A DNA stretch of 64,000 bases from Bilabrum cf. latius. Its lineage: Eukaryota. Both the position numbers and the translations under genes were made by a program. The stretch is taken from the NCBI GenBank assembly GCA_965178125.1, contig OZ237767.1, positions 434,001 to 498,000 of the forward strand, written 5' to 3'. Below, piece after piece: positions 1 through 64,000 of the stretch. The stretch's first letter is position 1. Every line of letters begins with the position of its first letter. The notes beneath the pieces are model-generated. The model did no database searches and was not told the DNA's origin. It saw only the letters and a program-made list of their open reading frames with translations.

Positions 1-303
1 GTGGGCGGGGCCGCGAGGATGGAGGCAGCCGCGCGGGCGAGCGGTTCGGGAGCTGCGGCGGGCGGCACGCCGGGTTCAGGCAAGAAGAGGAAGCTGCCAG
101 TCGGTGTGGTGCAGGGCAGCCCCCAGGCGGCTCTCGCGGCCGCGATGGCTGGGGGCGGATCGGGGCTGAAGAAGCTGAAGAAGGCCAAGGGGAAGGGGAA
201 TGGAAAGGCGGGAAGCTCGTCGCCGGCACAGCCCTCAGCCGCCTCGGAGCTACAGGCTGCGTTCAAGAAGAAGCTGAAGAAGACTGGCGGGGATGGCAAG
301 TGA
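1..303 (+). CDS. 3' end of a gene starting before the window; C-terminus has WH2-like actin-binding motifs
   Basis: Frame open from base 1 to TGA 301-303. Segments ALAAAMAGGGSGLKKLKK and ELQAAFKKKLKKT resemble the helix+LKKT WH2 pattern (by eye). Confidence 0.5.
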   Translation: MGGAARMEAAARASGSGAAAGGTPGSGKKRKLPVGVVQGSPQAALAAAMAGGGSGLKKLKKAKGKGNGKAGSSSPAQPSAASELQAAFKKKLKKTGGDGK

Positions 304-548
304 GCGATTTGAGGGGGCTGGCAACACTAAGTTGGTGTGACAAATATTTATTTTCCGTGTTCGTGTTTGGACTGATGGATGCCGTACTCCAATGGCAATG
401 TAGAGCTACCAGTAGCACAGGATCGGTTTCAGTTCCGGTTCCGGCCGCGCCGGCGGTGGGGAACGTTCCAGGAATGGCATGCGACTGTCAGGATTTCTAT
501 ACGGGAAAGTCCGTTTGAACATCGGCTCAGGCGCAACAGACCGCTGCA

Positions 549-1079
549 ATGGGAGCAGGAACATCAATCCCAAATGAACTAGTGGAGCTGTCCTACCGCG
601 CGGGCGATGAGCCGGTGAACCACGTGGACTCGGGGCGGTATCAGTGGCACAGTGCGCAACAGGATGTATTTGAGTGGCCGACATCCGAGGATATACAAGA
701 TGTCATAGACACGGCAAGGGTGTTTACACTTGCAGACGCTGATAACATGCATCTAGAGGCTAATGGCAGTGCGATATGGGTCCCATGTGGTGGCGGTGCA
801 CGCTCGAGGCAAGGCATCCAAGACACTACTGGAGCGACAGAAGTACGACAAGCAACACAAGGGGGCATTTTACCTACTATAGTATGTGTTGGAGGTGGAA
901 TTGTGGTCGGAGCAGCTGGGGGTGCCCTCATTGGCGCGGGCATCGCTACTTTTGCTGGTGTCTTCGGGATCGCGGTCGCAACAGGTGCCGTCGCATACCC
1001 AGTCGGTGGGTTCGGCGCACTTGTTGGAGGGTACTGGACTTGCCTTGCTGCTGGCTGTGGTGACTCTCAATGCGAATGA
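549..1079 (+). CDS. Small protein with MGxxxS N-terminus and C-terminal glycine-zipper hydrophobic region
   Basis: ATG 549 to TGA 1077-1079. Starts MGAGTS; C-terminal half is GxxxG-rich (VCVGGGIVVGAAGGALIGAGIATFAGVFG...GGFGALVGGYWTC). Confidence 0.55.
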   Translation: MGAGTSIPNELVELSYRAGDEPVNHVDSGRYQWHSAQQDVFEWPTSEDIQDVIDTARVFTLADADNMHLEANGSAIWVPCGGGARSRQGIQDTTGATEVRQATQGGILPTIVCVGGGIVVGAAGGALIGAGIATFAGVFGIAVATGAVAYPVGGFGALVGGYWTCLAAGCGDSQCE

Positions 1080-1280
1080 TTCTTTTCTTGCGTGCGTTGC
1101 CTCGAAGACTTCATCAAGGCGGCATCGCTCTACTGCACAAGCTTTCGAATCCCACTAGCGCGACCACTAGCACACGTGGTACCAAAGTGCGGACCATGTA
1201 TGTTTGTTGACCCGAAAGTCGTCCAAATATTGGCCCACTAGGCTCAAATAGCCCTCTACTCCACTGCTATTCCTGTTGCA

Positions 1281-1787
1281 ATGTTCCGGTATCGGGTCTG
1301 GACAGGTGGAGAATCGACGCACAAAACACTTCCGTGTTCGCATACCACGCACGGTTCTGGTATTGCAATGGAGCCGCAACAGATCAGCGGTACTGACATG
1401 CAGTCCAATCCAGCGGGTCTTTCCGGTAGATCGCTTCCTGTACTGCAGAACGCGGATGAGCAAGTTGCCTGGCCTGAGGCAGAGCAGGAGAACAACAAGG
1501 TTGACATCCGGCAGAAAAAACGCCAGCCAAAACAGTCACGCAGACGCCAAGAAAGAGCAGGAATCCATGGTGGTTAGCGGGGAGGCGAGGAGCCGAAGCT
1601 GCCATAGGCTGGTGCCGGAGTAGATCTGGGTATCCTACATTTCATTCTGACACTATTTGTTGCGGTTGTGCTGCTTCTTTATGTAACTTATAGTGTAGTA
1701 TGGCCAGAACAACTGTGTAGCGCGTGCCGATGCAATGAAGGTGGATCAACTAAGTAGCAAAGTGGTAGCGTAGTTGACGAGAACTGA
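1281..1787 (+). CDS. Hypothetical single-pass membrane protein (visible only with TAG=Gln)
   Basis: Frame reads through three TAGs (first at 1575) into a hydrophobic helix GILHFILTLFVAVVLLLYVTYSVVW and ends at TGA 1785-1787. Start may be ATG 1368. Confidence 0.45.
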
Positions 1788-2107
1788 TGGGACGGACAAC
1801 GAGGGGAACCGGGTCAGAAGATTTGAAGCGACACAATGAGATAGTACGTCGTATGAGATGGGGACGCAATGGAAAAGGGAAGTATTGAGCCAATTCTATG
1901 GCCTTTGCGGCCTGAGATATGCGTGTGACGCCGTCGGCGACTCGGATCGTGTGGGAAGCAAGCGCGCCTTGCCTTCGCCTTGTGGCATTATGTAGCACGA
2001 GAGTATTGTGCAGGATTTGCCGCAAGAACCAAGTCGCATTTAGGATCGATCGGTTCTCACGAGCCCACTTGTGTTTGGAGGGCACTGGCGATACACCTCA
2101 ATAGATA

Positions 2108-2719
2108 TTGAACCGAGACTGCAGATCAGATTTGTTCCTTCAACCACACCCATTGGCCCGTCATTACGGCTGCTGCAATCCTCACTTGTTGATAGATACC
2201 AAAAAATAATTGCTGCCCCCGGTCCCGCGGACCCACTGGGCTTCACCCCGAACGACTGGTTCTTCACCAGTCCACCTGAATGCGGTTTTCATCTGACACT
2301 ACGAATGTACACGCCACTTTCCCAATGCACGCGACTGGCCTCGTTGCTACATGGCTTCCTGTTCCTGTTCCCCGCCCTAGGGACCGTGTGCTTTGCTCCC
2401 TGCATTGCCACCTTGGCCCTATCCTATCAGCTTGCACGCGCCGGTCCTGGCCGACCTGCCGTGCGCCCCATCTGTCCACCCGCCTGCTGGCCCTGCACGC
2501 TGCTGGCCATGCAGCCCGCTGCCACCCGCGTCTCCCTCGTGCCTTGCACCTGAAGCCCCCATTCCTCCCGTTGTGTTCTCCCTGTTGACACCGCACTGTC
2601 GTCGCCTGTGCCGGTGCCCCCCTCTTCTTCTCCACCTCCTGTCCTCCTGCACCCACCTCGTCTTCCGGCTTACCTCTGCTCCCTGTCGCTTCAATCCTGA
2701 TGTCCAAGTACATACAACA
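2108..2719 (+). repeat. ~610-bp element X, copy 1 (inverted copy at 11344-11950)
   Basis: TTGAACCGAGACTGCAGATCAG...GTACATACAACA matches the reverse complement of 11344-11950 with scattered substitutions; mirrored ORFs appear in the ORF track. Confidence 0.9.
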
Positions 2720-2726
2720 GATGCAT

Positions 2727-3552
2727 TCAATCTGTGCACCCGTCTGGCCCATCGATGGCGGCAAGCACCTGCTTGGCTATGCTTCTCACTGTTGATCCCT
2801 TGGCGAGCAACAAGCCCTCGACGTGCTCCCGAGCTCCTGCCTCCTGCAGCGCCCGCCGCGTAGAATGTTCCATCATAATCGCCTTGGATGAACTGTTTTT
2901 TACACCGCATACCTCAGCTTGTACGAGCCTCAGGATTGAAGAGAGCGCTCTCCCAACTCCTCTACCGGTAGCAGGCCTTTGGGTGGATACTAAAGTGCGG
3001 CTGCCTGCCTGCGCCGCTGATTTCAAGCCAGGCTGCACTTGTCCCCTTCTCCATTCTCGATGCACATTGGTTCCCACATCGATATCTGGCGCTTGCTACA
3101 ACGCATCCACGGCCCATTCAACTAGCCTTGCCACCCGTACGGGGCCTAGGACCTCCCATAGTTTGCGGCGAGCCCCCCGCTCGGACAGATCGGCAAGCTC
3201 ACCCAGGAGAATAGTGCCATCGTGCAGCACTTCCTTCTTTATCTGTCCAAGACGGCCTTCAGTTGTTGCGGTCATATCGCTGGCCTCCTCGACCTCAACT
3301 ACTGTTTCATGACTAGCCTCTTGCATGAGATCCCACGTCGCCCTGGCCAGCCCCTCCTGCAATACCATGGGCACGAGCACGTCCCTCCCCTACCCCCGGT
3401 GGGAAGAAACGGACAGGGCCTACCCGAGCACGTGCCGGCGCTACTCCCACCACTTTTGCTCGGCTCTTGCTAAGCTATTTTGATTTGTTGCGTCTACAGA
3501 GTGGAGGAAATTTCGGACCACTGACAGGCACCCGATGAGCCACGACGAATGG
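2727..3552 (-). pseudogene. 3' part of host gene (paralog 1) interrupted by the Ngaro insertion
   Basis: Frame open (TAG=Gln) from the element edge to TGA 2727-2729. Ends EAGAREHVEGLLLAKGSTVRSIAKQVLAAIDGPDGCTD, nearly the same as the paralog at 12036-13730. Confidence 0.85.
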
Positions 3553-3813
3553 TGGTATTAAGGAGACAGAGTCTGATTCGTTGTTGACGTCAAATGAGAT
3601 GATAAGCGTCTGTGCGATGAGGATGGCTCTGCGAAGAAGGAGAACGCCGCAACACCTTGTCCGTAGGTGGGAAGAGGAATTGTAGCGTTAGACATCGTAA
3701 TCTGATTAACGGAAGAGGCAGGCCACGAAGAGTGGAGGTTGGCATTTCTCCAGTCAATCGCCTCCATTCGGGGTGGAAGAGCTCAGGACTGACAGATCGT
3801 CTTGAATTCTTTT
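3553..3813 (+). repeat. Ngaro split direct repeat A1 (261 bp)
   Basis: TGGTATTAAGGAGACAG...CTTGAATTCTTTT; identical by eye to 10014-10274 (offset 6461). Confidence 0.95.
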
Positions 3814-3825
3814 TGTTGTGGTCTC

Positions 3826-5955
3826 ATGGCTTCGGGTGCGGGTGCAGATACAGTTCAGCCGGAGCGCTAGGGCGTGATGGCGCGGCTTCAGCAGTTTTGG
3901 CGTGGCATTTTCACGACGTTGGCCTTGAAAGAACCCGGTTTTCAACGTGCTATTTTCCTTTTTGAGGCATGCTTTGGGGCCTTGTCTGCTCCAATGCAAT
4001 GGGCATCGGTGACCGGAGTGTGTGGGTTTACCGCAGAGCGGCTTCTCGCGCTAGAGGCGCAGTGGAACGAGGCCATCAAAGGCGTACGGCGTGGGTCTCC
4101 GAAGCGCGCACAGATAATTGAATCAATGATTCGATACTTGTTGACAGCGGTGGTCACCATGAAGGGCGTGCATGGACAACCCTATTCCACGGTTCTGCCT
4201 GACTCCTTCCCGTCCTTCGCATCCTGGCTTGAACTTCCTGAGCCGACCGCAACGGCGCAGGACTCGGACACCTTCGTACTGTCTCGCAAGGCGGAGGATG
4301 CCTACGCACATGCGCACGCCGGGAGCGCGGTGTCGACCTCAAGCGCCCCGGCAGCAGGGGCTGCGGGTGGAGCTGTGGGTGGAGCTTCAGCAGGTGCCGG
4401 TGCCAGGCCTCGTGCCGGCAGCCGGCCGCGGACGGCAGGCCGAGCACCGGCCCGGCAGCCGCTGGGGTCAATTCCCCTCGATCAATCCCTTGCACACGCT
4501 CCAGGCAGTGCCCCCGGGCCTGCAGCGAGCCTTGGCGGCCTGGCGGCAGTGCCCAGCGAGTGGAGCGCTGCGGTGCGAGCGTGGCTGCATCCCTGGACGG
4601 CTGAGCGGCAGTAGGCCCTGAAGGAGACCGAGGACGAACAGATGCGTCTGTCGATGGCCGTAGAGGCTGCGTTGTTGGCAGCGGGAGGATGGCCGGAGGC
4701 GGACTCCACTCTCCGCGCCCTCGATGGGGCCATGACGAAGCAGCTGCTGGCGCTGGGACGGCGCATGCAGCATGCACCACAGAGCCAAGAGCACGCCATT
4801 ATATTGGCGATCGCGTTCCTCGAACGGGTGACGCATGAGCAGCAGCGAGCCGCCGAATCAGGCTTGGAGATGCCGGCTCTCCACCAGGTGGTCGCACTCG
4901 TCAGGCGCCATGCCAAGGAGCGGAAGCTACCGGCGGCCACGGGTGCGGGTGCAGCTGACCCGGGTGAGTCCTTGGTGCGTGGTGTGGTGTAGTCTGATGT
5001 GGTGTAGTCTGCGTTTGTCCCCGCTTCGTTACTCCGTGATCACGGGCCAGGCCAAATCAAAGCCACTGAGTTCCGGGGGATGTTCGTTCAGATCGCGAAG
5101 GCGGAGCTGATTGCAGCACTGCAGGCGAGCAGCGACTGCCCCCCGCGGATGTCGTTAGCAGCTACCTCCAAGTACCTTACGAAGGCGGCAGGCATCTTGG
5201 CCTCGGCAATCACCGGGGATGACGAGCGCATCAAGAAGAGCTGGGCAGACCTGCTCCAGCTCAAGAGCGATGATCCGCTATTTCCTGATCTCGCGGTGCC
5301 CAGACATGAGGACTTGGTGCACCCTCGGCCGTTCGCGCTGTTCACCTACGCACTGGTGCGGGCATATGCACGGGCGGTTACAGCAGTGGTGGAAACGTAC
5401 GCCACGTCAGGACCTGCCTGGCCGACCCCACCGGCCCAGTCGATGTCGCCGTACAGGCCTGAGGCGGATGTGGAGGAGTTTCATGCCGGTGCGACAGCAA
5501 TCACGCAGTCCCTGGCGTCCTGGGGCAGGCAGCTGTGGAAGCTGCAGCTTCTGGCGCGCACTGCAGGCGGCAGCTTCGGCACAGGGCTCCAGACGTCTCG
5601 TGCAGCAGCGAAGGACGTGTTCACTGCCATCGTGCTGACCGCGCAGGGCAAGATGGGAATCGCAGTGCCAGCGATTCGCACCAACAGTCAGGCCGATATG
5701 ATGGCGGCGAGGGACCAGGTGCACACGCTGATCACGGCGTACCTCAAGGGCGATGACCTTGAGGACTCTGACCCGCTTGAAGGCGTGGAGCCTGGCCGCG
5801 TAGTGCAGGTCATCCGTGCGTGCTTGTGCCCAGAGGGCCCGCACGGCATCGGACCAGCACTGCTGAGCAGCACGCCACAGGGCCAAGCACTCGGGACGGC
5901 GGCGGCAGTGGCCCAACTGGAGAAGACCATCGAGCTCGCCCAGGGCTCCTCATGA
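3826..5955 (+). CDS. Ngaro ORF1 (gag-like by position), ~709 aa with TAG=Gln
   Basis: ATG 3826 just inside A1; in-frame TAGs at 3868, 4612, 4990 and 5005 join track ORFs 3874, 4642 and 5080; ends TGA 5953-5955. No recognisable zinc knuckle. Confidence 0.75.
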
Positions 5956-8937
5956 AGGCCAGCACGCCCGTGCCGCCACAGCAGGTGGCGGCCGGGCAGG
6001 CCTTCAAGGAGACGGCGGCGCCTCTACACGCAGGAGAGGCGCCGCCTCCGGCGACTACATGCACGGCGCCTGGAGCAGGGGCTCAAACGCTGTGTTCGGG
6101 AATGGAGGCGGGGCCGTGCTAGAGGACTTCTCTCACCTCTGGTACAACAGGGCCTGTCCTCCCGTGGGTAGGATTGTGCGCCGGTCGCTTCGGTGACCGG
6201 CTTCTCGGGATGGCTTCAGCAACGGACAGTTGGGTCGGGGAACACTCAACAGCTGAATGAGGAGCGGAACGTACACGACGGCAGTTTCGGACGGCAGGAC
6301 GTGGTCACTAATGCAATTGGGCAGCGGTGGTCACAGTAGCCACGACGTCATCGTCAAGTCAGCGGGGAAGTACCAGCGGAGGGTGCAGCAGCAGTGCATG
6401 CGGCCCAGGAGATCCGTGTCAGCTACCCTGCAGCATCGACTACGTCAGCAGCGTTACCAAGGCTTCGTCCACGCACCCCTACGCCACGGGTGCGCGACCA
6501 GGGCCAACGTGACCCTGACTGGCAGCTCTGCAAGCCAGTAGTGGACCGTAAGCGGCCCCTGCTGTCCTTCGCAGCGTGTCAGGTGCTACATCGAGGCATC
6601 GGGAACAATCAATCCCACGCCTTGGTGGATCCCACTGCCGGGGGCAGTGGTTGGGTCCTCCGAGCCTGGAGCTCGGAGAGGTAGGGCGTGAGTTCAGATC
6701 TGAGCAGTTCTCCATCGGAGGAGGACGAGCTGCTGGGCTCAAGCCAAGGAAATACGTGGGGCACTTCAGACTGGGCCGAATGGCTATCCGCCTCGTCTGT
6801 CGTGCCAGTGGAACCGTGGGTTCCTAGCAGTTGGGATGACTCAGCTGCGCCATCGCAAACGTGGGCAGCCTGGATGCGATCCATGCAGGATGCGGAGGGG
6901 CGCAGTCGTGCCAGAGAGGCACCGCCAGCGCTTGGTAGACAGCACCAGCGACTGGTGGCCCACCTGACAGCGGACCCCATGGTGCTCACGGGTGACCCCG
7001 AAGCAGCACGCGCCACCAGAGCGAAGCAGGTGCAGTGGGCTACGTACCTGCGTGCAGCGTGCCCGCCTCGTACCTTCCGAGCCAAGGACTGGAAGGCCAT
7101 GTCACCGGCTGAGCGGACGCTGTGTGGATTTGCCCACGGTTTCCCGATGGGCCGCACAGCAGCTGTCCAGCAGCAGGTCAAGCTGCCGACAAACTCCATC
7201 CCGACTGAGGCTGAGGCTGCAGTGCACTGCGAGCTGGGAGCCAGCCTGCGTGAGTCGCGTAGGTTGGCCATCGCAGCGTCATCTGCACCGAGCACCCCGG
7301 TAAGCGCGGTGGTTGCGATCCCTAAGAAGAAGGTTGGCGACTATCGGCTCTTGGTAGATGCATCGGACAAGCGGGCGGGTACCCTGTTGGGGGCCAACGT
7401 GGCAGTCGAATACGAGCGCTGGACGAGTGCCCCGATGGCATCGATCGGCGAGCTGATGCGCAAGGCCGTGCGCATCTCGCAGCACACCTCCGAGCCCCTG
7501 GCGGGCCTGACAATTGACCTCAGCAAGGCCTTCTGGCAGTTCCCGCTGGCTGTTGGTGACATTCCGTATCAGCAATTGCGCATCGGCGACATGGTGCTGC
7601 TCGGCACGCGCCTCGGCATGGGCAACAAGAGCAGCCCTGGTCACGTCACCACGGCGACGACATGCTTCGGTGACGCCTTTGAGGAGCGCTGGAATTCCGA
7701 TCCTGTGCGGCCCACGACTGCAACGTCGACCTTCGTGGATGATTTTGGTTTAGTGGCACCGTTGACGCGGATTGACCACTTGGCCATGCAGTTCGTGCAT
7801 GATGCTGCGCGAGTGGGCCTCCAAGTCAGCGAGTCGAAAGCACTGGAAGTGGGCACCCCGGGCCCTCGGTTCGATTTCCTAGGGTACACGGTAGCGCTGG
7901 ATGAGTTCAAGGTGTACGTGCAGCCGTCCAAGGTCACGAAGGCGGTCGGGCTCATTGACGGCATCTTGGGGGCCACCCAGGCTGGGATCCGTCGGTCAAC
8001 GGGAGAATCGCTGGTGGGCCTGCTGTGCTACGTGGCAGAAGCCATCCTGCCTGCCAAACCGCGCTGCAGACCTCTGTTCTCGTGGCTGCATGCCAACGAG
8101 CACGCCTCGGTACTCTCCGTTCCAGCCGAGGTTCAGAGGACCCTGCGATGGTGGCGACATGCCCTGCTGCACCAGGATGGCCGCTCGTTCCCGCGACAGC
8201 ACGATCCCGAACGCGATCCAGTGATGTTCACGGACGCATCGCTGCATGGATGGGGTGGCTACTTGGTCTGGCCCTCAGGTGCCACGTAGGCCATCTACGG
8301 CACGTGGCCGGATTCTACCTGCCTACTGTCCAACGACATCTCGGCTCTCGAACTCGGATGCATTGAGATCCTGTGTGATCATTGGAAGAACGAACTGCGG
8401 GGACATGTGTTGCTTGTGCGGTGTGACAACTCCGCCTCTGTGCATTGTTTGCGTCGTGGGTTTTGTCGTAGTGTCCGCATGGCTCGCATCCTCGCTGACC
8501 TGTTCACCACCCTCTGCTCCCACGACGTGTAGGTTTGGAGCCGGCACATACCAGGGTTAGAGAACACCTGGGCCGACCGCTTGTCCAGGGAAGGTCACCC
8601 GACAAACTTGCCGCCGCACTGGGAATCGGTGAGGGAGCTCCCGACGCCTACGAGGACTTGGTTGAACTTGCGGCCATCAAGGCCGCCTCGAGCATCGAGG
8701 CGAATGGCACCACGGCACTTCGGCACTGGGCAGCGTACGGCCGCAGATACGGCCTCGACCTGGCGCCACCGGCCTTTGGCTCCATCGGTCCGGCACGCAA
8801 CGAGGCCTTCGAAGTGGAACTCGGCAGATTCATCACGTACGTGGCGGCGGCCGAGCCGGGCATCAGCGGCGCCTCCGCAAGCCAGTACGCAGCGCAAGTG
8901 GCGTCCTTGTACAAACGACTAGGAGGAGTCGCAGTAA
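5956..8937 (+). CDS. pol: Ngaro ORF2: reverse transcriptase + RNase H (start uncertain; first ATG 6874)
   Basis: RT motifs YRLLVD, IDLSKAFWQ, LGMGNKSSP, FVDD, FLGY. RNase H motifs FTDAS..WGG, ISALE, CDNS, HIPGLENTWADRLSR lie across TAGs at 8287 and 8530. Ends TAA 8935-8937. Confidence 0.92.
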
Positions 8938-9785
8938 AAGGACTCGGTGACTTTGGCCATGCAGTGGCCAGGCACTACACGGCAGCCAAGCCAACCCTTG
9001 CGAGTCTGCACCGCACGCCCATCCCGTTGTCGGCAGTGCGGCGCTTCTTTGAGTTCCAGCCATCCACCCCCGGCGAAAGTGCGGCCTAGTTGGCGGGTGC
9101 ACTGGCCTTTGGGGGGACCATGCGCCTGGGCGAGGCCACCGGAGAGGCACGGGCTGCCTCTGACCCGCATCGCCTCAGGCATGTATCCTGGGCAATCGAG
9201 GACAATCAGGTGATCAGCTGCTCCCTGCACCTGCGGTTCACCAAGGCGGGTGGACCAGCCACGGTGGCTATTGCAGCCCGATCCCCTGTGTAGGTGGACA
9301 AAGGCGGGGTACAGGGCAGCACATGCTGCCCTGTTTACCTTCTCGTCCGGCACGTCGTGACAAGGTTGACCTCGGCGGGAATCCCGGTCACCTCGCCCCA
9401 CCACCTGCACAACGCCTGCCAGAACAGTCAGGTGTTGTTGTTCCCGGAGATCGCATCGCAAGGTCGCCGTAAGACGCGGCACATCGTCGCAGCCGATGTC
9501 GTACGCCTGGTGCGGAGCTGTGCAAGCCACCACGATGATGCGAGTGGGTGGCATGGGCACAGTTTCCGCATCACCAGCACCACCACAATGGTGCGACTGG
9601 GCATCGAGCACGGCATTGTGCAGCGTCTTGGACGGTGGGCTTCCACCAAGAGCATGAACACCTACATCCGGCAGGAGGCCGACGGGCTGCCAGCGATCGA
9701 TATTGGTTGGACGCACCTTGAGCTGCAGCGAGCACCACAGGCGGCGCTGCTCGAGGCGGTGGCCCAAGCTCGGGCGTCCGACTAA
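8499..9785 (+). CDS. Ngaro ORF3: tyrosine recombinase (start uncertain)
   Basis: Track ORFs 8535, 9090 and 9294 share one frame joined by TAGs at 9087 and 9291. Catalytic pattern GTMRLGE (R), HSFR (HxxR), LGRWAS (W), MNTY (Y). Ends TAA 9783-9785. Confidence 0.9.
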
Positions 9786-9867
9786 TCCCAACTAACTTGG
9801 AGACACTTTACTTTGCTTCAACGAGACCACCCTCTGCAACCTCCCGTAAGGAAGATATGGTAAGACA

Positions 9868-10013
9868 TGGAGAATTCGTTGTGTGTCTCCGCTGGTGGAC
9901 AAATCCATCGGTGGATTCAGGCACATGGCGACGGCTCTGTGTTCGATGCCATGTCTGGTTGTATTTGGGTGGTTGAGTCTGTAAAAGAAGCTTTCATGGA
10001 AGTCACGATGTCA
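9868..10013 (+). repeat. Ngaro split direct repeat B1 (146 bp)
   Basis: TGGAGAATTCGTTG...CACGATGTCA; identical by eye to 10291-10436; abuts A2. Confidence 0.95.
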
Positions 10014-10274
10014 TGGTATTAAGGAGACAGAGTCTGATTCGTTGTTGACGTCAAATGAGATGATAAGCGTCTGTGCGATGAGGATGGCTCTGCGAAGAAG
10101 GAGAACGCCGCAACACCTTGTCCGTAGGTGGGAAGAGGAATTGTAGCGTTAGACATCGTAATCTGATTAACGGAAGAGGCAGGCCACGAAGAGTGGAGGT
10201 TGGCATTTCTCCAGTCAATCGCCTCCATTCGGGGTGGAAGAGCTCAGGACTGACAGATCGTCTTGAATTCTTTT
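10014..10274 (+). repeat. Ngaro split direct repeat A2
   Basis: Copy of 3553-3813. Confidence 0.95.
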
Positions 10275-10290
10275 CCCACCCGCCCGGGCC

Positions 10291-10436
10291 TGGAGAATTC
10301 GTTGTGTGTCTCCGCTGGTGGACAAATCCATCGGTGGATTCAGGCACATGGCGACGGCTCTGTGTTCGATGCCATGTCTGGTTGTATTTGGGTGGTTGAG
10401 TCTGTAAAAGAAGCTTTCATGGAAGTCACGATGTCA
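10291..10436 (+). repeat. Ngaro split direct repeat B2 (element 3' end)
   Basis: Copy of 9868-10013; separated from A2 by the 16-bp spacer CCCACCCGCCCGGGCC. Confidence 0.95.
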
Positions 10437-10876
10437 CTACTAGTAGTACGGGAGGAACCACTGGGCGGGCCCTCTCCCTCGCCGACGGCCAAGGACCTTC
10501 TCATAGACCGTAAGGCCTCTCGAAGAATTTCATTGTCTGAACGACCTTCCAGGATCGCTACTGGTTCTGCTCGCGAAATCTCACGGTGTGCTCCGGAAGG
10601 ATACTATCCTAAGATGCAAGAATGTGCTACTTGCATGGCGATATGGCTCCCGTGATTGCCTATCTGTCCCACATGGACATTCGAGGAGGCGCTTATTAGT
10701 CCTATTATGCTCCTGCCACAGCTTGCATCGATGCTGGGCAAAAGAAATAGGCCGTGATGCTGTGATCGCTCACCCATCTACGCTTGAACTGTTGCAAGCC
10801 CCATGGCTCCGATGATTAGCAGCACAACACCAGTGTGGATACTGGACCCCTAGACTGGATCTAATGAGCTCCTCAT
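10437..10876 (-). pseudogene. 5' part of host gene (paralog 1) interrupted by the Ngaro insertion
   Basis: ATG 10876, MRSSLDPVQGSSIHTGVVLLIIGAMGLA...ILEGRSDNEILREALRSMRRSLAV, aligns with paralog ILYGRSENEILREAVRSMRRTVAV. Joins 3552 in frame if the element is removed. Confidence 0.85.
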
Positions 10877-11343
10877 TCTTCAGCTTAGATTGAACTTACG
10901 AAACGCAATCGTGCAATTTGCGTCCGATTGCTGTTCCTGACGGGGTGGATCCCTTAGGTACGTAGCCCCGCACTAATCTAATTGTAGTATTGTCTTTGTT
11001 TCAAAATGTTGCCTACTACTATAGATCAAGGCGATTCTGCCGTTTTGATTGGCCACAAATACAACACTCTCCAAGTGCTACTGGCGTTGCACAGTGCTAC
11101 TGGCGACGGACCGCCACCACCATTGGGCGCATCACCTCGTAGTTTAGCTTTCCTCATTCCTCCACCTGTCCAAACCCAATAGATTGGAACATGCACAGAA
11201 ATAGATCTAGCACTATGATCCTAACGCCGTATGGGGTTCGGTGTTGATGCCAGAGTGAGAGCGCGTGAACGTCTCGTTGGGTTCCGCTGGCGGTTTTAAT
11301 CTTCTTCGCTGGCGGTTACAACCGGGAAGGTACGGCGGGTTCA

Positions 11344-11950
11344 TGTTATATGTACTCGGACATCAGGATTGAAGCGACAGGGAGCAGAGGTAAGCCGGAA
11401 GACGAGGTGGGTGCAGGAGGACAGGAGGTGGAGAAGAAGAGGGGGGCACCGGCACAGGCGACGACAGTGCGGTGTCAACAGGGAGAATACAACGGGAGGA
11501 AAGGGGGCTCCAGGTGCAAGGCACGAGGGAGACGCGGGTGGCGGCGGGCTGCATGGCCAGCAGCGCGCAGGGCCAGCAGGCGGGTGGACAGATGGGGCGC
11601 ACGGCAGGTCGGCCAGGACCGGCGGGTGCAAGCTGAAAGGATAGGGCCAAGGTGGCAATGCAGGGAGCAAAGCACACGGTCCCTAGGGCGGGGAACAGGA
11701 ACAGGAAGCCATGTAGCAACGAGGCCAGTCGCGTGCATTGGGAAAGTGGCGTGTACATTCGTAGTGTCAGATGAAAACCGCATTCAGGTGGACCGGTGAA
11801 GAACCAGTCGTTCGGGGTGAAGCCCAGTGGGTCCGCGGGACCGGAGGTTATCTTTTTGGTAACTGCCAACAAGTGAGGATTGCAGCAGCCGTAATGACGG
11901 GCCAATGGGTGTGGTTGAAGGAACAAATCTGATCTGCAGTCTCGGTTCAA
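11344..11950 (-). repeat. ~610-bp element X, copy 2 (inverted)
   Basis: Reverse complement of 2108-2719. Confidence 0.9.
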
Positions 11951-12035
11951 GTTGGAAGGCCTGTCTGTACCGCTAATTTATGGTACACAAGTCGCATCTT
12001 GAGTCAGCGATACACTTCAATCGATCATGATGCAT

Positions 12036-13730
12036 TCAATCTGTGCACCCGTCTGGCCCATCGATGGAAGCAAGCACCTGCTTGGCTGTGCTTCTCACTG
12101 TAGCGCTCCTCGCCAGCAACAAGACCTCGACGTGCTCCCGGGCCCCCGCCTCCTGCATCGCTCGCCTCGTACTGTCTGCCATACTAGCCTATTCATCGCC
12201 CGGAGGCCAATCCCTTCTGCATGTCTCAGTGCGCACCAAGTTCAGGAGCGACATTAGTGCCCCTTGAAGCCTGCTGCCCGCCTCATTGGAGGTGCCATTG
12301 CGGGTGGTGCCCGCCTCAGGAGAGGTGCCATTGCGGGTGGTGCCCGCCTCAGGAGAGGTGCCATTGCGGGTGGTGCCCGCCTCAGGAGAGGTGCCATTGC
12401 GGGTGGTGCCCGCCTCATTGGAGGTGCCATTGCGGGTGGTGCCCGCCTCATTGGAGGTGCCATTGCGGGTGGTACCCGCCTCAGGAGAGGTGCCATTGCG
12501 GGTGGTGCCCGCCTCAGGAGAGGTGCCATTGCGGGTGGTGCCCGCCTCATTGGAGGTGCCATTGCGGGTGGTACCCGCCTCAGGAGAGGTGCCATTGCGG
12601 GTGGTACCCGCCTCAGGAGAGGTGCCATTGCGGGTCAGGTTGTCCTCTCGCTCACGCTGCCACGCACCCACGGCCCATCCAACTAGTTTTGCCACCCGCA
12701 CGGGGCCCAGCACCTCCCACAGTTTGCGGCGAGGACCCCGCCCGGATAGACCAGCAAGCTCTCCCAGGAATGCTGTGCCATTGGCCAGCACACTCTTCTT
12801 GATCTCGGCAACCACGCTTACGCCCCCACTGGTCGCATTGCCCATGCTTGCATTCCCACTGGTCGCATTGCTCATGCTTGCATTCCCACTGGTCGCATTG
12901 CCCATGCTTGCATTCCCACTGGTCGCATTGCTCATGCTTGCAATCCCACTGGTCGCATTGCCCATGCTTGCATTCCCACTGGTCGCATTGCTCATGCTTG
13001 CATTCCCACTGGTCGCACTGCTGGCCTCCTCGATCCCAACTACAGTATCACGACTAGCCTCATTCATGAGATCCCATGTTGCCTCAATCAGCCCCTCTTG
13101 CGCCACCATGGCCCGCAGCAAAACCCCGCCGCGCCCATCGTGTGAAGCAAGGGACAGAGCCTGCCCGAGCACTTGCCGCCTATGGTCCCACCACAGCTGC
13201 CTGGCACTTTCAGAATCGGTCTGATTGAGTCGCACTCCGAGTCCAGGCAGGAAAGAGGCTCCAAATAGCCTCTCAAGCCACCAGCAACGCTTTTCGGCGT
13301 TGGGCGGGCCATTGCTCACGGCCACAGTCCTCCGCATCGACCGCACCGCCTCCCGTAGTATCTCATTCTCTGACCGACCATACAAGATGGCAGCGGCTAG
13401 TGCTTGCCGAGTTTCTCGTGATTGCTCAGTAGGGTGCTATCGAGAGAATAAACACGATTGTTTGACTTTCGCTGCGCTTTCGCTAGCAAAAATCCCACTT
13501 TGCTACCCCCGTGTAGTCATAATTGAATTTGATAATGTAATCATATCCTTTTTGCAGCCAGATTCGATACCACGCGGAGCAGACGCGTTGATGAGAAGAT
13601 CTCGAGAGATAACATCAGCACGCCTTGTGGCGAGCACTACAGCTCCAAGTATCATCACAAACATACACACACGCACTTGACCACCGGAAATTGGATCCGT
13701 GGATCCCGTCAGGCTTAAGATATGCTCCAT
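12036..13730 (-). CDS. Predicted secreted or membrane glycoprotein with tandem repeats (intact paralog 2), ~564 aa
   Basis: Track ORFs 13503-13787 and 12189-13385 are joined through TAGs at 13503, 13437 and 12189 to TGA 12036-12038. Hydrophobic N-terminal CMFVMILGAVVLA. Frame is open upstream to ATG 13880. Confidence 0.8.
12275..12635 (-). repeat. Coding tandem repeat, 33 bp x ~11 (RNGTS[P/N]EAGTT)
   Basis: Directly visible near-perfect units with no spacers. Confidence 0.95.
12825..13017 (-). repeat. Coding tandem repeat, 30 bp x ~6.4 (ATSGNASM[S/G]N), alternating as a 60-bp dimer
   Basis: Directly visible CATTCCCACTGGTCGCATTGC[C/T]CATGCTTG units. Confidence 0.95.
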
Positions 13731-14288
13731 TTCCCACCAGTTTGGGCTGCTGTCCGTGGATGGTGGTTCCACACGTGGAGGGTCCAATATAAGCTCTTCA
13801 CGAGTCGGTCGGGCATAGTTTGCACCCTTGCGCTATTCTTGGTGTTTAATAGTCACACGCTACACTTTGTTTGTAGGCATTTTCAGAGCCAGTCACCGTC
13901 AAGATGTGTTTGCCCACGGAGTAGCACTCAGGCCAAACCGGAACCTCTACGTGCAGCGGAAGATTCCGAAGAATCTCTCTCTGATCAAAAACTACACGTC
14001 ACCAGCAGTGCCACGCTGCGAGCGATGCTAGGAGTTGGGTCTGATTTGAGTGACCACGTTGCAGAGACCCGTCAACGGGGTCTACGACATGAGCTTCGTC
14101 GCTAGGCAACGGAGGAAAACGAACCCACTGCTAGAGATGCTCGAGAAAGAGAATACCTTGCAATTTTTCAGAAAACTGAGGGACTGACATTCAATAAGCA
14201 TGAATCTCAGAGTTGGAGCTGGACTTGGTGGATTTGTTGGACTGTACTGCTTGCAGTGGCATTGCTATCGATCCGTTTCATGGTGACT

Positions 14289-15038
14289 TCATTGCGGTCT
14301 GAATCGCATGATTGCAGCACTGTTGAACAAAAACATGACGTACTTTCGGGTGAAGCGCCGGGAAACATCAATGCTAGCGGCGATTCCGTATTGTCGTTGT
14401 GAAGTAGCGGGCGTGCCTTTCTCCAGGCTGGTTTTGAGCCGCTCCAAAGAGGCGGTGGAGCTGCTTTTCCTTTGAATAAAATTGATACTTGGAAAAAAAA
14501 TCATGCTAGTGATGCTCGTAAAGTGTGTGCGATCTGCAACAGTATTGGCCTCTGCGAATGCTGCAAAAGTATTAGCCTCTGCGTATGCAAAGGTCAACTC
14601 ATCCTGATGAATGTGTAATGCTTGCGAGTTTGTCATGCTTTCAAATTCTCTAGTATCTGAGGCAACTTGAAGCAGCAGCGATGACTACTACTAGTACCAA
14701 TTCGCAGCTCCGGGACCACTGGCAGCTCCACTGCCTCCCTGACGTTGTCCACCACTACTAGTAGCCCGGCAGTAAATGAAGTAGAGCTCAAGCCCTAATC
14801 CTCCATACTCGTCCTCATGTGCTGCACCTCGATCCTACTGCATCATGTCTACGCCGGCTAGCCAATCCACCCGACGAGAACTCGCCCAGAGCTCCTCCAT
14901 TTTGCCCGTTGTCTCTGCATTGTCGGTTTTCACGACCTACCCACGCCAACTAGGGTGCTGCACATCATAGGTCACGCCTGTGCAGGCAGCATAATCAGTC
15001 CCTGCCACACTGTTGTGAGTGGGGATTGCCAATGGCAT
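14289..15038 (-). CDS. Possible hypothetical protein (~249 aa with TAG=Gln)
   Basis: Frame open from ATG 15038 to TGA 14289 with five TAGs, including TAGTAGTAG. No recognisable domain; could be chance. Confidence 0.25.
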
Positions 15039-15049
15039 GATCCGAGTCG

Positions 15050-18000
15050 ATGGCACGTTACGTTACACGCCGCATGATCGATATCCCCACTAAGAATTTG
15101 GCAAGCACAGCATCATTCTGGCTTTTCTCAACAACCATGACCATGGCTTCGATTGTGTTGCTGCTAGTAGCATTGTGCAGTTCTTCCGTGGAGACGGTAG
15201 CCGAAATCGAGGGCAAGCCCGATTTGAGTGCGCCTGAAGCACAAACAGAGTATCCTGAAATTGCCGCACACGATTGCCTGGATCGATTACATGATGGGAC
15301 ACTGTGGTCCTTGCTGTCATCCTGGATAGACACTCGCATAGAAGCCAGCTAGAAGGTATAGCTCTCCAGGGTACGTAACTTGACCAGTCTAGCCGTGGAG
15401 TGCATGGATCCAGCGAGTTATTTGCTTAGGTATAAAGTAGCACCAATTATGGTGCGATTACTCCGGTCTAAATACGATAATGTTGCCAGGGAAGCTGCAG
15501 TAGGCATCGTATCCATCGTTCAAGGTGACAACAAGAACTCGTTCGCCTTCATCAGTGATCAAGAAGTGCTTCAATCCCTCGTGAATTTAACCCAGAGCTA
15601 GTTATAGACTGGTATGGCAACGATTGCCTCGCAATCCTGTGGCATATTGGCAGCCAGAGCCGATGCTATCGCAGCAATTTCTGAGGCAGCTGGTGCCACC
15701 CAGATATTGATGGCTGCCAACGCACACGGAGCCCTGGTGCATGCAGGCGGGCAACTTATAAAGCTCATAAGATAGCTGGACTGCGCCGCCGAGCATTTGA
15801 ACGGTTGCTACCGCGCGGCATCCTCGGTGGCGCGCGCTATGGAGGCGATGGCGAGGAGTAACACCAACTTCAGCACAAAGCTTAGCATGTTACGCGCAGG
15901 TGCCGTGCCTATGCTTTTCGGCATATTGAACATCAGCGACTCTCGGCAGTGCATGGCCCAAAGGGGGTCGACTGAAGGCACAGGTGGTGCAATCATCGAT
16001 GCAGCCGAGGCCCAAGTGGCAGCAGCAGATGCGCTGGCTCAGCTGGTAGAGGACATGCAGGAGCAGTCTGCGCCCGTCACGAGATATGAGAGACGATTTC
16101 AGCAGTGTTACACGCCGCTGTCGACCGTCCGGGGAGCATTTTCCAACGAGTCCTTCTTGGCGGTAATCGGGGCCAGGCAGGAGACGTGCAGGCCCAAAGA
16201 GACAGACAGGCGAGCTGCTGTGGCGCCTGACATGTACCCATGCATGGACAGAATAGACATTGACGTTGATCAGGAGCACTGGGAGCTGCACGACATCCTT
16301 AGAAGGACAATTGCCAGGAAAGCAAGCGCAAGGGTGCTGGAGCAAGCGCTCGTGTCTCCCTATGGACATGTGGCAGAAAGAGCCGCCCGGGCCATTCACC
16401 ATATCGCAAGGAGGGGCGGCACACTTCGGACGGTCTTCCACTCGCGCCCAACGCTTGTGCGGTAGCTCGTGCATATGGTGAGGAACGGCACGCTGGGGTA
16501 GCAGACCTGGGCGGCTGCAGCTTTGGGCAGTATCGCGGACGAGCATGGGAGAGCCGACGTGCTGCGGGTGTCCCCATCGCCTGCCATTGCAGTAGCTGGG
16601 ATGCTCACTCGGATGGACCAGTGCTTTGCAAGGACAAATGCAAGCTCGGATGGGAGTACCCCGGGCTTGCCTGGTCAAGGCCGGTACGGAAGAGAGCTGT
16701 AGACGTGTCCCCATCTCCTGTCCAACGCCACTGACGAGGATATCGAGTATGCGCAGGGCATGGCTGCGCGTGCTCTGTCTACGTTCATGCAGGCAGGGTA
16801 CCGGGGAGTGCAGGCTTGGTCCAAGCCGCTAGTTCGAGATTGGCCCAGAAATGAATCCCAACCCAGTGACTGGAAGGGGTAGCCACCGTCTGTTGCAGTG
16901 AGCCAGGATACGCTTGCAAATGTATCAACGGTAACAAATGACAACATTTTTGCCCGGGTGAATGCATCTACAGTCATAGCTTCGCTGCTACGGATGGCAG
17001 AAAACGGCCGCAAGAACGTCTCGTTTGGCCGGCAAATGGCCTTGTCTGCCCTGGCCAGGCTGGTACAGCACGGGTCTTCGCACCACGTCAGGGAGGTGCT
17101 TCGCCAGGGTGGTGCCACGGCAAACTCTAATAGCAACAGCAGCACGCTGGTCCACAGATTGCTGGACAGGCTCCAGCGATCTCCTTGGGACAATGCCGCA
17201 AACTAGCGCACGATGATGCACGCTGCACTTCTTGCAGGTCAGCTTGCTAAGCGAAGCAAACATGTAGCCTGGCAAATCGGCAATGCAACCGAAACTCTGA
17301 ATGAGCTCATTCGACGCTCTGCGAAGGCTGAAGGGCGCCTCAAGCTGCGTTTGCTGCTTTCTATCGCATGGCTCTCTGAGTCCAGCGACTCGATCGCGTT
17401 TATGAACAAGACCGGATTCCTGCACGACCTAGCCAAGCCGATACTGGCGCGAAGTGACAGCAGCAGGTACGGCTCTGAAGCAGAATGCAAGCGAGCCGTT
17501 CTCCTCGTTATTGGGGCGGCGGTGCAGCGAGAAAGAGGCAGGTGCTACCCGTGGGTGGTGAACAGCGGCATTGTGCCATTGATCACTGAGAAGCTCCGGA
17601 GCAGCAAGTGGATCAGTATTCAGGACACTGCAGCTCGGGTTTTGTTCACAGTTACAAGAGCAGACAAGCTTGGAGAGCGTGTGGTGACGACTCGGGACTT
17701 CGGTGTGCTCGAGGCAGTCGTGGATTGGCTGACAGGCCACATCGAACACGGCAGGGATGTCACGATGGGGAATGCTTCGACCTCTGCGCAAGCAAACAAA
17801 TGGATTAGGTTTAGTCCCGTTGCATCTACTCTTGCGGGCGTTTTACACGTAGTGTCAGCTGGGAACCGCCCGGTGATCCATCGGGCGCTTGACAGGGGCA
17901 TCGTTCCCACCCTCTTACGCATGCAAGACCAACCCTTAGTTGCCCCTGTGGAGTTTGCCACTGCTGCACTTGGCAGCTTGCTGACTGGGAACAGCACGCA

Positions 18001-20623
18001 GGTCAAGCGAATTATGGGTATCAAACGATCTAGCGCTAGCGCAAGTGTTCATACAGAGCTACCAGCGATCTCACACGTGATGGTTATGGCACCTCGTGAG
18101 TCTCGCAAGGTATCTACCCGACAAGTCTACGACGAGAGTGCCGTTGTTGCTGCAATGAGTCGACTGCTGTGGGATCCCGACGCCGATATTGCAGAACGAG
18201 CTGCTATGGCTCTTGGCTTTATCGCATCGGAGAAAGGTGACGAAGCTCGAGCAATTCTAGAGCATGGCAAGGAAGCTGTTGCATTCAGGCCAGGGGCTCG
18301 TTTGCTGTCTCGTTTGTTTACTCAGCTGGCCTCCTACCGCGGGGATGAGAGCGGGCAGGCTGCCAAGGCTATCGCGTGGCTGTGCAACGCTGAGTAGGAT
18401 TTAATATAGGAGGTGCTTCAGTTCAACGAAGGCCGGATTTTGCCCCGGCTGTTGCGGCTGGTGCATCGCAAAACAGGCACCGCTGCCCAGGAAGCCCTCC
18501 GGGCCATCGGAAACCTGATGAAGCATCAGCCGAAAACAGTGGGACGGCTCGTATCTGGAACTTGGCTGGGACTTGGTCATAGATTTGTCAATCACACGAT
18601 GCAAATCATTGAAACTGATGGTACAATCCACCACTCCGACCGAAGTGCTAGGCTGCTTCGATTGGCCCTGTGGGCGGTGGATCACACGATTACCGCGAGC
18701 GATATGCTTAAGCTTGATTTTGAGCGACAAGGGCTGTACACGTTGCTTGTCCGACTCACGAACGAAGCGCAAGATAACTGGACATTTATAGAGAGACTTC
18801 GAGTGGACGCTGTGGTCAACAAGCTGCGGCCAGAAGGTGAGACAGAGGGTGAACTGAGGAACGAGGACGAGACCCACAACAGTACACAAGCTCTTGCCAA
18901 CTTAATGCAAGCAATCAGAGACCTGCCCCTTATGCGTATGCTTGACATGGATCAAATAGTGAACGATATCAGGAAGCACGCTGACGATCCCCAATCTGCA
19001 ACCATTGCCGCCCAACTCTTGGGGCACATGTTTTCCTCTGGGGACTACGTGTAGAAGGACATGCTCGTGACAGACGGTAGGCTCATTCCAGCGCTGCTTG
19101 ACATGGTAGTCTCGGGGAATCCTGATGTTTCCCAGCGTGCGCTGGAGAGCACAGAGGTTATTCTCAAGGTGCAGGGGGGGGGCAACTACACAGCCGCAGT
19201 GCTGGGCGCCGGTGGTCTCGACAGCCTAGTCACGGCACTCAACTCAACGGATGCAAGATCAGTGGCACTGGCTGCAGTGTGCATCGGTCACGTGTGTGCC
19301 GACGTGCAGGCCACCAGGGCAATTATCGCGGAGAGAGGTGGCCTTGAGATGCTTGGCTAGGTTATATAGAGTGGTGCAGGGGGTGTCCTAGGCACCACTG
19401 CGGCGCTCTACGCCATCGATGCGGTGGTGACAGGAAATAGGGATCGATCGAGGCATGCGGCTGAGCTGGGACTAGCCCGTACAGCCATCAGTGGTGTGCT
19501 GGAAGGCATAGGCCTGCTGACTGGTGCTGTCTCAAAGGATCGTAATCGAGCTTAGCACATGATCCGACATGGTGCTGGCATCCTAGGCCAAGTCCTAAGG
19601 TACCTGCCGGTCACGCAGAGCGGTGCAAAGAGCACGGACATCATCCAGGTGCTTGGTTTAGCTATCAAGACGCTGAGGTAGGCCCATATGGAGGGCCAGA
19701 AAGCAGACGACCAGGCAGTGTACGAATCCGCCATGGCCCTTGTGCACCTTGCCAATGACACGATCGCGCGCAACCTGCTGCAGAGGGAGGGCGGCCTGGA
19801 TTAGCTGCATGCTCTTTCGCTGGGAGATGGTCCAATGCGCAGTGAGGACAGATTTGCTCTTAATGCAGCCATGGATGCTGCTGGACTAGGCTCAAGCGTC
19901 TGGGATCGTGTGGCAATGCTGTTTGGCTTTGGGTCTGGCAGGGCAGTAAGGAACGTGACAGGCTCCATGGTCATTGATTTAACGCAGAATGATCAGCAGC
20001 ATCAGCAACTGCGCAGCATCGCCAAAATTCTTGGCTCTACGTCCGATTGGCTCAGGGAAGCGAATGCGTCCGACAGCGCGAGCAACGCAACACTCCGGAT
20101 GGTGAGCAATCTCTAGGAATCTATCAAGAAGGGACGAGAGACGTTGTAGTGCGACTAGAACCTGCTACATAACTTGAGCACGATCCTGGTCGACATTATC
20201 AATGCCACGGATCTTCCCCACAACCGTAGTGAGGGGCGGCACACGCCGGATACCTGCCCTGTCCCTGATAGTGCAAAGATCAACGGCGCCAACTACTTTG
20301 CGAACATATGCGATGCGGGCGTGTCATCAGCGGAATCGTAGCAAAGAGTATGCCTTTTAAACGCTCAGGAAACTGCGTTGGTTGGGTCTAGCAGTAAAGC
20401 GCCGGGCCAGCAGGGTGCAACAACGGCGGCACCTGGTGCAGCAGGTGACCGAGACATTGGCCCACTGCGTACGCCACAACAGAGACTTGCTTCGGCTTGC
20501 CGTGAAGTCTTGCGGGAATTATCCGGAAATGCGCCCAAATGCAGCGACTCATCGGAGTCCGCTCATCCGCAGGATCTAGATCCGGATAGCGAGACGCATC
20601 GTACGGATCGAGATCAGAACTAA
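15050..20623 (+). CDS. Large armadillo-repeat protein with predicted signal peptide, ~1830-1857 aa
   Basis: Nine track ORFs in one frame, joined by about 22 TAGs with no TAA/TGA until TAA 20621-20623. ARM-like units (GAVPMLFGIL, GIVPLITEKL..AARVL, GIVPTLLRM, ILPRLLRLV..ALRAIGNL, GGLDSLVTAL). MASIVLLLVALCSS at ATG 15143. Confidence 0.88.
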
Positions 20624-20919
20624 TCTCGATCATCGCCGTCCATTCGGGCTAGTGGACTTTCAATATCCATCCAGAATGAGGACCGAAGATTATCCAGGAT
20701 CTTTAGACGGTGCAGTCTGCATTGACTGTTCATGATTGTATAGTTAAGTTGCTTGGTTTCAAAGTAGTCCTGAGTATGGATTTGCGACTCGCTCTGCGTT
20801 GTCTACGTTGGTGGGAAGGCTAAATGCCCTGTATTGTTACTAAAACCCCAGAAGACTTGTTTCCCAGTCGGCCCTGCTTGTGCTTGGATCCCAGGGTTCC
20901 CGGATCCAGCATTTACAAG

Positions 20920-23115
20920 TCAGGGAACGCTGCATGCAACCAGTCTCACATCATTCTTGTTCATGTACTGCCCGACCCCCACGGGGCCCAAGTACCTGCC
21001 CCGCCATCCGGATAGGCTTTGCCCATCGCCGGCGGTTCGGTTCGAGTCGATCATGAGGCAGTCCAAAACGAAGTCCGAATCGGACGCAAGTTCAACCGCA
21101 TGGGCGTCAACCTCCTGTGCCGGGTTGATCAATGTCGTGTTGACCGAGGTGCAACCGCCGCAACTTTTGACTCGCATGCCTTCTCCAGGCGTATCAGCGA
21201 CGGTGTTGCCTTCCCAGCTCAAATGCTGAAACAAGCGCGGCGGCATCGTCCAGTTGTTCCAGGTCAGGCCATTTCCGCCGATCTCGGCGGCGAGCCCCGC
21301 CGTCAGTGCCGCCTAATTGCCTCGCACCTTCACATCCCTCAGACTCGCCGACCCCTCCATGAAGAACTGCTCAGGGAATAGCGTGATGGCCCATGAATGC
21401 AAGTTGGAGAAGCGGTTGTTCTCCACTGTGCCGCCCACTGACTTGAACTTCATCCCTGTCACGTACCCGTTCCCGAAACTGCAATCGCGGACCGTGGCTC
21501 CAGCCGACGTGAACTTGCTGAACTCGACCACATCGAAGCGCCGGACGCCTGCCCACGGAATTGCATCACCAGCGGTCGACGCATCTCCACTTTCATTGAG
21601 GGCCAGCGGATCCCGCAGGCTGAATTCGTAGAGCACACTGAATCTGGACACGACCTGGGTGCGGTTGAGCGACAGCAGCAGTGAGTCGGCCTGCGCCAGC
21701 TCTGCCTGCGTCTTGCTGTCCGAGCGACGGATGCCGGCGGCAGCAATCGGCAGCCAGCCCGCATCCTCAAACGTGTTTAGCCGAAACACCCGGAACGAAT
21801 CTCCACCCACCGCGCGCGAGAGCGGGTCGGCCACCTCCGTGGTCCCAGGATCGATCCCCTCTGCCTTGGCCGCCACCTACACCCTCCACTGTTTCAATTC
21901 CGGGTCCCTCCACGGTGCCCTCCAGACCAGCGAGAGCGACCCATGGATATTGATGTGGTCGTCGCCGCTCCGATCGAACTAAGATGCCTCAACAAGGGGG
22001 CCCCGCTCCACGTCTGCAACGTGGAGACCGTCCGCGTTGGTGCCCATCATAGGGAGCTCCGAGCTGTCGGGAGCATCCTGCCCGGCGCTGTGCGCCACGT
22101 GCTTGCACATGGGCCCGAACTCCACGGGACTCGCTTTGCACGCTTCCTTCAGGCCCTTTGGGGGCTCGAACGTGCTTGCCCCGGGCCCGATGGACAGATT
22201 CCGGTAGGTGCTCGCACCTCCACCCGCGAGCTCGAGGATGCCGAAGCCCGTGCTTGCGCGCAGCGAGACATTTTCCAGCACGAGTCCGGTCGTGTTCGAG
22301 AACACAAGGGCCCTGCTTCGTCTCGGGCACAAGGTAAGCCGCCTGTTCGGGCCAGTCGCGTTCGTCCAATCGATATCTGCGCCGCGAGACACGTTCAGCT
22401 CGAATCTGTCGGGCAAATGCGGGTTACGTCTCGCATCATGAGCAAGAGTCATATATCCATACTCTCTGGCGAGCATGGGCCTGCCCGGAGCTGTCAGATC
22501 AAAGACCTGCAGCGTCACAGTCGTATTATGGATCCATGGTGACAGTTCAGGATCCAGCGAAGACCCCGCTAGGTGCTAGTACTGCAGCAAACTACCATTA
22601 GATTGAACGATATACCCTTGGGAGTAGGGTTTCGGGAAATAGTCAATCGAGACGTTTGTGATCCGCAAGTTGTTGCAGTTCGTCGACCGAACTGCCATCT
22701 GAGGCAGCTCTGGCGGGAACAGCATATATGTGCCTAATTCAGACCCCTGAACTAATAAATCTTTTGCCGAAGAAATGTTTAGGGTCTGCTTGAATATATA
22801 AGTGGTTGCATTAAGGCGCACGGTGCGACGGCTGGAATATATCGCGGTATCCGTGGATCCAGTGCCTCCTGCAACCACGCTCCGGGCTGCACAGGATAGC
22901 ATTGTGCACAACAAGCAATAGCATATGCTACAAAAACTTTTCCCGATATACTCTAGCTTTGCATGACCGCGTGTAAGCGAATACCCGGAGGATCCCACAA
23001 AAATCCGAATCCAAAGGATCTCCACAGAAAATAGTGCTGTAATCAGCTTCTGACATACCATCTGTACTGGGAAAGAGTCTAGAAAATTTCTTAAGGTCAT
23101 ATCACTCTTATCCAT
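20920..23115 (-). CDS. Right-handed beta-helix glycoside hydrolase, GH110 (alpha-1,3-galactosidase)-like; start uncertain
   Basis: Four track ORFs in one frame, joined by TAGs and ending at TGA 20920-20922. Motifs SIDYFPKPYSQG, GTNADGLH, FDRSGDDHINIHG, GGTVENNRF, FFMEG. Confidence 0.7.
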
Positions 23116-23190
23116 GCAGGTAAGTATCAGTTAGCAAGACCTGTTAGCTGTGCAGGTACTCAGTTGCAGTCCACGTGGACGACGATAGGA

Positions 23191-25656
23191 ATGCCAAAGA
23201 ATTGTACAATTCATCCATCTCATGTGTTTGAAAGTGACACAAGAAGTGATTCGCAGGACATAGCAAGCGATACATTGCTGGACAGGGTCGGCTGCAAATC
23301 GTCGCGAGCTTCAATACGCCGAGTAAAACCTCTTCGGCACGGCGGAGAAGAGGCAAACCCCACGGTATTTGAATCTTATCATTCAGGAGACGGACACATG
23401 CCCAATAACGATACAACACCGAAAAATGATGAGCCTGAATCAGCAGGTTTTCACAAGCAAGACCCGCCAGCTTCCACTAATGAGGCACACGGTGCTTTGG
23501 AACGGGCTCGGAGCAACATGCTGAAGGAGGATGCACCAATCAACAATGCCGCAGAACAAAAGAAGGAACAAATCCAGAGCCGAAAGCTACAGCAGCCAGC
23601 GCAGTCAGGGCCGGGTGCGAACTGGAGAGACCGAGTCGGCCCTCCACCACTGGCAGCAATACAATCTGCCGGGCTGGGCCCACCCCCACCCTACTAGTGC
23701 CAGCAGCAGCAGCGTCAGCGTCAGCGTCAGCAGCAGCAGCAGCAGCAGTAGGGCGGTGGCTCTCAGCTACCAAATCAATTGGGACTCTGCGACCATTCAC
23801 CACCGCTGTGTGTCGTAGGGACAGCAGTGGCATGCGCGGCGCTGCTAGCGAGCGTTGGGGTCGCGATGACCAGTAGGAGCAGCGGCATCGCCGGGAGCAT
23901 GCTGCCGCTCGATCTGGGAAATGGACGGTCGCTGCTTGGTCGCATGTCTCGCGATTCACCCGCGGCGAGCGGTCCTCCATTCATGGATTGGACTGACCTC
24001 GGTGCGATAGCAGGGGCGGCAAGTCAGGTGGAAAGTGGTGACATCTCGTTCCTGTGCGGCTCTGCCACAGGTGACCTGATCGCAGCGCTAGCTCTGGCAA
24101 AGGAATGGACCTATACACGAGTGCAGTGGGAGCGTTACCCTGGCCGTCGCGTGCAGTCCCACCGTGCCACCTACCCGCGAGAGTAGAGCAACGGGCGTGG
24201 CTCGACTGGTGCACGAGGCCCGCGTGGTGGAACTCGCAAACCCGCGACAGGCAACTCACACCTGTCTCAGCACCGCAAGAATGCTCGTCGCACAGATCCG
24301 GACAGGAGAGGCGGACAGCACGGTATCACGGGGAGCAGCCGGAGCGAAGGGGACCGAAATCACGCTCGCTGGCATCTGCACGATCATCACGACAAAGGGA
24401 TTTCGGGCAGCGTCCCGCAGCGCAGTGCGGTGCATCACGACGTAGACTAGGTCATGACAGGATTTAGTCCTGATGAGTCAATCGGTGCTATTGGATTGGG
24501 GAAGGAGCACGGCACTGGCACCGCTCGAGCCTTCAATGCCCTGTCATTCGGTCGTGCGGGCTTACTGCTGGACCCGGAGGAGGTGGTCGAGGTATTTGAA
24601 GCTCGCGTGCGGTAGGCATGCCATCTACAGGCCGAGTCGAACCGAACGAGTACTTTAGGCGGACTGGGTCTGCCGAGGCGAGTCACAGTACCGGGCGGTG
24701 CTGCCAGCGCATGGCGCACGGCGCGCGCAGGCCTGCGGTCGCTGCTCTTGCGCCTGCGCAGAGCGATCGAGGCAGAGAAAGGCATGACACCTGGGCAAAT
24801 GACGCATCAGTCGAATGGCGTGGCGGGCATGAGTCTACTTGGGCGAGTTGGGCGAGCGCTTGCCAGTGCGCATGGACTGGCAAAGGACTCGATGGGCTGG
24901 CTCGGATTGGCATGGCTGCTCGAGGGCAGCAAAGACGAGACCGAGGAGGCAATGGGAGAGCTGCACATAGCGCTGGAGGGGGCGCACCGCGCGATGGATG
25001 TGGCTGATATCGCTGTGCTGGTTGGGTCAGTCGCCGATCCGGATGGCCCGGGGGGTACTCCACCACTGGAAGTTGGAGCCGAATCCAGGGCAGGAGAGCG
25101 TGATGTGCGAGGACCATCAAGGTCCTAGGCATCTCGATCGCGGCCGCCATCTAATTTGTTGCTACTTGATGTGATCCAGGACGTTCTACGTGCTGGATTA
25201 TGTGTGCGTATGACAAACAGCAGCAGCAGCGGCAGCAGCAGCAGTAGCTAGCGAAACGCGACCCTACACGTGAGCTGTTGCTCTCCCAGGATTGCTCGCC
25301 TGCGGCTGTGGGCCCTTGGTGTGCTGCAGCGACTGGCTGGGGAGAGCACCGGTCCGTAGCTGCTTGGCGAGCACGAGCATGTGCTGGAAATGGTCGTGGC
25401 CGTTGGAGTGGCAATGCATGTGAAGCGCCAAGGCGGCTCCGTTGACTGGCCGCTTGGCAGTGCCAGCAAAAGCAGTCTTCAGAACGGCAATCAAATGGAT
25501 CCAGGTAAAAAATCTGCTCTCAACGAGCCCTCATCGCGAGACTGGCTGGCAATGTAGCGAACATGGCGTATCTTGCGACGGGTGTGGCGAGATGAGGAAT
25601 AGTAGGCTCGTATCAGGAGGTGCGAAGGTTTCAGGTACTTGATGGACACGAACTGA
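23191..25656 (+). CDS. Hypothetical protein with poly-Gln tract, ~821 aa
   Basis: Frame open with TAGs only (one ends a CAG run at 23749; TAGTAG at 25600) to TGA 25654-25656. Confidence 0.65.
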
Positions 25657-25940
25657 TTGCATAGCTTTCCCATCCCGTGGCACTTCGCCTATCTGGATAG
25701 CGCCCATATCAAGGATGAAATTCCAGGGCGATGGCCATCGGCACCTCTGGACAGCATGGCAAAAGTCCGCACGCCGAACTACCAACGCTGAAACCGAAGG
25801 TTCGGCAACCGGATCTAGATCCAGGCTGAATCATCCAGCTTGGTGCCTTCGTTCCTGTGTTCACAAATTGACCTTGCAGCATTGGAAGGCCACGCGCTTC
25901 AAAATTTCAGTCCAAGAGTCGCTCTTAACGGATAATAGTC

Positions 25941-28900
25941 ATGGATAGGCCCACCTTCGAAGGCGGCCATATGGAGGCAATTCATTGCTGGGAAGGCCTA
26001 AGTCGCGTGTCAACCGGTAGTGGTGCCGATAGATTGGAGCATCGATAGGTCAATTGCTTGTTTGACAGGTTGAAGATCGATGAAGCCATTCGATAGTCAC
26101 CTGAGCACTTGCAAAGAGTTCTTCAGAAAGCGCACGGTGGTGTACCGGTCGCACGCATTACTCCTTCAGTTGTAGCCAACACTGAAGTATCAAGCAACTT
26201 AACCTTCTTCTCTTTGCATTCTGGTCATACTTAGCGCAAGTTCTCGCATGGAGATGCACAAATTCAGCGTGCTCGCGTGTATGAAGCAGCCCAGCAAGGA
26301 TCGGAACCGCGCCCACAAGAAAACAAAGTATTCTCCGTCCAAATTGGCGTACAAGTACCTTCCTTTGCTAAACCTGGCTATTACACAATTCGTCCCAGGA
26401 TCTCTATCGAGCTTGAGGGCGTAGACGGCCAAATCGTTGTGAAGCTGCCTGACTTGTATGTCGCGTCCGACAGAAAGCTGCAGGAGAAGCTGCTGGCTGT
26501 TCAGCTTGCAACAGATTCTAGCAGCAATCTATCCATTGCAGGAGCAGTAGCTGCCCTCCATGCCGGCGAAGATCCTATGGTGCCGGTACCCGAAATCGGC
26601 GCCAAGGAGAAGTTCACCGCGGGGTACACATCCAACGACAGGACTACAGAGAACGAGAAGTTCAACGCAATGAGGAGCAAGCTGTCTGGTCCGATGCTTC
26701 CCCGTGGTGGATTTATGTCTCTGATGCCAGAAGAAGAGGAAAGAGTCTCGAAGCGGGAGCAGGATGTGGCAGTGCCGATGGTGGCACTCGACACGCTCGC
26801 GGCTGCTGGTGCCATGCAGGGACCCACGCTGGCAGCAGGCCACATCGCCACCGTCGAGATGATCGTGGATGACATTGAGTTCGCACGGGAAGCACAATAG
26901 AAACGTTGCCGCTCCATGGGCGGATTTCGCGTGCTCGGCGTGTCGGACGACAAGTCGCGCGCTCCTAAACGATTTTATCTGGAGAGCCAGGACGAGTCTG
27001 GTGATTCCGACGGTGAGAATCTGGAATTGTGCACAGCATATAGAGGGAGGAGGCCAGTACGGCATCATCGACGTCGGCCTCATCGACGTCGTCCCTACAT
27101 TAACTCCTTTGTATGGCTGCACAAACCAGGCGGCACCAAGGATCCTTCTTGGTGGGATGCTGCAGCGGAGGAGCCAACCCATGTCTCGTTGACCCTGGAA
27201 GATCATTTTGGGGGTTGCAACGACTAGCACAGCTTGAGAGTGTGCAAGATAATTAAGAAAAAGAGTCACCTGTGCCTTGCAGCCGGCAAGCACGTCATGC
27301 GCCAAGTATAGAGGGACCTTTACGAGCAATGGCAGGCATCCCCGGATGGTTCAATATACGCTTCGGTGTAGGAGGGTGCCAACTAGTACACGCATGAAGC
27401 GAGACGTCTTGCATGCTGGCTCATGCAGCAGCATCGATCTAGTGAGATGAACGACCCGGCAATCGATCGTCTGGTCAATGGCTACCCTGCAGTGGCTCTC
27501 AATTTTGCCATGCTGGAGATGGCCCACCACATAATGGTACGAGAGCTGCCAGCTGATGGAAAGCCAGAGATAGGCGGTAGTGTAATAGCGACACAAATGC
27601 GCGGCAACACGCGCCGTTGGCGATAGACAGAGGAGGTCATCTGGTGCCTGGAGGCCGTTTCGGTGACTGGGGAGTGTCGGAGAGCCGCCGAAGCCTTCGC
27701 GTACATCCGCAACAACAACCATAAAATGGCACGAAGTGAGCTTATCCAGTTAGAAGCTTAGTTGAAGCGCTCCAATCCCACCGCACGCGCTGGAGTGCCT
27801 GAATTCCGACGTGCACTGCAGGCTGCCACTGCTGGGCAGCCATCTTTCTCAGCGCGACACAGAGAGCTCGAGCAAAGGCACAGCGAGATGAGCTAGCTAT
27901 TTGGTGCATTCTCAGGCCCCAAGGATGGACGCCACCTGAACTCCGTGCAGCATGGATTACGCACCATCCTTCAAAGGGTCGTCCCCCAGATCTTGCGAGG
28001 TGTCTTGCATCCCAAGCCGCACGACGTGGTGCCGCCAGAGGCAGCAGCTGAAGCGGCCACGGGACGCAGAGGTATCCACATATATGACGCGCTTATGCAG
28101 GAAGCCAAGAGGGCGTTTGAGATGCACACGTCACCGATGCTGCTGAAAGGGCTGAACCGGTTGCAGCACGCGGCGATCGGCATGTGCCTCAGGAGGCCAC
28201 CCGTGGCGGTGATCTACGGACCCCCTGGTACTGGAAAGACCACCGCAGTTTCGTCGTTGCTCGCGCACCTGCTGGCTGTGAAGCCAGCGGGACGAGCTGC
28301 GTCCCCCCGGGTGCTGCTCGTGTCCCAGTCGAACTTCGCCGTGGAGCTCTCTCTGTGCAAGGCTCTAGTGCGACTAGGGGAGGCAGGGCTGGCGGACGAG
28401 GAGGTGGGTTCGCTCGCAAAAACAATCGTGCGTGCATCTTCTGCGGATCGGACGCCGAAAAAATCTGCCGCCGAACTTGGCCCTGTAGCGGCACACGTAC
28501 TAAAACATGTTTCGGTGTCAGGTGCAGTCCCGTGGGATCGGCTCAGAGAGGCACGGTTTGTGGCCACCACCGTGGATAAAGCGTCCTCTTGGATATCTAG
28601 TGCCACTTTCGATGCCAATGAGGCCTAGTCCACGCCAGAACAACGAACTTTGAGTAGGAATCAAATCCTGAGTGCGTTGGATTTCGACTATGTGGTGGTA
28701 GATGAGGCCAGCCAGGTCAAGCTGGGCCAGTTGCTGCCATTGCTGCTGTCGACCCATATGGCACGTCACGCAACAAGCCTGCGCAGTCGCGAGCGGCCAA
28801 CTCGTATTGTAGGTGCGCGCGCGAGGCCAGCAGACGTGCGTCCAGACAGGCCGCCTCCAACTCTGGTCCTGGCTGGCGACCCCCGGCAGCTGGGGCCCAT

Positions 28901-30938
28901 CATGGACGATCCTGTGGCCCAGCTGGCAGGCGAGGCCGTGTCTTTGATCGAGAGACTCGTAGGTACCGGCCGAGGCTCGCTGCCCTCAATGGAGGTTGAC
29001 GCAGACAAGGCGATCAGAATCATTCGAGCTAGCATGAAGGCGGCGAACGACCCCCGCGATCCGGTCAAGTTTGCGAGGGAGGCCCTTCCAGTCTCTACGG
29101 AGGGCGAGCTGGCCAGCTGGTAGAGGGCCGCGGCACTGATCCCCGAGCTGGACTTGGCCACGGCCACGGACCCAGAAGGCGCATCAGGTACGCTTCACGA
29201 AGGGGTTCATCTGGCCACCACTAGGGTGGTCCGGTTGACGCACAGCTTCAGAGCCGTGCCAGCCCTGACTGCACTCTGGAGTGAGATGACGTACGATGGA
29301 GCCGTGCAGGCGGTGCACTTTGTGGGCAAGGCATTTGGTGAGTGCGGGGTAGAGCCTGCTGGCCGACCCTTCCACGCAGGCGCTGGTGAAGGGGTGCCCA
29401 TTGAGAGAGAAAACCTGTCTGCTTTTGCTTGCGCAGACCCAAGAGCTCGAGCAAGGTGCGAGGCAGTGCAGAGCCTGCTGGCTCAGTTAGCAAGCAAGAC
29501 GAAGTCGTTCGTGCCTCGGGTATCAGTGGCCCAACTGGATCGCATAGCAGAAGACTTTGCCTCACAGGATAGGCGTGATGCTGGAGAAGTGCCGACAGGA
29601 AAAGCCGATGGTGAGCCTTTAGGAGCAGGGAAAGGCAGCGGGGCTGAAGGTGCTGCTTCGGCATCGCTGAGCAGCCCGGCATCGGCGAGTCAGAGTGAGA
29701 CGCAGGCAGTGGCAGCAGCAATGCTACACCACATGGCGGCATAGTGGCCAGAGGTAGCTCGCTGTGTGCTGCGGGCGCTCAGATCCCAGGTGCCGCGCAT
29801 GAGTGGAGCCGCTGCCCGTGTTGACGAGGACGAGGGCGAGTGGACCGGTGAGCAGGCGCTTGCCATGGCTTCGGGCGCGAGCTCGGATCCCAGCGGCGGT
29901 GGGCACGGTGCAACAGGCAGGCTTGAAAGTGGTACCGACGTAGAGGACGATGAAGAGTTTGATGCAGCAGCTTTCGTCGCGAGAAGGAAACTCTAGCAGA
30001 AGCATGCAGAGGCTGAGCTTGACAAGGTCGGGGATGTTGCCAGCAGTCGATCCATGGACAGGATGCAGCCCGGGCTGCCCATGCTCGTGTGTGCAGTCGA
30101 GGGCAAGGTGAACACGCTGTCGACCAAATCGAAGACCAACATGGAAGAGGTGAAGGTTGTCGTGGATATCGTCGCCAGGGCCCTAAACGCCCCTCTGCAG
30201 ATACGGGCCGACAGAGCTGCGCAGATACAGTCGGAGCATGGAGACCGATCCGGTCCTGCAAGCGGGGCGGGTGAGGACGAGCCAGAAGTGCACGACGAGG
30301 GAGACGATGTTTGTGCTGAAGGAAAGCTTACTGTAGCAGTGGTCACACCATACGCTGGTCAGCGGATGGAAATTGTGAATGCACTCAACAAGAGGTTGGG
30401 CAGAAAGCTGGCATCTCGAGTGAAGGTGGGCACGGTGGACGGAGTGCAGGGCACTGAGGCAGACTTGGTGGTATTGAGCACCGTTAGGACAGGGGATGAA
30501 GGAAGCATCGGATTTCTCAACAACCCGCGGCGCACTAACGTTGCGATCTCGCGGGCGCGATTCGGCCTAGCGCTGGTTTGTGACCCACGGGCTCTTTTGG
30601 AGGATCCCTTCTGGTGTGCATGTGTGGCTTACGGTGCGGGACTGGGCTGTATGGTGGGCATGCAGCAGTCCATCAGAATGGCGGTGCGGCGGCCCGGAGT
30701 CGAGATCCGGCGATGGATTAGCATGGTTAGCCGTGCGGATGAGCCAGGGCGTCCATAGGAAGCTGTCAGCAGCGACGTTCTGGAGGCAGTGCTGCAGCCT
30801 AGGGCTGCCACTCGGCACCATGGCGTCAGAGGCGATGTAGATGCATCATGTGCTAGCGTGCAAGTAGGGACAGGTCCCGCAGCGCCTGATCCCGGAGACG
30901 CATCCGCAGCTGATCCAGGTGCTGGTCACGAAGAGTAA
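25941..30938 (+). CDS. Superfamily-1 helicase, DNA2/NAM7 (UPF1-like) fold, ~1665 aa
   Basis: GPPGTGKT, SQSNFAV, DEASQ, GDPRQL, VVTPYAGQ, TVDGVQGTEAD and RRTNVAISRAR are spread over ORFs joined only by TAG. ATG 25941, TAA 30936-30938. Confidence 0.9.
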
Positions 30939-31613
30939 AGAGGACTCGGACTCTGATTCGATCGGATATGTATGAATTTACGAACTACATTTTTGCGCTA
31001 ATCTGGATTCGAAATGGACTCTGAATAAATGCTAAGATTCCCTGTCTTTGCTGTACATTGTCTGGCAGAACCGTTCTGCCAGAATTTCGTCGGGCTGGAC
31101 CAGCTTTCATCCGCGGCCCAGGCTTGGATCGTAGCCCCTTCGTCCACTGCCACCTCCAGATTCGCAGCATGCCAATACTCCCAAGCAAGCTTGTAGAAGG
31201 CTTACGCGAAAGATGGGGCGGCCTCAGAGCAGTGCTGTTCCGCAAGCTCCAGGGCGCCAACTGAGTGCCATGCACAGCAGTCCATTTATACTCCTCAATA
31301 CAACGGCCAGACAATGTTGTAGTGATGCCCAATACACACCACATTGAAGGCAATGCAACGCAGTTTACCACGACAGGTATGGCATTGCGTGTTCATAGCT
31401 TCGTTCATCTGAATAGACTAGCGAGACCGATGGGTTTGGTCTCGCTTCGTTTACCTGAATCAGATCTGGATCTCTGTAGGATCCAAAACCTTGCCTGTTA
31501 AGGCCAACTCTCCTACTGGTACGCTAATGATTCGACGAACAAAGCGCTATGGTTGGCTCTAGGTTGAACCGCAGCCTGCTTCAGAGCAGCGTCCAAGACT
31601 GCATGCAGACCGA

Positions 31614-32525
31614 TCACAGAATGCCCAGGTGCCGCTCGAAGGCGCAGAGAAGCTTTGAGCACGCGACATTGGCGGTGAGCGCGTACTTGCTGAAGGAGTA
31701 TAGCTTCTCGCACTCTGTTCCCTCGATGAATCCACGCGCCATGGCACCGATGACGAAGCACGCGGGCTTGCCCGCCGGCATCTTTGGCACCAGGTCCTGG
31801 GGATCGATGAGCTCCCCCTTCATGTGTGTGCCCAAGATGACTGTACCAGGGGGCAGGTGCGCCTCGATGGGGTTCTTGATGACCTTCATCAGCGTCTCGG
31901 CGCCCTGAGCGGCGCGAATGCGGAGCTTGTACAGCAGCTGGACTGCGGCACGGGTCGTTTAGCTTGGAAGTCAAGAAGAAGAGCTCATTATCAGAATACA
32001 AGATATATAGGATGCTTCGTTCCCACACTTTGTGTGGATATAGGATAGGAACGGAGTGCTGAAGCTCACCCATCAGTCCCGCGAACCGCTTGTACGTGCG
32101 CGGCACCCTTAGCTTGGGGTTGATGTCGATGAGCACCCGTTTTGCAGTCCGAATGTACACTTTCAGTTTGCCTGCCTTATTTAAGGGGCTATCCAGCAGT
32201 GTCATGAGCAACTGGTGCGTAATGTCAGGTCGGCTTTCTGCTGGGTCCCTGCCAATCTTGCCATGAAGGTGCAAATGATCATCACAGCTTAGCAATTCAA
32301 AGCCCTGCGATACAAAAGAGCGCCAAAATTATGAATTGCCCTGTCATAGATAGAAAATAGCACTAAATCATGGACAACGCCCTTGCATACCTTTTTCGTC
32401 TTCACTGTCTCGAGACAGGCTTTGTCAAGGAGAACAATAATCTTTGCCGGCTCTTCTGAGGTCTTTGATGCAGCTTCAGTATCTTCGGCTGCGCTTTTGC
32501 TTCCTGCTCCGGCTACTGCTGCCAT
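31614..32525 (-). CDS. EMG1: 18S rRNA pseudouridine N1-methyltransferase EMG1/NEP1; exons 32525-32391, 32304-32070, 31942-31614
   Basis: [61 protein letters not shown]. Two GT-AG introns (86 and 127 nt) restore the frame; ends TGA. Confidence 0.95.
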
Positions 32526-32626
32526 GCTCGAAATGTTCCTCTGCAGTTGCCCTTGCGGCTGTTGGACCGCCGTAATTCCGGTATTGAATACTCAATCAGA
32601 GATCGTACACTGAAACTGCACAGCAG

Positions 32627-34342
32627 ATGAGGCTCTCGCATGTGCTCAAGCGAGCCAGATTGTTTGCACTCGCGCAGCCGGTGTAGCTGAGGTAGTGCAG
32701 CTCGCGGGTACAACGCGCGGAAACGGTCGTTGGAGACCATCCTTGCGGATTATTGCGGCCTGCAGGCCACGACAGCACACCATAGTCTGTTTGTTTCGCA
32801 GTGAATTCTGGGAATGGCAAGTTTCTGCACTTTGTGGGGCCCCAAGCATCGAATGAGACGACATTTGCACGGCTAGACTTGTTTACGCCACATGAGCTGG
32901 GCTCCGGCGCAGCCGCTCACGGACATGGCATGAGCCTCAAATTACAGATGGCGCTAGGAGAACAAAAACTAGCAGATCACAACGACTCACAGGGCATCAC
33001 TCTTATGTGCCTGGATGCAGAGTCACCACAGATAGACGGCGAAGCGCCAAGTGAGCCACAGCTAGGCGTGCTCGCGAGACGGCACAGGCCGCTAGAAACG
33101 CTCGCCATTCGTACCCCCCTGCCAGCTCATAAGGCCCAGTCTGTTGCAAACTTGAGCAAGCCAGCCAGCCACCGCACCCGCATCACCCGCAAGTCCAAGC
33201 GAGATGCAGCCGCCGAGGAGAGAGCTGGAGGAGACCAACAGGCCCAGCGCCAGCGCCACCACGACTCGGGTAGTTCCTTCCCACAGACAGCCGCGAGGGT
33301 TCCGTGCGCGCCTGGGGAACAGTTGTTAATGTTGGCTTTCTTGCGAGCGGAACCAGTTACAGGTGTAGGTAGGGCTGGGGCTGGGCGTTCAGACGGTTCT
33401 AACGCTGAGCCGGAGAGGGTGGCAGATCATGAATCCACGAGCCCGGGGTCAAACCCAGGAGCAGCATCGATTGGGTACGATATCTCTGAGCAGAGCAGGG
33501 CCTGGGTGCACTGCATGGTGCCGTGCGAGGTCCTGGCCGTGGGCAGTGAGCACGTGCTCGCCGCTGGTTGCGCAGAGCTGGCCTCTGGTGGGTGCGAGGA
33601 GGAGAGTGCGGCTGAGTTGCGTCTTCTGGACGAGGCTGTAGACGCGCAGCTGGACCCAGCCTCCGTTTTGTTGCTCCGGATGGGCGGCCTGCATGCCAGT
33701 GGTGTGACGAGTGAGCTCGCCAGGCAGTATTCTGAGGGGGGGATGCTCCTGTCAGGTGCGCCCCTGGTGGCCCGCCGGTCCGGAGAAATGGTCGCGCACG
33801 TGCCCATTGTTCCCTCGCCCGCCCTTCCGGACGCTCTCGCTCGCCGCGGCTTGCTGGTGGCCACAGGCAGCGGGGTGCTGCTCAGGCGGCTGGACCAGTT
33901 CGACGAGGAGGCAGCGGTGGCGCTGGGCATGCGGCCCGGGCAACGCTCGGAACATCACTCGTCACAGGGCAGAGAGCAAATGCAGCCTAGCGGCCGCCTG
34001 ACAGCAGGAGGTGTTGGTGAGGGTGGGGGTTGGGCCGACGACGACTCTCCCGTGGGACGGGTGCATGGCATTGCAGTTGAGTGCCTGGAGCAGCTGACGG
34101 CGGGGAGGATGCAGGCAGAGGAAGCTGCCGCGCTGCTGAGGGAAGCGGGTATCCCTCTCCCGCTGGCCCAGTCGGCGTGCGAGCGGGCGGTGCTGGCCAG
34201 GGAGGAGGGCGCGGTGGGGAGGCTGGCTCTGGAGCTTGCGGCTGCGGCTGCCATGGCAGGGGATCCGACCGGTGAATCCATTGGCGACAGACTTGGATAT
34301 GGCCCTGGAACCCTTAGTGAGGGCGACTGGTTCAGATAGTGA
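32627..34342 (+). CDS. Hypothetical protein, ~571 aa
   Basis: ATG 32627, three TAGs, then the 512-aa track ORF; terminal TAG is followed immediately by TGA 34340-34342. Confidence 0.65.
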
Positions 34343-34596
34343 CAGGTTCGGGTTCAACGGTGCATCGTTCTGCAAGTCTGAATTAGCCATTATAAGGTGC
34401 TACAACCGCATGGAACGCGGCCATGTTCTTGTTTGCAATTCACAGGATAGTCAAGCTATCTAGGCAGCTTTTATTGCCGACTTTTGCATTGAATAGCTAT
34501 AACAGAGGTGTAGTCCAGATCAAACGCTCAAGAACGCCCTGAGAGACGAGCAGTTTTGCTCGATTGGGAACCATCGGAATTCTAACTGCGTCCATC

Positions 34597-37500
34597 ATGG
34601 AGGACTCTCCAGATTTGACTGCGCTGTACAAGCTTAACCTTCCTGATATTGGCTAGCTTATTGATATCTTCGGGTGAGCAAATTCTGCCGTGACAAAGCA
34701 CCTTGTTGCTACGGAGTACTACGCCCGGATCTTATGATCGATCGCGAGTTCCACACAACTTTATTGTGTCTTGCCTTGCATGTACCGCCGCAAACAGCGT
34801 AAAGTGTTGTCCCATACCTCATGCACCACAGGTAGCACCTTTCAGAGCACCGTCCCTTGACGTTAGACGCCTTCGTGGCAGGCTTTCGCTAGCTCTTGTC
34901 TAGGAAGCACGTCGCCACAACCCTGGACTCAGATGAAGTGAATGAGGCGATTGAGAACTTGTTCATGATCTTTGATACGAATGACGACGACCAGGTGGAC
35001 GCGCATGAGCTGATCGCCGGGATCTCCGTGCTGTGTCCTGGAAGCCAGACTGACAAGACTGCAGTGGTGTTTAAGCTCTTCGGTGAGTGAACCGTTGACG
35101 AGCGCAAGAAACGCTTCCAAACGTCACCGGTCCTCTATCTTCTGTCTTGCGGGCGGTCAAGCCGTTTCTGTGAAGCCGAGCTTAGTCCGCCCCGCCGATG
35201 GCACGTGCCTTTTTGTCCTACAAGAGTCTCTCAGCCCCGAACCTTCACGCTGCCATTTGCCATGTTTCGCAGACTACGACGGCGACTCTTTCGTCACACC
35301 CGCTGAAATGACACGCTACCTTACCAGCGTGTTTAAGGTGCAGGGAGCACGCGCCCCCTCGGAGTTCAGCGCGCACGGCGTGTCCCCCTCCCAGCTGGCC
35401 GCTGCCACCACCCGCAAGGTGTTCGCAGAGGCAGACGCCAACCGGGACGGCAAGCTAAGCGCCGAGGAGTTCTCGGCATGGGTCTCATCCCCCGGCTCTT
35501 TGGGAGAGAGCATCACCAGGTTAGCAGCGGACACCATCCCAGACAGCTTGGCGAAGGACAGGCAGAGCGCCAGGGGCGGCGTGGGAGGTTCCGCAGCGCG
35601 CGGCGCCGGCGCCCCGCCCCCCCGATCCGCCGCCCCCCCGCTGCGGCGCCCGCCGAGCCTTAAGGATATGTCTCCGGCGAGCGCCAGGGTGCTCCGGCGG
35701 GCGGCTTCGGGCCGGAGCACGGGCTCGGTGGACGTGCTGGAGCAGGAGGAGCAGGAGGGGGAAGGCACGGCTGGCCGTGGGGCCAACGGTGGGTTGGGAT
35801 CCCCCGAGATGCCCGTGGCGCCGCAAGGAGCTGCGCGTGGTCTGGTCACTCGTCACAGCATGCAGGAAGAGGAGGAGAAGGAGGAGGAAGAAGCCGACGA
35901 GGCGAGGCGGGCTGCCATCTATGGCCTCAGCTCGGTTCACCATCACACTGCGGGCGGCGGGGTGCAAAGCGCGGGACCGTCCAGCGACGAGGAGGCAATG
36001 GCAGTGGCCATGCGGGCCTCTGACCTGGGTGCCTTCGGGATCGTGCAAGTCGCCAGCCGGTCCAATACCAAGCTGCTGGATGTCCTGAACCTGGACGGCG
36101 GCCCGGACGACGTGTCCACGCTGCTTGACCTGTATGAGTCCAGCGGGCTGCATCTCTTCGAGCCCGAGCAACTGCTCGCACGACTGGTCGCAGATGCGCA
36201 ACATCATGGGCGCCAGAGGGGCGAGCTGCCCACGGAGCCAGCCTACCTGGAACGGCACAGCTTCAGGACCTCGCTGCGCGACGCCGTGGCTGACGCGTCG
36301 GATGGAGGCGCCGATGCGATCGACATGGAAGACTTCGATGCTGCAGCAGAGCAGCTGTTCGAGCTGCTGGACGTGGAGGGGCAGGAGAGGGTAAGCCAGA
36401 GGGCCCTGGCGGATGGGCTCGGCGCGCTGTACGGAGCAGAGCTCAGGCCGATGCTGCGTGAATGGAGCGCGGCATTCGACGAGGGCACGAGTGCTGCGAT
36501 GACCAGGCAGGACTCTGCCAATACGGAGGACTATGAGGCCATGGAGCAGATGGCCGCCGATGCAGAGGAAGCCAGGCGGGCAACCGAGGCGCATATGAGG
36601 AGCAGGGCAGGGCAGGATGGTCCTGACCAGTCCATGCTTCGCCGGCAGGACTCTGCCAATACGGAGGACTATGAGGCCATGGAGCAGATGGCCGCCGATG
36701 CAGAGGAAGCCAGGCGGGCAACCGAGGCGCATATGAGGAGCAGGGCAGGGCAGGATGGTCCTGACCAGTCCATGCTTCGCCGGCAGGACTCTGCCAATAC
36801 GGAGGACTATGAGGCCATGGAGCAGATGGCCGCCGATGCAGAGGAAGCCAGGCGGGCAACCGAGGCGCATATGCGGGGGAGATCAATGCGGGTCAGCTAG
36901 CCCGCTGCACCAAATGGGGGCGCTGGCAGGAAGAGGCGGGTCAGCCTAGAAGGCCTCAAGGGGGAAGCAGGTCTCGCCGAGGTTGAGGTGGGCGCGTTGC
37001 TGTCCGCACTGAGGGAAGAGGCTGCAGCGCATGGTGGTGGTCGCACGGGGAACACATCGGGCAAGGTGCTGTCGAAGGCAGCCTTCATCCGCGCCGTGGA
37101 GGGTGCCATCGCAGAGCGGAGGGGTGGGGGCGCGGGGACGATGACAGGCCAGGAATCGCATGCAGCCGCCCTGGGCCAGGTCTTTGAGCTTCTCGGCGGG
37201 GAGGCCGCCAGGTCAGGACAACCGGTCGCACTCGGCACCCTGGCTGCAGGACTCAGCCCGCTGGTCGGCGGGGATCAGACGGCCAAGGTAGAGGGGGTGT
37301 TCCGGCTGGTGGATGCGGATGGAGACGGCTTCGTGTCCGAATCGGAGCTCGTGGAGTACCTCGTGGCTGTGTACACCGTGATGATGCATGCCATGGAGGA
37401 CGAGGAGCACAAAAAGCGATCGCCAGCAACGGCTCCTAGCAACGGCTCCCATGCCGCTGCAGGATCCGGGCATGCCCCCCTTGACTCCGAGGTAGACCCT

Positions 37501-40500
37501 CTGCTTGCCCAGCTAAGGGAACACGGCGTGCGGTCCGTGGCGGAATCGACGGCCGGGCTGTGCATCGAAGAGGCAGACGTGGACCACGACCACAGGCTGT
37601 CCCACGATGAATTCGTCAAGTGGTACACTGGGGGCGAGGGCGAGGCCGAGAGGGCAGAAGCAGCGCGCAGGATTGCGTTGCGGAGGCCCTCTGGCCGCGA
37701 CCTGTTCGCCATCACTGAGCGTGCCATCGAGCACGTGAGCGTCAGCGACGCTGAGCACGAGGCAAGGGAGGTGACCCGTCTGGGCGAGATGACGGTGCGG
37801 CAGGTGTACGAAGCGTGTCTCCCACACATGGTGTAGGATGGGTCTCCGCGCTCGGGCAAGCCCAAGATGTACATATCCAGGCAGGGCTTCCAGAAGGCAG
37901 GGGAGACGTTTGCGCCTGCCCAGGCCACTGCCGAGGAGACCTCGAGGAGGAGGGTGGTCCTGAACAGGCTGTACGACGCAATGGACCGTAACGAAGACGG
38001 CCGGCTGGACCAGGCGGAGCTGATGGCCGGCCTGTCCACGCTGTGCGGCGGAGACCCCGCCTCGAAGCTGCGGGCCACGTTCGAGATGTTTGACGAGGAC
38101 GGGGACAACCTGATCGAGCTGGGCGAGCTGATCACCTACCTCCGCTCCGTATACGCGGTCATGTTCCAGATCAACAATGACGCGAAGCTCGCGGCTAGCG
38201 GGCACACACCCGACGAGCTGGCGAGACAGGCCGCGGCGCAGGCCTTCGTGCAGGCCGGTCTGCCCACCGTGAACCGCCCCGGGCTGGGCCTCACGCTCGC
38301 TCAGTTCGCTGCTTGGGCCGAGTCCCAGGCCATGCCCCTGGTGGACGACCTGAGGGAGGCGGAGGCACAGCTGGAGGGTACTGCTGCCGGTGCGGCGGCG
38401 GGCGGGCAGTAGACCAGTTCCAAGGCGCTTTCTGACATTGGCACCATCGATCAGGTGAGGCAGCTGACCCAGCTGGCAGGCGTGGGGATCGGGGAGGTGG
38501 CAGGGAGGCTCATGCGGGTGGGGCGCGCGGGGTCCTTCGACGGGGAGGCGCACCTGTCCAAGCCGGTCTTCGTTCAGACGATTGCGGACGTGCTCGGGGC
38601 ATCGGTGGGCGGCGGGCATCACGCGCGGGAGGTGCTTGGGCGGCTGTTTGAGCTGTGCGACAAGGATTCGAATGGGTCTTGTTCCCTTGCCGAGCTCGTG
38701 GCCGGCCTGTCCGTGCTGTGCGGCGGGGATTAGCACGAGAAAGTGGCCGTTCTGTTCCGCTTGTTCGATGCCAACGGCGATGGGTTCCTGTCTAGGGACG
38801 AGGTGCGGCGGTACATCGGGGCAGTGCTGCGCGTCATGACAGACGCCAGACAGGACGGGGAGGCCGCTGCTGCCTCTGCGAGCGTGGGGGGTCTCACGGT
38901 GTCGGACGCAGACGCGGTTTCAGATGCCACCACGGAGCAGTGCTTTTTGGCTGCAGATACCAACCGGGACGGAAAGCTCTCTCTGGAGGAGTTCGCCACC
39001 TGGATGCAGGCGGGAAGCTAGAGGTCAGCCGGTACAGAAGGACAGGACGAGGGCGAGGAGAATGGCAGCGGCAGTCGCCGGGATCAGGCTAGAGGAGGGG
39101 CTGCAGGGCGTCAAGAAGCCGCCCCTGCCGCAGCTGGGACTGTTGCTGGGGCTGCTGCTCTCGATACCAAGCCTGCCCCGCTGGCTGATCTCCCTCAGTG
39201 CTTCCGCCTGTAGGGAGCCGTCCCTGAGCAGCTGTGGGAGCGCATCGCAGCTGCGTGCCTGGAGGACGCCACTGTGGGTGCCCTTGAGTACAGCCGGGTC
39301 ATGGATAGCCTCGCCACGGCGGAGGCAAAGGGGCAGCCGGGGCGCTGGCTGGCCGCGGGGGAGGCCATGTGGGGCCTCTTCGATCTCGTGAGGGCCCTCC
39401 CAGCGGTCGGGCCTGGCAGCGAGCGGAAAGGGTCAGGCGCGGAGGGCGACGAGGAGCAGGATGAGGAGGGCTCCAGGGGCGCGCCCAGGAATGCGCCGTT
39501 CGAGCGCCTTGCTTGTTCCCTGGCCTTGCTGTGCGCCGGTGGGGATGCCCGGAAGGCGCTGGCTGGCTGTTTCCAGCTGATGGACGTGGACAGCAGCGGG
39601 AGGCTGGACGTGCCTGAGAGCCTTGAGGCGATGCGGGCCATTCTGCGGACTGCCGCGGCGGTGGGGTACAGCCCCCTCGCGGAGTTGGTGGCGGAGCAGC
39701 GCACTCAAGAGGAGGAGCAAGAGGCCGAGGACGAGGAGGAGAGCGTGGGTGACGCAGTGGCGAGGATAGCTGCGTAGGCAGACAGGACTGCGCTTCGAGC
39801 GGTAGAGGGACTCTTCGGCTGGCTCAAGAGCGAGAGGTCCGGCGTGGGCGCTGCGGACGATCAGGGCCGCGTGGGCCTGACCTTCAAGCACCTGGACGAT
39901 TTCTTTGCGAGCGTGGAGAGTATCACCACGGCTGCGGCCGGGAGCAGGTAGGCCGGGGCAGGTGCGGGTGCCAGTGCGCCGATCCTGCTGCAGGGCAGGC
40001 GGGCCAATGGCGGCGTCCCAGCAGCATCTGGGGCGGGCAACGATGCCAACCAAGAGGACGTAAGCAACCAAGGAGCGGATGGCGGTCTTGCGCCCGTGCC
40101 CAGCCCCCGCGGCAAGCCGCTTGGCACTAGGATGGAACAGGCAGGCGTACTGGCTCTGCAGCAGGCGGCGCTGGCCACGGGCCTGGCGCGCGTGCGGGGG
40201 CGGAACCTCCTTTCTGCCCTTGCGGAAGAGGCCCACGAGGACACGGCGCTCGTGTCGTGCTCAGGGTACCTCAGGGCGCTCAGGTCCGCGAGGAGGACCG
40301 CAGCAGAGGAGAGGGGTGAGGGCGAGGGCGAGGGCGAGGGCGAGAGCGGTGGCGGTCCGCTGACCAATGCAGAGCGGCGCGTGGCGCTGCTGGTCTGGGA
40401 GGCAGCCACGGAGGGTTCCGGCTCCGAGGCCAAGCAGGGAACGGCGGAGTCTGGCGGGCGGGAGCCCGCAGTGGTGTCGCGGATGGCGCATTTCGACTCG

Positions 40501-43500
40501 CTGGCCGCGTCACTGTCCGTGCTGTGCGGGGTGGGGGGCGGGGAGGAGGCCGCCCGTGTGGCCTGCTACCTGACCAGGGAGGACCCGGAATCGATTCCGG
40601 ACGACGATGAGGAAGAGGGTGTCGGCGGGGCGCTCGTTGCCTTCAGCGTGGAGGGACTCGAGCTGGATCGCCTCCGGCTGCAGGCTCCTGCGGTCCGGTG
40701 GTACCTAGTGGCGGCGATGCGGGTGCTGCTGGCGGTCTCTAAGCGTCTTCGTCTGGCCGGCGGTGGCAGGGGCGTGGAAGACCTGGCGAGCCGGGCTGCC
40801 CTCTCTGCCCTCCGCAGCTCCGAAGATGTTTCTGTGAGCGGGTTCGGGAGGTGGATTGAGAGCTCCGGGGCGGTGGCCATGCCAGTGCGGTAGGAAGACT
40901 CTGGCGATGATGGAGTAGATGGTGAGGATGTGGAGGTAGATGAGGAGCGCGCAGGTGCGGCTTCCTAGCCCTAGGATCTCGGTGAACCGGAGCTGCTTCC
41001 GCTTGCTGGCTTGCCATCCAGCACGCGAGACGCCGTGCGTGCAGTGGGACTCGACGGCGTAAGGCGGGTATCAGGACTGCTGTCCCTGGCGCCCATGGAC
41101 GTAGCCAAGGCGGTGGCATAGGGGGAGTCCGATGGAGCCGTGGGCCAGTGGGCATTCCAGGACTGCGCGCATCAAATCGCGGTGCAGGCTGTGCGCACGG
41201 GTGGCATCGTGGATCGGCAGCTGGGCATGGTGACGTCAGTGCTTAAGGAGCTGTACACCGTGATCAGCGGAGGGGAGGAGGAAGCCGATTTCTCCGTGCT
41301 GGCGAGCTGTCTGGCGCTGCTGTCCGGGGGCGGCCGGGGAGGATTGCGGGAGGCGGTGCAGGTGGTGTGTGCCACGCTGCGTGACGACGACGTGGACTCT
41401 AACCTGGTGGATCAGAGCTTCGCCGAGATGCTCCTAGAGGCTATCGTGAGGGTCTTTGACGCGTGCGGGTTCGATGCCTGGAGCGGGGCGGCGGAAGCTA
41501 CTCTGCGGCGGGAGGGGGCGCGGTCTCTTGCGCGGGCTTGCGTGTCTCAGCTGCTGCCGAGGGGGAGGGACACGACCGGTGCGGTGCTGGAGCAGATTCA
41601 GATGGGGCATGCAAACCTGCTGGGCGCTCTAGAGAGCCTCGGGCTGCACTGGGCATTCGGTGCCGATGAGGCGGAGGAACAGCTAGCTGGCAGCGATGGC
41701 GAGGTGGACGAGTTCGGGGCGGGGCAGGACCGGGATGAGGCGCAGAGGCGACTGGAGAAAGCCAGAGACGCCGCCTCTGTCCCCACCCTGATGACACCGC
41801 CGACTGTCCCGGGCGGCGGACCTGCGGGCGCTGCCCCTGGCATGTCTTTAGCTCGTGCGGCGGACCTCACCAACCTGCTCCACTTTGAGCTGCAGGACGT
41901 GCTGCCCGTCTTCCAGCAGGCGGAGGACGAGGAGGGGCGCATCTCCAGGAGAGCGTTCCATGCCGTAATGAGGTCGTTTGGGAGCCTCGGGGCGGATCAA
42001 GAGGACGCTGCCATGGCCAGAGAGGCTGCCGATCGGCTGTTCCGGGCGTTCGACCGCAACGGGGACGGTGTGGTGGACAACATGGAGCTGTAGGCGGGGC
42101 TGGCGGCCGTGTGCGGGGGGCCTAGCGATGCCAGAGTGCGGCTGGCCTTCGAGACGATAGACAGGGACGGGTCGGGCGGGCTTTCTTTCGAGGAACTGTC
42201 TCTCTTCCTCTCGGCCTACCTTGCTGCTGTGGAGGCCGTCAGCGACAGCCCTGCTTCACCCACCGGTGGAGCCGGGGAGGATGCTCGGGCTAGCGGCCTT
42301 GACATGGCGCGGCAGGCTGGTTAGAGCCTTGCACGCCGCGTGTTTGCCCACTGCGAGGTGGACAGGCACGGCGAGGTATCTCTGGGGCAGTTCGAGACGT
42401 GGTACCGCCGCGCCATGCCGGGCGTGTCCCAGTCGTCGGCGATTTCATCGTCCTATCCCGCCGGTGCGGCCGCTCAAGCCGCGAAGGAGGAGGAGGGTGA
42501 CGCCCTCAGGGAGCTGGTGGTGACTGCAGGGGCAGAGACCCCGCTGGCCATCACTCTCGCGGAGGTGAGAGAGGTGACCGGCATTGGGCGGGTGGGTCCC
42601 GCGGACGCGATCCACTGCCTTGCCCAGGCGTCGGACGGTGAGGGTGCTTTGACGAGGGAGGCTTTCGTGGGGGCCATGGCACGGGTGGCCTCCAGGGCTG
42701 GCACGCGGATGTCCTCCTCACTGCAGGCCAAGAGGTTCGGCATCCTGGCCGCTAGGATCTTCGAGGCGTTCACGGGGGGCTCGTGCGGACCCGACCGGGC
42801 CAGCTTCGATGACGCCGCGGTGGGCATCTCGTTCCTCTCGAGGGGGGACGCCGAGGAGCGTGCCAGCTGTGCATTCCAGGTGATTGACGCTGACGGGAAC
42901 GGGCAGCTGGACGTGCACGAGCTCACCTCGATGTTCGCGGCCGTCCTGAGGCTGGCATACCACCTTGAGCCCTCCGTGCGGCAGGTTGCCATGGGCCTGC
43001 CTGCCTCCCGACTGGCCGAGGCTTCCGCTCTCTCTGCACTGAGGGAGGCAGGGGGCCCAGGGGCAAGGTTCATGTCCTATGCACAGTTCAAGGAGTTCTG
43101 GTCGGCGGGCAGCGCAGGCGGGCTCGGTGGGGTGTCGCCTCCGCTGCGAGAGGCCAGCGGGAAGGGACCTGCCGGGGGGAGGAGCGGAGGGGGCTCTTCC
43201 AGTGGTAGGAGAGCCGGGGCTGGCGAATCGTCTTCTGGTGCGTCATGGGGCGGCAGTTCTGGATCTGGGGCGGCGGGTGGCCCGGGCAGGGGCAGCGGTG
43301 CGGCGCCAATGGACGGGTCTGGCGCAGGAGACGACGATGGTCACGGCGAGGGTGACGGTCGGGATGGTCGTGGAGGTGGAGACGGAGGAGCGATGGCTGG
43401 GTCGGGTGCATCGCACGGTGGTGAGCGACCCTGCCGCAGGCTCGGCGACACGCTCGCCACGGTGCGAAAATCGGCCCGGCTCACAGGGTTGGACGCCACG

Positions 43501-44766
43501 GGTGTGATCTACACCCTCCGCAGGTTCGCAAGGATCGATGGGGAGTACATCGGCGACCGAACGGACGGGTCGGCGGCCGGTGCTGTGCCCGTGGCGAATA
43601 GTGCGACCATTCTGGCAGACGATTTCCCTGAGGCTTATCACACCATGCTGGACATGCAAGGGGTGCCCATGGAGGACCCCGCCCGGCAGGACGAGCACGT
43701 GCTGGCCGTGCTGGATTTGCTCGACACTGACGGCAACAAAGAGCTAGACTTTGTGGAGGTGGCCGCGGGTGCCTCCTTGCTGTCCGGTGGGGAGCAGGGC
43801 GAGAACCTGGAAGCGATTTTCTCGTGCTACGACATCGATGGGGACGGCTTCATCGAACCCAAAGAAGCCGAGATGTACTTTGCTGCGGTCTACAGGGTTG
43901 TCTTCGCCGCCGACCCTACCGCATCTAGGAGGGCAGGGACAGACCCGGTTCGCCTGGCGAAGGGAAGCACCGCCCGAATGTTTGCGGAGGCGGATCTGAA
44001 CGATGACGGCAAGTTATCGAGGAGCGAGTTCTATGCATGGGTCCTTGATGAGGATGCCAGTCCCTCGGGGGCTCCTGCGGGGGGCGCCGGTGCAGGGTCA
44101 GGTGCTGCATCTGGTGCAGGTGCAGGTGCAGGTGCGGGCGCGGGCGCGGGTGCAGGGGAAGAGAGAAGGTCCGATGCAGCCCTCGGCGTGGAGGCTGTTC
44201 GCAGCGCTCTGGGCCTGGCCGGGGTGGAGGTGCAGGAGGCTTTCGAGATATTCAGGGAGAAATCCAAGGACGGTAGGCTGGCGCTGCCGGACTTCTTGCG
44301 GGCACTGGAGCTGATCGTGCGGCTGGGGGGCGGTACCTTCAGGGGAAGGGACCTTGTGGACCTGGCGCAGCGAATGTTCCGGTCCATGGACACCAACGGG
44401 GATGGCTGGCTGGACTACCTGGAGCTCTGCTCAGGTTTCTCCGTGTATCTGGAGGCGGGCGGGGCTGAGGCAAAGATCAGGGCTGCCTTCGTGCTCTTTG
44501 ACTCGAGCGGGGACGGGGCCATCAACAGGGATGAGCTCGTGGTGTACCTGAGGGCGCTCTTCCAGCAGGCCTTCGCGGCGGGGGACGCAGCGAGGGTGAC
44601 TGGCGTGTCGGCGCAGCGGCTGGCCGAGGCCACGGCGACTGACGTGTTCGCTCGGCGGGACCTGGAGCACAACGGGAAGCTGAGCTACAGGGAGTTCCAC
44701 AACTTTGTTTCCTCGTACGACGTGGCGAGCGCGATGGCTGACAGGCACGGGACCGAGTCCGTGTGA
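34597..44766 (+). CDS. Giant multi-EF-hand (recoverin/calcineurin-B-like modules) calcium-binding protein, ~3270 aa; exons 34597-34673, 34832-35082, 35273-44766
   Basis: Many DxxxDG loops (DTNDDDQVD, DYDGDSFVT, DANRDGKLS, DRNEDGRLD, DIDGDGFIE, DTNGDGWLD). GTGAG..CAG introns at 34674-34831 and 35083-35272; splicing the second rebuilds LFDYDGD. The 9.5-kb exon is interrupted only by TAG and ends TGATGA. Confidence 0.9.
36506..36873 (+). repeat. Coding tandem repeat, 138 bp (46 aa) x ~2.7
   Basis: RQDSANTEDYEAMEQMAADAEEARRATEAHMR repeated; GACTCTGCC at 36511, 36649 and 36787. Confidence 0.95.
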
Positions 44767-44952
44767 TGAGCGCTATAGGCACTTCGTGGGCGGGCATATA
44801 TGCAGTGGACTAGTGCCACCACACTGGGCACTGTGCAATTTGCACAGTCCTTTGGAACGATGTCTTTGTAATGAGACTTTCTTGACTTGCTTTCATTTCA
44901 GCCTTTTGCAGCACGGTGGGTGACGCCGGGGAAATCAGAAATACCGCCCACC

Positions 44953-45885
44953 TCAGTGGATGCCATCCGGACCTGTTGGATCTGCCGCCTCAGACCCTTT
45001 GCCTCTGTCACCTTCAGCCAGCGACCCGGCCTACGCTCCAGCCCTCATGCTGCCAGAGCTGGCGGCGCTCCCACCACCAGAGCCGCTGCCCAATGACTCC
45101 TCGGATCCCCGGACCGCAGCAACGATCGCCGCCGCGCTGGCTGGGGTGGTGACCCGGTACCTGAACTCGCCCTCGGGAGTGTTGGTCCTCTCCCCGCCCA
45201 TGTACACGGGGCGATCAGGCCGGCAGACGCAGGGGGACTCGACAGTCTCTCGGGCGGATGCGTGCACTTCGTCAGGCCTTGCGAGCCGAATCACTTCTCG
45301 AACGTTCGCTGCACTGATTCCTGCGGCGGCAACAATTAAGAAGCGCCCGCCCGCCCGCTCCTTGATCTCGCGCAAACGAGCTGCTCCATCCAAAGCACTT
45401 GCTGCGCACCCAGAGGTTAGCAGGCGCTCACACCCCAGACTGGCAACTGCGTCCACAGCCCGCTTCCAGTCGCGGCAAGTATCAAATGCCCTGTGAAATG
45501 TAAATGGAAGCGGTCTAGCCGCGTCAATCAGCCTCTTTGTAGCCGCCTCGTCCACGTCACTCTCGGGTGTCAACACGCCAGACACGATTCCGCACGCTCC
45601 CGCATCCTTGGCTGCCTCAATATCTGCGACCATACATGTTAGCTCTGCTTCGCTGTACACGAAATCTCCGGGTCGGGGCCTGATCAAAACGAAGAGCTTC
45701 GTGCTCCCGCTCGCTAGTTCAGTCGCCGCGCCTCGAATGAGTCCAACCGAAGGCGACAGGCCTCCTTCCATCAGTGCCGCACAGAGCTCTACTCTAGACG
45801 CTTTTGAAAAACTTGCAGACGCAACTGATTCCAGCCTTTCGCAGCATATTTCAATCTTGCATGGGTCGGATGCAACACCAGCCAT
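44953..45885 (-). CDS. CUTC: Copper homeostasis protein CutC homolog
   Basis: IEICC, RVELCAALMEGGLSPS, VLIRPRPGDFVYS, TFHRAFD, LLTSG, EVHAS. With TAG=Gln the tail runs past 45031 to TGA 44953-44955. Confidence 0.93.
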
Positions 45886-46099
45886 CGAAGCCCCCAGTGG
45901 TGGCCGCTAGATTTTTGGATGAACCAGTGCACTCAGATGTGATATTATAACATGCACATGTGTCCTATGTCACCAGGTTCTTCGCAGTGCTGTATAAAAT
46001 ATTAGGTTGCACCCAGTCTTTTTGTAAGGTGTGGATTCGGTGGATCGCGCGCGAAAAATTCCGGTTCAGAATAACCCCACGGCATCTTCCATAGTATCC

Positions 46100-46666
46100 A
46101 TGTCTATGTTTCCATCGGTTAAGAAGAGAATAGTTACATCTGGAGAGCCGCAAAAATTCAGAGCAATCGATGCCAGTGCCGGTGCATCAGAAGGGAAAGC
46201 CCACGAATCTTCAACTGCAACTGCCGATGAATCTTATGGACCACAGTCCTTCTACAAAGCTGCCGTGGGATACAAGTTGCGTGGATAGATTGAGCTGAGC
46301 GGACCGCAGTAGATGGCTTTGAATCATATCCTAGGGACACATGAGATCCCTGACGACTTCGAGGCAAACAAGGCAGCGTACGGCCCTCTGGCGGGTACGT
46401 CATGGGAAGAACGGGTATTGTAGTGCTACTATGATGGTACATTACCGCTCAAGGCGGGTGTAAAATCTCGCGGGGAATGGATTTGTTCCAGCTGCGGCAA
46501 GGGCGGTCACAAGCCACGAAACTGCCACGCCAGCCTTGGAACCATGGCCGGGTGGTCTGGAGGGATGCCGCTGGCAGAGACTGACGGAATGTACTAGGAG
46601 GAAAGTTCATTAAAAGATTCTTCCGGTGGTGCAGCAGTGGGATCGTCGGGATCAGGGGGGCTGTGA
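46100..46666 (+). CDS. Small CCHC zinc-knuckle protein, ~188 aa (hidden by 4 TAGs)
   Basis: Reading through TAG 46286 gives HEIPDDFEANKAAYGPLAGTSWEERVLQCYYDGTL and CSSCGKGGHKPRNC (CX2CX4HX4C); ends TGA 46664-46666. Confidence 0.75.
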
Positions 46667-47333
46667 GTCGGTCAGTGGTGGGGTGGTGCAGCTTTAGAAG
46701 TCTACAGACTCTACTGGTGGACAGACGGGGTGCAGCGACAGGGACAGCCAGCCTGAGTGCAGTGCATCAGGAGCTCGATTCAATTCTAAATGATTGAAAC
46801 GTGCAGACAGGCTTCATTTCTCAGCATTGCTTGCTTCCGGTCCACAGAATAATTGAGACACACCCACTTGCGCAGCGTGCCGGGCCAGCGGGCCATACTG
46901 CTGGCGGCTCGGCAGCCGCCCCCCAACGCGTACCACAGAGCCAACAAAACGGCAGGCTTAGACCATAGTGTTCACACCGAGTTCCCAATGTTTGGAGAGA
47001 TGCAGAGACTCTGGACCGCGGGATCGCATGTCGACTACGCTAACAAATCGAAGATACACCTCCAGTTGCCGGTGGTGGTGAAAGGTCGGACTCTACAGCG
47101 CGGGTGCCGTGCAAGGAGCGCTAGCACGCATGGAATTCACGGTAAGTTTCCTAAGCCGTTGAACGCGTACGTACTCGACAGGACAGGCAACGACACCTAA
47201 TGGACCCCATTCGCACTCACTGGCAGGCTGAGCGGTGCAGTGCAAAACCGGAACAGTAGCCATGGGTGCGGTCCACTGGCAGATCTGTCCACTGGTGGCA
47301 AACCCACACAATTTTCAAACGGCCAAAATAAGC

Positions 47334-48411
47334 ATGCGATCCATCGGCTCAACTATTGCTACAGCGATCCTTACTGCCGGCATCTCTACTTGGGCGGCTC
47401 CCGACGAGTCCTGGTGCGCCTGGATCGCAAGCGAGCTGCCGTCCGAATGCCACCTTCGGTCGGACTGCATGGGCCTTGACTGCTCCGTTGACTTGTTCTA
47501 CATCGACACCATCGGATTTGGTGCGCAATTGAACCTGTGCAACGACCCTGTGAGTTTGATTTGGTGCTGCTGACGTGCTTTTGCACGTGCGGGCGTAGGC
47601 TTGGGAGTCTTCACCCAAGAGTTCCGGGTCACTAGGCTACATCCATGCCGTCTCTTCGGCGGAAAAATCGCTAGCGAATTATTTCATATGTAGATTAATT
47701 TCAATTGAGCGTCTGCTTGGAGTTAGAATGAAGAGCTTGTATCCGGTACGACTTGCGCACCACACCACGGCCGCAAGCCCATCTTGAAATTGACCTTGAG
47801 ACCTCCTGCCCCCTTGTCCAAGCACACCTTTGAGCCAAGATTTTATTCCCTTTTTGCAGATCGGCGCGTGCGCCCACGTGAACGAGTCGGATCTGGGAAT
47901 CAACTACGGCTGCAGCCTCACTGGGCAGGACCAGTTCCCCATCCCTGGCTTCTCCATCGACGTGCCGATCATCGGCGAGGTCGGAGTGGAGCTCACGAGC
48001 GACATCGCTGGCACCAGCAGCGGCATCGACCTGAAGCTGGGCCTGATTGGGTGTGCGGGGAGTGCTCGCAGCCAAGGGCAGCCGGCTTCGTACGGCAACA
48101 ACGGACTGAGGGGTGCCACACCACCACTGCGCGCGTGCGGCGAGGGCCAGTGCGAGGGGCTCACTGAAAACGCCTGGGCCGGCAAGGGATGGCCGCAGGC
48201 GGGCAACGGCCGCGGCCTCCCGGTGAACGGATCCCTCATCCCGGATGGCCCGAACGAGTGCACGGATCCGTGGTGGGTGCTGGACTGGACCATCCCCGAC
48301 TCTGTGCTGCCTTGCGGGGGCGGAGGTTCTAACGATGACAACTCCGGCGGGTCCAACGACGACAACACGTCCTCCACCGATGACAACAACACGTGGCAGC
48401 CAAAGGCCTGA
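47334..48411 (+). CDS. Secreted cysteine-rich protein; exons 47334-47549 and 47860-48411
   Basis: Signal-like MRSIGSTIATAILTAGISTWA; phase-0 intron GTGAGT(47550)...TTTTTGCAG(47859); ends TGA. Confidence 0.7.
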
Positions 48412-48656
48412 GCCTAGGCCCAGCGCTCGACTTGGCCGGCGATGGTTACCTGGCAGGCTAACACTGCAGCACGCCACTGTGTCGCATGCGTGATGCGCGC
48501 AGTTGTGCTATGCAGCAGTGGCCGGCGAGAGGCTGCCAGTGCGTGCAGTCTATGGTGGTGCCACGCAGTGCACCTGCGTCCTGAGGCGTGCGTACTCGTA
48601 GCGGCATATCCAATTCCCTTGAGCTAGTCAACACTCTTTAGTGTCCCGAATTAAAC

Positions 48657-49769
48657 ATGGCACGAACAAATCCACTCACAAAGTTCCTTCACGGCATCGG
48701 GGAGATGATCACGCCCGTTCTGGCGTCGAGTAAATTCGTGGAGAAAGGCGTGATAACGCCGGAAGAGTTCGTTGCAGCTGGAGATCTCCTCTGCGCTAGA
48801 AATCCGTCGTGGTCCTGGCAGCAGGGTGATACAAGCTGTCGAAAATCATCGCTCCCCGACGGCAAGCAGTTCTTGATTACGAGGGGAGTTCCAAGCTTGC
48901 AGCGGGTGAGCGGTTTGGCGGACGCCGTCTCGGATCGCGACACCGGCGATGGATGGGTAGAGACTACCATTTCTTCAGATGTGGCAGTCGAGCGAGCTGG
49001 GGCTCCGTCAGGTGGGTCGGCTGGGCAGGACTCCGCAAAGGCAGCCGGAACGGAAGGCTCAGGGGACGCAGCCATAAGCGCAGATGCCGGTGACTCCAGC
49101 GGCGACAAGATAGAGCAGGATAATCCAGACGGTGGCGAAGATGAGTACGAGGACCTTCTGGACTTTGACGCTGACAACGCGGAATTCGAAGACGCAGATC
49201 CGACCGTCGCGGGGGCGGGCGAAAGCGCCGCATCGGGGGCCGGCGCCGGTGGCGATGGAGAAACAGGCGACTCAATCGGGTTCGAAGTGGTGCGCAGCCG
49301 TCGCTACGATGTCAGCATCACGTACGATTCGTACTACCAGACCCCGCGGGTGTACCTGTCTGGATTGTCCGAGTCCGGGGCTCGGCTGTCACCCGACGAC
49401 ATGATGGCTGACGTGATGCAGGACTACAAGAACAAGACGGTGACGGTTGAAAAACATCCCCACCTCCCCGCAGAGCCGCTGCACGCATCCATTCACCCGT
49501 GCAAGCACGCCGCCGCGATGCTGCGGGTGATTGAGGCCATGGTGGCGGCGGGCACCCCGAAAGAGGCCATCGCCGAGAGAGTGGATGTCTATCTCTTGAT
49601 CTTCCTCAAGTTCATGTCATCCGTGGTGCCCACCATCCAGTTCGACTACACAACAGAAGTTAGGACCGGCCTGCTCGGAGCAAAGAAGGGGGAGGGGGAG
49701 GGGGAGGGGGCCGCGCACAGCGCCTCGGGTGCCGGGGCAGGTGCTGCTGCTGCCGGTGGGAGCACATAA
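48657..49769 (+). CDS. ATG3: Autophagy E2-like enzyme ATG3
   Basis: SKFVEKGVITPEEFVAAGDLL, KQFLITRGVP, RRYDVSITYDSYYQTPRV, catalytic SIHPCKHA, FLKFMSSVVPTIQFDYT; ends TAA. Confidence 0.97.
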   Translation: MARTNPLTKFLHGIGEMITPVLASSKFVEKGVITPEEFVAAGDLLCARNPSWSWQQGDTSCRKSSLPDGKQFLITRGVPSLQRVSGLADAVSDRDTGDGWVETTISSDVAVERAGAPSGGSAGQDSAKAAGTEGSGDAAISADAGDSSGDKIEQDNPDGGEDEYEDLLDFDADNAEFEDADPTVAGAGESAASGAGAGGDGETGDSIGFEVVRSRRYDVSITYDSYYQTPRVYLSGLSESGARLSPDDMMADVMQDYKNKTVTVEKHPHLPAEPLHASIHPCKHAAAMLRVIEAMVAAGTPKEAIAERVDVYLLIFLKFMSSVVPTIQFDYTTEVRTGLLGAKKGEGEGEGAAHSASGAGAGAAAAGGST

Positions 49770-49909
49770 CGAGGAGGAGCACTTGCAGTGGGAATAGAAT
49801 TGAGTCAAACAAATCATCGGGCCTGCAACCATCAATGCTTGGACATTCATGCACCACAAGTACCAATGGACGTTGGTAGACTGTCGCACACGCGTATAGC
49901 ATCACTCGT

Positions 49910-51511
49910 TCAGAACCTCGCTCGCTTGGCTTGGCTTGAGCCGTCCCGCCTCCTGGACACGCCCGTCCCTAAACCAGCGCCCCCCTCCTTCTCCCCATTG
50001 TTCCCTCCCTGTTCCCTGTGGCCCCTCCCGCACAGCCCCCCTTCCGCTCGCAAGAGCGCCGCACCGTCCACCACATACGAAGCCGTGTCCGCCGCTACCA
50101 CCTGCCCGCTCCCCGCGGCCCCATCCGTGTCGGGGTCCAAGATATCTGGGGCACCGGTATCCACCGTCCCTGCCTTGGAACCAGTGGCCGCCCTGACAGC
50201 CGCATCTCCGGAGCAGTCGAAGCCCATGTCCTCCAGCTCTTGCAGCACCTCAGACACTGCCCCAGTCCGCCATGCTCCAGGAGCACGCAGCCTCTCTAGG
50301 CTGGCAAGCACTTCGCGCTGGTCTGCCGTCAGATGACTCAGCCCGTCTGCTTCTCCTTCTCCCTCTGCATCTCCACCCTCCATGGCTTGGGAACCCTTGG
50401 CCCCTGCTGCAGCTTCAGTTCCCTCCTCCTCCTCCCCGCCCTCCTCCTCCCGGTGCTGGATCGCAGATAGCACCGCCGCTGCCTCCCTCCGAAGCTCCCA
50501 CACCTCGCCTGCACCATCGTACGCTGCACCTACAGGTTGGCTCGCACCAGCCCCTGACGATGCGCTCGTCGCACCGTCAGACGCCCCCTTCGCTGCTCTC
50601 CCGCTCCCGCCCTTTAGACTGGGACCAGGGCCACGACTAGCACTAGCACTACCTCCCACCCCAATGCCAGCAGACACCTCCCTGCCCCCCGCCCCACTAC
50701 CAGCAGATACCTCCCTGGCCTCCAGCTCTGCGGCCCTCCTGGCGATGAGGCAGGCGTACCGGGCCGCGACCTTGGCATCGAATTCGTGCCGCAGGGAGCG
50801 GGGAGATATCCCAGGGGCCATGAGCGTCCATCGGTACTGTCTTGATCCCAAGCGATACACGTGGTCTGAGTGGGACCGCAGCGATGCGGCCTCCTCGGCG
50901 GTTGCCGAAGCAGGCTCCTCGGCTTGGCGAGAGCCGTCCGATGCTCGCCCAGCGGCACTGGCACCTCCATCCGCTCGCTCGCTCTCCGGAACGATCGACC
51001 AAGATGGACGCGCACCTATGTGTGGCTGGGATGGAGCGCTTGCTGCCGCTCCGGCAGCGGGGCTCCCGCTTGCCTTGCTGCTGCTGGCGCTGCTTGGCTG
51101 CGACGTCGCGTCACCTGCCCCTGTGGCAGCAGGCTTGTCTGAGATGTCCCGATATCCTACTAAATTACTCGAAGATGACGCTCCCACAACCAGGCTGTGG
51201 TATTCAGTGCGCTTTTTCAAGAACCCGTCGCGAATGTATGTGCAGGTTGGCATGATGCTCAGCCCCTTTTCCTTTGCGTATTCGAATGCAGCAGTCACAA
51301 CGTTGCCAGCTAACCCTTGACCTCTGAACTTGGGATCAGTGAAAGTGTGGTACAGGTTGAGGGCTCCGGAGCATCCTCCCGGGCCTGGGCATAGTCCACC
51401 AACTGGTTCATACTCCACGTATGCTGCTGGTGCGGATTCCTCCCCTGAATCTGCCTTTGACATGATGACAAAACGCTAATTTATATCATCGTGCTGCACA
51501 GATGAAACCAT
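49910..51511 (-). CDS. NATD1/YjdJ-type GNAT acetyltransferase-domain protein with long low-complexity C-terminus
   Basis: MVSSVQHDDIN*RFVI (TAG 51476) then HTFTDPKFRGQGLAGNVVTAAFEYAKEKGLSIMPTCTYI; ends TGA 49910-49912. Confidence 0.8.
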
Positions 51512-51936
51512 ATGGACACGTATGCAGCTTGTCGGAGATGATGTTTGCAAGACAGCCTGGTTGAGCCGAGGATGAGAAGCAATGCAACACTGTGGCAGCC
51601 AGCTTCCTGCTTCATTCAGAGCAGTTCGCCATGAATATGGATGCCCATCGCCAGTGGTCTCGTCACCCGCGCGGTGTGGATCTAGCACTGCAGAGCATCA
51701 GTATTGTGCTTCGAGTAACCCAGGCTGGCGCACCCTCCACTGATGCTCCCACGCAGTGCCGCGACTTGCGGCCCACCGTTTGATCTTTTTGAAATGCCAG
51801 GCCACTCTGTCTCTGGCCCACTGCAACAAAATTCATTGCTGCGGCCTACCAGCCGAGCACTCCTCGCGCAGCGTTCTCAGAATGCACCTCCTCTGCTACC
51901 TCCAGCGAGAGGCAGTACTCGCTTGCAGTGGAAGTA

Positions 51937-51967
<31 letters not shown>

Positions 51968-53028
51968 CGATGCTCGTCAGACTGTGCCCCATAGTGCAGC
52001 TATACACCTTATCTATGACAGCAGGTGTATCGGCAACCAGCAGTGAGCTGTCTTTGCCACTGGCAGTGTGGCCGGGCCTGTATCGCTGCCCGTGTCTAGC
52101 TGTGCTCGCCCCAATCCTGCGACTAGCCTCTTGCGGTGTCACGTCGTCGTAGATTCCGTGCAACACTTCTCGCATGGTCTAATTTCGAACAGATCGCCCG
52201 TGCTGAAATCCCTGATGCCCTGCTGCTGCTCGAACTTCTCGCTGTTTTCGGCGATCGGGAAGCGACAGTAAGGGCCAACACCCTCCTCAAATCCGCATAT
52301 GCCGCCAACATTAGAGCTGCATGCCTGACAGTCAGGCGCACTCGAGTCATCGCAAGGGGTGCATGGCTCATCCAAGGAGCATCGAGCTCCTTGGTATTGG
52401 TCGCAGTCCCTCGAGCTTCCACTTGGTTTTCCCCCTTTTGTACTATCAACACAAGCTGGCAGCTGGAATCCCTGCGTAGTATAGCTTGATTAAGACCTAA
52501 AATTCACTTGGGAGACGGGCCTAGTCTGCTCGCATCAGACAAGTCGAACAAATCTTACTGTGGCCGGTCTCTCTGGCAGTACTACAACATAAGACAATAG
52601 AATCGACTAAACTAGGATGGCAAAGCATGCGCCTATAACAAGGAGAACAAATGATGGTCGATTCGAATACAGATTCTCCATAGAGACAGATATCTGCAGC
52701 AATTTATCCATGTTGCTGAATTCAACCGCTCCACTCGTCACAGCATGTAAACTGCAGCTCACTGTAGCGCGAGTGCATGAACTGCAACTGCGCATACTTT
52801 CCATTAAACCTAGACCGTAAGGGATCTATAATGGTGTCGAAGACGGCCATTTGTTTGATTAGTATTGCAGTATACAGAAAACATTCCTAGACTTGACAAC
52901 AATTTGGCTCGGCATGCCTGCACATCGACTGTTCCGACTTGCGAAACCGATCATCACAGGGCGAATATCGATCCATTGGTTCTAGGCTGCCTTGATTCAT
53001 CCATCTGTCCCTACGCAGAAACACAAAA

Positions 53029-53919
53029 ATGCCAAAACATTCCGAAAGCAGTAGCTTTGACTCAACGAAGCCTCAGTCTGCTGACCCTGCCCAGGACCAC
53101 GCCAGCAAGGCGATGCAGAAAGCGGGGGAGGCTGCAGGAGAGCTCACAACTGCGGCTGGGGCCGCTGGCAGTGCGGCAGCATCTAGTGCTGCCCAGGCTA
53201 CAAATGACGCCAGGTAGGCAGTTGCCGAGGCAATCGCACCGGAAGCGGTGGCTGCCAGTGGTGCTGTCACTGCCAGTGGTGCTTCATCGGCGGCAGGAGA
53301 GGAAGCTTCGAAGAGCGAGGGAGCCGGCGATGATGCCGAAAAGGGCGAGAAACGGTCCAAAGAGAAGCGAAAGAAGGAGAAGAAAGGATCCGAAAAGGGA
53401 AGCACGGAGGAAGGCGATGGCAGCCCGAGCAGCGGTGCAAGAGGACCTGCCAGCGGTGCAAGAGGACCTGCCAGCGGTGCAAGAGGACCTGCCAGCGGTG
53501 CAAGAGGACCTGCCAGCGGTGCAGGAGCGGAAGGGGAGGAGGAGTAGGAGGAGGAGGAGAGCAAAGAACAAAACCAAGGAGGAGAAGAAGAGGTCATGCA
53601 TGACATGGGGACGTATGCGGAAAAGGTGGAGGACGCTTTCGCGGGCCTCATGGACGACCTACAGAACGAGGCCAAGGAGGTGGGGATGGGAGTGCACAAC
53701 GCGGCCAAGCCAGTACTCACCGGGACGGCGGATGCGGCCGCGCCGGCGGCTGCAGCTGCGGCCGAGACGACTCGCCCAGTGCGAGAGGTGATTGCAGACA
53801 TGGTTGCGCCTGGCGACGGCGGAGTGGCGAGTACCAGCGGAGACAAGTCCGGGACAGAGGGGGCTAGATCTAAGGTATCCGGCTAGGAGGCCTCCAGTGG
53901 GTCCAGCGGTGTGAAGTGA
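53029..53919 (+). CDS. Low-complexity Ala/Gly/Glu-rich hypothetical protein, ~296 aa
   Basis: Track ORFs 53029, 53248 and 53596 are in one frame joined by TAG; ends TGA 53917-53919. Confidence 0.6.
53430..53523 (+). repeat. 21-bp tandem repeat x ~4.5 (SGARGPA)
   Basis: CAGCGGTGCAAGAGGACCTGC units. Confidence 0.95.
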
Positions 53920-54041
53920 GCTGATGTAGGCAGCAAAAGAGAAACTTGTGCGAGTCATTCAGTAGCAAGAGTATAAACCCCGTTGTTGTATCTATGACAG
54001 CTGCGCTGTCACCACGCCCAACCAACGCATGCAGATTGCTC

Positions 54042-56981
54042 TCACTGCCTCCCGTGCTGCACCCCTCGTCCCGCGGCCGCCCCCGTCCAAGCCAAGGGCC
54101 CGTCCCACGGTCCCTTGCCCCACTCCCTCGAGGCTTCCTCTATACTCTCCAGGAGGGCAGGCGCCACCACGTGCTGCCCCTGCACCCCATCACTCGTCAC
54201 ACCTGCTGCGCCCGCCCTCACGACAGCCTCCTGCACGTGGCACTCGGGCCCGTCCGTGGGCTGGATCCGGCCGTCCTGCCCCACGCAATCCACCCCGCTC
54301 CCACTCGTCAGCCCGGCCCCCTGCCCGCTGTCGTACCGACTCAGCTGCAGCCGCCCAAGGTCCCCGCTCTGGAGGTCCCTGAGCGCCTCAACGAGCACAC
54401 CGCGGGCTGGGACCCTGGCCCTGAGCCGCATGCAGGCCAGGAAGGCCCCGCTGAGGCACCTGTGTAGAGAGTAGGCCTCTCTGGGCGGAGGTGCCAGCCT
54501 GTCCCGGGCCATGGCCTCTCCCAATGCAGCCACCCGCTTGGTCATGTCCGTTGCTCCGAAGTCGAAGCACTCGTGTTCCCCGACGGCGAACGGCTCACCC
54601 ACGATGAGACCCGCGTCCCTCGATGCCTCGATCATGGCCCTGGACTCCCGGCCCGTAAGGAAGCCCAGCTCGGTGGACCAGCGGATCATGCCCTCTCTGT
54701 CCCTCTGCGCGCACGCCCAGACCACCTGCAGGTAGCCATCCACGAAGTCGAGGGAAAAAGCGCGCGTGGCGCCGAAATCCAGCAGGGTCATGGTGTCGCT
54801 GCCGGCGTGGTACAGGTAGTTTCCGAACTGAGCGTCCGTTTGTATGTACCCCTGCAGCAGCTGCCTTACCGTGACACGCAGCAGGGCGGTGCCCAGCCTG
54901 TCTCTTGTTGTCTGGTCCAGGCTCTGGGCCTTGTCGATGGCCTCCCCGGGAGCTAGTACCCCTGTCAGCATCGTCTCACTGGACAGCGGCCGCACCACCG
55001 GGGGAACGATAACGCGCATTGAGGTGTCACGCAGCAGGTGCTGGGCGCGATGCGATGCAAGCGGCCCGCTGCTTCCAGTGCCCCCGCCCCCGCCCTACGA
55101 GGTCCCGCCATCGATGGACCTGGCGTGCCTCACGTTGGCCTCCTGCTCGTCGTGCGCCGCCGCGATCTCCTGCGCGACTCTAGGCACCTCCTCCCAGCTC
55201 TGGGCCGCGAGAGCCCGCCCCTCCATCCTCCTGTCGGCCCTGAGCATCCTCGCGAACCTGGCCTGGTGGGCGGCCTCCAGCCGGTAATCGCACTCCTCCT
55301 TGAGCTCCGCGCGGGCCACGTCCATGGCGTGGTCGATGAATAGCCCCTTGGGCAGCGCACCGGCGAGCACCAGCAGCCGGCTCAGGTTGTCGAGGTCGCT
55401 GTCGATGGACCGGGCCACTCCGGGGTACTGGATCTTGACCGCCACTGGCACCGCGCCTCCCAGGTCGTCGAGGTCGACTCGTGCAGGGACGGGAGGCGGC
55501 GTCTGTTCCGCCGTAGGGTCGTATGCAGAAGATTCGGAATGTGACTGGGCCTCGCCACTTTGTTCCGTTGGTTGCCCTGCTGCGGGCTGCAATGTGCTGC
55601 TCTCGCCGCTGCTACTATTCCCCTGCCCCATCCAGCTCCACAGCCAGCCAAGTGATGACTGGTGCTGGCCGTCCTCCCCCCCTACTTGCTTCCCCGTCTT
55701 GTCCGCATTCACGGACTGACCATCTCCGGACTAGGCACTGTCAGCGCCGCCCATTGCCTGCTAAACAGACCCGCCCGCTTCCCCCCGCACCCTCCTCAGC
55801 GCCTCCTCCAGGCTCTCCACCCCCGCCAGCTCAGCCCCCTTGAGCTCTCCCAGGTGCACCTGCCCGATGGAAGCAGCCGCCATCGGCTGCTCCTCGAAGT
55901 CGTCCAGCAGCTCTCGCCAGTCGTCAGTGCCCCCCACCGCCTCATCGATGGTCTCCTTCAGCTGCCAAGCAGGCATGATGTCAGCTGCCGCGCGCACCCG
56001 CTCCAGCGCTCGCTGCAGCTGAGGCGGGATCAGAGAGTCGTCCTAAATGGACAGGAGCTGGCCTAGTTTCAGGGCCGCGCCCCGCATGCGACACAGCGCG
56101 TCTGCCAGCCTGTCGGCGTTGTCGGCTGACATCATGCTCTGTGCCCAGTAGTCCACTGCAGCGTCTGCAGCGGACTGAGCCGCGGTCCCTGGACCCCCCT
56201 TCGCCGCCTGCCGACCGGCCGCCGCACCGGTGCCACCACCCCCATTCTGCCGCTATGTTCCATCGCCTCCGCCTCCTCCCATTGCCCTCCGCGCTGCATC
56301 CGAAACGGTGCCGGCGAGGAGGCCCGCCCCCAGCTGGGCGAATCCCGCCACCCGTTGGAGGGGCGAGCTGGGCACGGCGCGCTCCCTCAGCTGGCGGCGC
56401 TGGCCTGCGGCGGCCTGCCTTCGCTCTCTCCATCCTTGTACTGGCTTTGCTGGGTCCTGGCCGAGGCTGGGTGCGTGCTCGGTCGATTGGGAGGCGCGGC
56501 TAGCAGGTTCAGGTGCCGACGCATGTTCCGACACGCTTGAGCTTTCAGATCTGCTGCTTGCGGTCACGTTCTGTGTTTCCAATGGGCTTATAGTAGCTTG
56601 ATCATGGCCGGGCAGCCGGGGTAGATTGCTGGAGCCGGGCTCTTGCGCAGCGGCAGCCACTGCAGCAGCTTGCTCCCGTGTGCTGCGGTGTGACTGGGAC
56701 GTGTCGACAGCTGCTGCCCGTGGCAGCTTCACATCAAGGTTTTTGATCCTTTGCTTATTTGACCCAATGCGAACTACCGCCTGCCCAGCACTTCGGAGCG
56801 GATTGAATCTCTGCGAGCAGTGACGTGGCTGCTGGTATGCGCGAGATGTGCCTTTTACTCTGAGCGGGGTTTTTGCTATTGCAATCATCCCAAGAATATG
56901 ACTCACAGAATGAACTCGCTGCTGTACTCGTCGCAAACCCTGAAGGAGGGTGCGTATATCTTGTAAGTGCTGAGAACTCAT
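54042..56981 (-). CDS. COQ8: Atypical ABC1/UbiB kinase COQ8 (ADCK3/4-like)
   Basis: LRERAVPSS, MRGAALKLGQLLSI*DD, AAASIGQVH, VAVKIQYPG, EECDY, LLDFGA, YSLHR; single frame with TAGs, ends TGA 54042. An in-frame intron near 56810-56910 is possible. Confidence 0.93.
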
Positions 56982-57279
56982 TGCACCGAAGCTTCTCCGC
57001 CACGTCGCGTTGTGTACCTGCGCGATCTCGCGGCTTCCTTCCTGTGATACCAGTGGTATTGTACAATCAATGCTTGTGTGCGTGCTCGTTGTGGATAGGG
57101 CGAGCTGAAAAAATGTTTGAAGATCATGCTTCGGCTGGCCAATTCCGAATCAAAGACAAGATCAAGGGGTTTGTGCTGCTTTTGCACTGCATGCAGCCCA
57201 GTGCTGCGGTGCCAGTACACATGTAGCTAGCTGCAGTCATTCCTGTAGCGAGACGGCGGCTGCGGTTGCCTGCTCGCAC

Positions 57280-59304
57280 TCAAGCAGAGTACGCGGGCCC
57301 CAGCGGCCACACGCTCACGTCAGCGTGGAAACTGCCTCCTTGCGCCCACAGCGCCACTGTATCAGCGTCCCCTGACCCAGAGGGAGGGGTCGGGTACGTC
57401 CTCGCGGTCACCGCGGCCCTCCCTCCAGCGGCGAAGAGCTCCGCAATCGAGTGGTCTACGAGCACACGGAGGCCCAGCTCCATGGCCCCCGTCCTGGCGG
57501 CGGTTGCAACCTCGGAGGGCTTCACGGGGATGTTGCCGCCCTCGATGCCGGCGCGCCCGTCCCCGCACGACTTGGTGGTGTCCTGCTGTGCCACGAGGGA
57601 CTCCACTGTGCCGCTGACGCACCACTGGCTCGGGTTGCTCGCGGGTGCAGTCGACTTGAGGGAACAGCGGGGCACGGGGTAGGAGGCGCCGCGCGGCTCG
57701 GATGACTCCGGGTGCGGGCCGCCGTTCCGCACGTAGGTCCATGCCACGCACTCCGACTCCATCTGGCACTGTGTGCTGCAGTTCCTCACGTTCTCCTCTT
57801 CCGGCGCTGCTGCCGGCAGCCCGTAGTCCCTGTAGTCACCCCCGGGCATGTCGGTGTTGTTGAGCGGGCCAGTGGCAGGGACCATTCGGATGGAGGCGCG
57901 GGTCTCGCACTTCCGGTCTGACGTGGTGAGATAGGACACCCCGGCCGTGATCGATTGCGCGGCGCCTGCGGAACCGAGCCTGCAGGCTTCGAGGATGCCC
58001 CGCTCCCTCCCGCGGGTCCTCGCCGAGGCCTCGGATGCAGGGACACCCGCCCCCGGCCTGGGTACCGAGCGCGCTGCAATGCAGTGCATGCGGTCAATCA
58101 GCCCATGGGACATGCCCTGGAGAGTGAAGGTCACCTGCACGTCCATGGCCCTGCCCTCCGCCCCATGCAGGGGCACCCAGGCCCCATCCCCCACGGCGAG
58201 GGCGGGGTTGGTGTACGAGGGGCTCCCGCGGAGCTGCTCCACGGCGGGCGAGGGCGGTGTGACGAGTATGCCCAGTTCCATGTCGGGGGTGAGAGTCCGG
58301 GCGAACGAGTTTGTTCCCTGCCAGCCCTCCTTCTGCGGCGCGCTTCCGGTTTCGCGGACCCACCCGTACAGCAGCTGAGCCGACTGGGCGCCGGCCGTCT
58401 TTGGCGCGGGCCCGTCGTCCAAAAAGGACTTGCTCGCGTAAAATCCGTTGTGGAAATCCAGCAACCTCGGGGTGGTGAGTGCCTGGAACTGGATCGCATC
58501 GGCGTCGAAGCTTCCGATGACGCCCCACTCCCTGCCCTCCCCCGAATACTTGAGGAAGAACAGGCCGTCGCTGCCGGGGAGCGGAGCGAAGTCGGGGCAC
58601 TCCCACATGGTCTACTAGCCGGTTGAATATAGCACACCGTGGTACGACAGCGGCCTCAGAGGTGAGGTTGCGTTAGGCGTCGTGTAGACCACAACATTCG
58701 CCGTGCCGTTTTCGCGAGCCGACATGGCCATGGCCCATCTGTCTCCAGATTTTGAGGCATCTGGGACCCTCCAAGCGGTCGTGTCATCGCGAAAATCATT
58801 CTTCTCGGTACCAGGGGGCTGGTGCGCGATCACGGGATTCTAGGGGTCCTTCTCCCACTCGATCAACTGCGGATCGGAGGCATTCTTCGCTCGAGCAAGG
58901 CACTGTAGCTGTCCTTGCGGCCCTACGCAGGTGTATGAGATAATTGGTTCTCCATCGATGATAGTCATTGAACCGGAAAACACACCACCATTATCATAAG
59001 CCTGGTCAGGCAGGAGAGCGATTGGTAGGTGGATCCAGTGCGCCAGATCATCGCTAATACTGTGCGCCCAGCTCATGTGGCCCCATACCGCACCATCTGG
59101 GTTGTACTAGTTGAATAGATGATACTTTCCGTTGAAGAAAACGGGGCCATTAGGGTCGTTCATCCAGTTTTTGGCCGGCCGGGCGTGGCTTGTTGGAAAG
59201 TAAATAGACCCACTGGCAGACAGCCGTTCCGCCATCCAATCCGACGGAGCAGCCGCTACTGCATGGAATGCACATAGTAAGTACGGAGCGGCACGAAGCT
59301 GCAT
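57280..59304 (-). CDS. Secreted GH32 beta-fructofuranosidase/invertase with inserted PAN/Apple domain, ~674 aa
   Basis: Signal-like [77 protein letters not shown]; ends TGA 57280. Confidence 0.93.
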
Positions 59305-59478
59305 CTCTTTGGGAACTTTTGAGGCGGTGGGGCGTTGGCGCTGCCCAAGAGCTTGCGGTGTGATGAGCCAGTTGCGGTGTGATGAGCCAGTTGGCACGCC
59401 ACACATCCTGCATCCACAGCGCGCTGAAGCCGTAATCAACAAGTTGCATCGAATGCAATGCTAGCAACCACGCCACGC

Positions 59479-62400
59479 TCACGACGACTCTGGCCCCGGA
59501 AACCGCCTTGAAGAGCCCCCACTACTGCTGCCCCTTCCCCCGGGCCTTCCCCCCCGAGAGCCCCTCCCACGCCCGCGCCCCAGCGCTGCCCCCAGGCGCG
59601 GCAGGTCCGTCTGCCCCATGCCCGCCCCCGCTCCACCAGCATCCCCAAGCGCTGGAAACCCAGCTTCTTCTCCTCCTCTCTCTTCCCTCCGCCCCACGCT
59701 CGCCACAGGCAGGCCATACCCCCCCTACAGGGGCAGCGCACCGCCGGCCATACGCGCCTGGGAGGCAGCCGCTATGGCTTGCTCCTGCGCCCGCTGCAGG
59801 TAGGGGTGCGGCGGGGGCGGCAGGCCTACCGGGGGTCTTTTGGACTGGCCCTGGCCCAGGCCCAGGCCCAAACTGTGACCATGCGTGCTTGAGTGACGAG
59901 TGGGCGCGTTCTGGGGCGGCGGTGTTCCCTAAGGCGGGCCCGGCGGGGGCCTCGGGATGAAGGCTACAGAGCTGGCGGGACCAGGCCCAGGGAACCGCCT
60001 CGTTGTTCCCTGGGACAGATCAAAGGACGCCGCGCCTCCTGCTTTCTTCTGCCCCTGCTTGCTCCCCAATGCTCCTGCACTTCCTCCCGATTTGGACCCT
60101 GCCGACACGCCGGTAGGGTGCTGTTGTTGTCTCCCCTCCTCCCGTCCATGCATGCTGCGCCACCTCCCACTCCACTCCAAAGTCCTGAGGGCCTGCCTGA
60201 CCTCCCAGAGAGTGGGTCTATCATCGGGGTCCCACTGCAGCATGTCGCACACCAGGGACTGCAGCCACAGGGGATACAGACGGGGGATCGTGGGCGGCAG
60301 GCTCTTCACGCCAAGCTCATACTTTGGCACACTAAGTGACCCAGAACCACCCGCCCCTCCCGCCGCCGCCCCGCCTGCAGCAGCAGCAGCAGCAGCAGCA
60401 GCAGACTCCACATCGGGGGGATACTTCCCCAGTGGATGCCTCATCCCGCCCGCCATCTCTGCGATGAGCACGCCCAGCTCAAACACGGGCTGGCCATCGA
60501 AACGGATCGTGGCACCGTCACGGGACTCGCCCCGCATCCGCTCCGCCCGCATGTATCCGTTGAGCACTTCCGGGGCGAGGTGCTCCTGGTTGCCGCCCGG
60601 CCCGCCGCCACTGTCCTGAAGGAACTAGAATGGAACGTTCCTCAGCGCCCGCGACAGGCGCCGGAGCCTCGCGCCGTCCTTGCCAGTGGGCCATGCACCT
60701 GCCCTATCCCGGCCACCGGTCTCCTCCCCCTGCTCATGCTCCCCCCCGCCCCACCGGAGATCCGCCTGCAGGCATTCGCCCAGGTCGATCAGGACCAGCC
60801 GGCCGTCACCCGCCTCGTGCGCAAACGTGGTCCCAGCCTGGGTGGAGGGTACGGGCTCGCCCCTCTGCACGAGCTGCTCGGCGTCCTCCCGCAGCATGAT
60901 GGGCCTGCGCGTGCCGTCATCCCACATGACGTTGTCCAGCTTCATGTCGCGGTGCACCACCCCGTGCTGCAGCAGGTGAAGCGCGCCCTCGCACAGATCC
61001 CTGGCCCAGGACACGAGCAAGGGGTAGGGGGGCAGCCCGTCCATGCCCGCGAGCCTGTCTTTGAGCGTCATGGGCAGCATCTCGAGGAGCATGAACAGCT
61101 GCTGTGCCCGAGTGGGGGCGCCCCCGGGCCCCGCCCTCAGGGTCCCGATCTCCCTCACGAAGGGAGGCAGGCAGTTGGCCCACACCCAGTCCGGGGGGAA
61201 TGCGGCCCCCTGCCACAGGAGCCTGATGATGTTGCGGTGCCTAGGCAGCCGCAGCAACGCATCGTACTCTCGTCTGGTCTGCTGCTCCATGCCAGCCGTG
61301 TCCCTCTGCCCATGGTAGTTGAAGAGAACCTTCAAGGCAGCCACGGCGCACGGCTTGCCGAGGTCGCTCGAGCCCACCACCGCCACGCGAGCCACGGCCC
61401 CGTTCTGGCCCCGCCCCATGATCTCCAGCGAGTCGACGTCATCGTCCGACCGCAGCCGCAGCCTGTGAGCGGCACCGCCTCCGTCCGTGGCCATGGGCGG
61501 GTCCCCCGGCCGGTGCTGGAACCTGGGCCTGCCTTTGCCTCGGAATGGCCGGGGCGGGGCCACCGGCACGATCCGGTTCAGCACTTCGTCGGCCGACCGC
61601 GGCCTCCTCGTGTCCCTGCCGCCCACGCCCGCGCCGACCGCCCCATGGGTGGTGTACCCTGACACAAACCTGAGGGTCGGATGCAAACGAGGCGGGGGCA
61701 CCGGCACAAGCGAGAGTGACCCGGAATCGGAATCGCCCGCGGAGGCACCCGCTGCCTCTTCACTCGCCTAGCTGCTTGGACCGAGGGCGGAGACGCTGCG
61801 GAAGGAAGAAGAAGAGGAGCCGACAGCAACCGCAGCAGCGTCGCTTCTGGCCCACGCCGCCCGGCGCACGAGCTCCTCCGCCAGCTCCTCGTTCTCCTGC
61901 CGCAGCTGCACGTGGCTGTCCTGCAGCTCCCTCAGCCCTGCTGCAGCGCGCCGTGCCTCCGCTGCCTTGCTTTCGAGTGCAGTCTGCAGCTCCCTCGCCA
62001 GCTCAACGGCTCTAGCATAATCCCGCTGCAGCGTGTGCAGCTCGCTCGACCCCGCCCTGTCCCGCTGCATCGCCTGCTGCTCCAGCTGGCTGCACCTTTC
62101 CTGCAGCAGGTGTGCGTCGCGCCTCCACTGCGAGATCTCGGCCTCGAGACGCGCCCGGTTCTGCTGCCCCGTCGCGAGCGAGCGCTTGCTCTGCAACAAC
62201 TCTGACGTCACGCGTGCCGCCTCCTGCCTCGCGAGCCTTGCCTGCTCTCGGGCGCTGGCGAGCGCCCGCTCCAGCTCCCGCACGTGTGCCGTGGATGCAG
62301 TGGATGACCCGGAGTCGGATCTCCTGACCGCGGGCGCGCTGGTCGCGCTCCTCATCTCCTCCAGCTCCGCTTGCAGCCGGGCCGATTGTTCCCTGACCAA

Positions 62401-63999
62401 GTCCATCCTGGGTTGGATCTCGTCCAGCTCTCGCTACAGGGTGAGGCTGCCTGCCTCCGAGGTAGACAGCTCCTGCTGGGCCTGCTTGAGCTGCTTGCGG
62501 ATCTCTTTGAGCTCCTGCTGGGCCGCCTTTTCCTTGTCCTTGGTCTTGCCAATGGCTTGCTCGACCTTCTTGAGCTTCTTCCTGGTCTTCTTGAGTTCCT
62601 CCTTGTCCTGCTCCGCGCTCGACACGAGGTCTCTCATCCGGATGAACTGCGCCTCGGAGCGCCGGAGCTTGGCCTCCGCCTGCTCCGCCCGCTTGGCGGA
62701 GTCATCCAGCTTCGCCTGCTTCCTCCGTAGCACGCGCAGCTCCTCCTTCGCCTCTTGCAGAGAATCTTCCGCCTGCCGAGCGCGCCTCACCGCCGCCCGT
62801 TTGTCTGCCAGCGCCTTCTCATGCTTCCTCGCGGCCTCCCTAGCCCGCTCGTTGGCTACCTGTCTGGAGTGCTCGGCGTCGTCTAGCACGCTGTTCACCT
62901 GCATCTGCATCGCGTACATGTCTCCCGGCATTGCCCCAGACATGTCAGAGTACCCCTGCGGAGACTCATCTTCCTCCGTATCGGACCCGTCGTTTTCCTC
63001 TTCTTCTGCTCCGTCATCTTCCCGAGCCTAGAGCTCATCTTCCAAGAGACCACTGGGTTGCGCTCCTGTCCCTTCGCTCCCCTGGCCCCCTCCCCCTTGC
63101 CCTCCCCGTGCCTCGCCGCCAACAAACACCGCCTCCCTTGCAGATGCCTCGATGGCCGCCTGCAGCTCGTCACCCCACCCCACGTCCTCGTCGCCATCGC
63201 CCTCGCCCCCCGCCCCCCAGTGGGCTTGGCTTGGGCTGCCGTCGCTCTCGCCCCTCCCGTGCAGCATCGGCTGCTGCAGCGAGTACGATTCGTCCTCCTC
63301 TTCGTACTCGTCATCCTCCACGTCATGCAGCTGACCGATGGACGGGGCCTACACCCCCTGGCCCCCCACGTCCGCGATCACGTCGTCCCACAGTGAGTCG
63401 AACCGGCCTGGGCTCGCGGAGGCCAGCCCTGCCTCGCCTGTCCGCGAGCTTGCGCCCGCACCCGCCCCAGTGCCCGCCCCGCTGGCCGGCAGCGGAGGTG
63501 TCACTCCCCTCTCGCTTCCCCCGGCAGTGCTGGGGGTAGCCACTCTGGTCCCACCCTCCGGATCCTCGGCCCCAGGCTGGTGCTGCTCATGGCTCGGGAG
63601 TGGCTGGGGCTAGGGCCCGGCAAGAGGACGCTCGTCGCTGCTGGCCTCCGGGGTGGCGGGTGAACCCGCGGCCTGGGCGGGTTCGCGCGCTCGAGAGTGT
63701 TGCTCAATATGCGAGCTAGATACTGGCCGCTCGGAGTGGCTTGGTGGCTCTTCGTTCTCCGCACCGGCAGCCCCGGCGCACTGGGCAAGTGCTCGCGCCC
63801 CAGATGACTCCAATCGGCCCTGCGCTCCACCACCGTCGCCATCCACCGCATTGCTAGAATTTTCTTGTGCGTCATGCTCTGGATTGGGCTGGAGCCATGC
63901 GGACGGGTCTACCACCCCGTGGTCTTCCAAGTCTGAACCATCGGAACCCGAATCAGCGAACGAGTTGTCTTCATACAAGTCGTCGTCGCTCGCAGACAT
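59479..63999 (-). CDS. Ser/Thr protein kinase (PINK1-like kinase domain) with acidic N-terminus and coiled coil, ~1506 aa
   Basis: Eight track ORFs in one frame joined by TAG. GRGQNGAV, ALKVLFNY, HRNIIRL, HRDMKLDN, LIDLGEC, GGNQEHLAPEV; ends TGA 59479. ATG is at the window edge, so the true start could lie outside. Confidence 0.88.
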
Positions 64000-64000
64000 T

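Follow-up and report, generated by a model that had tools for sequence, protein, structure and literature searches.

A single recent Ngaro-like retrotransposon copy that very likely uses UAG as an ordinary glutamine codon of its host

The window, i.e., the whole 64-kb stretch of Bilabrum cf. latius DNA that was analysed, contains an element that spans positions 3553-10436 and is organized as A1-[ORFs]-B1A2B2, with split direct repeats (Table 1). Direct repeats that are perfect over 261 and 146 nt cannot have arisen by chance; an earlier note on this DNA had found no differences between A1 and A2 or between B1 and B2, and both pairs are indeed 100% identical. The 16-nt spacer between A2 and B2 is absent from the description in that note. 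Neither further copies nor solo AB repeats were found in the window, where blastn of the element returned self-matches only, and the sole inverted repeat found in the window is located outside of the element.

Table 1. Features of the element and of the interrupted host ORF (window positions; in-frame TAGs are listed by ORF and codon).
Feature	Positions	Strand	Remarks
Interrupted host ORF, 3' part	2727..3552	-	Collinear with residues 223-618 of the paralogue at 12039-13892(-)
Repeat A1	3553..3813	+	261 nt, 5' end of the element; 100% identical to 10014-10274
ORF1, presumed Gag-like	3826..5955	+	First ATG 3826, second ATG 3877, stop TGA 5953-5955
TAG, ORF1 codon 26	3868..3870	+	Sister fragment P0161 begins at the Met just 3' of the site
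TAG, ORF1 codon 274	4612..4614	+	P0162 begins at the first Met past the site
TAG, ORF1 codon 400	4990..4992	+	Last residue of P0162 (89% identical) is 399, directly before the TAG
TAG, ORF1 codon 405	5005..5007	+	P0160 (98% identical) begins at the first Met past the site
Candidate readthrough signal	5953..6052	+	ORF1 TGA and two GC-rich hairpins
ORF2 (pol)	5956..8937	+	ORF1 frame; 993 codons, 6 TAG; first ATG 6874 (codon 307)
TAG, ORF2 codon 72	6169..6171	+	N-terminal extension; translated only with TGA readthrough
TAG, ORF2 codon 128	6337..6339	+	N-terminal extension
TAG, ORF2 codon 243	6682..6684	+	Last residue of P0006 (93% identical) is 242, directly before the TAG
Reverse transcriptase domain	7318..7893	+	ORF2 residues 455-646; catalytic F-V-D-D at 593-596
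RNase H domain	8218..8595	+	ORF2 residues ~755-880; catalytic D760, E799, D824, D874
TAG, ORF2 codon 778	8287..8289	+	RNase H, variable polar site
ORF3, tyrosine recombinase	8499..9785	+	-1 frame relative to ORF2; 428 codons, 2 TAG; stop TAA
TAG, ORF2 codon 859	8530..8532	+	RNase H
TAG, ORF2 codon 989	8920..8922	+	ORF2 tail overlapping ORF3; probably outside the translated frame
TAG, ORF3 codon 197	9087..9089	+	Invariant Q column in 2/2 homologues (P0155, P0156)
TAG, ORF3 codon 265	9291..9293	+	R in both homologues; conservative exchange, uninformative
Repeat B1	9868..10013	+	146 nt, 3' of the recombinase ORF; 100% identical to 10291-10436
Repeat A2	10014..10274	+	261 nt, 100% identical to A1; adjoins B1 without a gap
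A2/B2 spacer	10275..10290	+	16 nt, unique sequence
Repeat B2	10291..10436	+	146 nt, 100% identical to B1; 3' end of the element
Interrupted host ORF, 5' part	10437..10879	-	Aligns to residues 64-202 of the neighbouring paralogue

The reverse transcriptase (RT) domain (7318-7893) and the RNase H domain (to ~8595) are followed by the recombinase ORF (to 9785) and by B1 (from 9868). The earlier description of three ORFs that keep their frames holds inasmuch as the frames are open when TAG is read through; the actual arrangement is a single frame comprising ORF1 and ORF2, split by one TGA (5953-5955), and an additional -1 frame.

With TAG read as sense, the ORF1 frame is open over 3793-5955 (720 codons, 4 TAG), and the host-codon model favours it from 3823 to ~5800. 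ORF1 has no match in Pfam and, among PDB sequences, retrieves only low-complexity scFv linkers (E>=0.06); its AF2 model, built from a 4-row alignment, is all-helical with a mean pLDDT of 36.1 and is unusable because of this low value. A search of public proteins with a short form of ORF1 yielded three matches, P0160, P0161 and P0162, which are 89-98% identical to it and of which P0160 (98%) has the same end point, i.e., shares the ORF1 stop. Given its position between the first and the second ATG of ORF1, the TAG at 3868 may belong to the 5' UTR.

ORF2 has 2646 homologues at E<=1e-3, of which 323 are retained at E<=1e-10, and 31 of the 36 highly conserved RT/RNase H columns are matched, every catalytic residue included. 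The RT domain hits Pfam RVT_1 with an E-value of 2.7e-5 (24.4 bits, under the 29.6-bit cut-off), and D595 and D596 agree with the consensus (106/107 homologues). ORF2 has no match to the Pfam RNase H families, although its relatives do match RT_RNaseH; all four catalytic columns of this domain, together with N870, S877 and R878, agree with the near-invariant consensus of 141-148 homologues. A word-indexed search with the RT/RNase H region for close full-length relatives gave one weak match (P0004). The stop of ORF1 and the conserved part of pol are separated by a Met-less, Arg-rich stretch of ~300 codons; in 5956-6850, the ORF2 frame contains no TGA or TAA vs 4 and 6 in the two alternative frames. 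GC3 by frame had no discriminating power, and a host-codon likelihood model was used in its place. This model is ambiguous at 5800-6500, where the ORF2 frame is not favoured, supports the ORF2 frame at 6523-8500, and prefers the ORF3 frame over that of ORF2 from 8503 on; past ~8640, the tail of ORF2 is probably not the frame that is translated.

ORF3 matches Pfam Phage_integrase (E 2.4e-6, 27.8 bits, over the 27.1-bit cut-off) and contains the catalytic set of tyrosine recombinases (R209, K249, H354-x-x-R357, W380, and Y389). There was no match among PDB sequences at E<=0.1, and a word-indexed search identified two homologues, P0155 and P0156, that are 55-58% identical to ORF3.

Ngaro elements are defined by the split direct repeats A1-[ORFs]-B1A2B2 in passages of PMC8547959 and PMC3783388; the parts of Muszewska et al. 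(2013, PMC3783388) and Szitenberg et al. (2014, PMC4157794) that deal with Ngaro and the DIRS order describe the arrangement A-pol-B-A-B, the lack of methyltransferase, protease and DDE integrase, and a frameshifted, overlapping recombinase ORF, with the internal repeats of Ngaro located 3' of the recombinase (PMC4157794). In agreement with these descriptions, the recombinase ORF of the element is frameshifted and overlapping, the three ORFs have no match to the Dam methyltransferase (PF05869) at E<=0.01, and no rve or protease domain was found in them with Pfam; the 16-nt A2/B2 spacer and the ~300-codon Met-less, Arg-rich stretch are points of difference. Dam is absent from 52 of the 54 RT homologues scanned and present in the other 2, as well as in the weak match P0004. 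The proposed Ngaro-type affinity is thus supported by structural tests, namely the repeats, ORF order, RT/RNase H, recombinase and absence of Dam. Several other assignments were considered. A DIRS1-like element was rejected given the direct terminal repeats and the lack of an internal inverted repeat and of a Dam domain, and an LTR retrotransposon given the lack of protease and rve and the presence of repeats split into A and B rather than LTRs. Split direct repeats are present as in PAT-like elements, without the Dam domain of the latter. VIPER elements, which have the order gag-like/YR/RT-RNase H, are found in kinetoplastid hosts; here, the recombinase follows RT/RNase H, at variance with a VIPER-like arrangement.

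The copy is located within a host protein-coding gene, not within a virophage. In the in silico reconstructed empty site, the host frame runs on across, and the joined ORF consists of 423 codons with 7 TAG and no TGA or TAA. The flanks, ...GACGAATGG / element / CTACTAGTAG..., have no bases in common, i.e., a target-site duplication is absent from this single insertion; insertion mediated by tyrosine recombinases occurs without target-site duplication. The identical repeats and the host ORF, which across the empty site is still open and collinear with its paralogue, support the view that the element is young. The association with virophages that the earlier note brought up is not seen at this copy, which interrupts a host gene: no virophage context was detected in the 64-kb window, the 10 flanking ORFs lack any Pfam family, and ORFs elsewhere in the window match only ordinary eukaryotic families or have no match.

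The Ngaro elements of Cafeteria burkhardae are described in passages of Hackl et al. (2021, PMC8547959) as GC-rich, ~6-7 kb long, with the A1-[ORFs]-B1A2B2 layout. Compared with this description only, our element is similar in size (~6-7 kb), GC-richness and repeat layout, as well as in the succession of an ORF1 that is Gag-like by position, an ORF2 with RT and RNase H, and a recombinase ORF3 with HxxR and a catalytic Tyr. In Cafeteria, Ngaro elements are associated with endogenous virophages, whereas the present copy resides in a host protein-coding gene and additionally differs by the presence of UAG=Gln codons and by the frame that ORF1 and ORF2 share across a UGA; the genetic code is not mentioned in the searched passages of that article.

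The junction of ORF1 and ORF2 has a distinctive structure. The RNA of 5953-6052 folds with an MFE of -70.6 kcal/mol (z -7.1; 0 of 200 shuffles as stable), which is the top structure among 136 sliding 100-nt windows over the element, and the inner stem of the hairpins starts 10 nt 3' of the TGA. A 103-codon ORF in the -1 frame begins with an ATG at 5952 that overlaps with the TGA (ATGA). Given that ORF1 and ORF2 share a frame and that the strongest structure of the element follows the TGA, programmed TGA readthrough is suggested, and, judging from this anatomy, we lean slightly toward hairpin-aided readthrough of the ORF1 UGA that would produce an ORF1-RT/RNase H fusion. In the gammaretrovirus MuLV, gag-pol is expressed through readthrough of a UAG stop with a downstream pseudoknot. 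The similarity consists in an in-frame stop between gag-like and pol regions, with a very stable RNA structure within ~10 nt; the difference is that the structure in the element is predicted to consist of two hairpins and that its readthrough is a candidate. The stop in the element is UGA, unlike the UAG of MuLV, because UAG is a sense codon in the host. Among the titles retrieved in a literature search for Ngaro and readthrough, none concerns such a site. If confirmed, the UGA with its strong RNA structure would represent a case of programmed readthrough in a retrotransposon of the tyrosine-recombinase kind.

The code of the host can be deduced from its own genes. The 11 long host ORFs (~13,400 codons) contain 95 in-frame TAG and no internal TAA, and end with TGA (9) or TAA (2), TAG ends being absent by construction. 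The TAG codon falls on the strictly conserved Gln of F-x-Q-Y-N-P in the host GH32 (3/3 PDB alignments printed) and on the strictly conserved Gln of L-S-I-Q-D in COQ8 (2/2 alignments), which supports the proposal that UAG encodes Gln in this host. COQ8 is a ubiquinone-pathway protein, and we take its presence to point to an aerobic organism. A code in which TAA, too, encodes Gln (NCBI table 6) was rejected, with ~29 internal TAA expected and 0 seen (P ~4e-13). When TAA is read through as well, the two TAA-ended host ORFs gain 34 and 6 codons downstream, and one gains 19 upstream; because both are lengthened only slightly, TAA is not a sense codon inside them. No tRNA genes, including tRNA-Gln(CUA), were found in the 64-kb window, and an Rfam scan of the window was empty, too. 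The same code, with UAG=Gln and both UAA and UGA as stops, is described for Iotanema spirale in the part of Panek et al. (2017, PMC5304391) that concerns it. That organism is anaerobic, whereas the host here encodes COQ8 and has a genome GC content of ~60%.

A script-based search located 12 in-frame TAGs in the element (3868, 4612, 4990, 5005, 6169, 6337, 6682, 8287, 8530, 8920, 9087, and 9291), an exact match to the coordinates given previously; as also claimed, two are in RNase H (ORF2 codons 778 and 859) and two in the recombinase (ORF3 codons 197 and 265). At five of the 12 (3868, 6169, 6337, 6682, and 8920), translation is uncertain. In-frame TGA and TAA are ~30-50-fold rarer than in the other two frames, and TAG is not depleted. 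Because a selfish element whose frames are kept open by selection tolerates UAG and does not tolerate UGA or UAA, the element provides an internal, gene-independent check on the host code. Sister fragments in the public protein sets are cut exactly before ORF1 TAG400 (P0162) and ORF2 TAG243 (P0006), so that, as anticipated for a standard annotation that would produce a pseudogene, sisters are present in these sets only as TAG-cut pieces; standard-code annotation is seen to fragment such elements. Indeed, standard software would call the element broken because it uses TAG as Gln like its host. The sister fragments could represent the same locus in another strain, in which case the shared TAGs would be trivial.

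Taken together, these observations make it very likely that the locus contains a single recent copy of a Ngaro-like element (DIRS order) in a host with a nuclear code in which UAG encodes Gln and UAA and UGA are stops, the UAGs of the element being ordinary Gln codons. It is extremely improbable that the copy is dead, with the TAGs representing post-insertion nonsense mutations in a pseudogene, even though every ORF is truncated under the standard code and codon 778 of ORF2 corresponds to a Trp, whose TGG differs from TAG by a single transition, in the nearest cousin, P0005 (63% identical). The 12 in-frame stops are TAG without exception, TGA and TAA occurring at the ORF ends only (P ~9e-4), and the recombinase TAG197 falls on an invariant Gln; the TAG density is matched by that of the host genes in the window (5.6 in the element vs 7.1 in host genes per 1000 codons), and the share of TAG among Gln codons is 11.3% vs 14.8% (Fisher p 0.45). 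Furthermore, the origin of 12 TAGs by mutation would require ~650 substitutions, i.e., ~11% divergence, which predicts ~89 differences between the repeats, vs 0 observed in 2 x 407 nt (P ~1e-39), in support of the earlier claim that these are sense codons and not signs of decay. Very unlikely, too, is an ambiguous UAG, read as stop or as sense according to its context, or one that encodes an amino acid other than Gln, such that some TAGs of the element terminate translation or are read otherwise. In favour of this possibility, of the five host TAG sites that can be aligned, only two are conserved, the other three being variable, and element codons 778 and 265 align with E/Q/R/W/R (in the 778 column, E 31, Q 22 and R 12 among 126 homologues). 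Conversely, Gln is found in 7/7 alignments at the GH32 and COQ8 sites and recombinase codon 197, and TAA readthrough adds merely 6-34 codons downstream to host ORFs. At codon 859, Q is the commonest residue (33 of 144 homologues, followed by E 22, R 16, and T 15) and is present in P0021 (69% identical; alignment) and in P0007 (35%; sequence read by eye).

Two other possibilities concern the kind of element rather than the code. The insertion might be recent and written in the host code and yet non-autonomous, with ORF2 and/or ORF3 inexpressible and the copy relying on proteins of other copies; we consider this unlikely. The first ATGs are at codon 307 of ORF2 and codon 208 of ORF3 (9120, within the domain beside the catalytic Arg, i.e., no usable ATG), there is no canonical slippery heptamer (X_XXY_YYZ) in 8480-8940 for an ORF2/ORF3 switch, and the fold of 8590-8720, at the overlap of these ORFs, is not significant (z -0.94). 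However, the recombinases P0155 and P0156 likewise open without Met, ~25 residues before the conserved core, so a Met-less ORF3 start looks normal for the family, and the ORF1 stop is retained in the 98% identical P0160, with the strongest structure of the element right after it. There is also a small chance that this is a tyrosine-recombinase element other than Ngaro proper, either VIPER-like or PAT-like with a lost methyltransferase: the A1...B1A2B2 pattern is common to VIPER-like and PAT-like elements according to a passage of PMC6681497, a Pat1 lineage that lost the MT mimics Ngaro according to one of PMC4157794, and Dam occurs among the homologues as noted above. Nevertheless, the three ORFs and the great majority of these homologues (52/54) lack Dam, and the recombinase is located 3' of RT/RNase H, with the internal repeats 3' of the recombinase, in line with the Ngaro organization as outlined in PMC4157794.

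As a recent Ngaro-like copy written in the host code, the element is apparently intact and coding-competent, as judged from its motifs. Transcription would start from the A1 side, and translation would yield the ORF1 product, a Gag-like protein of helical structure; now and then, the UGA of ORF1 would be read through with the aid of the strong hairpins to produce the ORF1-RT/RNase H fusion, and the -1-frame recombinase would be expressed as well, by some route. During reverse transcription, the internal B1A2 junction would be used to rebuild the full ends, which is the established model for Ngaro-type elements, and the recombinase would then integrate the element without target-site duplication.

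More tentatively, we raise the possibility that this is an active lineage whose expression has been refitted to UAG-only recoding, with the Gln codon UAG used freely in the gag-like ORF, in RNase H and in the recombinase, and a structured UGA setting the gag-pol ratio, the role that UAG has in gammaretroviruses. Such a lineage would therefore be locked by a code firewall into the recoded host clade, and the sisters in independent datasets might indicate that it is spreading now. Under the main reading, the element is a clear case from nature of a mobile element that can function under no code but the variant one of its host, and it offers a test case for the idea that changes of the code shield lineages from parasites that spread horizontally.

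No expectation is overturned by these findings: a resident element must use the host code, as already seen for ciliate transposase genes in passages of PMC3558436. There, the Oxytricha transposase genes use the reassigned Gln codons of the host, which was taken as evidence of host residence (Swart et al., 2013, PMC3558436). The similarity is that mobile-element-derived genes are written with the reassigned Gln codons of the host; as far as those passages go, the ciliate case involves DNA transposases and UAA and UAG both encoding Gln, whereas the element described here is a tyrosine-recombinase retrotransposon. Mobile elements in ciliates with reassigned stops include Euplotes Tec and Oxytricha TBE; here, the genome is GC-rich and non-ciliate-looking, with only UAG reassigned.

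The two pairs of split direct repeats of the Ngaro-like element, in which an earlier note had seen no differences, are both perfect according to a repeat finder. When the element ends are read, B1 directly adjoins A2, and A2 and B2 are kept apart by a unique spacer. With TAG taken as a sense codon, three long frames emerge, ORF1 (presumed Gag-like), ORF2 (pol, RT and RNase H) and ORF3 (tyrosine recombinase), and the coordinates reported earlier for 12 in-frame TAGs were reproduced exactly by a script. The GC content of the element is 61–65% vs 54–56% in the immediate flanks, the host genes in the window ranging from 51% to 68%. There is no further copy of the element and no solo AB repeat within the window.

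Coordinates of the repeats and frames of the element and of host ORFs with the UAG-only code
Feature	Coordinates	Strand	Remarks
Repeat A pair	3553-3813 = 10014-10274	+	261 nt, 100% identical (repeat finder)
Repeat B pair	9868-10013 = 10291-10436	+	146 nt, 100% identical (repeat finder)
Spacer between A2 and B2	10275-10290	+	16 nt, unique
ORF1 frame	3793-5955	+	TAG as sense
ORF2 frame	5956-8937	+	TAG as sense
ORF3 frame	8499-9785	+	TAG as sense
Host ORFs with UAG-only code	15041-20623, 25929-30938, 35014-44766, 54042-57149, 57280-59478		examples within 12036-63999

Once TAG is read as sense, the window contains very long host ORFs, such as those for a 1860-codon Arm-repeat protein, a UPF1-like helicase and a 3250-codon EF-hand protein, along with COQ8/ABC1, GH32 with a PAN domain and a protein kinase. 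Across 11 long host ORFs (about 13,400 codons), there are 95 in-frame TAGs and no internal TAA, the terminator being TGA in nine and TAA in two; a Gln role for TAA, with usage set by the CAA:CAG ratio, predicts about 29 internal TAAs (P about 4e-13). When TAA is also read through, the two TAA-ended ORFs grow by just 34 and 6 codons on the downstream side and one of them by 19 on the upstream side; extensions this short mean that TAA does not act as a sense codon within these two ORFs. Furthermore, when TAG was translated as X and PDB sequences were searched, the X in the F-x-Q-Y-N-P motif of GH32 fell opposite Q in all three printed alignments and that in L-S-I-Q-D of COQ8 in both alignments; the remaining three alignable host sites are variable (G/K/K, D/A/A and T/T/T), and a further five fall in inserts or termini outside the alignments. 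The ORF statistics and the Q-aligned sites together indicate that in this host UAG is a Gln codon, with UAA and UGA staying stops. No tRNA gene or Rfam family was found within the window. According to passages in PMC5304391, Iotanema spirale has the same rare pattern, UAG as Gln with UAA and UGA as stops; the host resembles it in this respect, and the host genome is roughly 60% GC and encodes COQ8.

The TAGs of the element behave in the same way. In its coding frames, TGA (0.47 per 1000 codons) and TAA (0.94) occur only as ORF ends, against 13.6–23.5 TGA per 1000 codons in the other two frames, whereas TAG is undepleted (5.6 in frame vs 5.6 and 2.8 out of frame); the frame pattern of all three codons in host genes matches this. 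The alternative that the TAGs are nonsense mutations accumulated by a decaying copy is rejected by the repeats: 1.8% of random substitutions in the ORFs yield TAG and 1.5% yield TGA or TAA, so that acquiring 12 TAGs would take about 650 substitutions, or about 11% divergence, and the repeat pairs should then differ at about 89 positions, vs 0 observed (P about 1e-39; the script counted 12 TAGs, 11 of them on the coding path used). Under decay, 12 nonsense codons would all be TAG with a probability of about 9e-4. Among Gln codons, the share of TAG is 11.3% for the element and 14.8% for host genes (Fisher p 0.45), and codon frequencies of the two correlate with r 0.86. Individual sites give a mixed picture: recombinase codon 197 is Gln in both homologues found, P0155 (58% identity) and P0156 (55%), and codon 265 is Arg in both; the homologues most often have Gln at RNase H codon 859 (33 of 144, followed by E 22, R 16 and T 15), and at codon 778 Gln comes second (E 31, Q 22 and R 12 among 126 homologues), with Trp in the 63% identical fragment P0005, which counts against the Gln reading. 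The TAGs at 4612, 4990, 5005, 8287, 8530, 9087 and 9291 sit in securely coding sequence; for those at 3868, 6169, 6337, 6682 and 8920 translation is uncertain, given the start codons and frame use described below.

Close relatives in public protein sets are fragments only. P0006 (93% identical, ORF2 147-242) and P0162 (89%, ORF1 284-399) have their last residues directly before TAG243 and TAG400 (numbered by ORF codon), respectively; P0161 (92%) starts with the Met right past TAG26, and P0160 (98%) runs from the first Met past TAG405 to the same end as ORF1. These ends, in sources read as protein only, would fit standard-code gene calling on copies with shared TAGs and bear out the earlier expectation that standard annotation would call the element a pseudogene, breaking as they do where a standard-code caller would cut. 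Given the low divergence, the shared TAGs are weak evidence alone, and the fragments could stem either from separate loci or from this same locus as present in a different isolate.

The protein sequences appear intact. The Pfam family RVT_1 matches ORF2 residues 455-646 (E 2.7e-5; 24.4 bits, under the 29.6-bit cut-off) and Phage_integrase matches ORF3 (E 2.4e-6, 27.8 bits, over the cut-off); ORF1 matches no Pfam family, and the Pfam scan of the three ORFs revealed neither Dam nor protease nor rve domains. An exhaustive HMMER search with ORF2 retrieved 2646 proteins at E<=1e-3 and 323 at E<=1e-10. In the alignment of the best 150 homologues, 36 columns show 70% consensus or more in 100 or more homologues, and at 31 of these the element carries the consensus residue; RT D595 and D596 (F-V-D-D) and RNase H D760, E799, D824, D874, N870, S877 and R878 agree with it. 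In the recombinase, R209, K249, H354-x-x-R357, W380 and Y389 are all present, as read from the homologue alignment. Among 54 RT homologues scanned with Pfam (29 together with the 25 longest of the others, out of 150), Dam was detected in two and rve or protease in none.

Split direct repeats, the order gag-like, RT-RNase H, YR, internal repeats 3' of the recombinase and the lack of methyltransferase, protease and DDE integrase fit the definitions of Ngaro in passages of PMC8547959, PMC3783388 and PMC4157794. The Ngaro label of the earlier note thus agrees with published architecture, and we classify the element as Ngaro-like on the basis of its architecture. DIRS1-like elements require inverted repeats and a methyltransferase and PAT-like elements a methyltransferase, features that this element lacks. 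In VIPER-like elements, the recombinase precedes the RT. Their repeat pattern, as described in part of PMC6681497, is common with that of the element. Genes in the host's reassigned codons are known from the Tec and TBE mobile elements of ciliates. Oxytricha genes with transposase domains likewise carry UAG/UAA Gln codons, according to passages in PMC3558436. Mobile-element genes of this kind being already known, the element is expected in principle. A search of one collection of papers found no report of Ngaro together with a UAG genetic code and, judged by title, none of readthrough in Ngaro elements. The element is of modest interest for its candidate site of UGA readthrough and because it flags a rare code in which UAG alone is reassigned.

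The three ORFs proposed earlier are indeed open, but ORF1 and ORF2 form one frame split by a single TGA (5953-5955). This stop is conserved, given that the 98% identical fragment ends at the same place. The 100 nt from the TGA on are predicted to form a pair of GC-rich hairpins (-70.6 kcal/mol, z -7.1, none of 200 shuffles as stable), the inner stem beginning 10 nt past the stop codon. In a scan of 136 sliding windows over the element, this region ranks first for structure (z -9.3 with 30 shuffles; runner-up -5.2). On balance, we lean towards a candidate site of programmed UGA readthrough that would yield a gag-pol fusion. Between 5956 and 6850, TGA and TAA are absent from the ORF2 frame, whereas the other two frames have 4 and 6 of these stops. 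Alternatively, ORF2 could start at its earliest ATG, 6874 (codon 307); convincing homology with distant relatives begins only at about residue 330. The host-codon likelihood model favors the ORF1/ORF2 frame over 3823-5800 and 6523-8500, and over 5800-6500 it is ambiguous or favors other frames. Another possibility is that expression of ORF2 involves ATG 5952, an ATG that shares bases with the TGA (ATGA) and from which a 103-codon ORF runs in the -1 frame (5952-6260, +). Over 5803-6070, the model slightly prefers this -1 frame; the cause could be a short ORF that overlaps here or base composition.

From 8503 onward, the model favors the ORF3 frame. The earliest ATG of ORF3 (9120) adjoins the catalytic Arg, and both homologues of this ORF likewise open without Met. 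No slippery heptamer was found at the ORF2/ORF3 switch, nor any significant RNA structure (z -0.94).

The element sits cleanly within a host gene that is still undecayed. In silico removal of 3553-10436 joins a minus-strand ORF of 423 codons (10879-10437 then 3552-2727) with seven TAGs and no TGA or TAA, its halves collinear with residues 64-202 and 223-618 of the neighbouring paralogue (12039-13892, -). This lends independent support to the recent insertion suggested earlier, to which the identical repeats also point. No target-site duplication is present at the element flanks, and the virophage association that the earlier note cites for Cafeteria has no counterpart here, with nothing virophage-like near the element in the window. 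Left of the insertion, the host sequence CACGACGAATGG is similar to the junction between B end and A start of the element, CACGATGTCA/TGG (3540-3555, 10000-10016 and 10425-10445), which, for this single insertion, may hint at a target preference of the recombinase.

The intact paralogue contains in-frame tandem arrays (33 nt x 10.9 at 12275-12635 and 30 nt x 6.6 at 12825-13021), both absent from the interrupted copy. An inverted repeat of roughly 610 nt (2108-2719 and 11344-11950, 97–98% complementary, no Pfam match) brackets the interrupted gene and the element, with one arm just past the stop of this gene and the other, in opposite orientation, just past that of the paralogue. Elsewhere in the window, an EMG1/NEP1 methyltransferase match (31501-32328, -) spans positions 23-109 of the 197 in the Pfam profile, that is, the first half only, suggesting an intron or a frame break; most window genes look intronless. 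The 3250-codon EF-hand ORF contains a perfect 138-nt tandem repeat (36506-36873, +; 2.7 copies, 100% matches) that encodes an acidic segment of 46 residues over and over, suggesting that the array expanded very recently.
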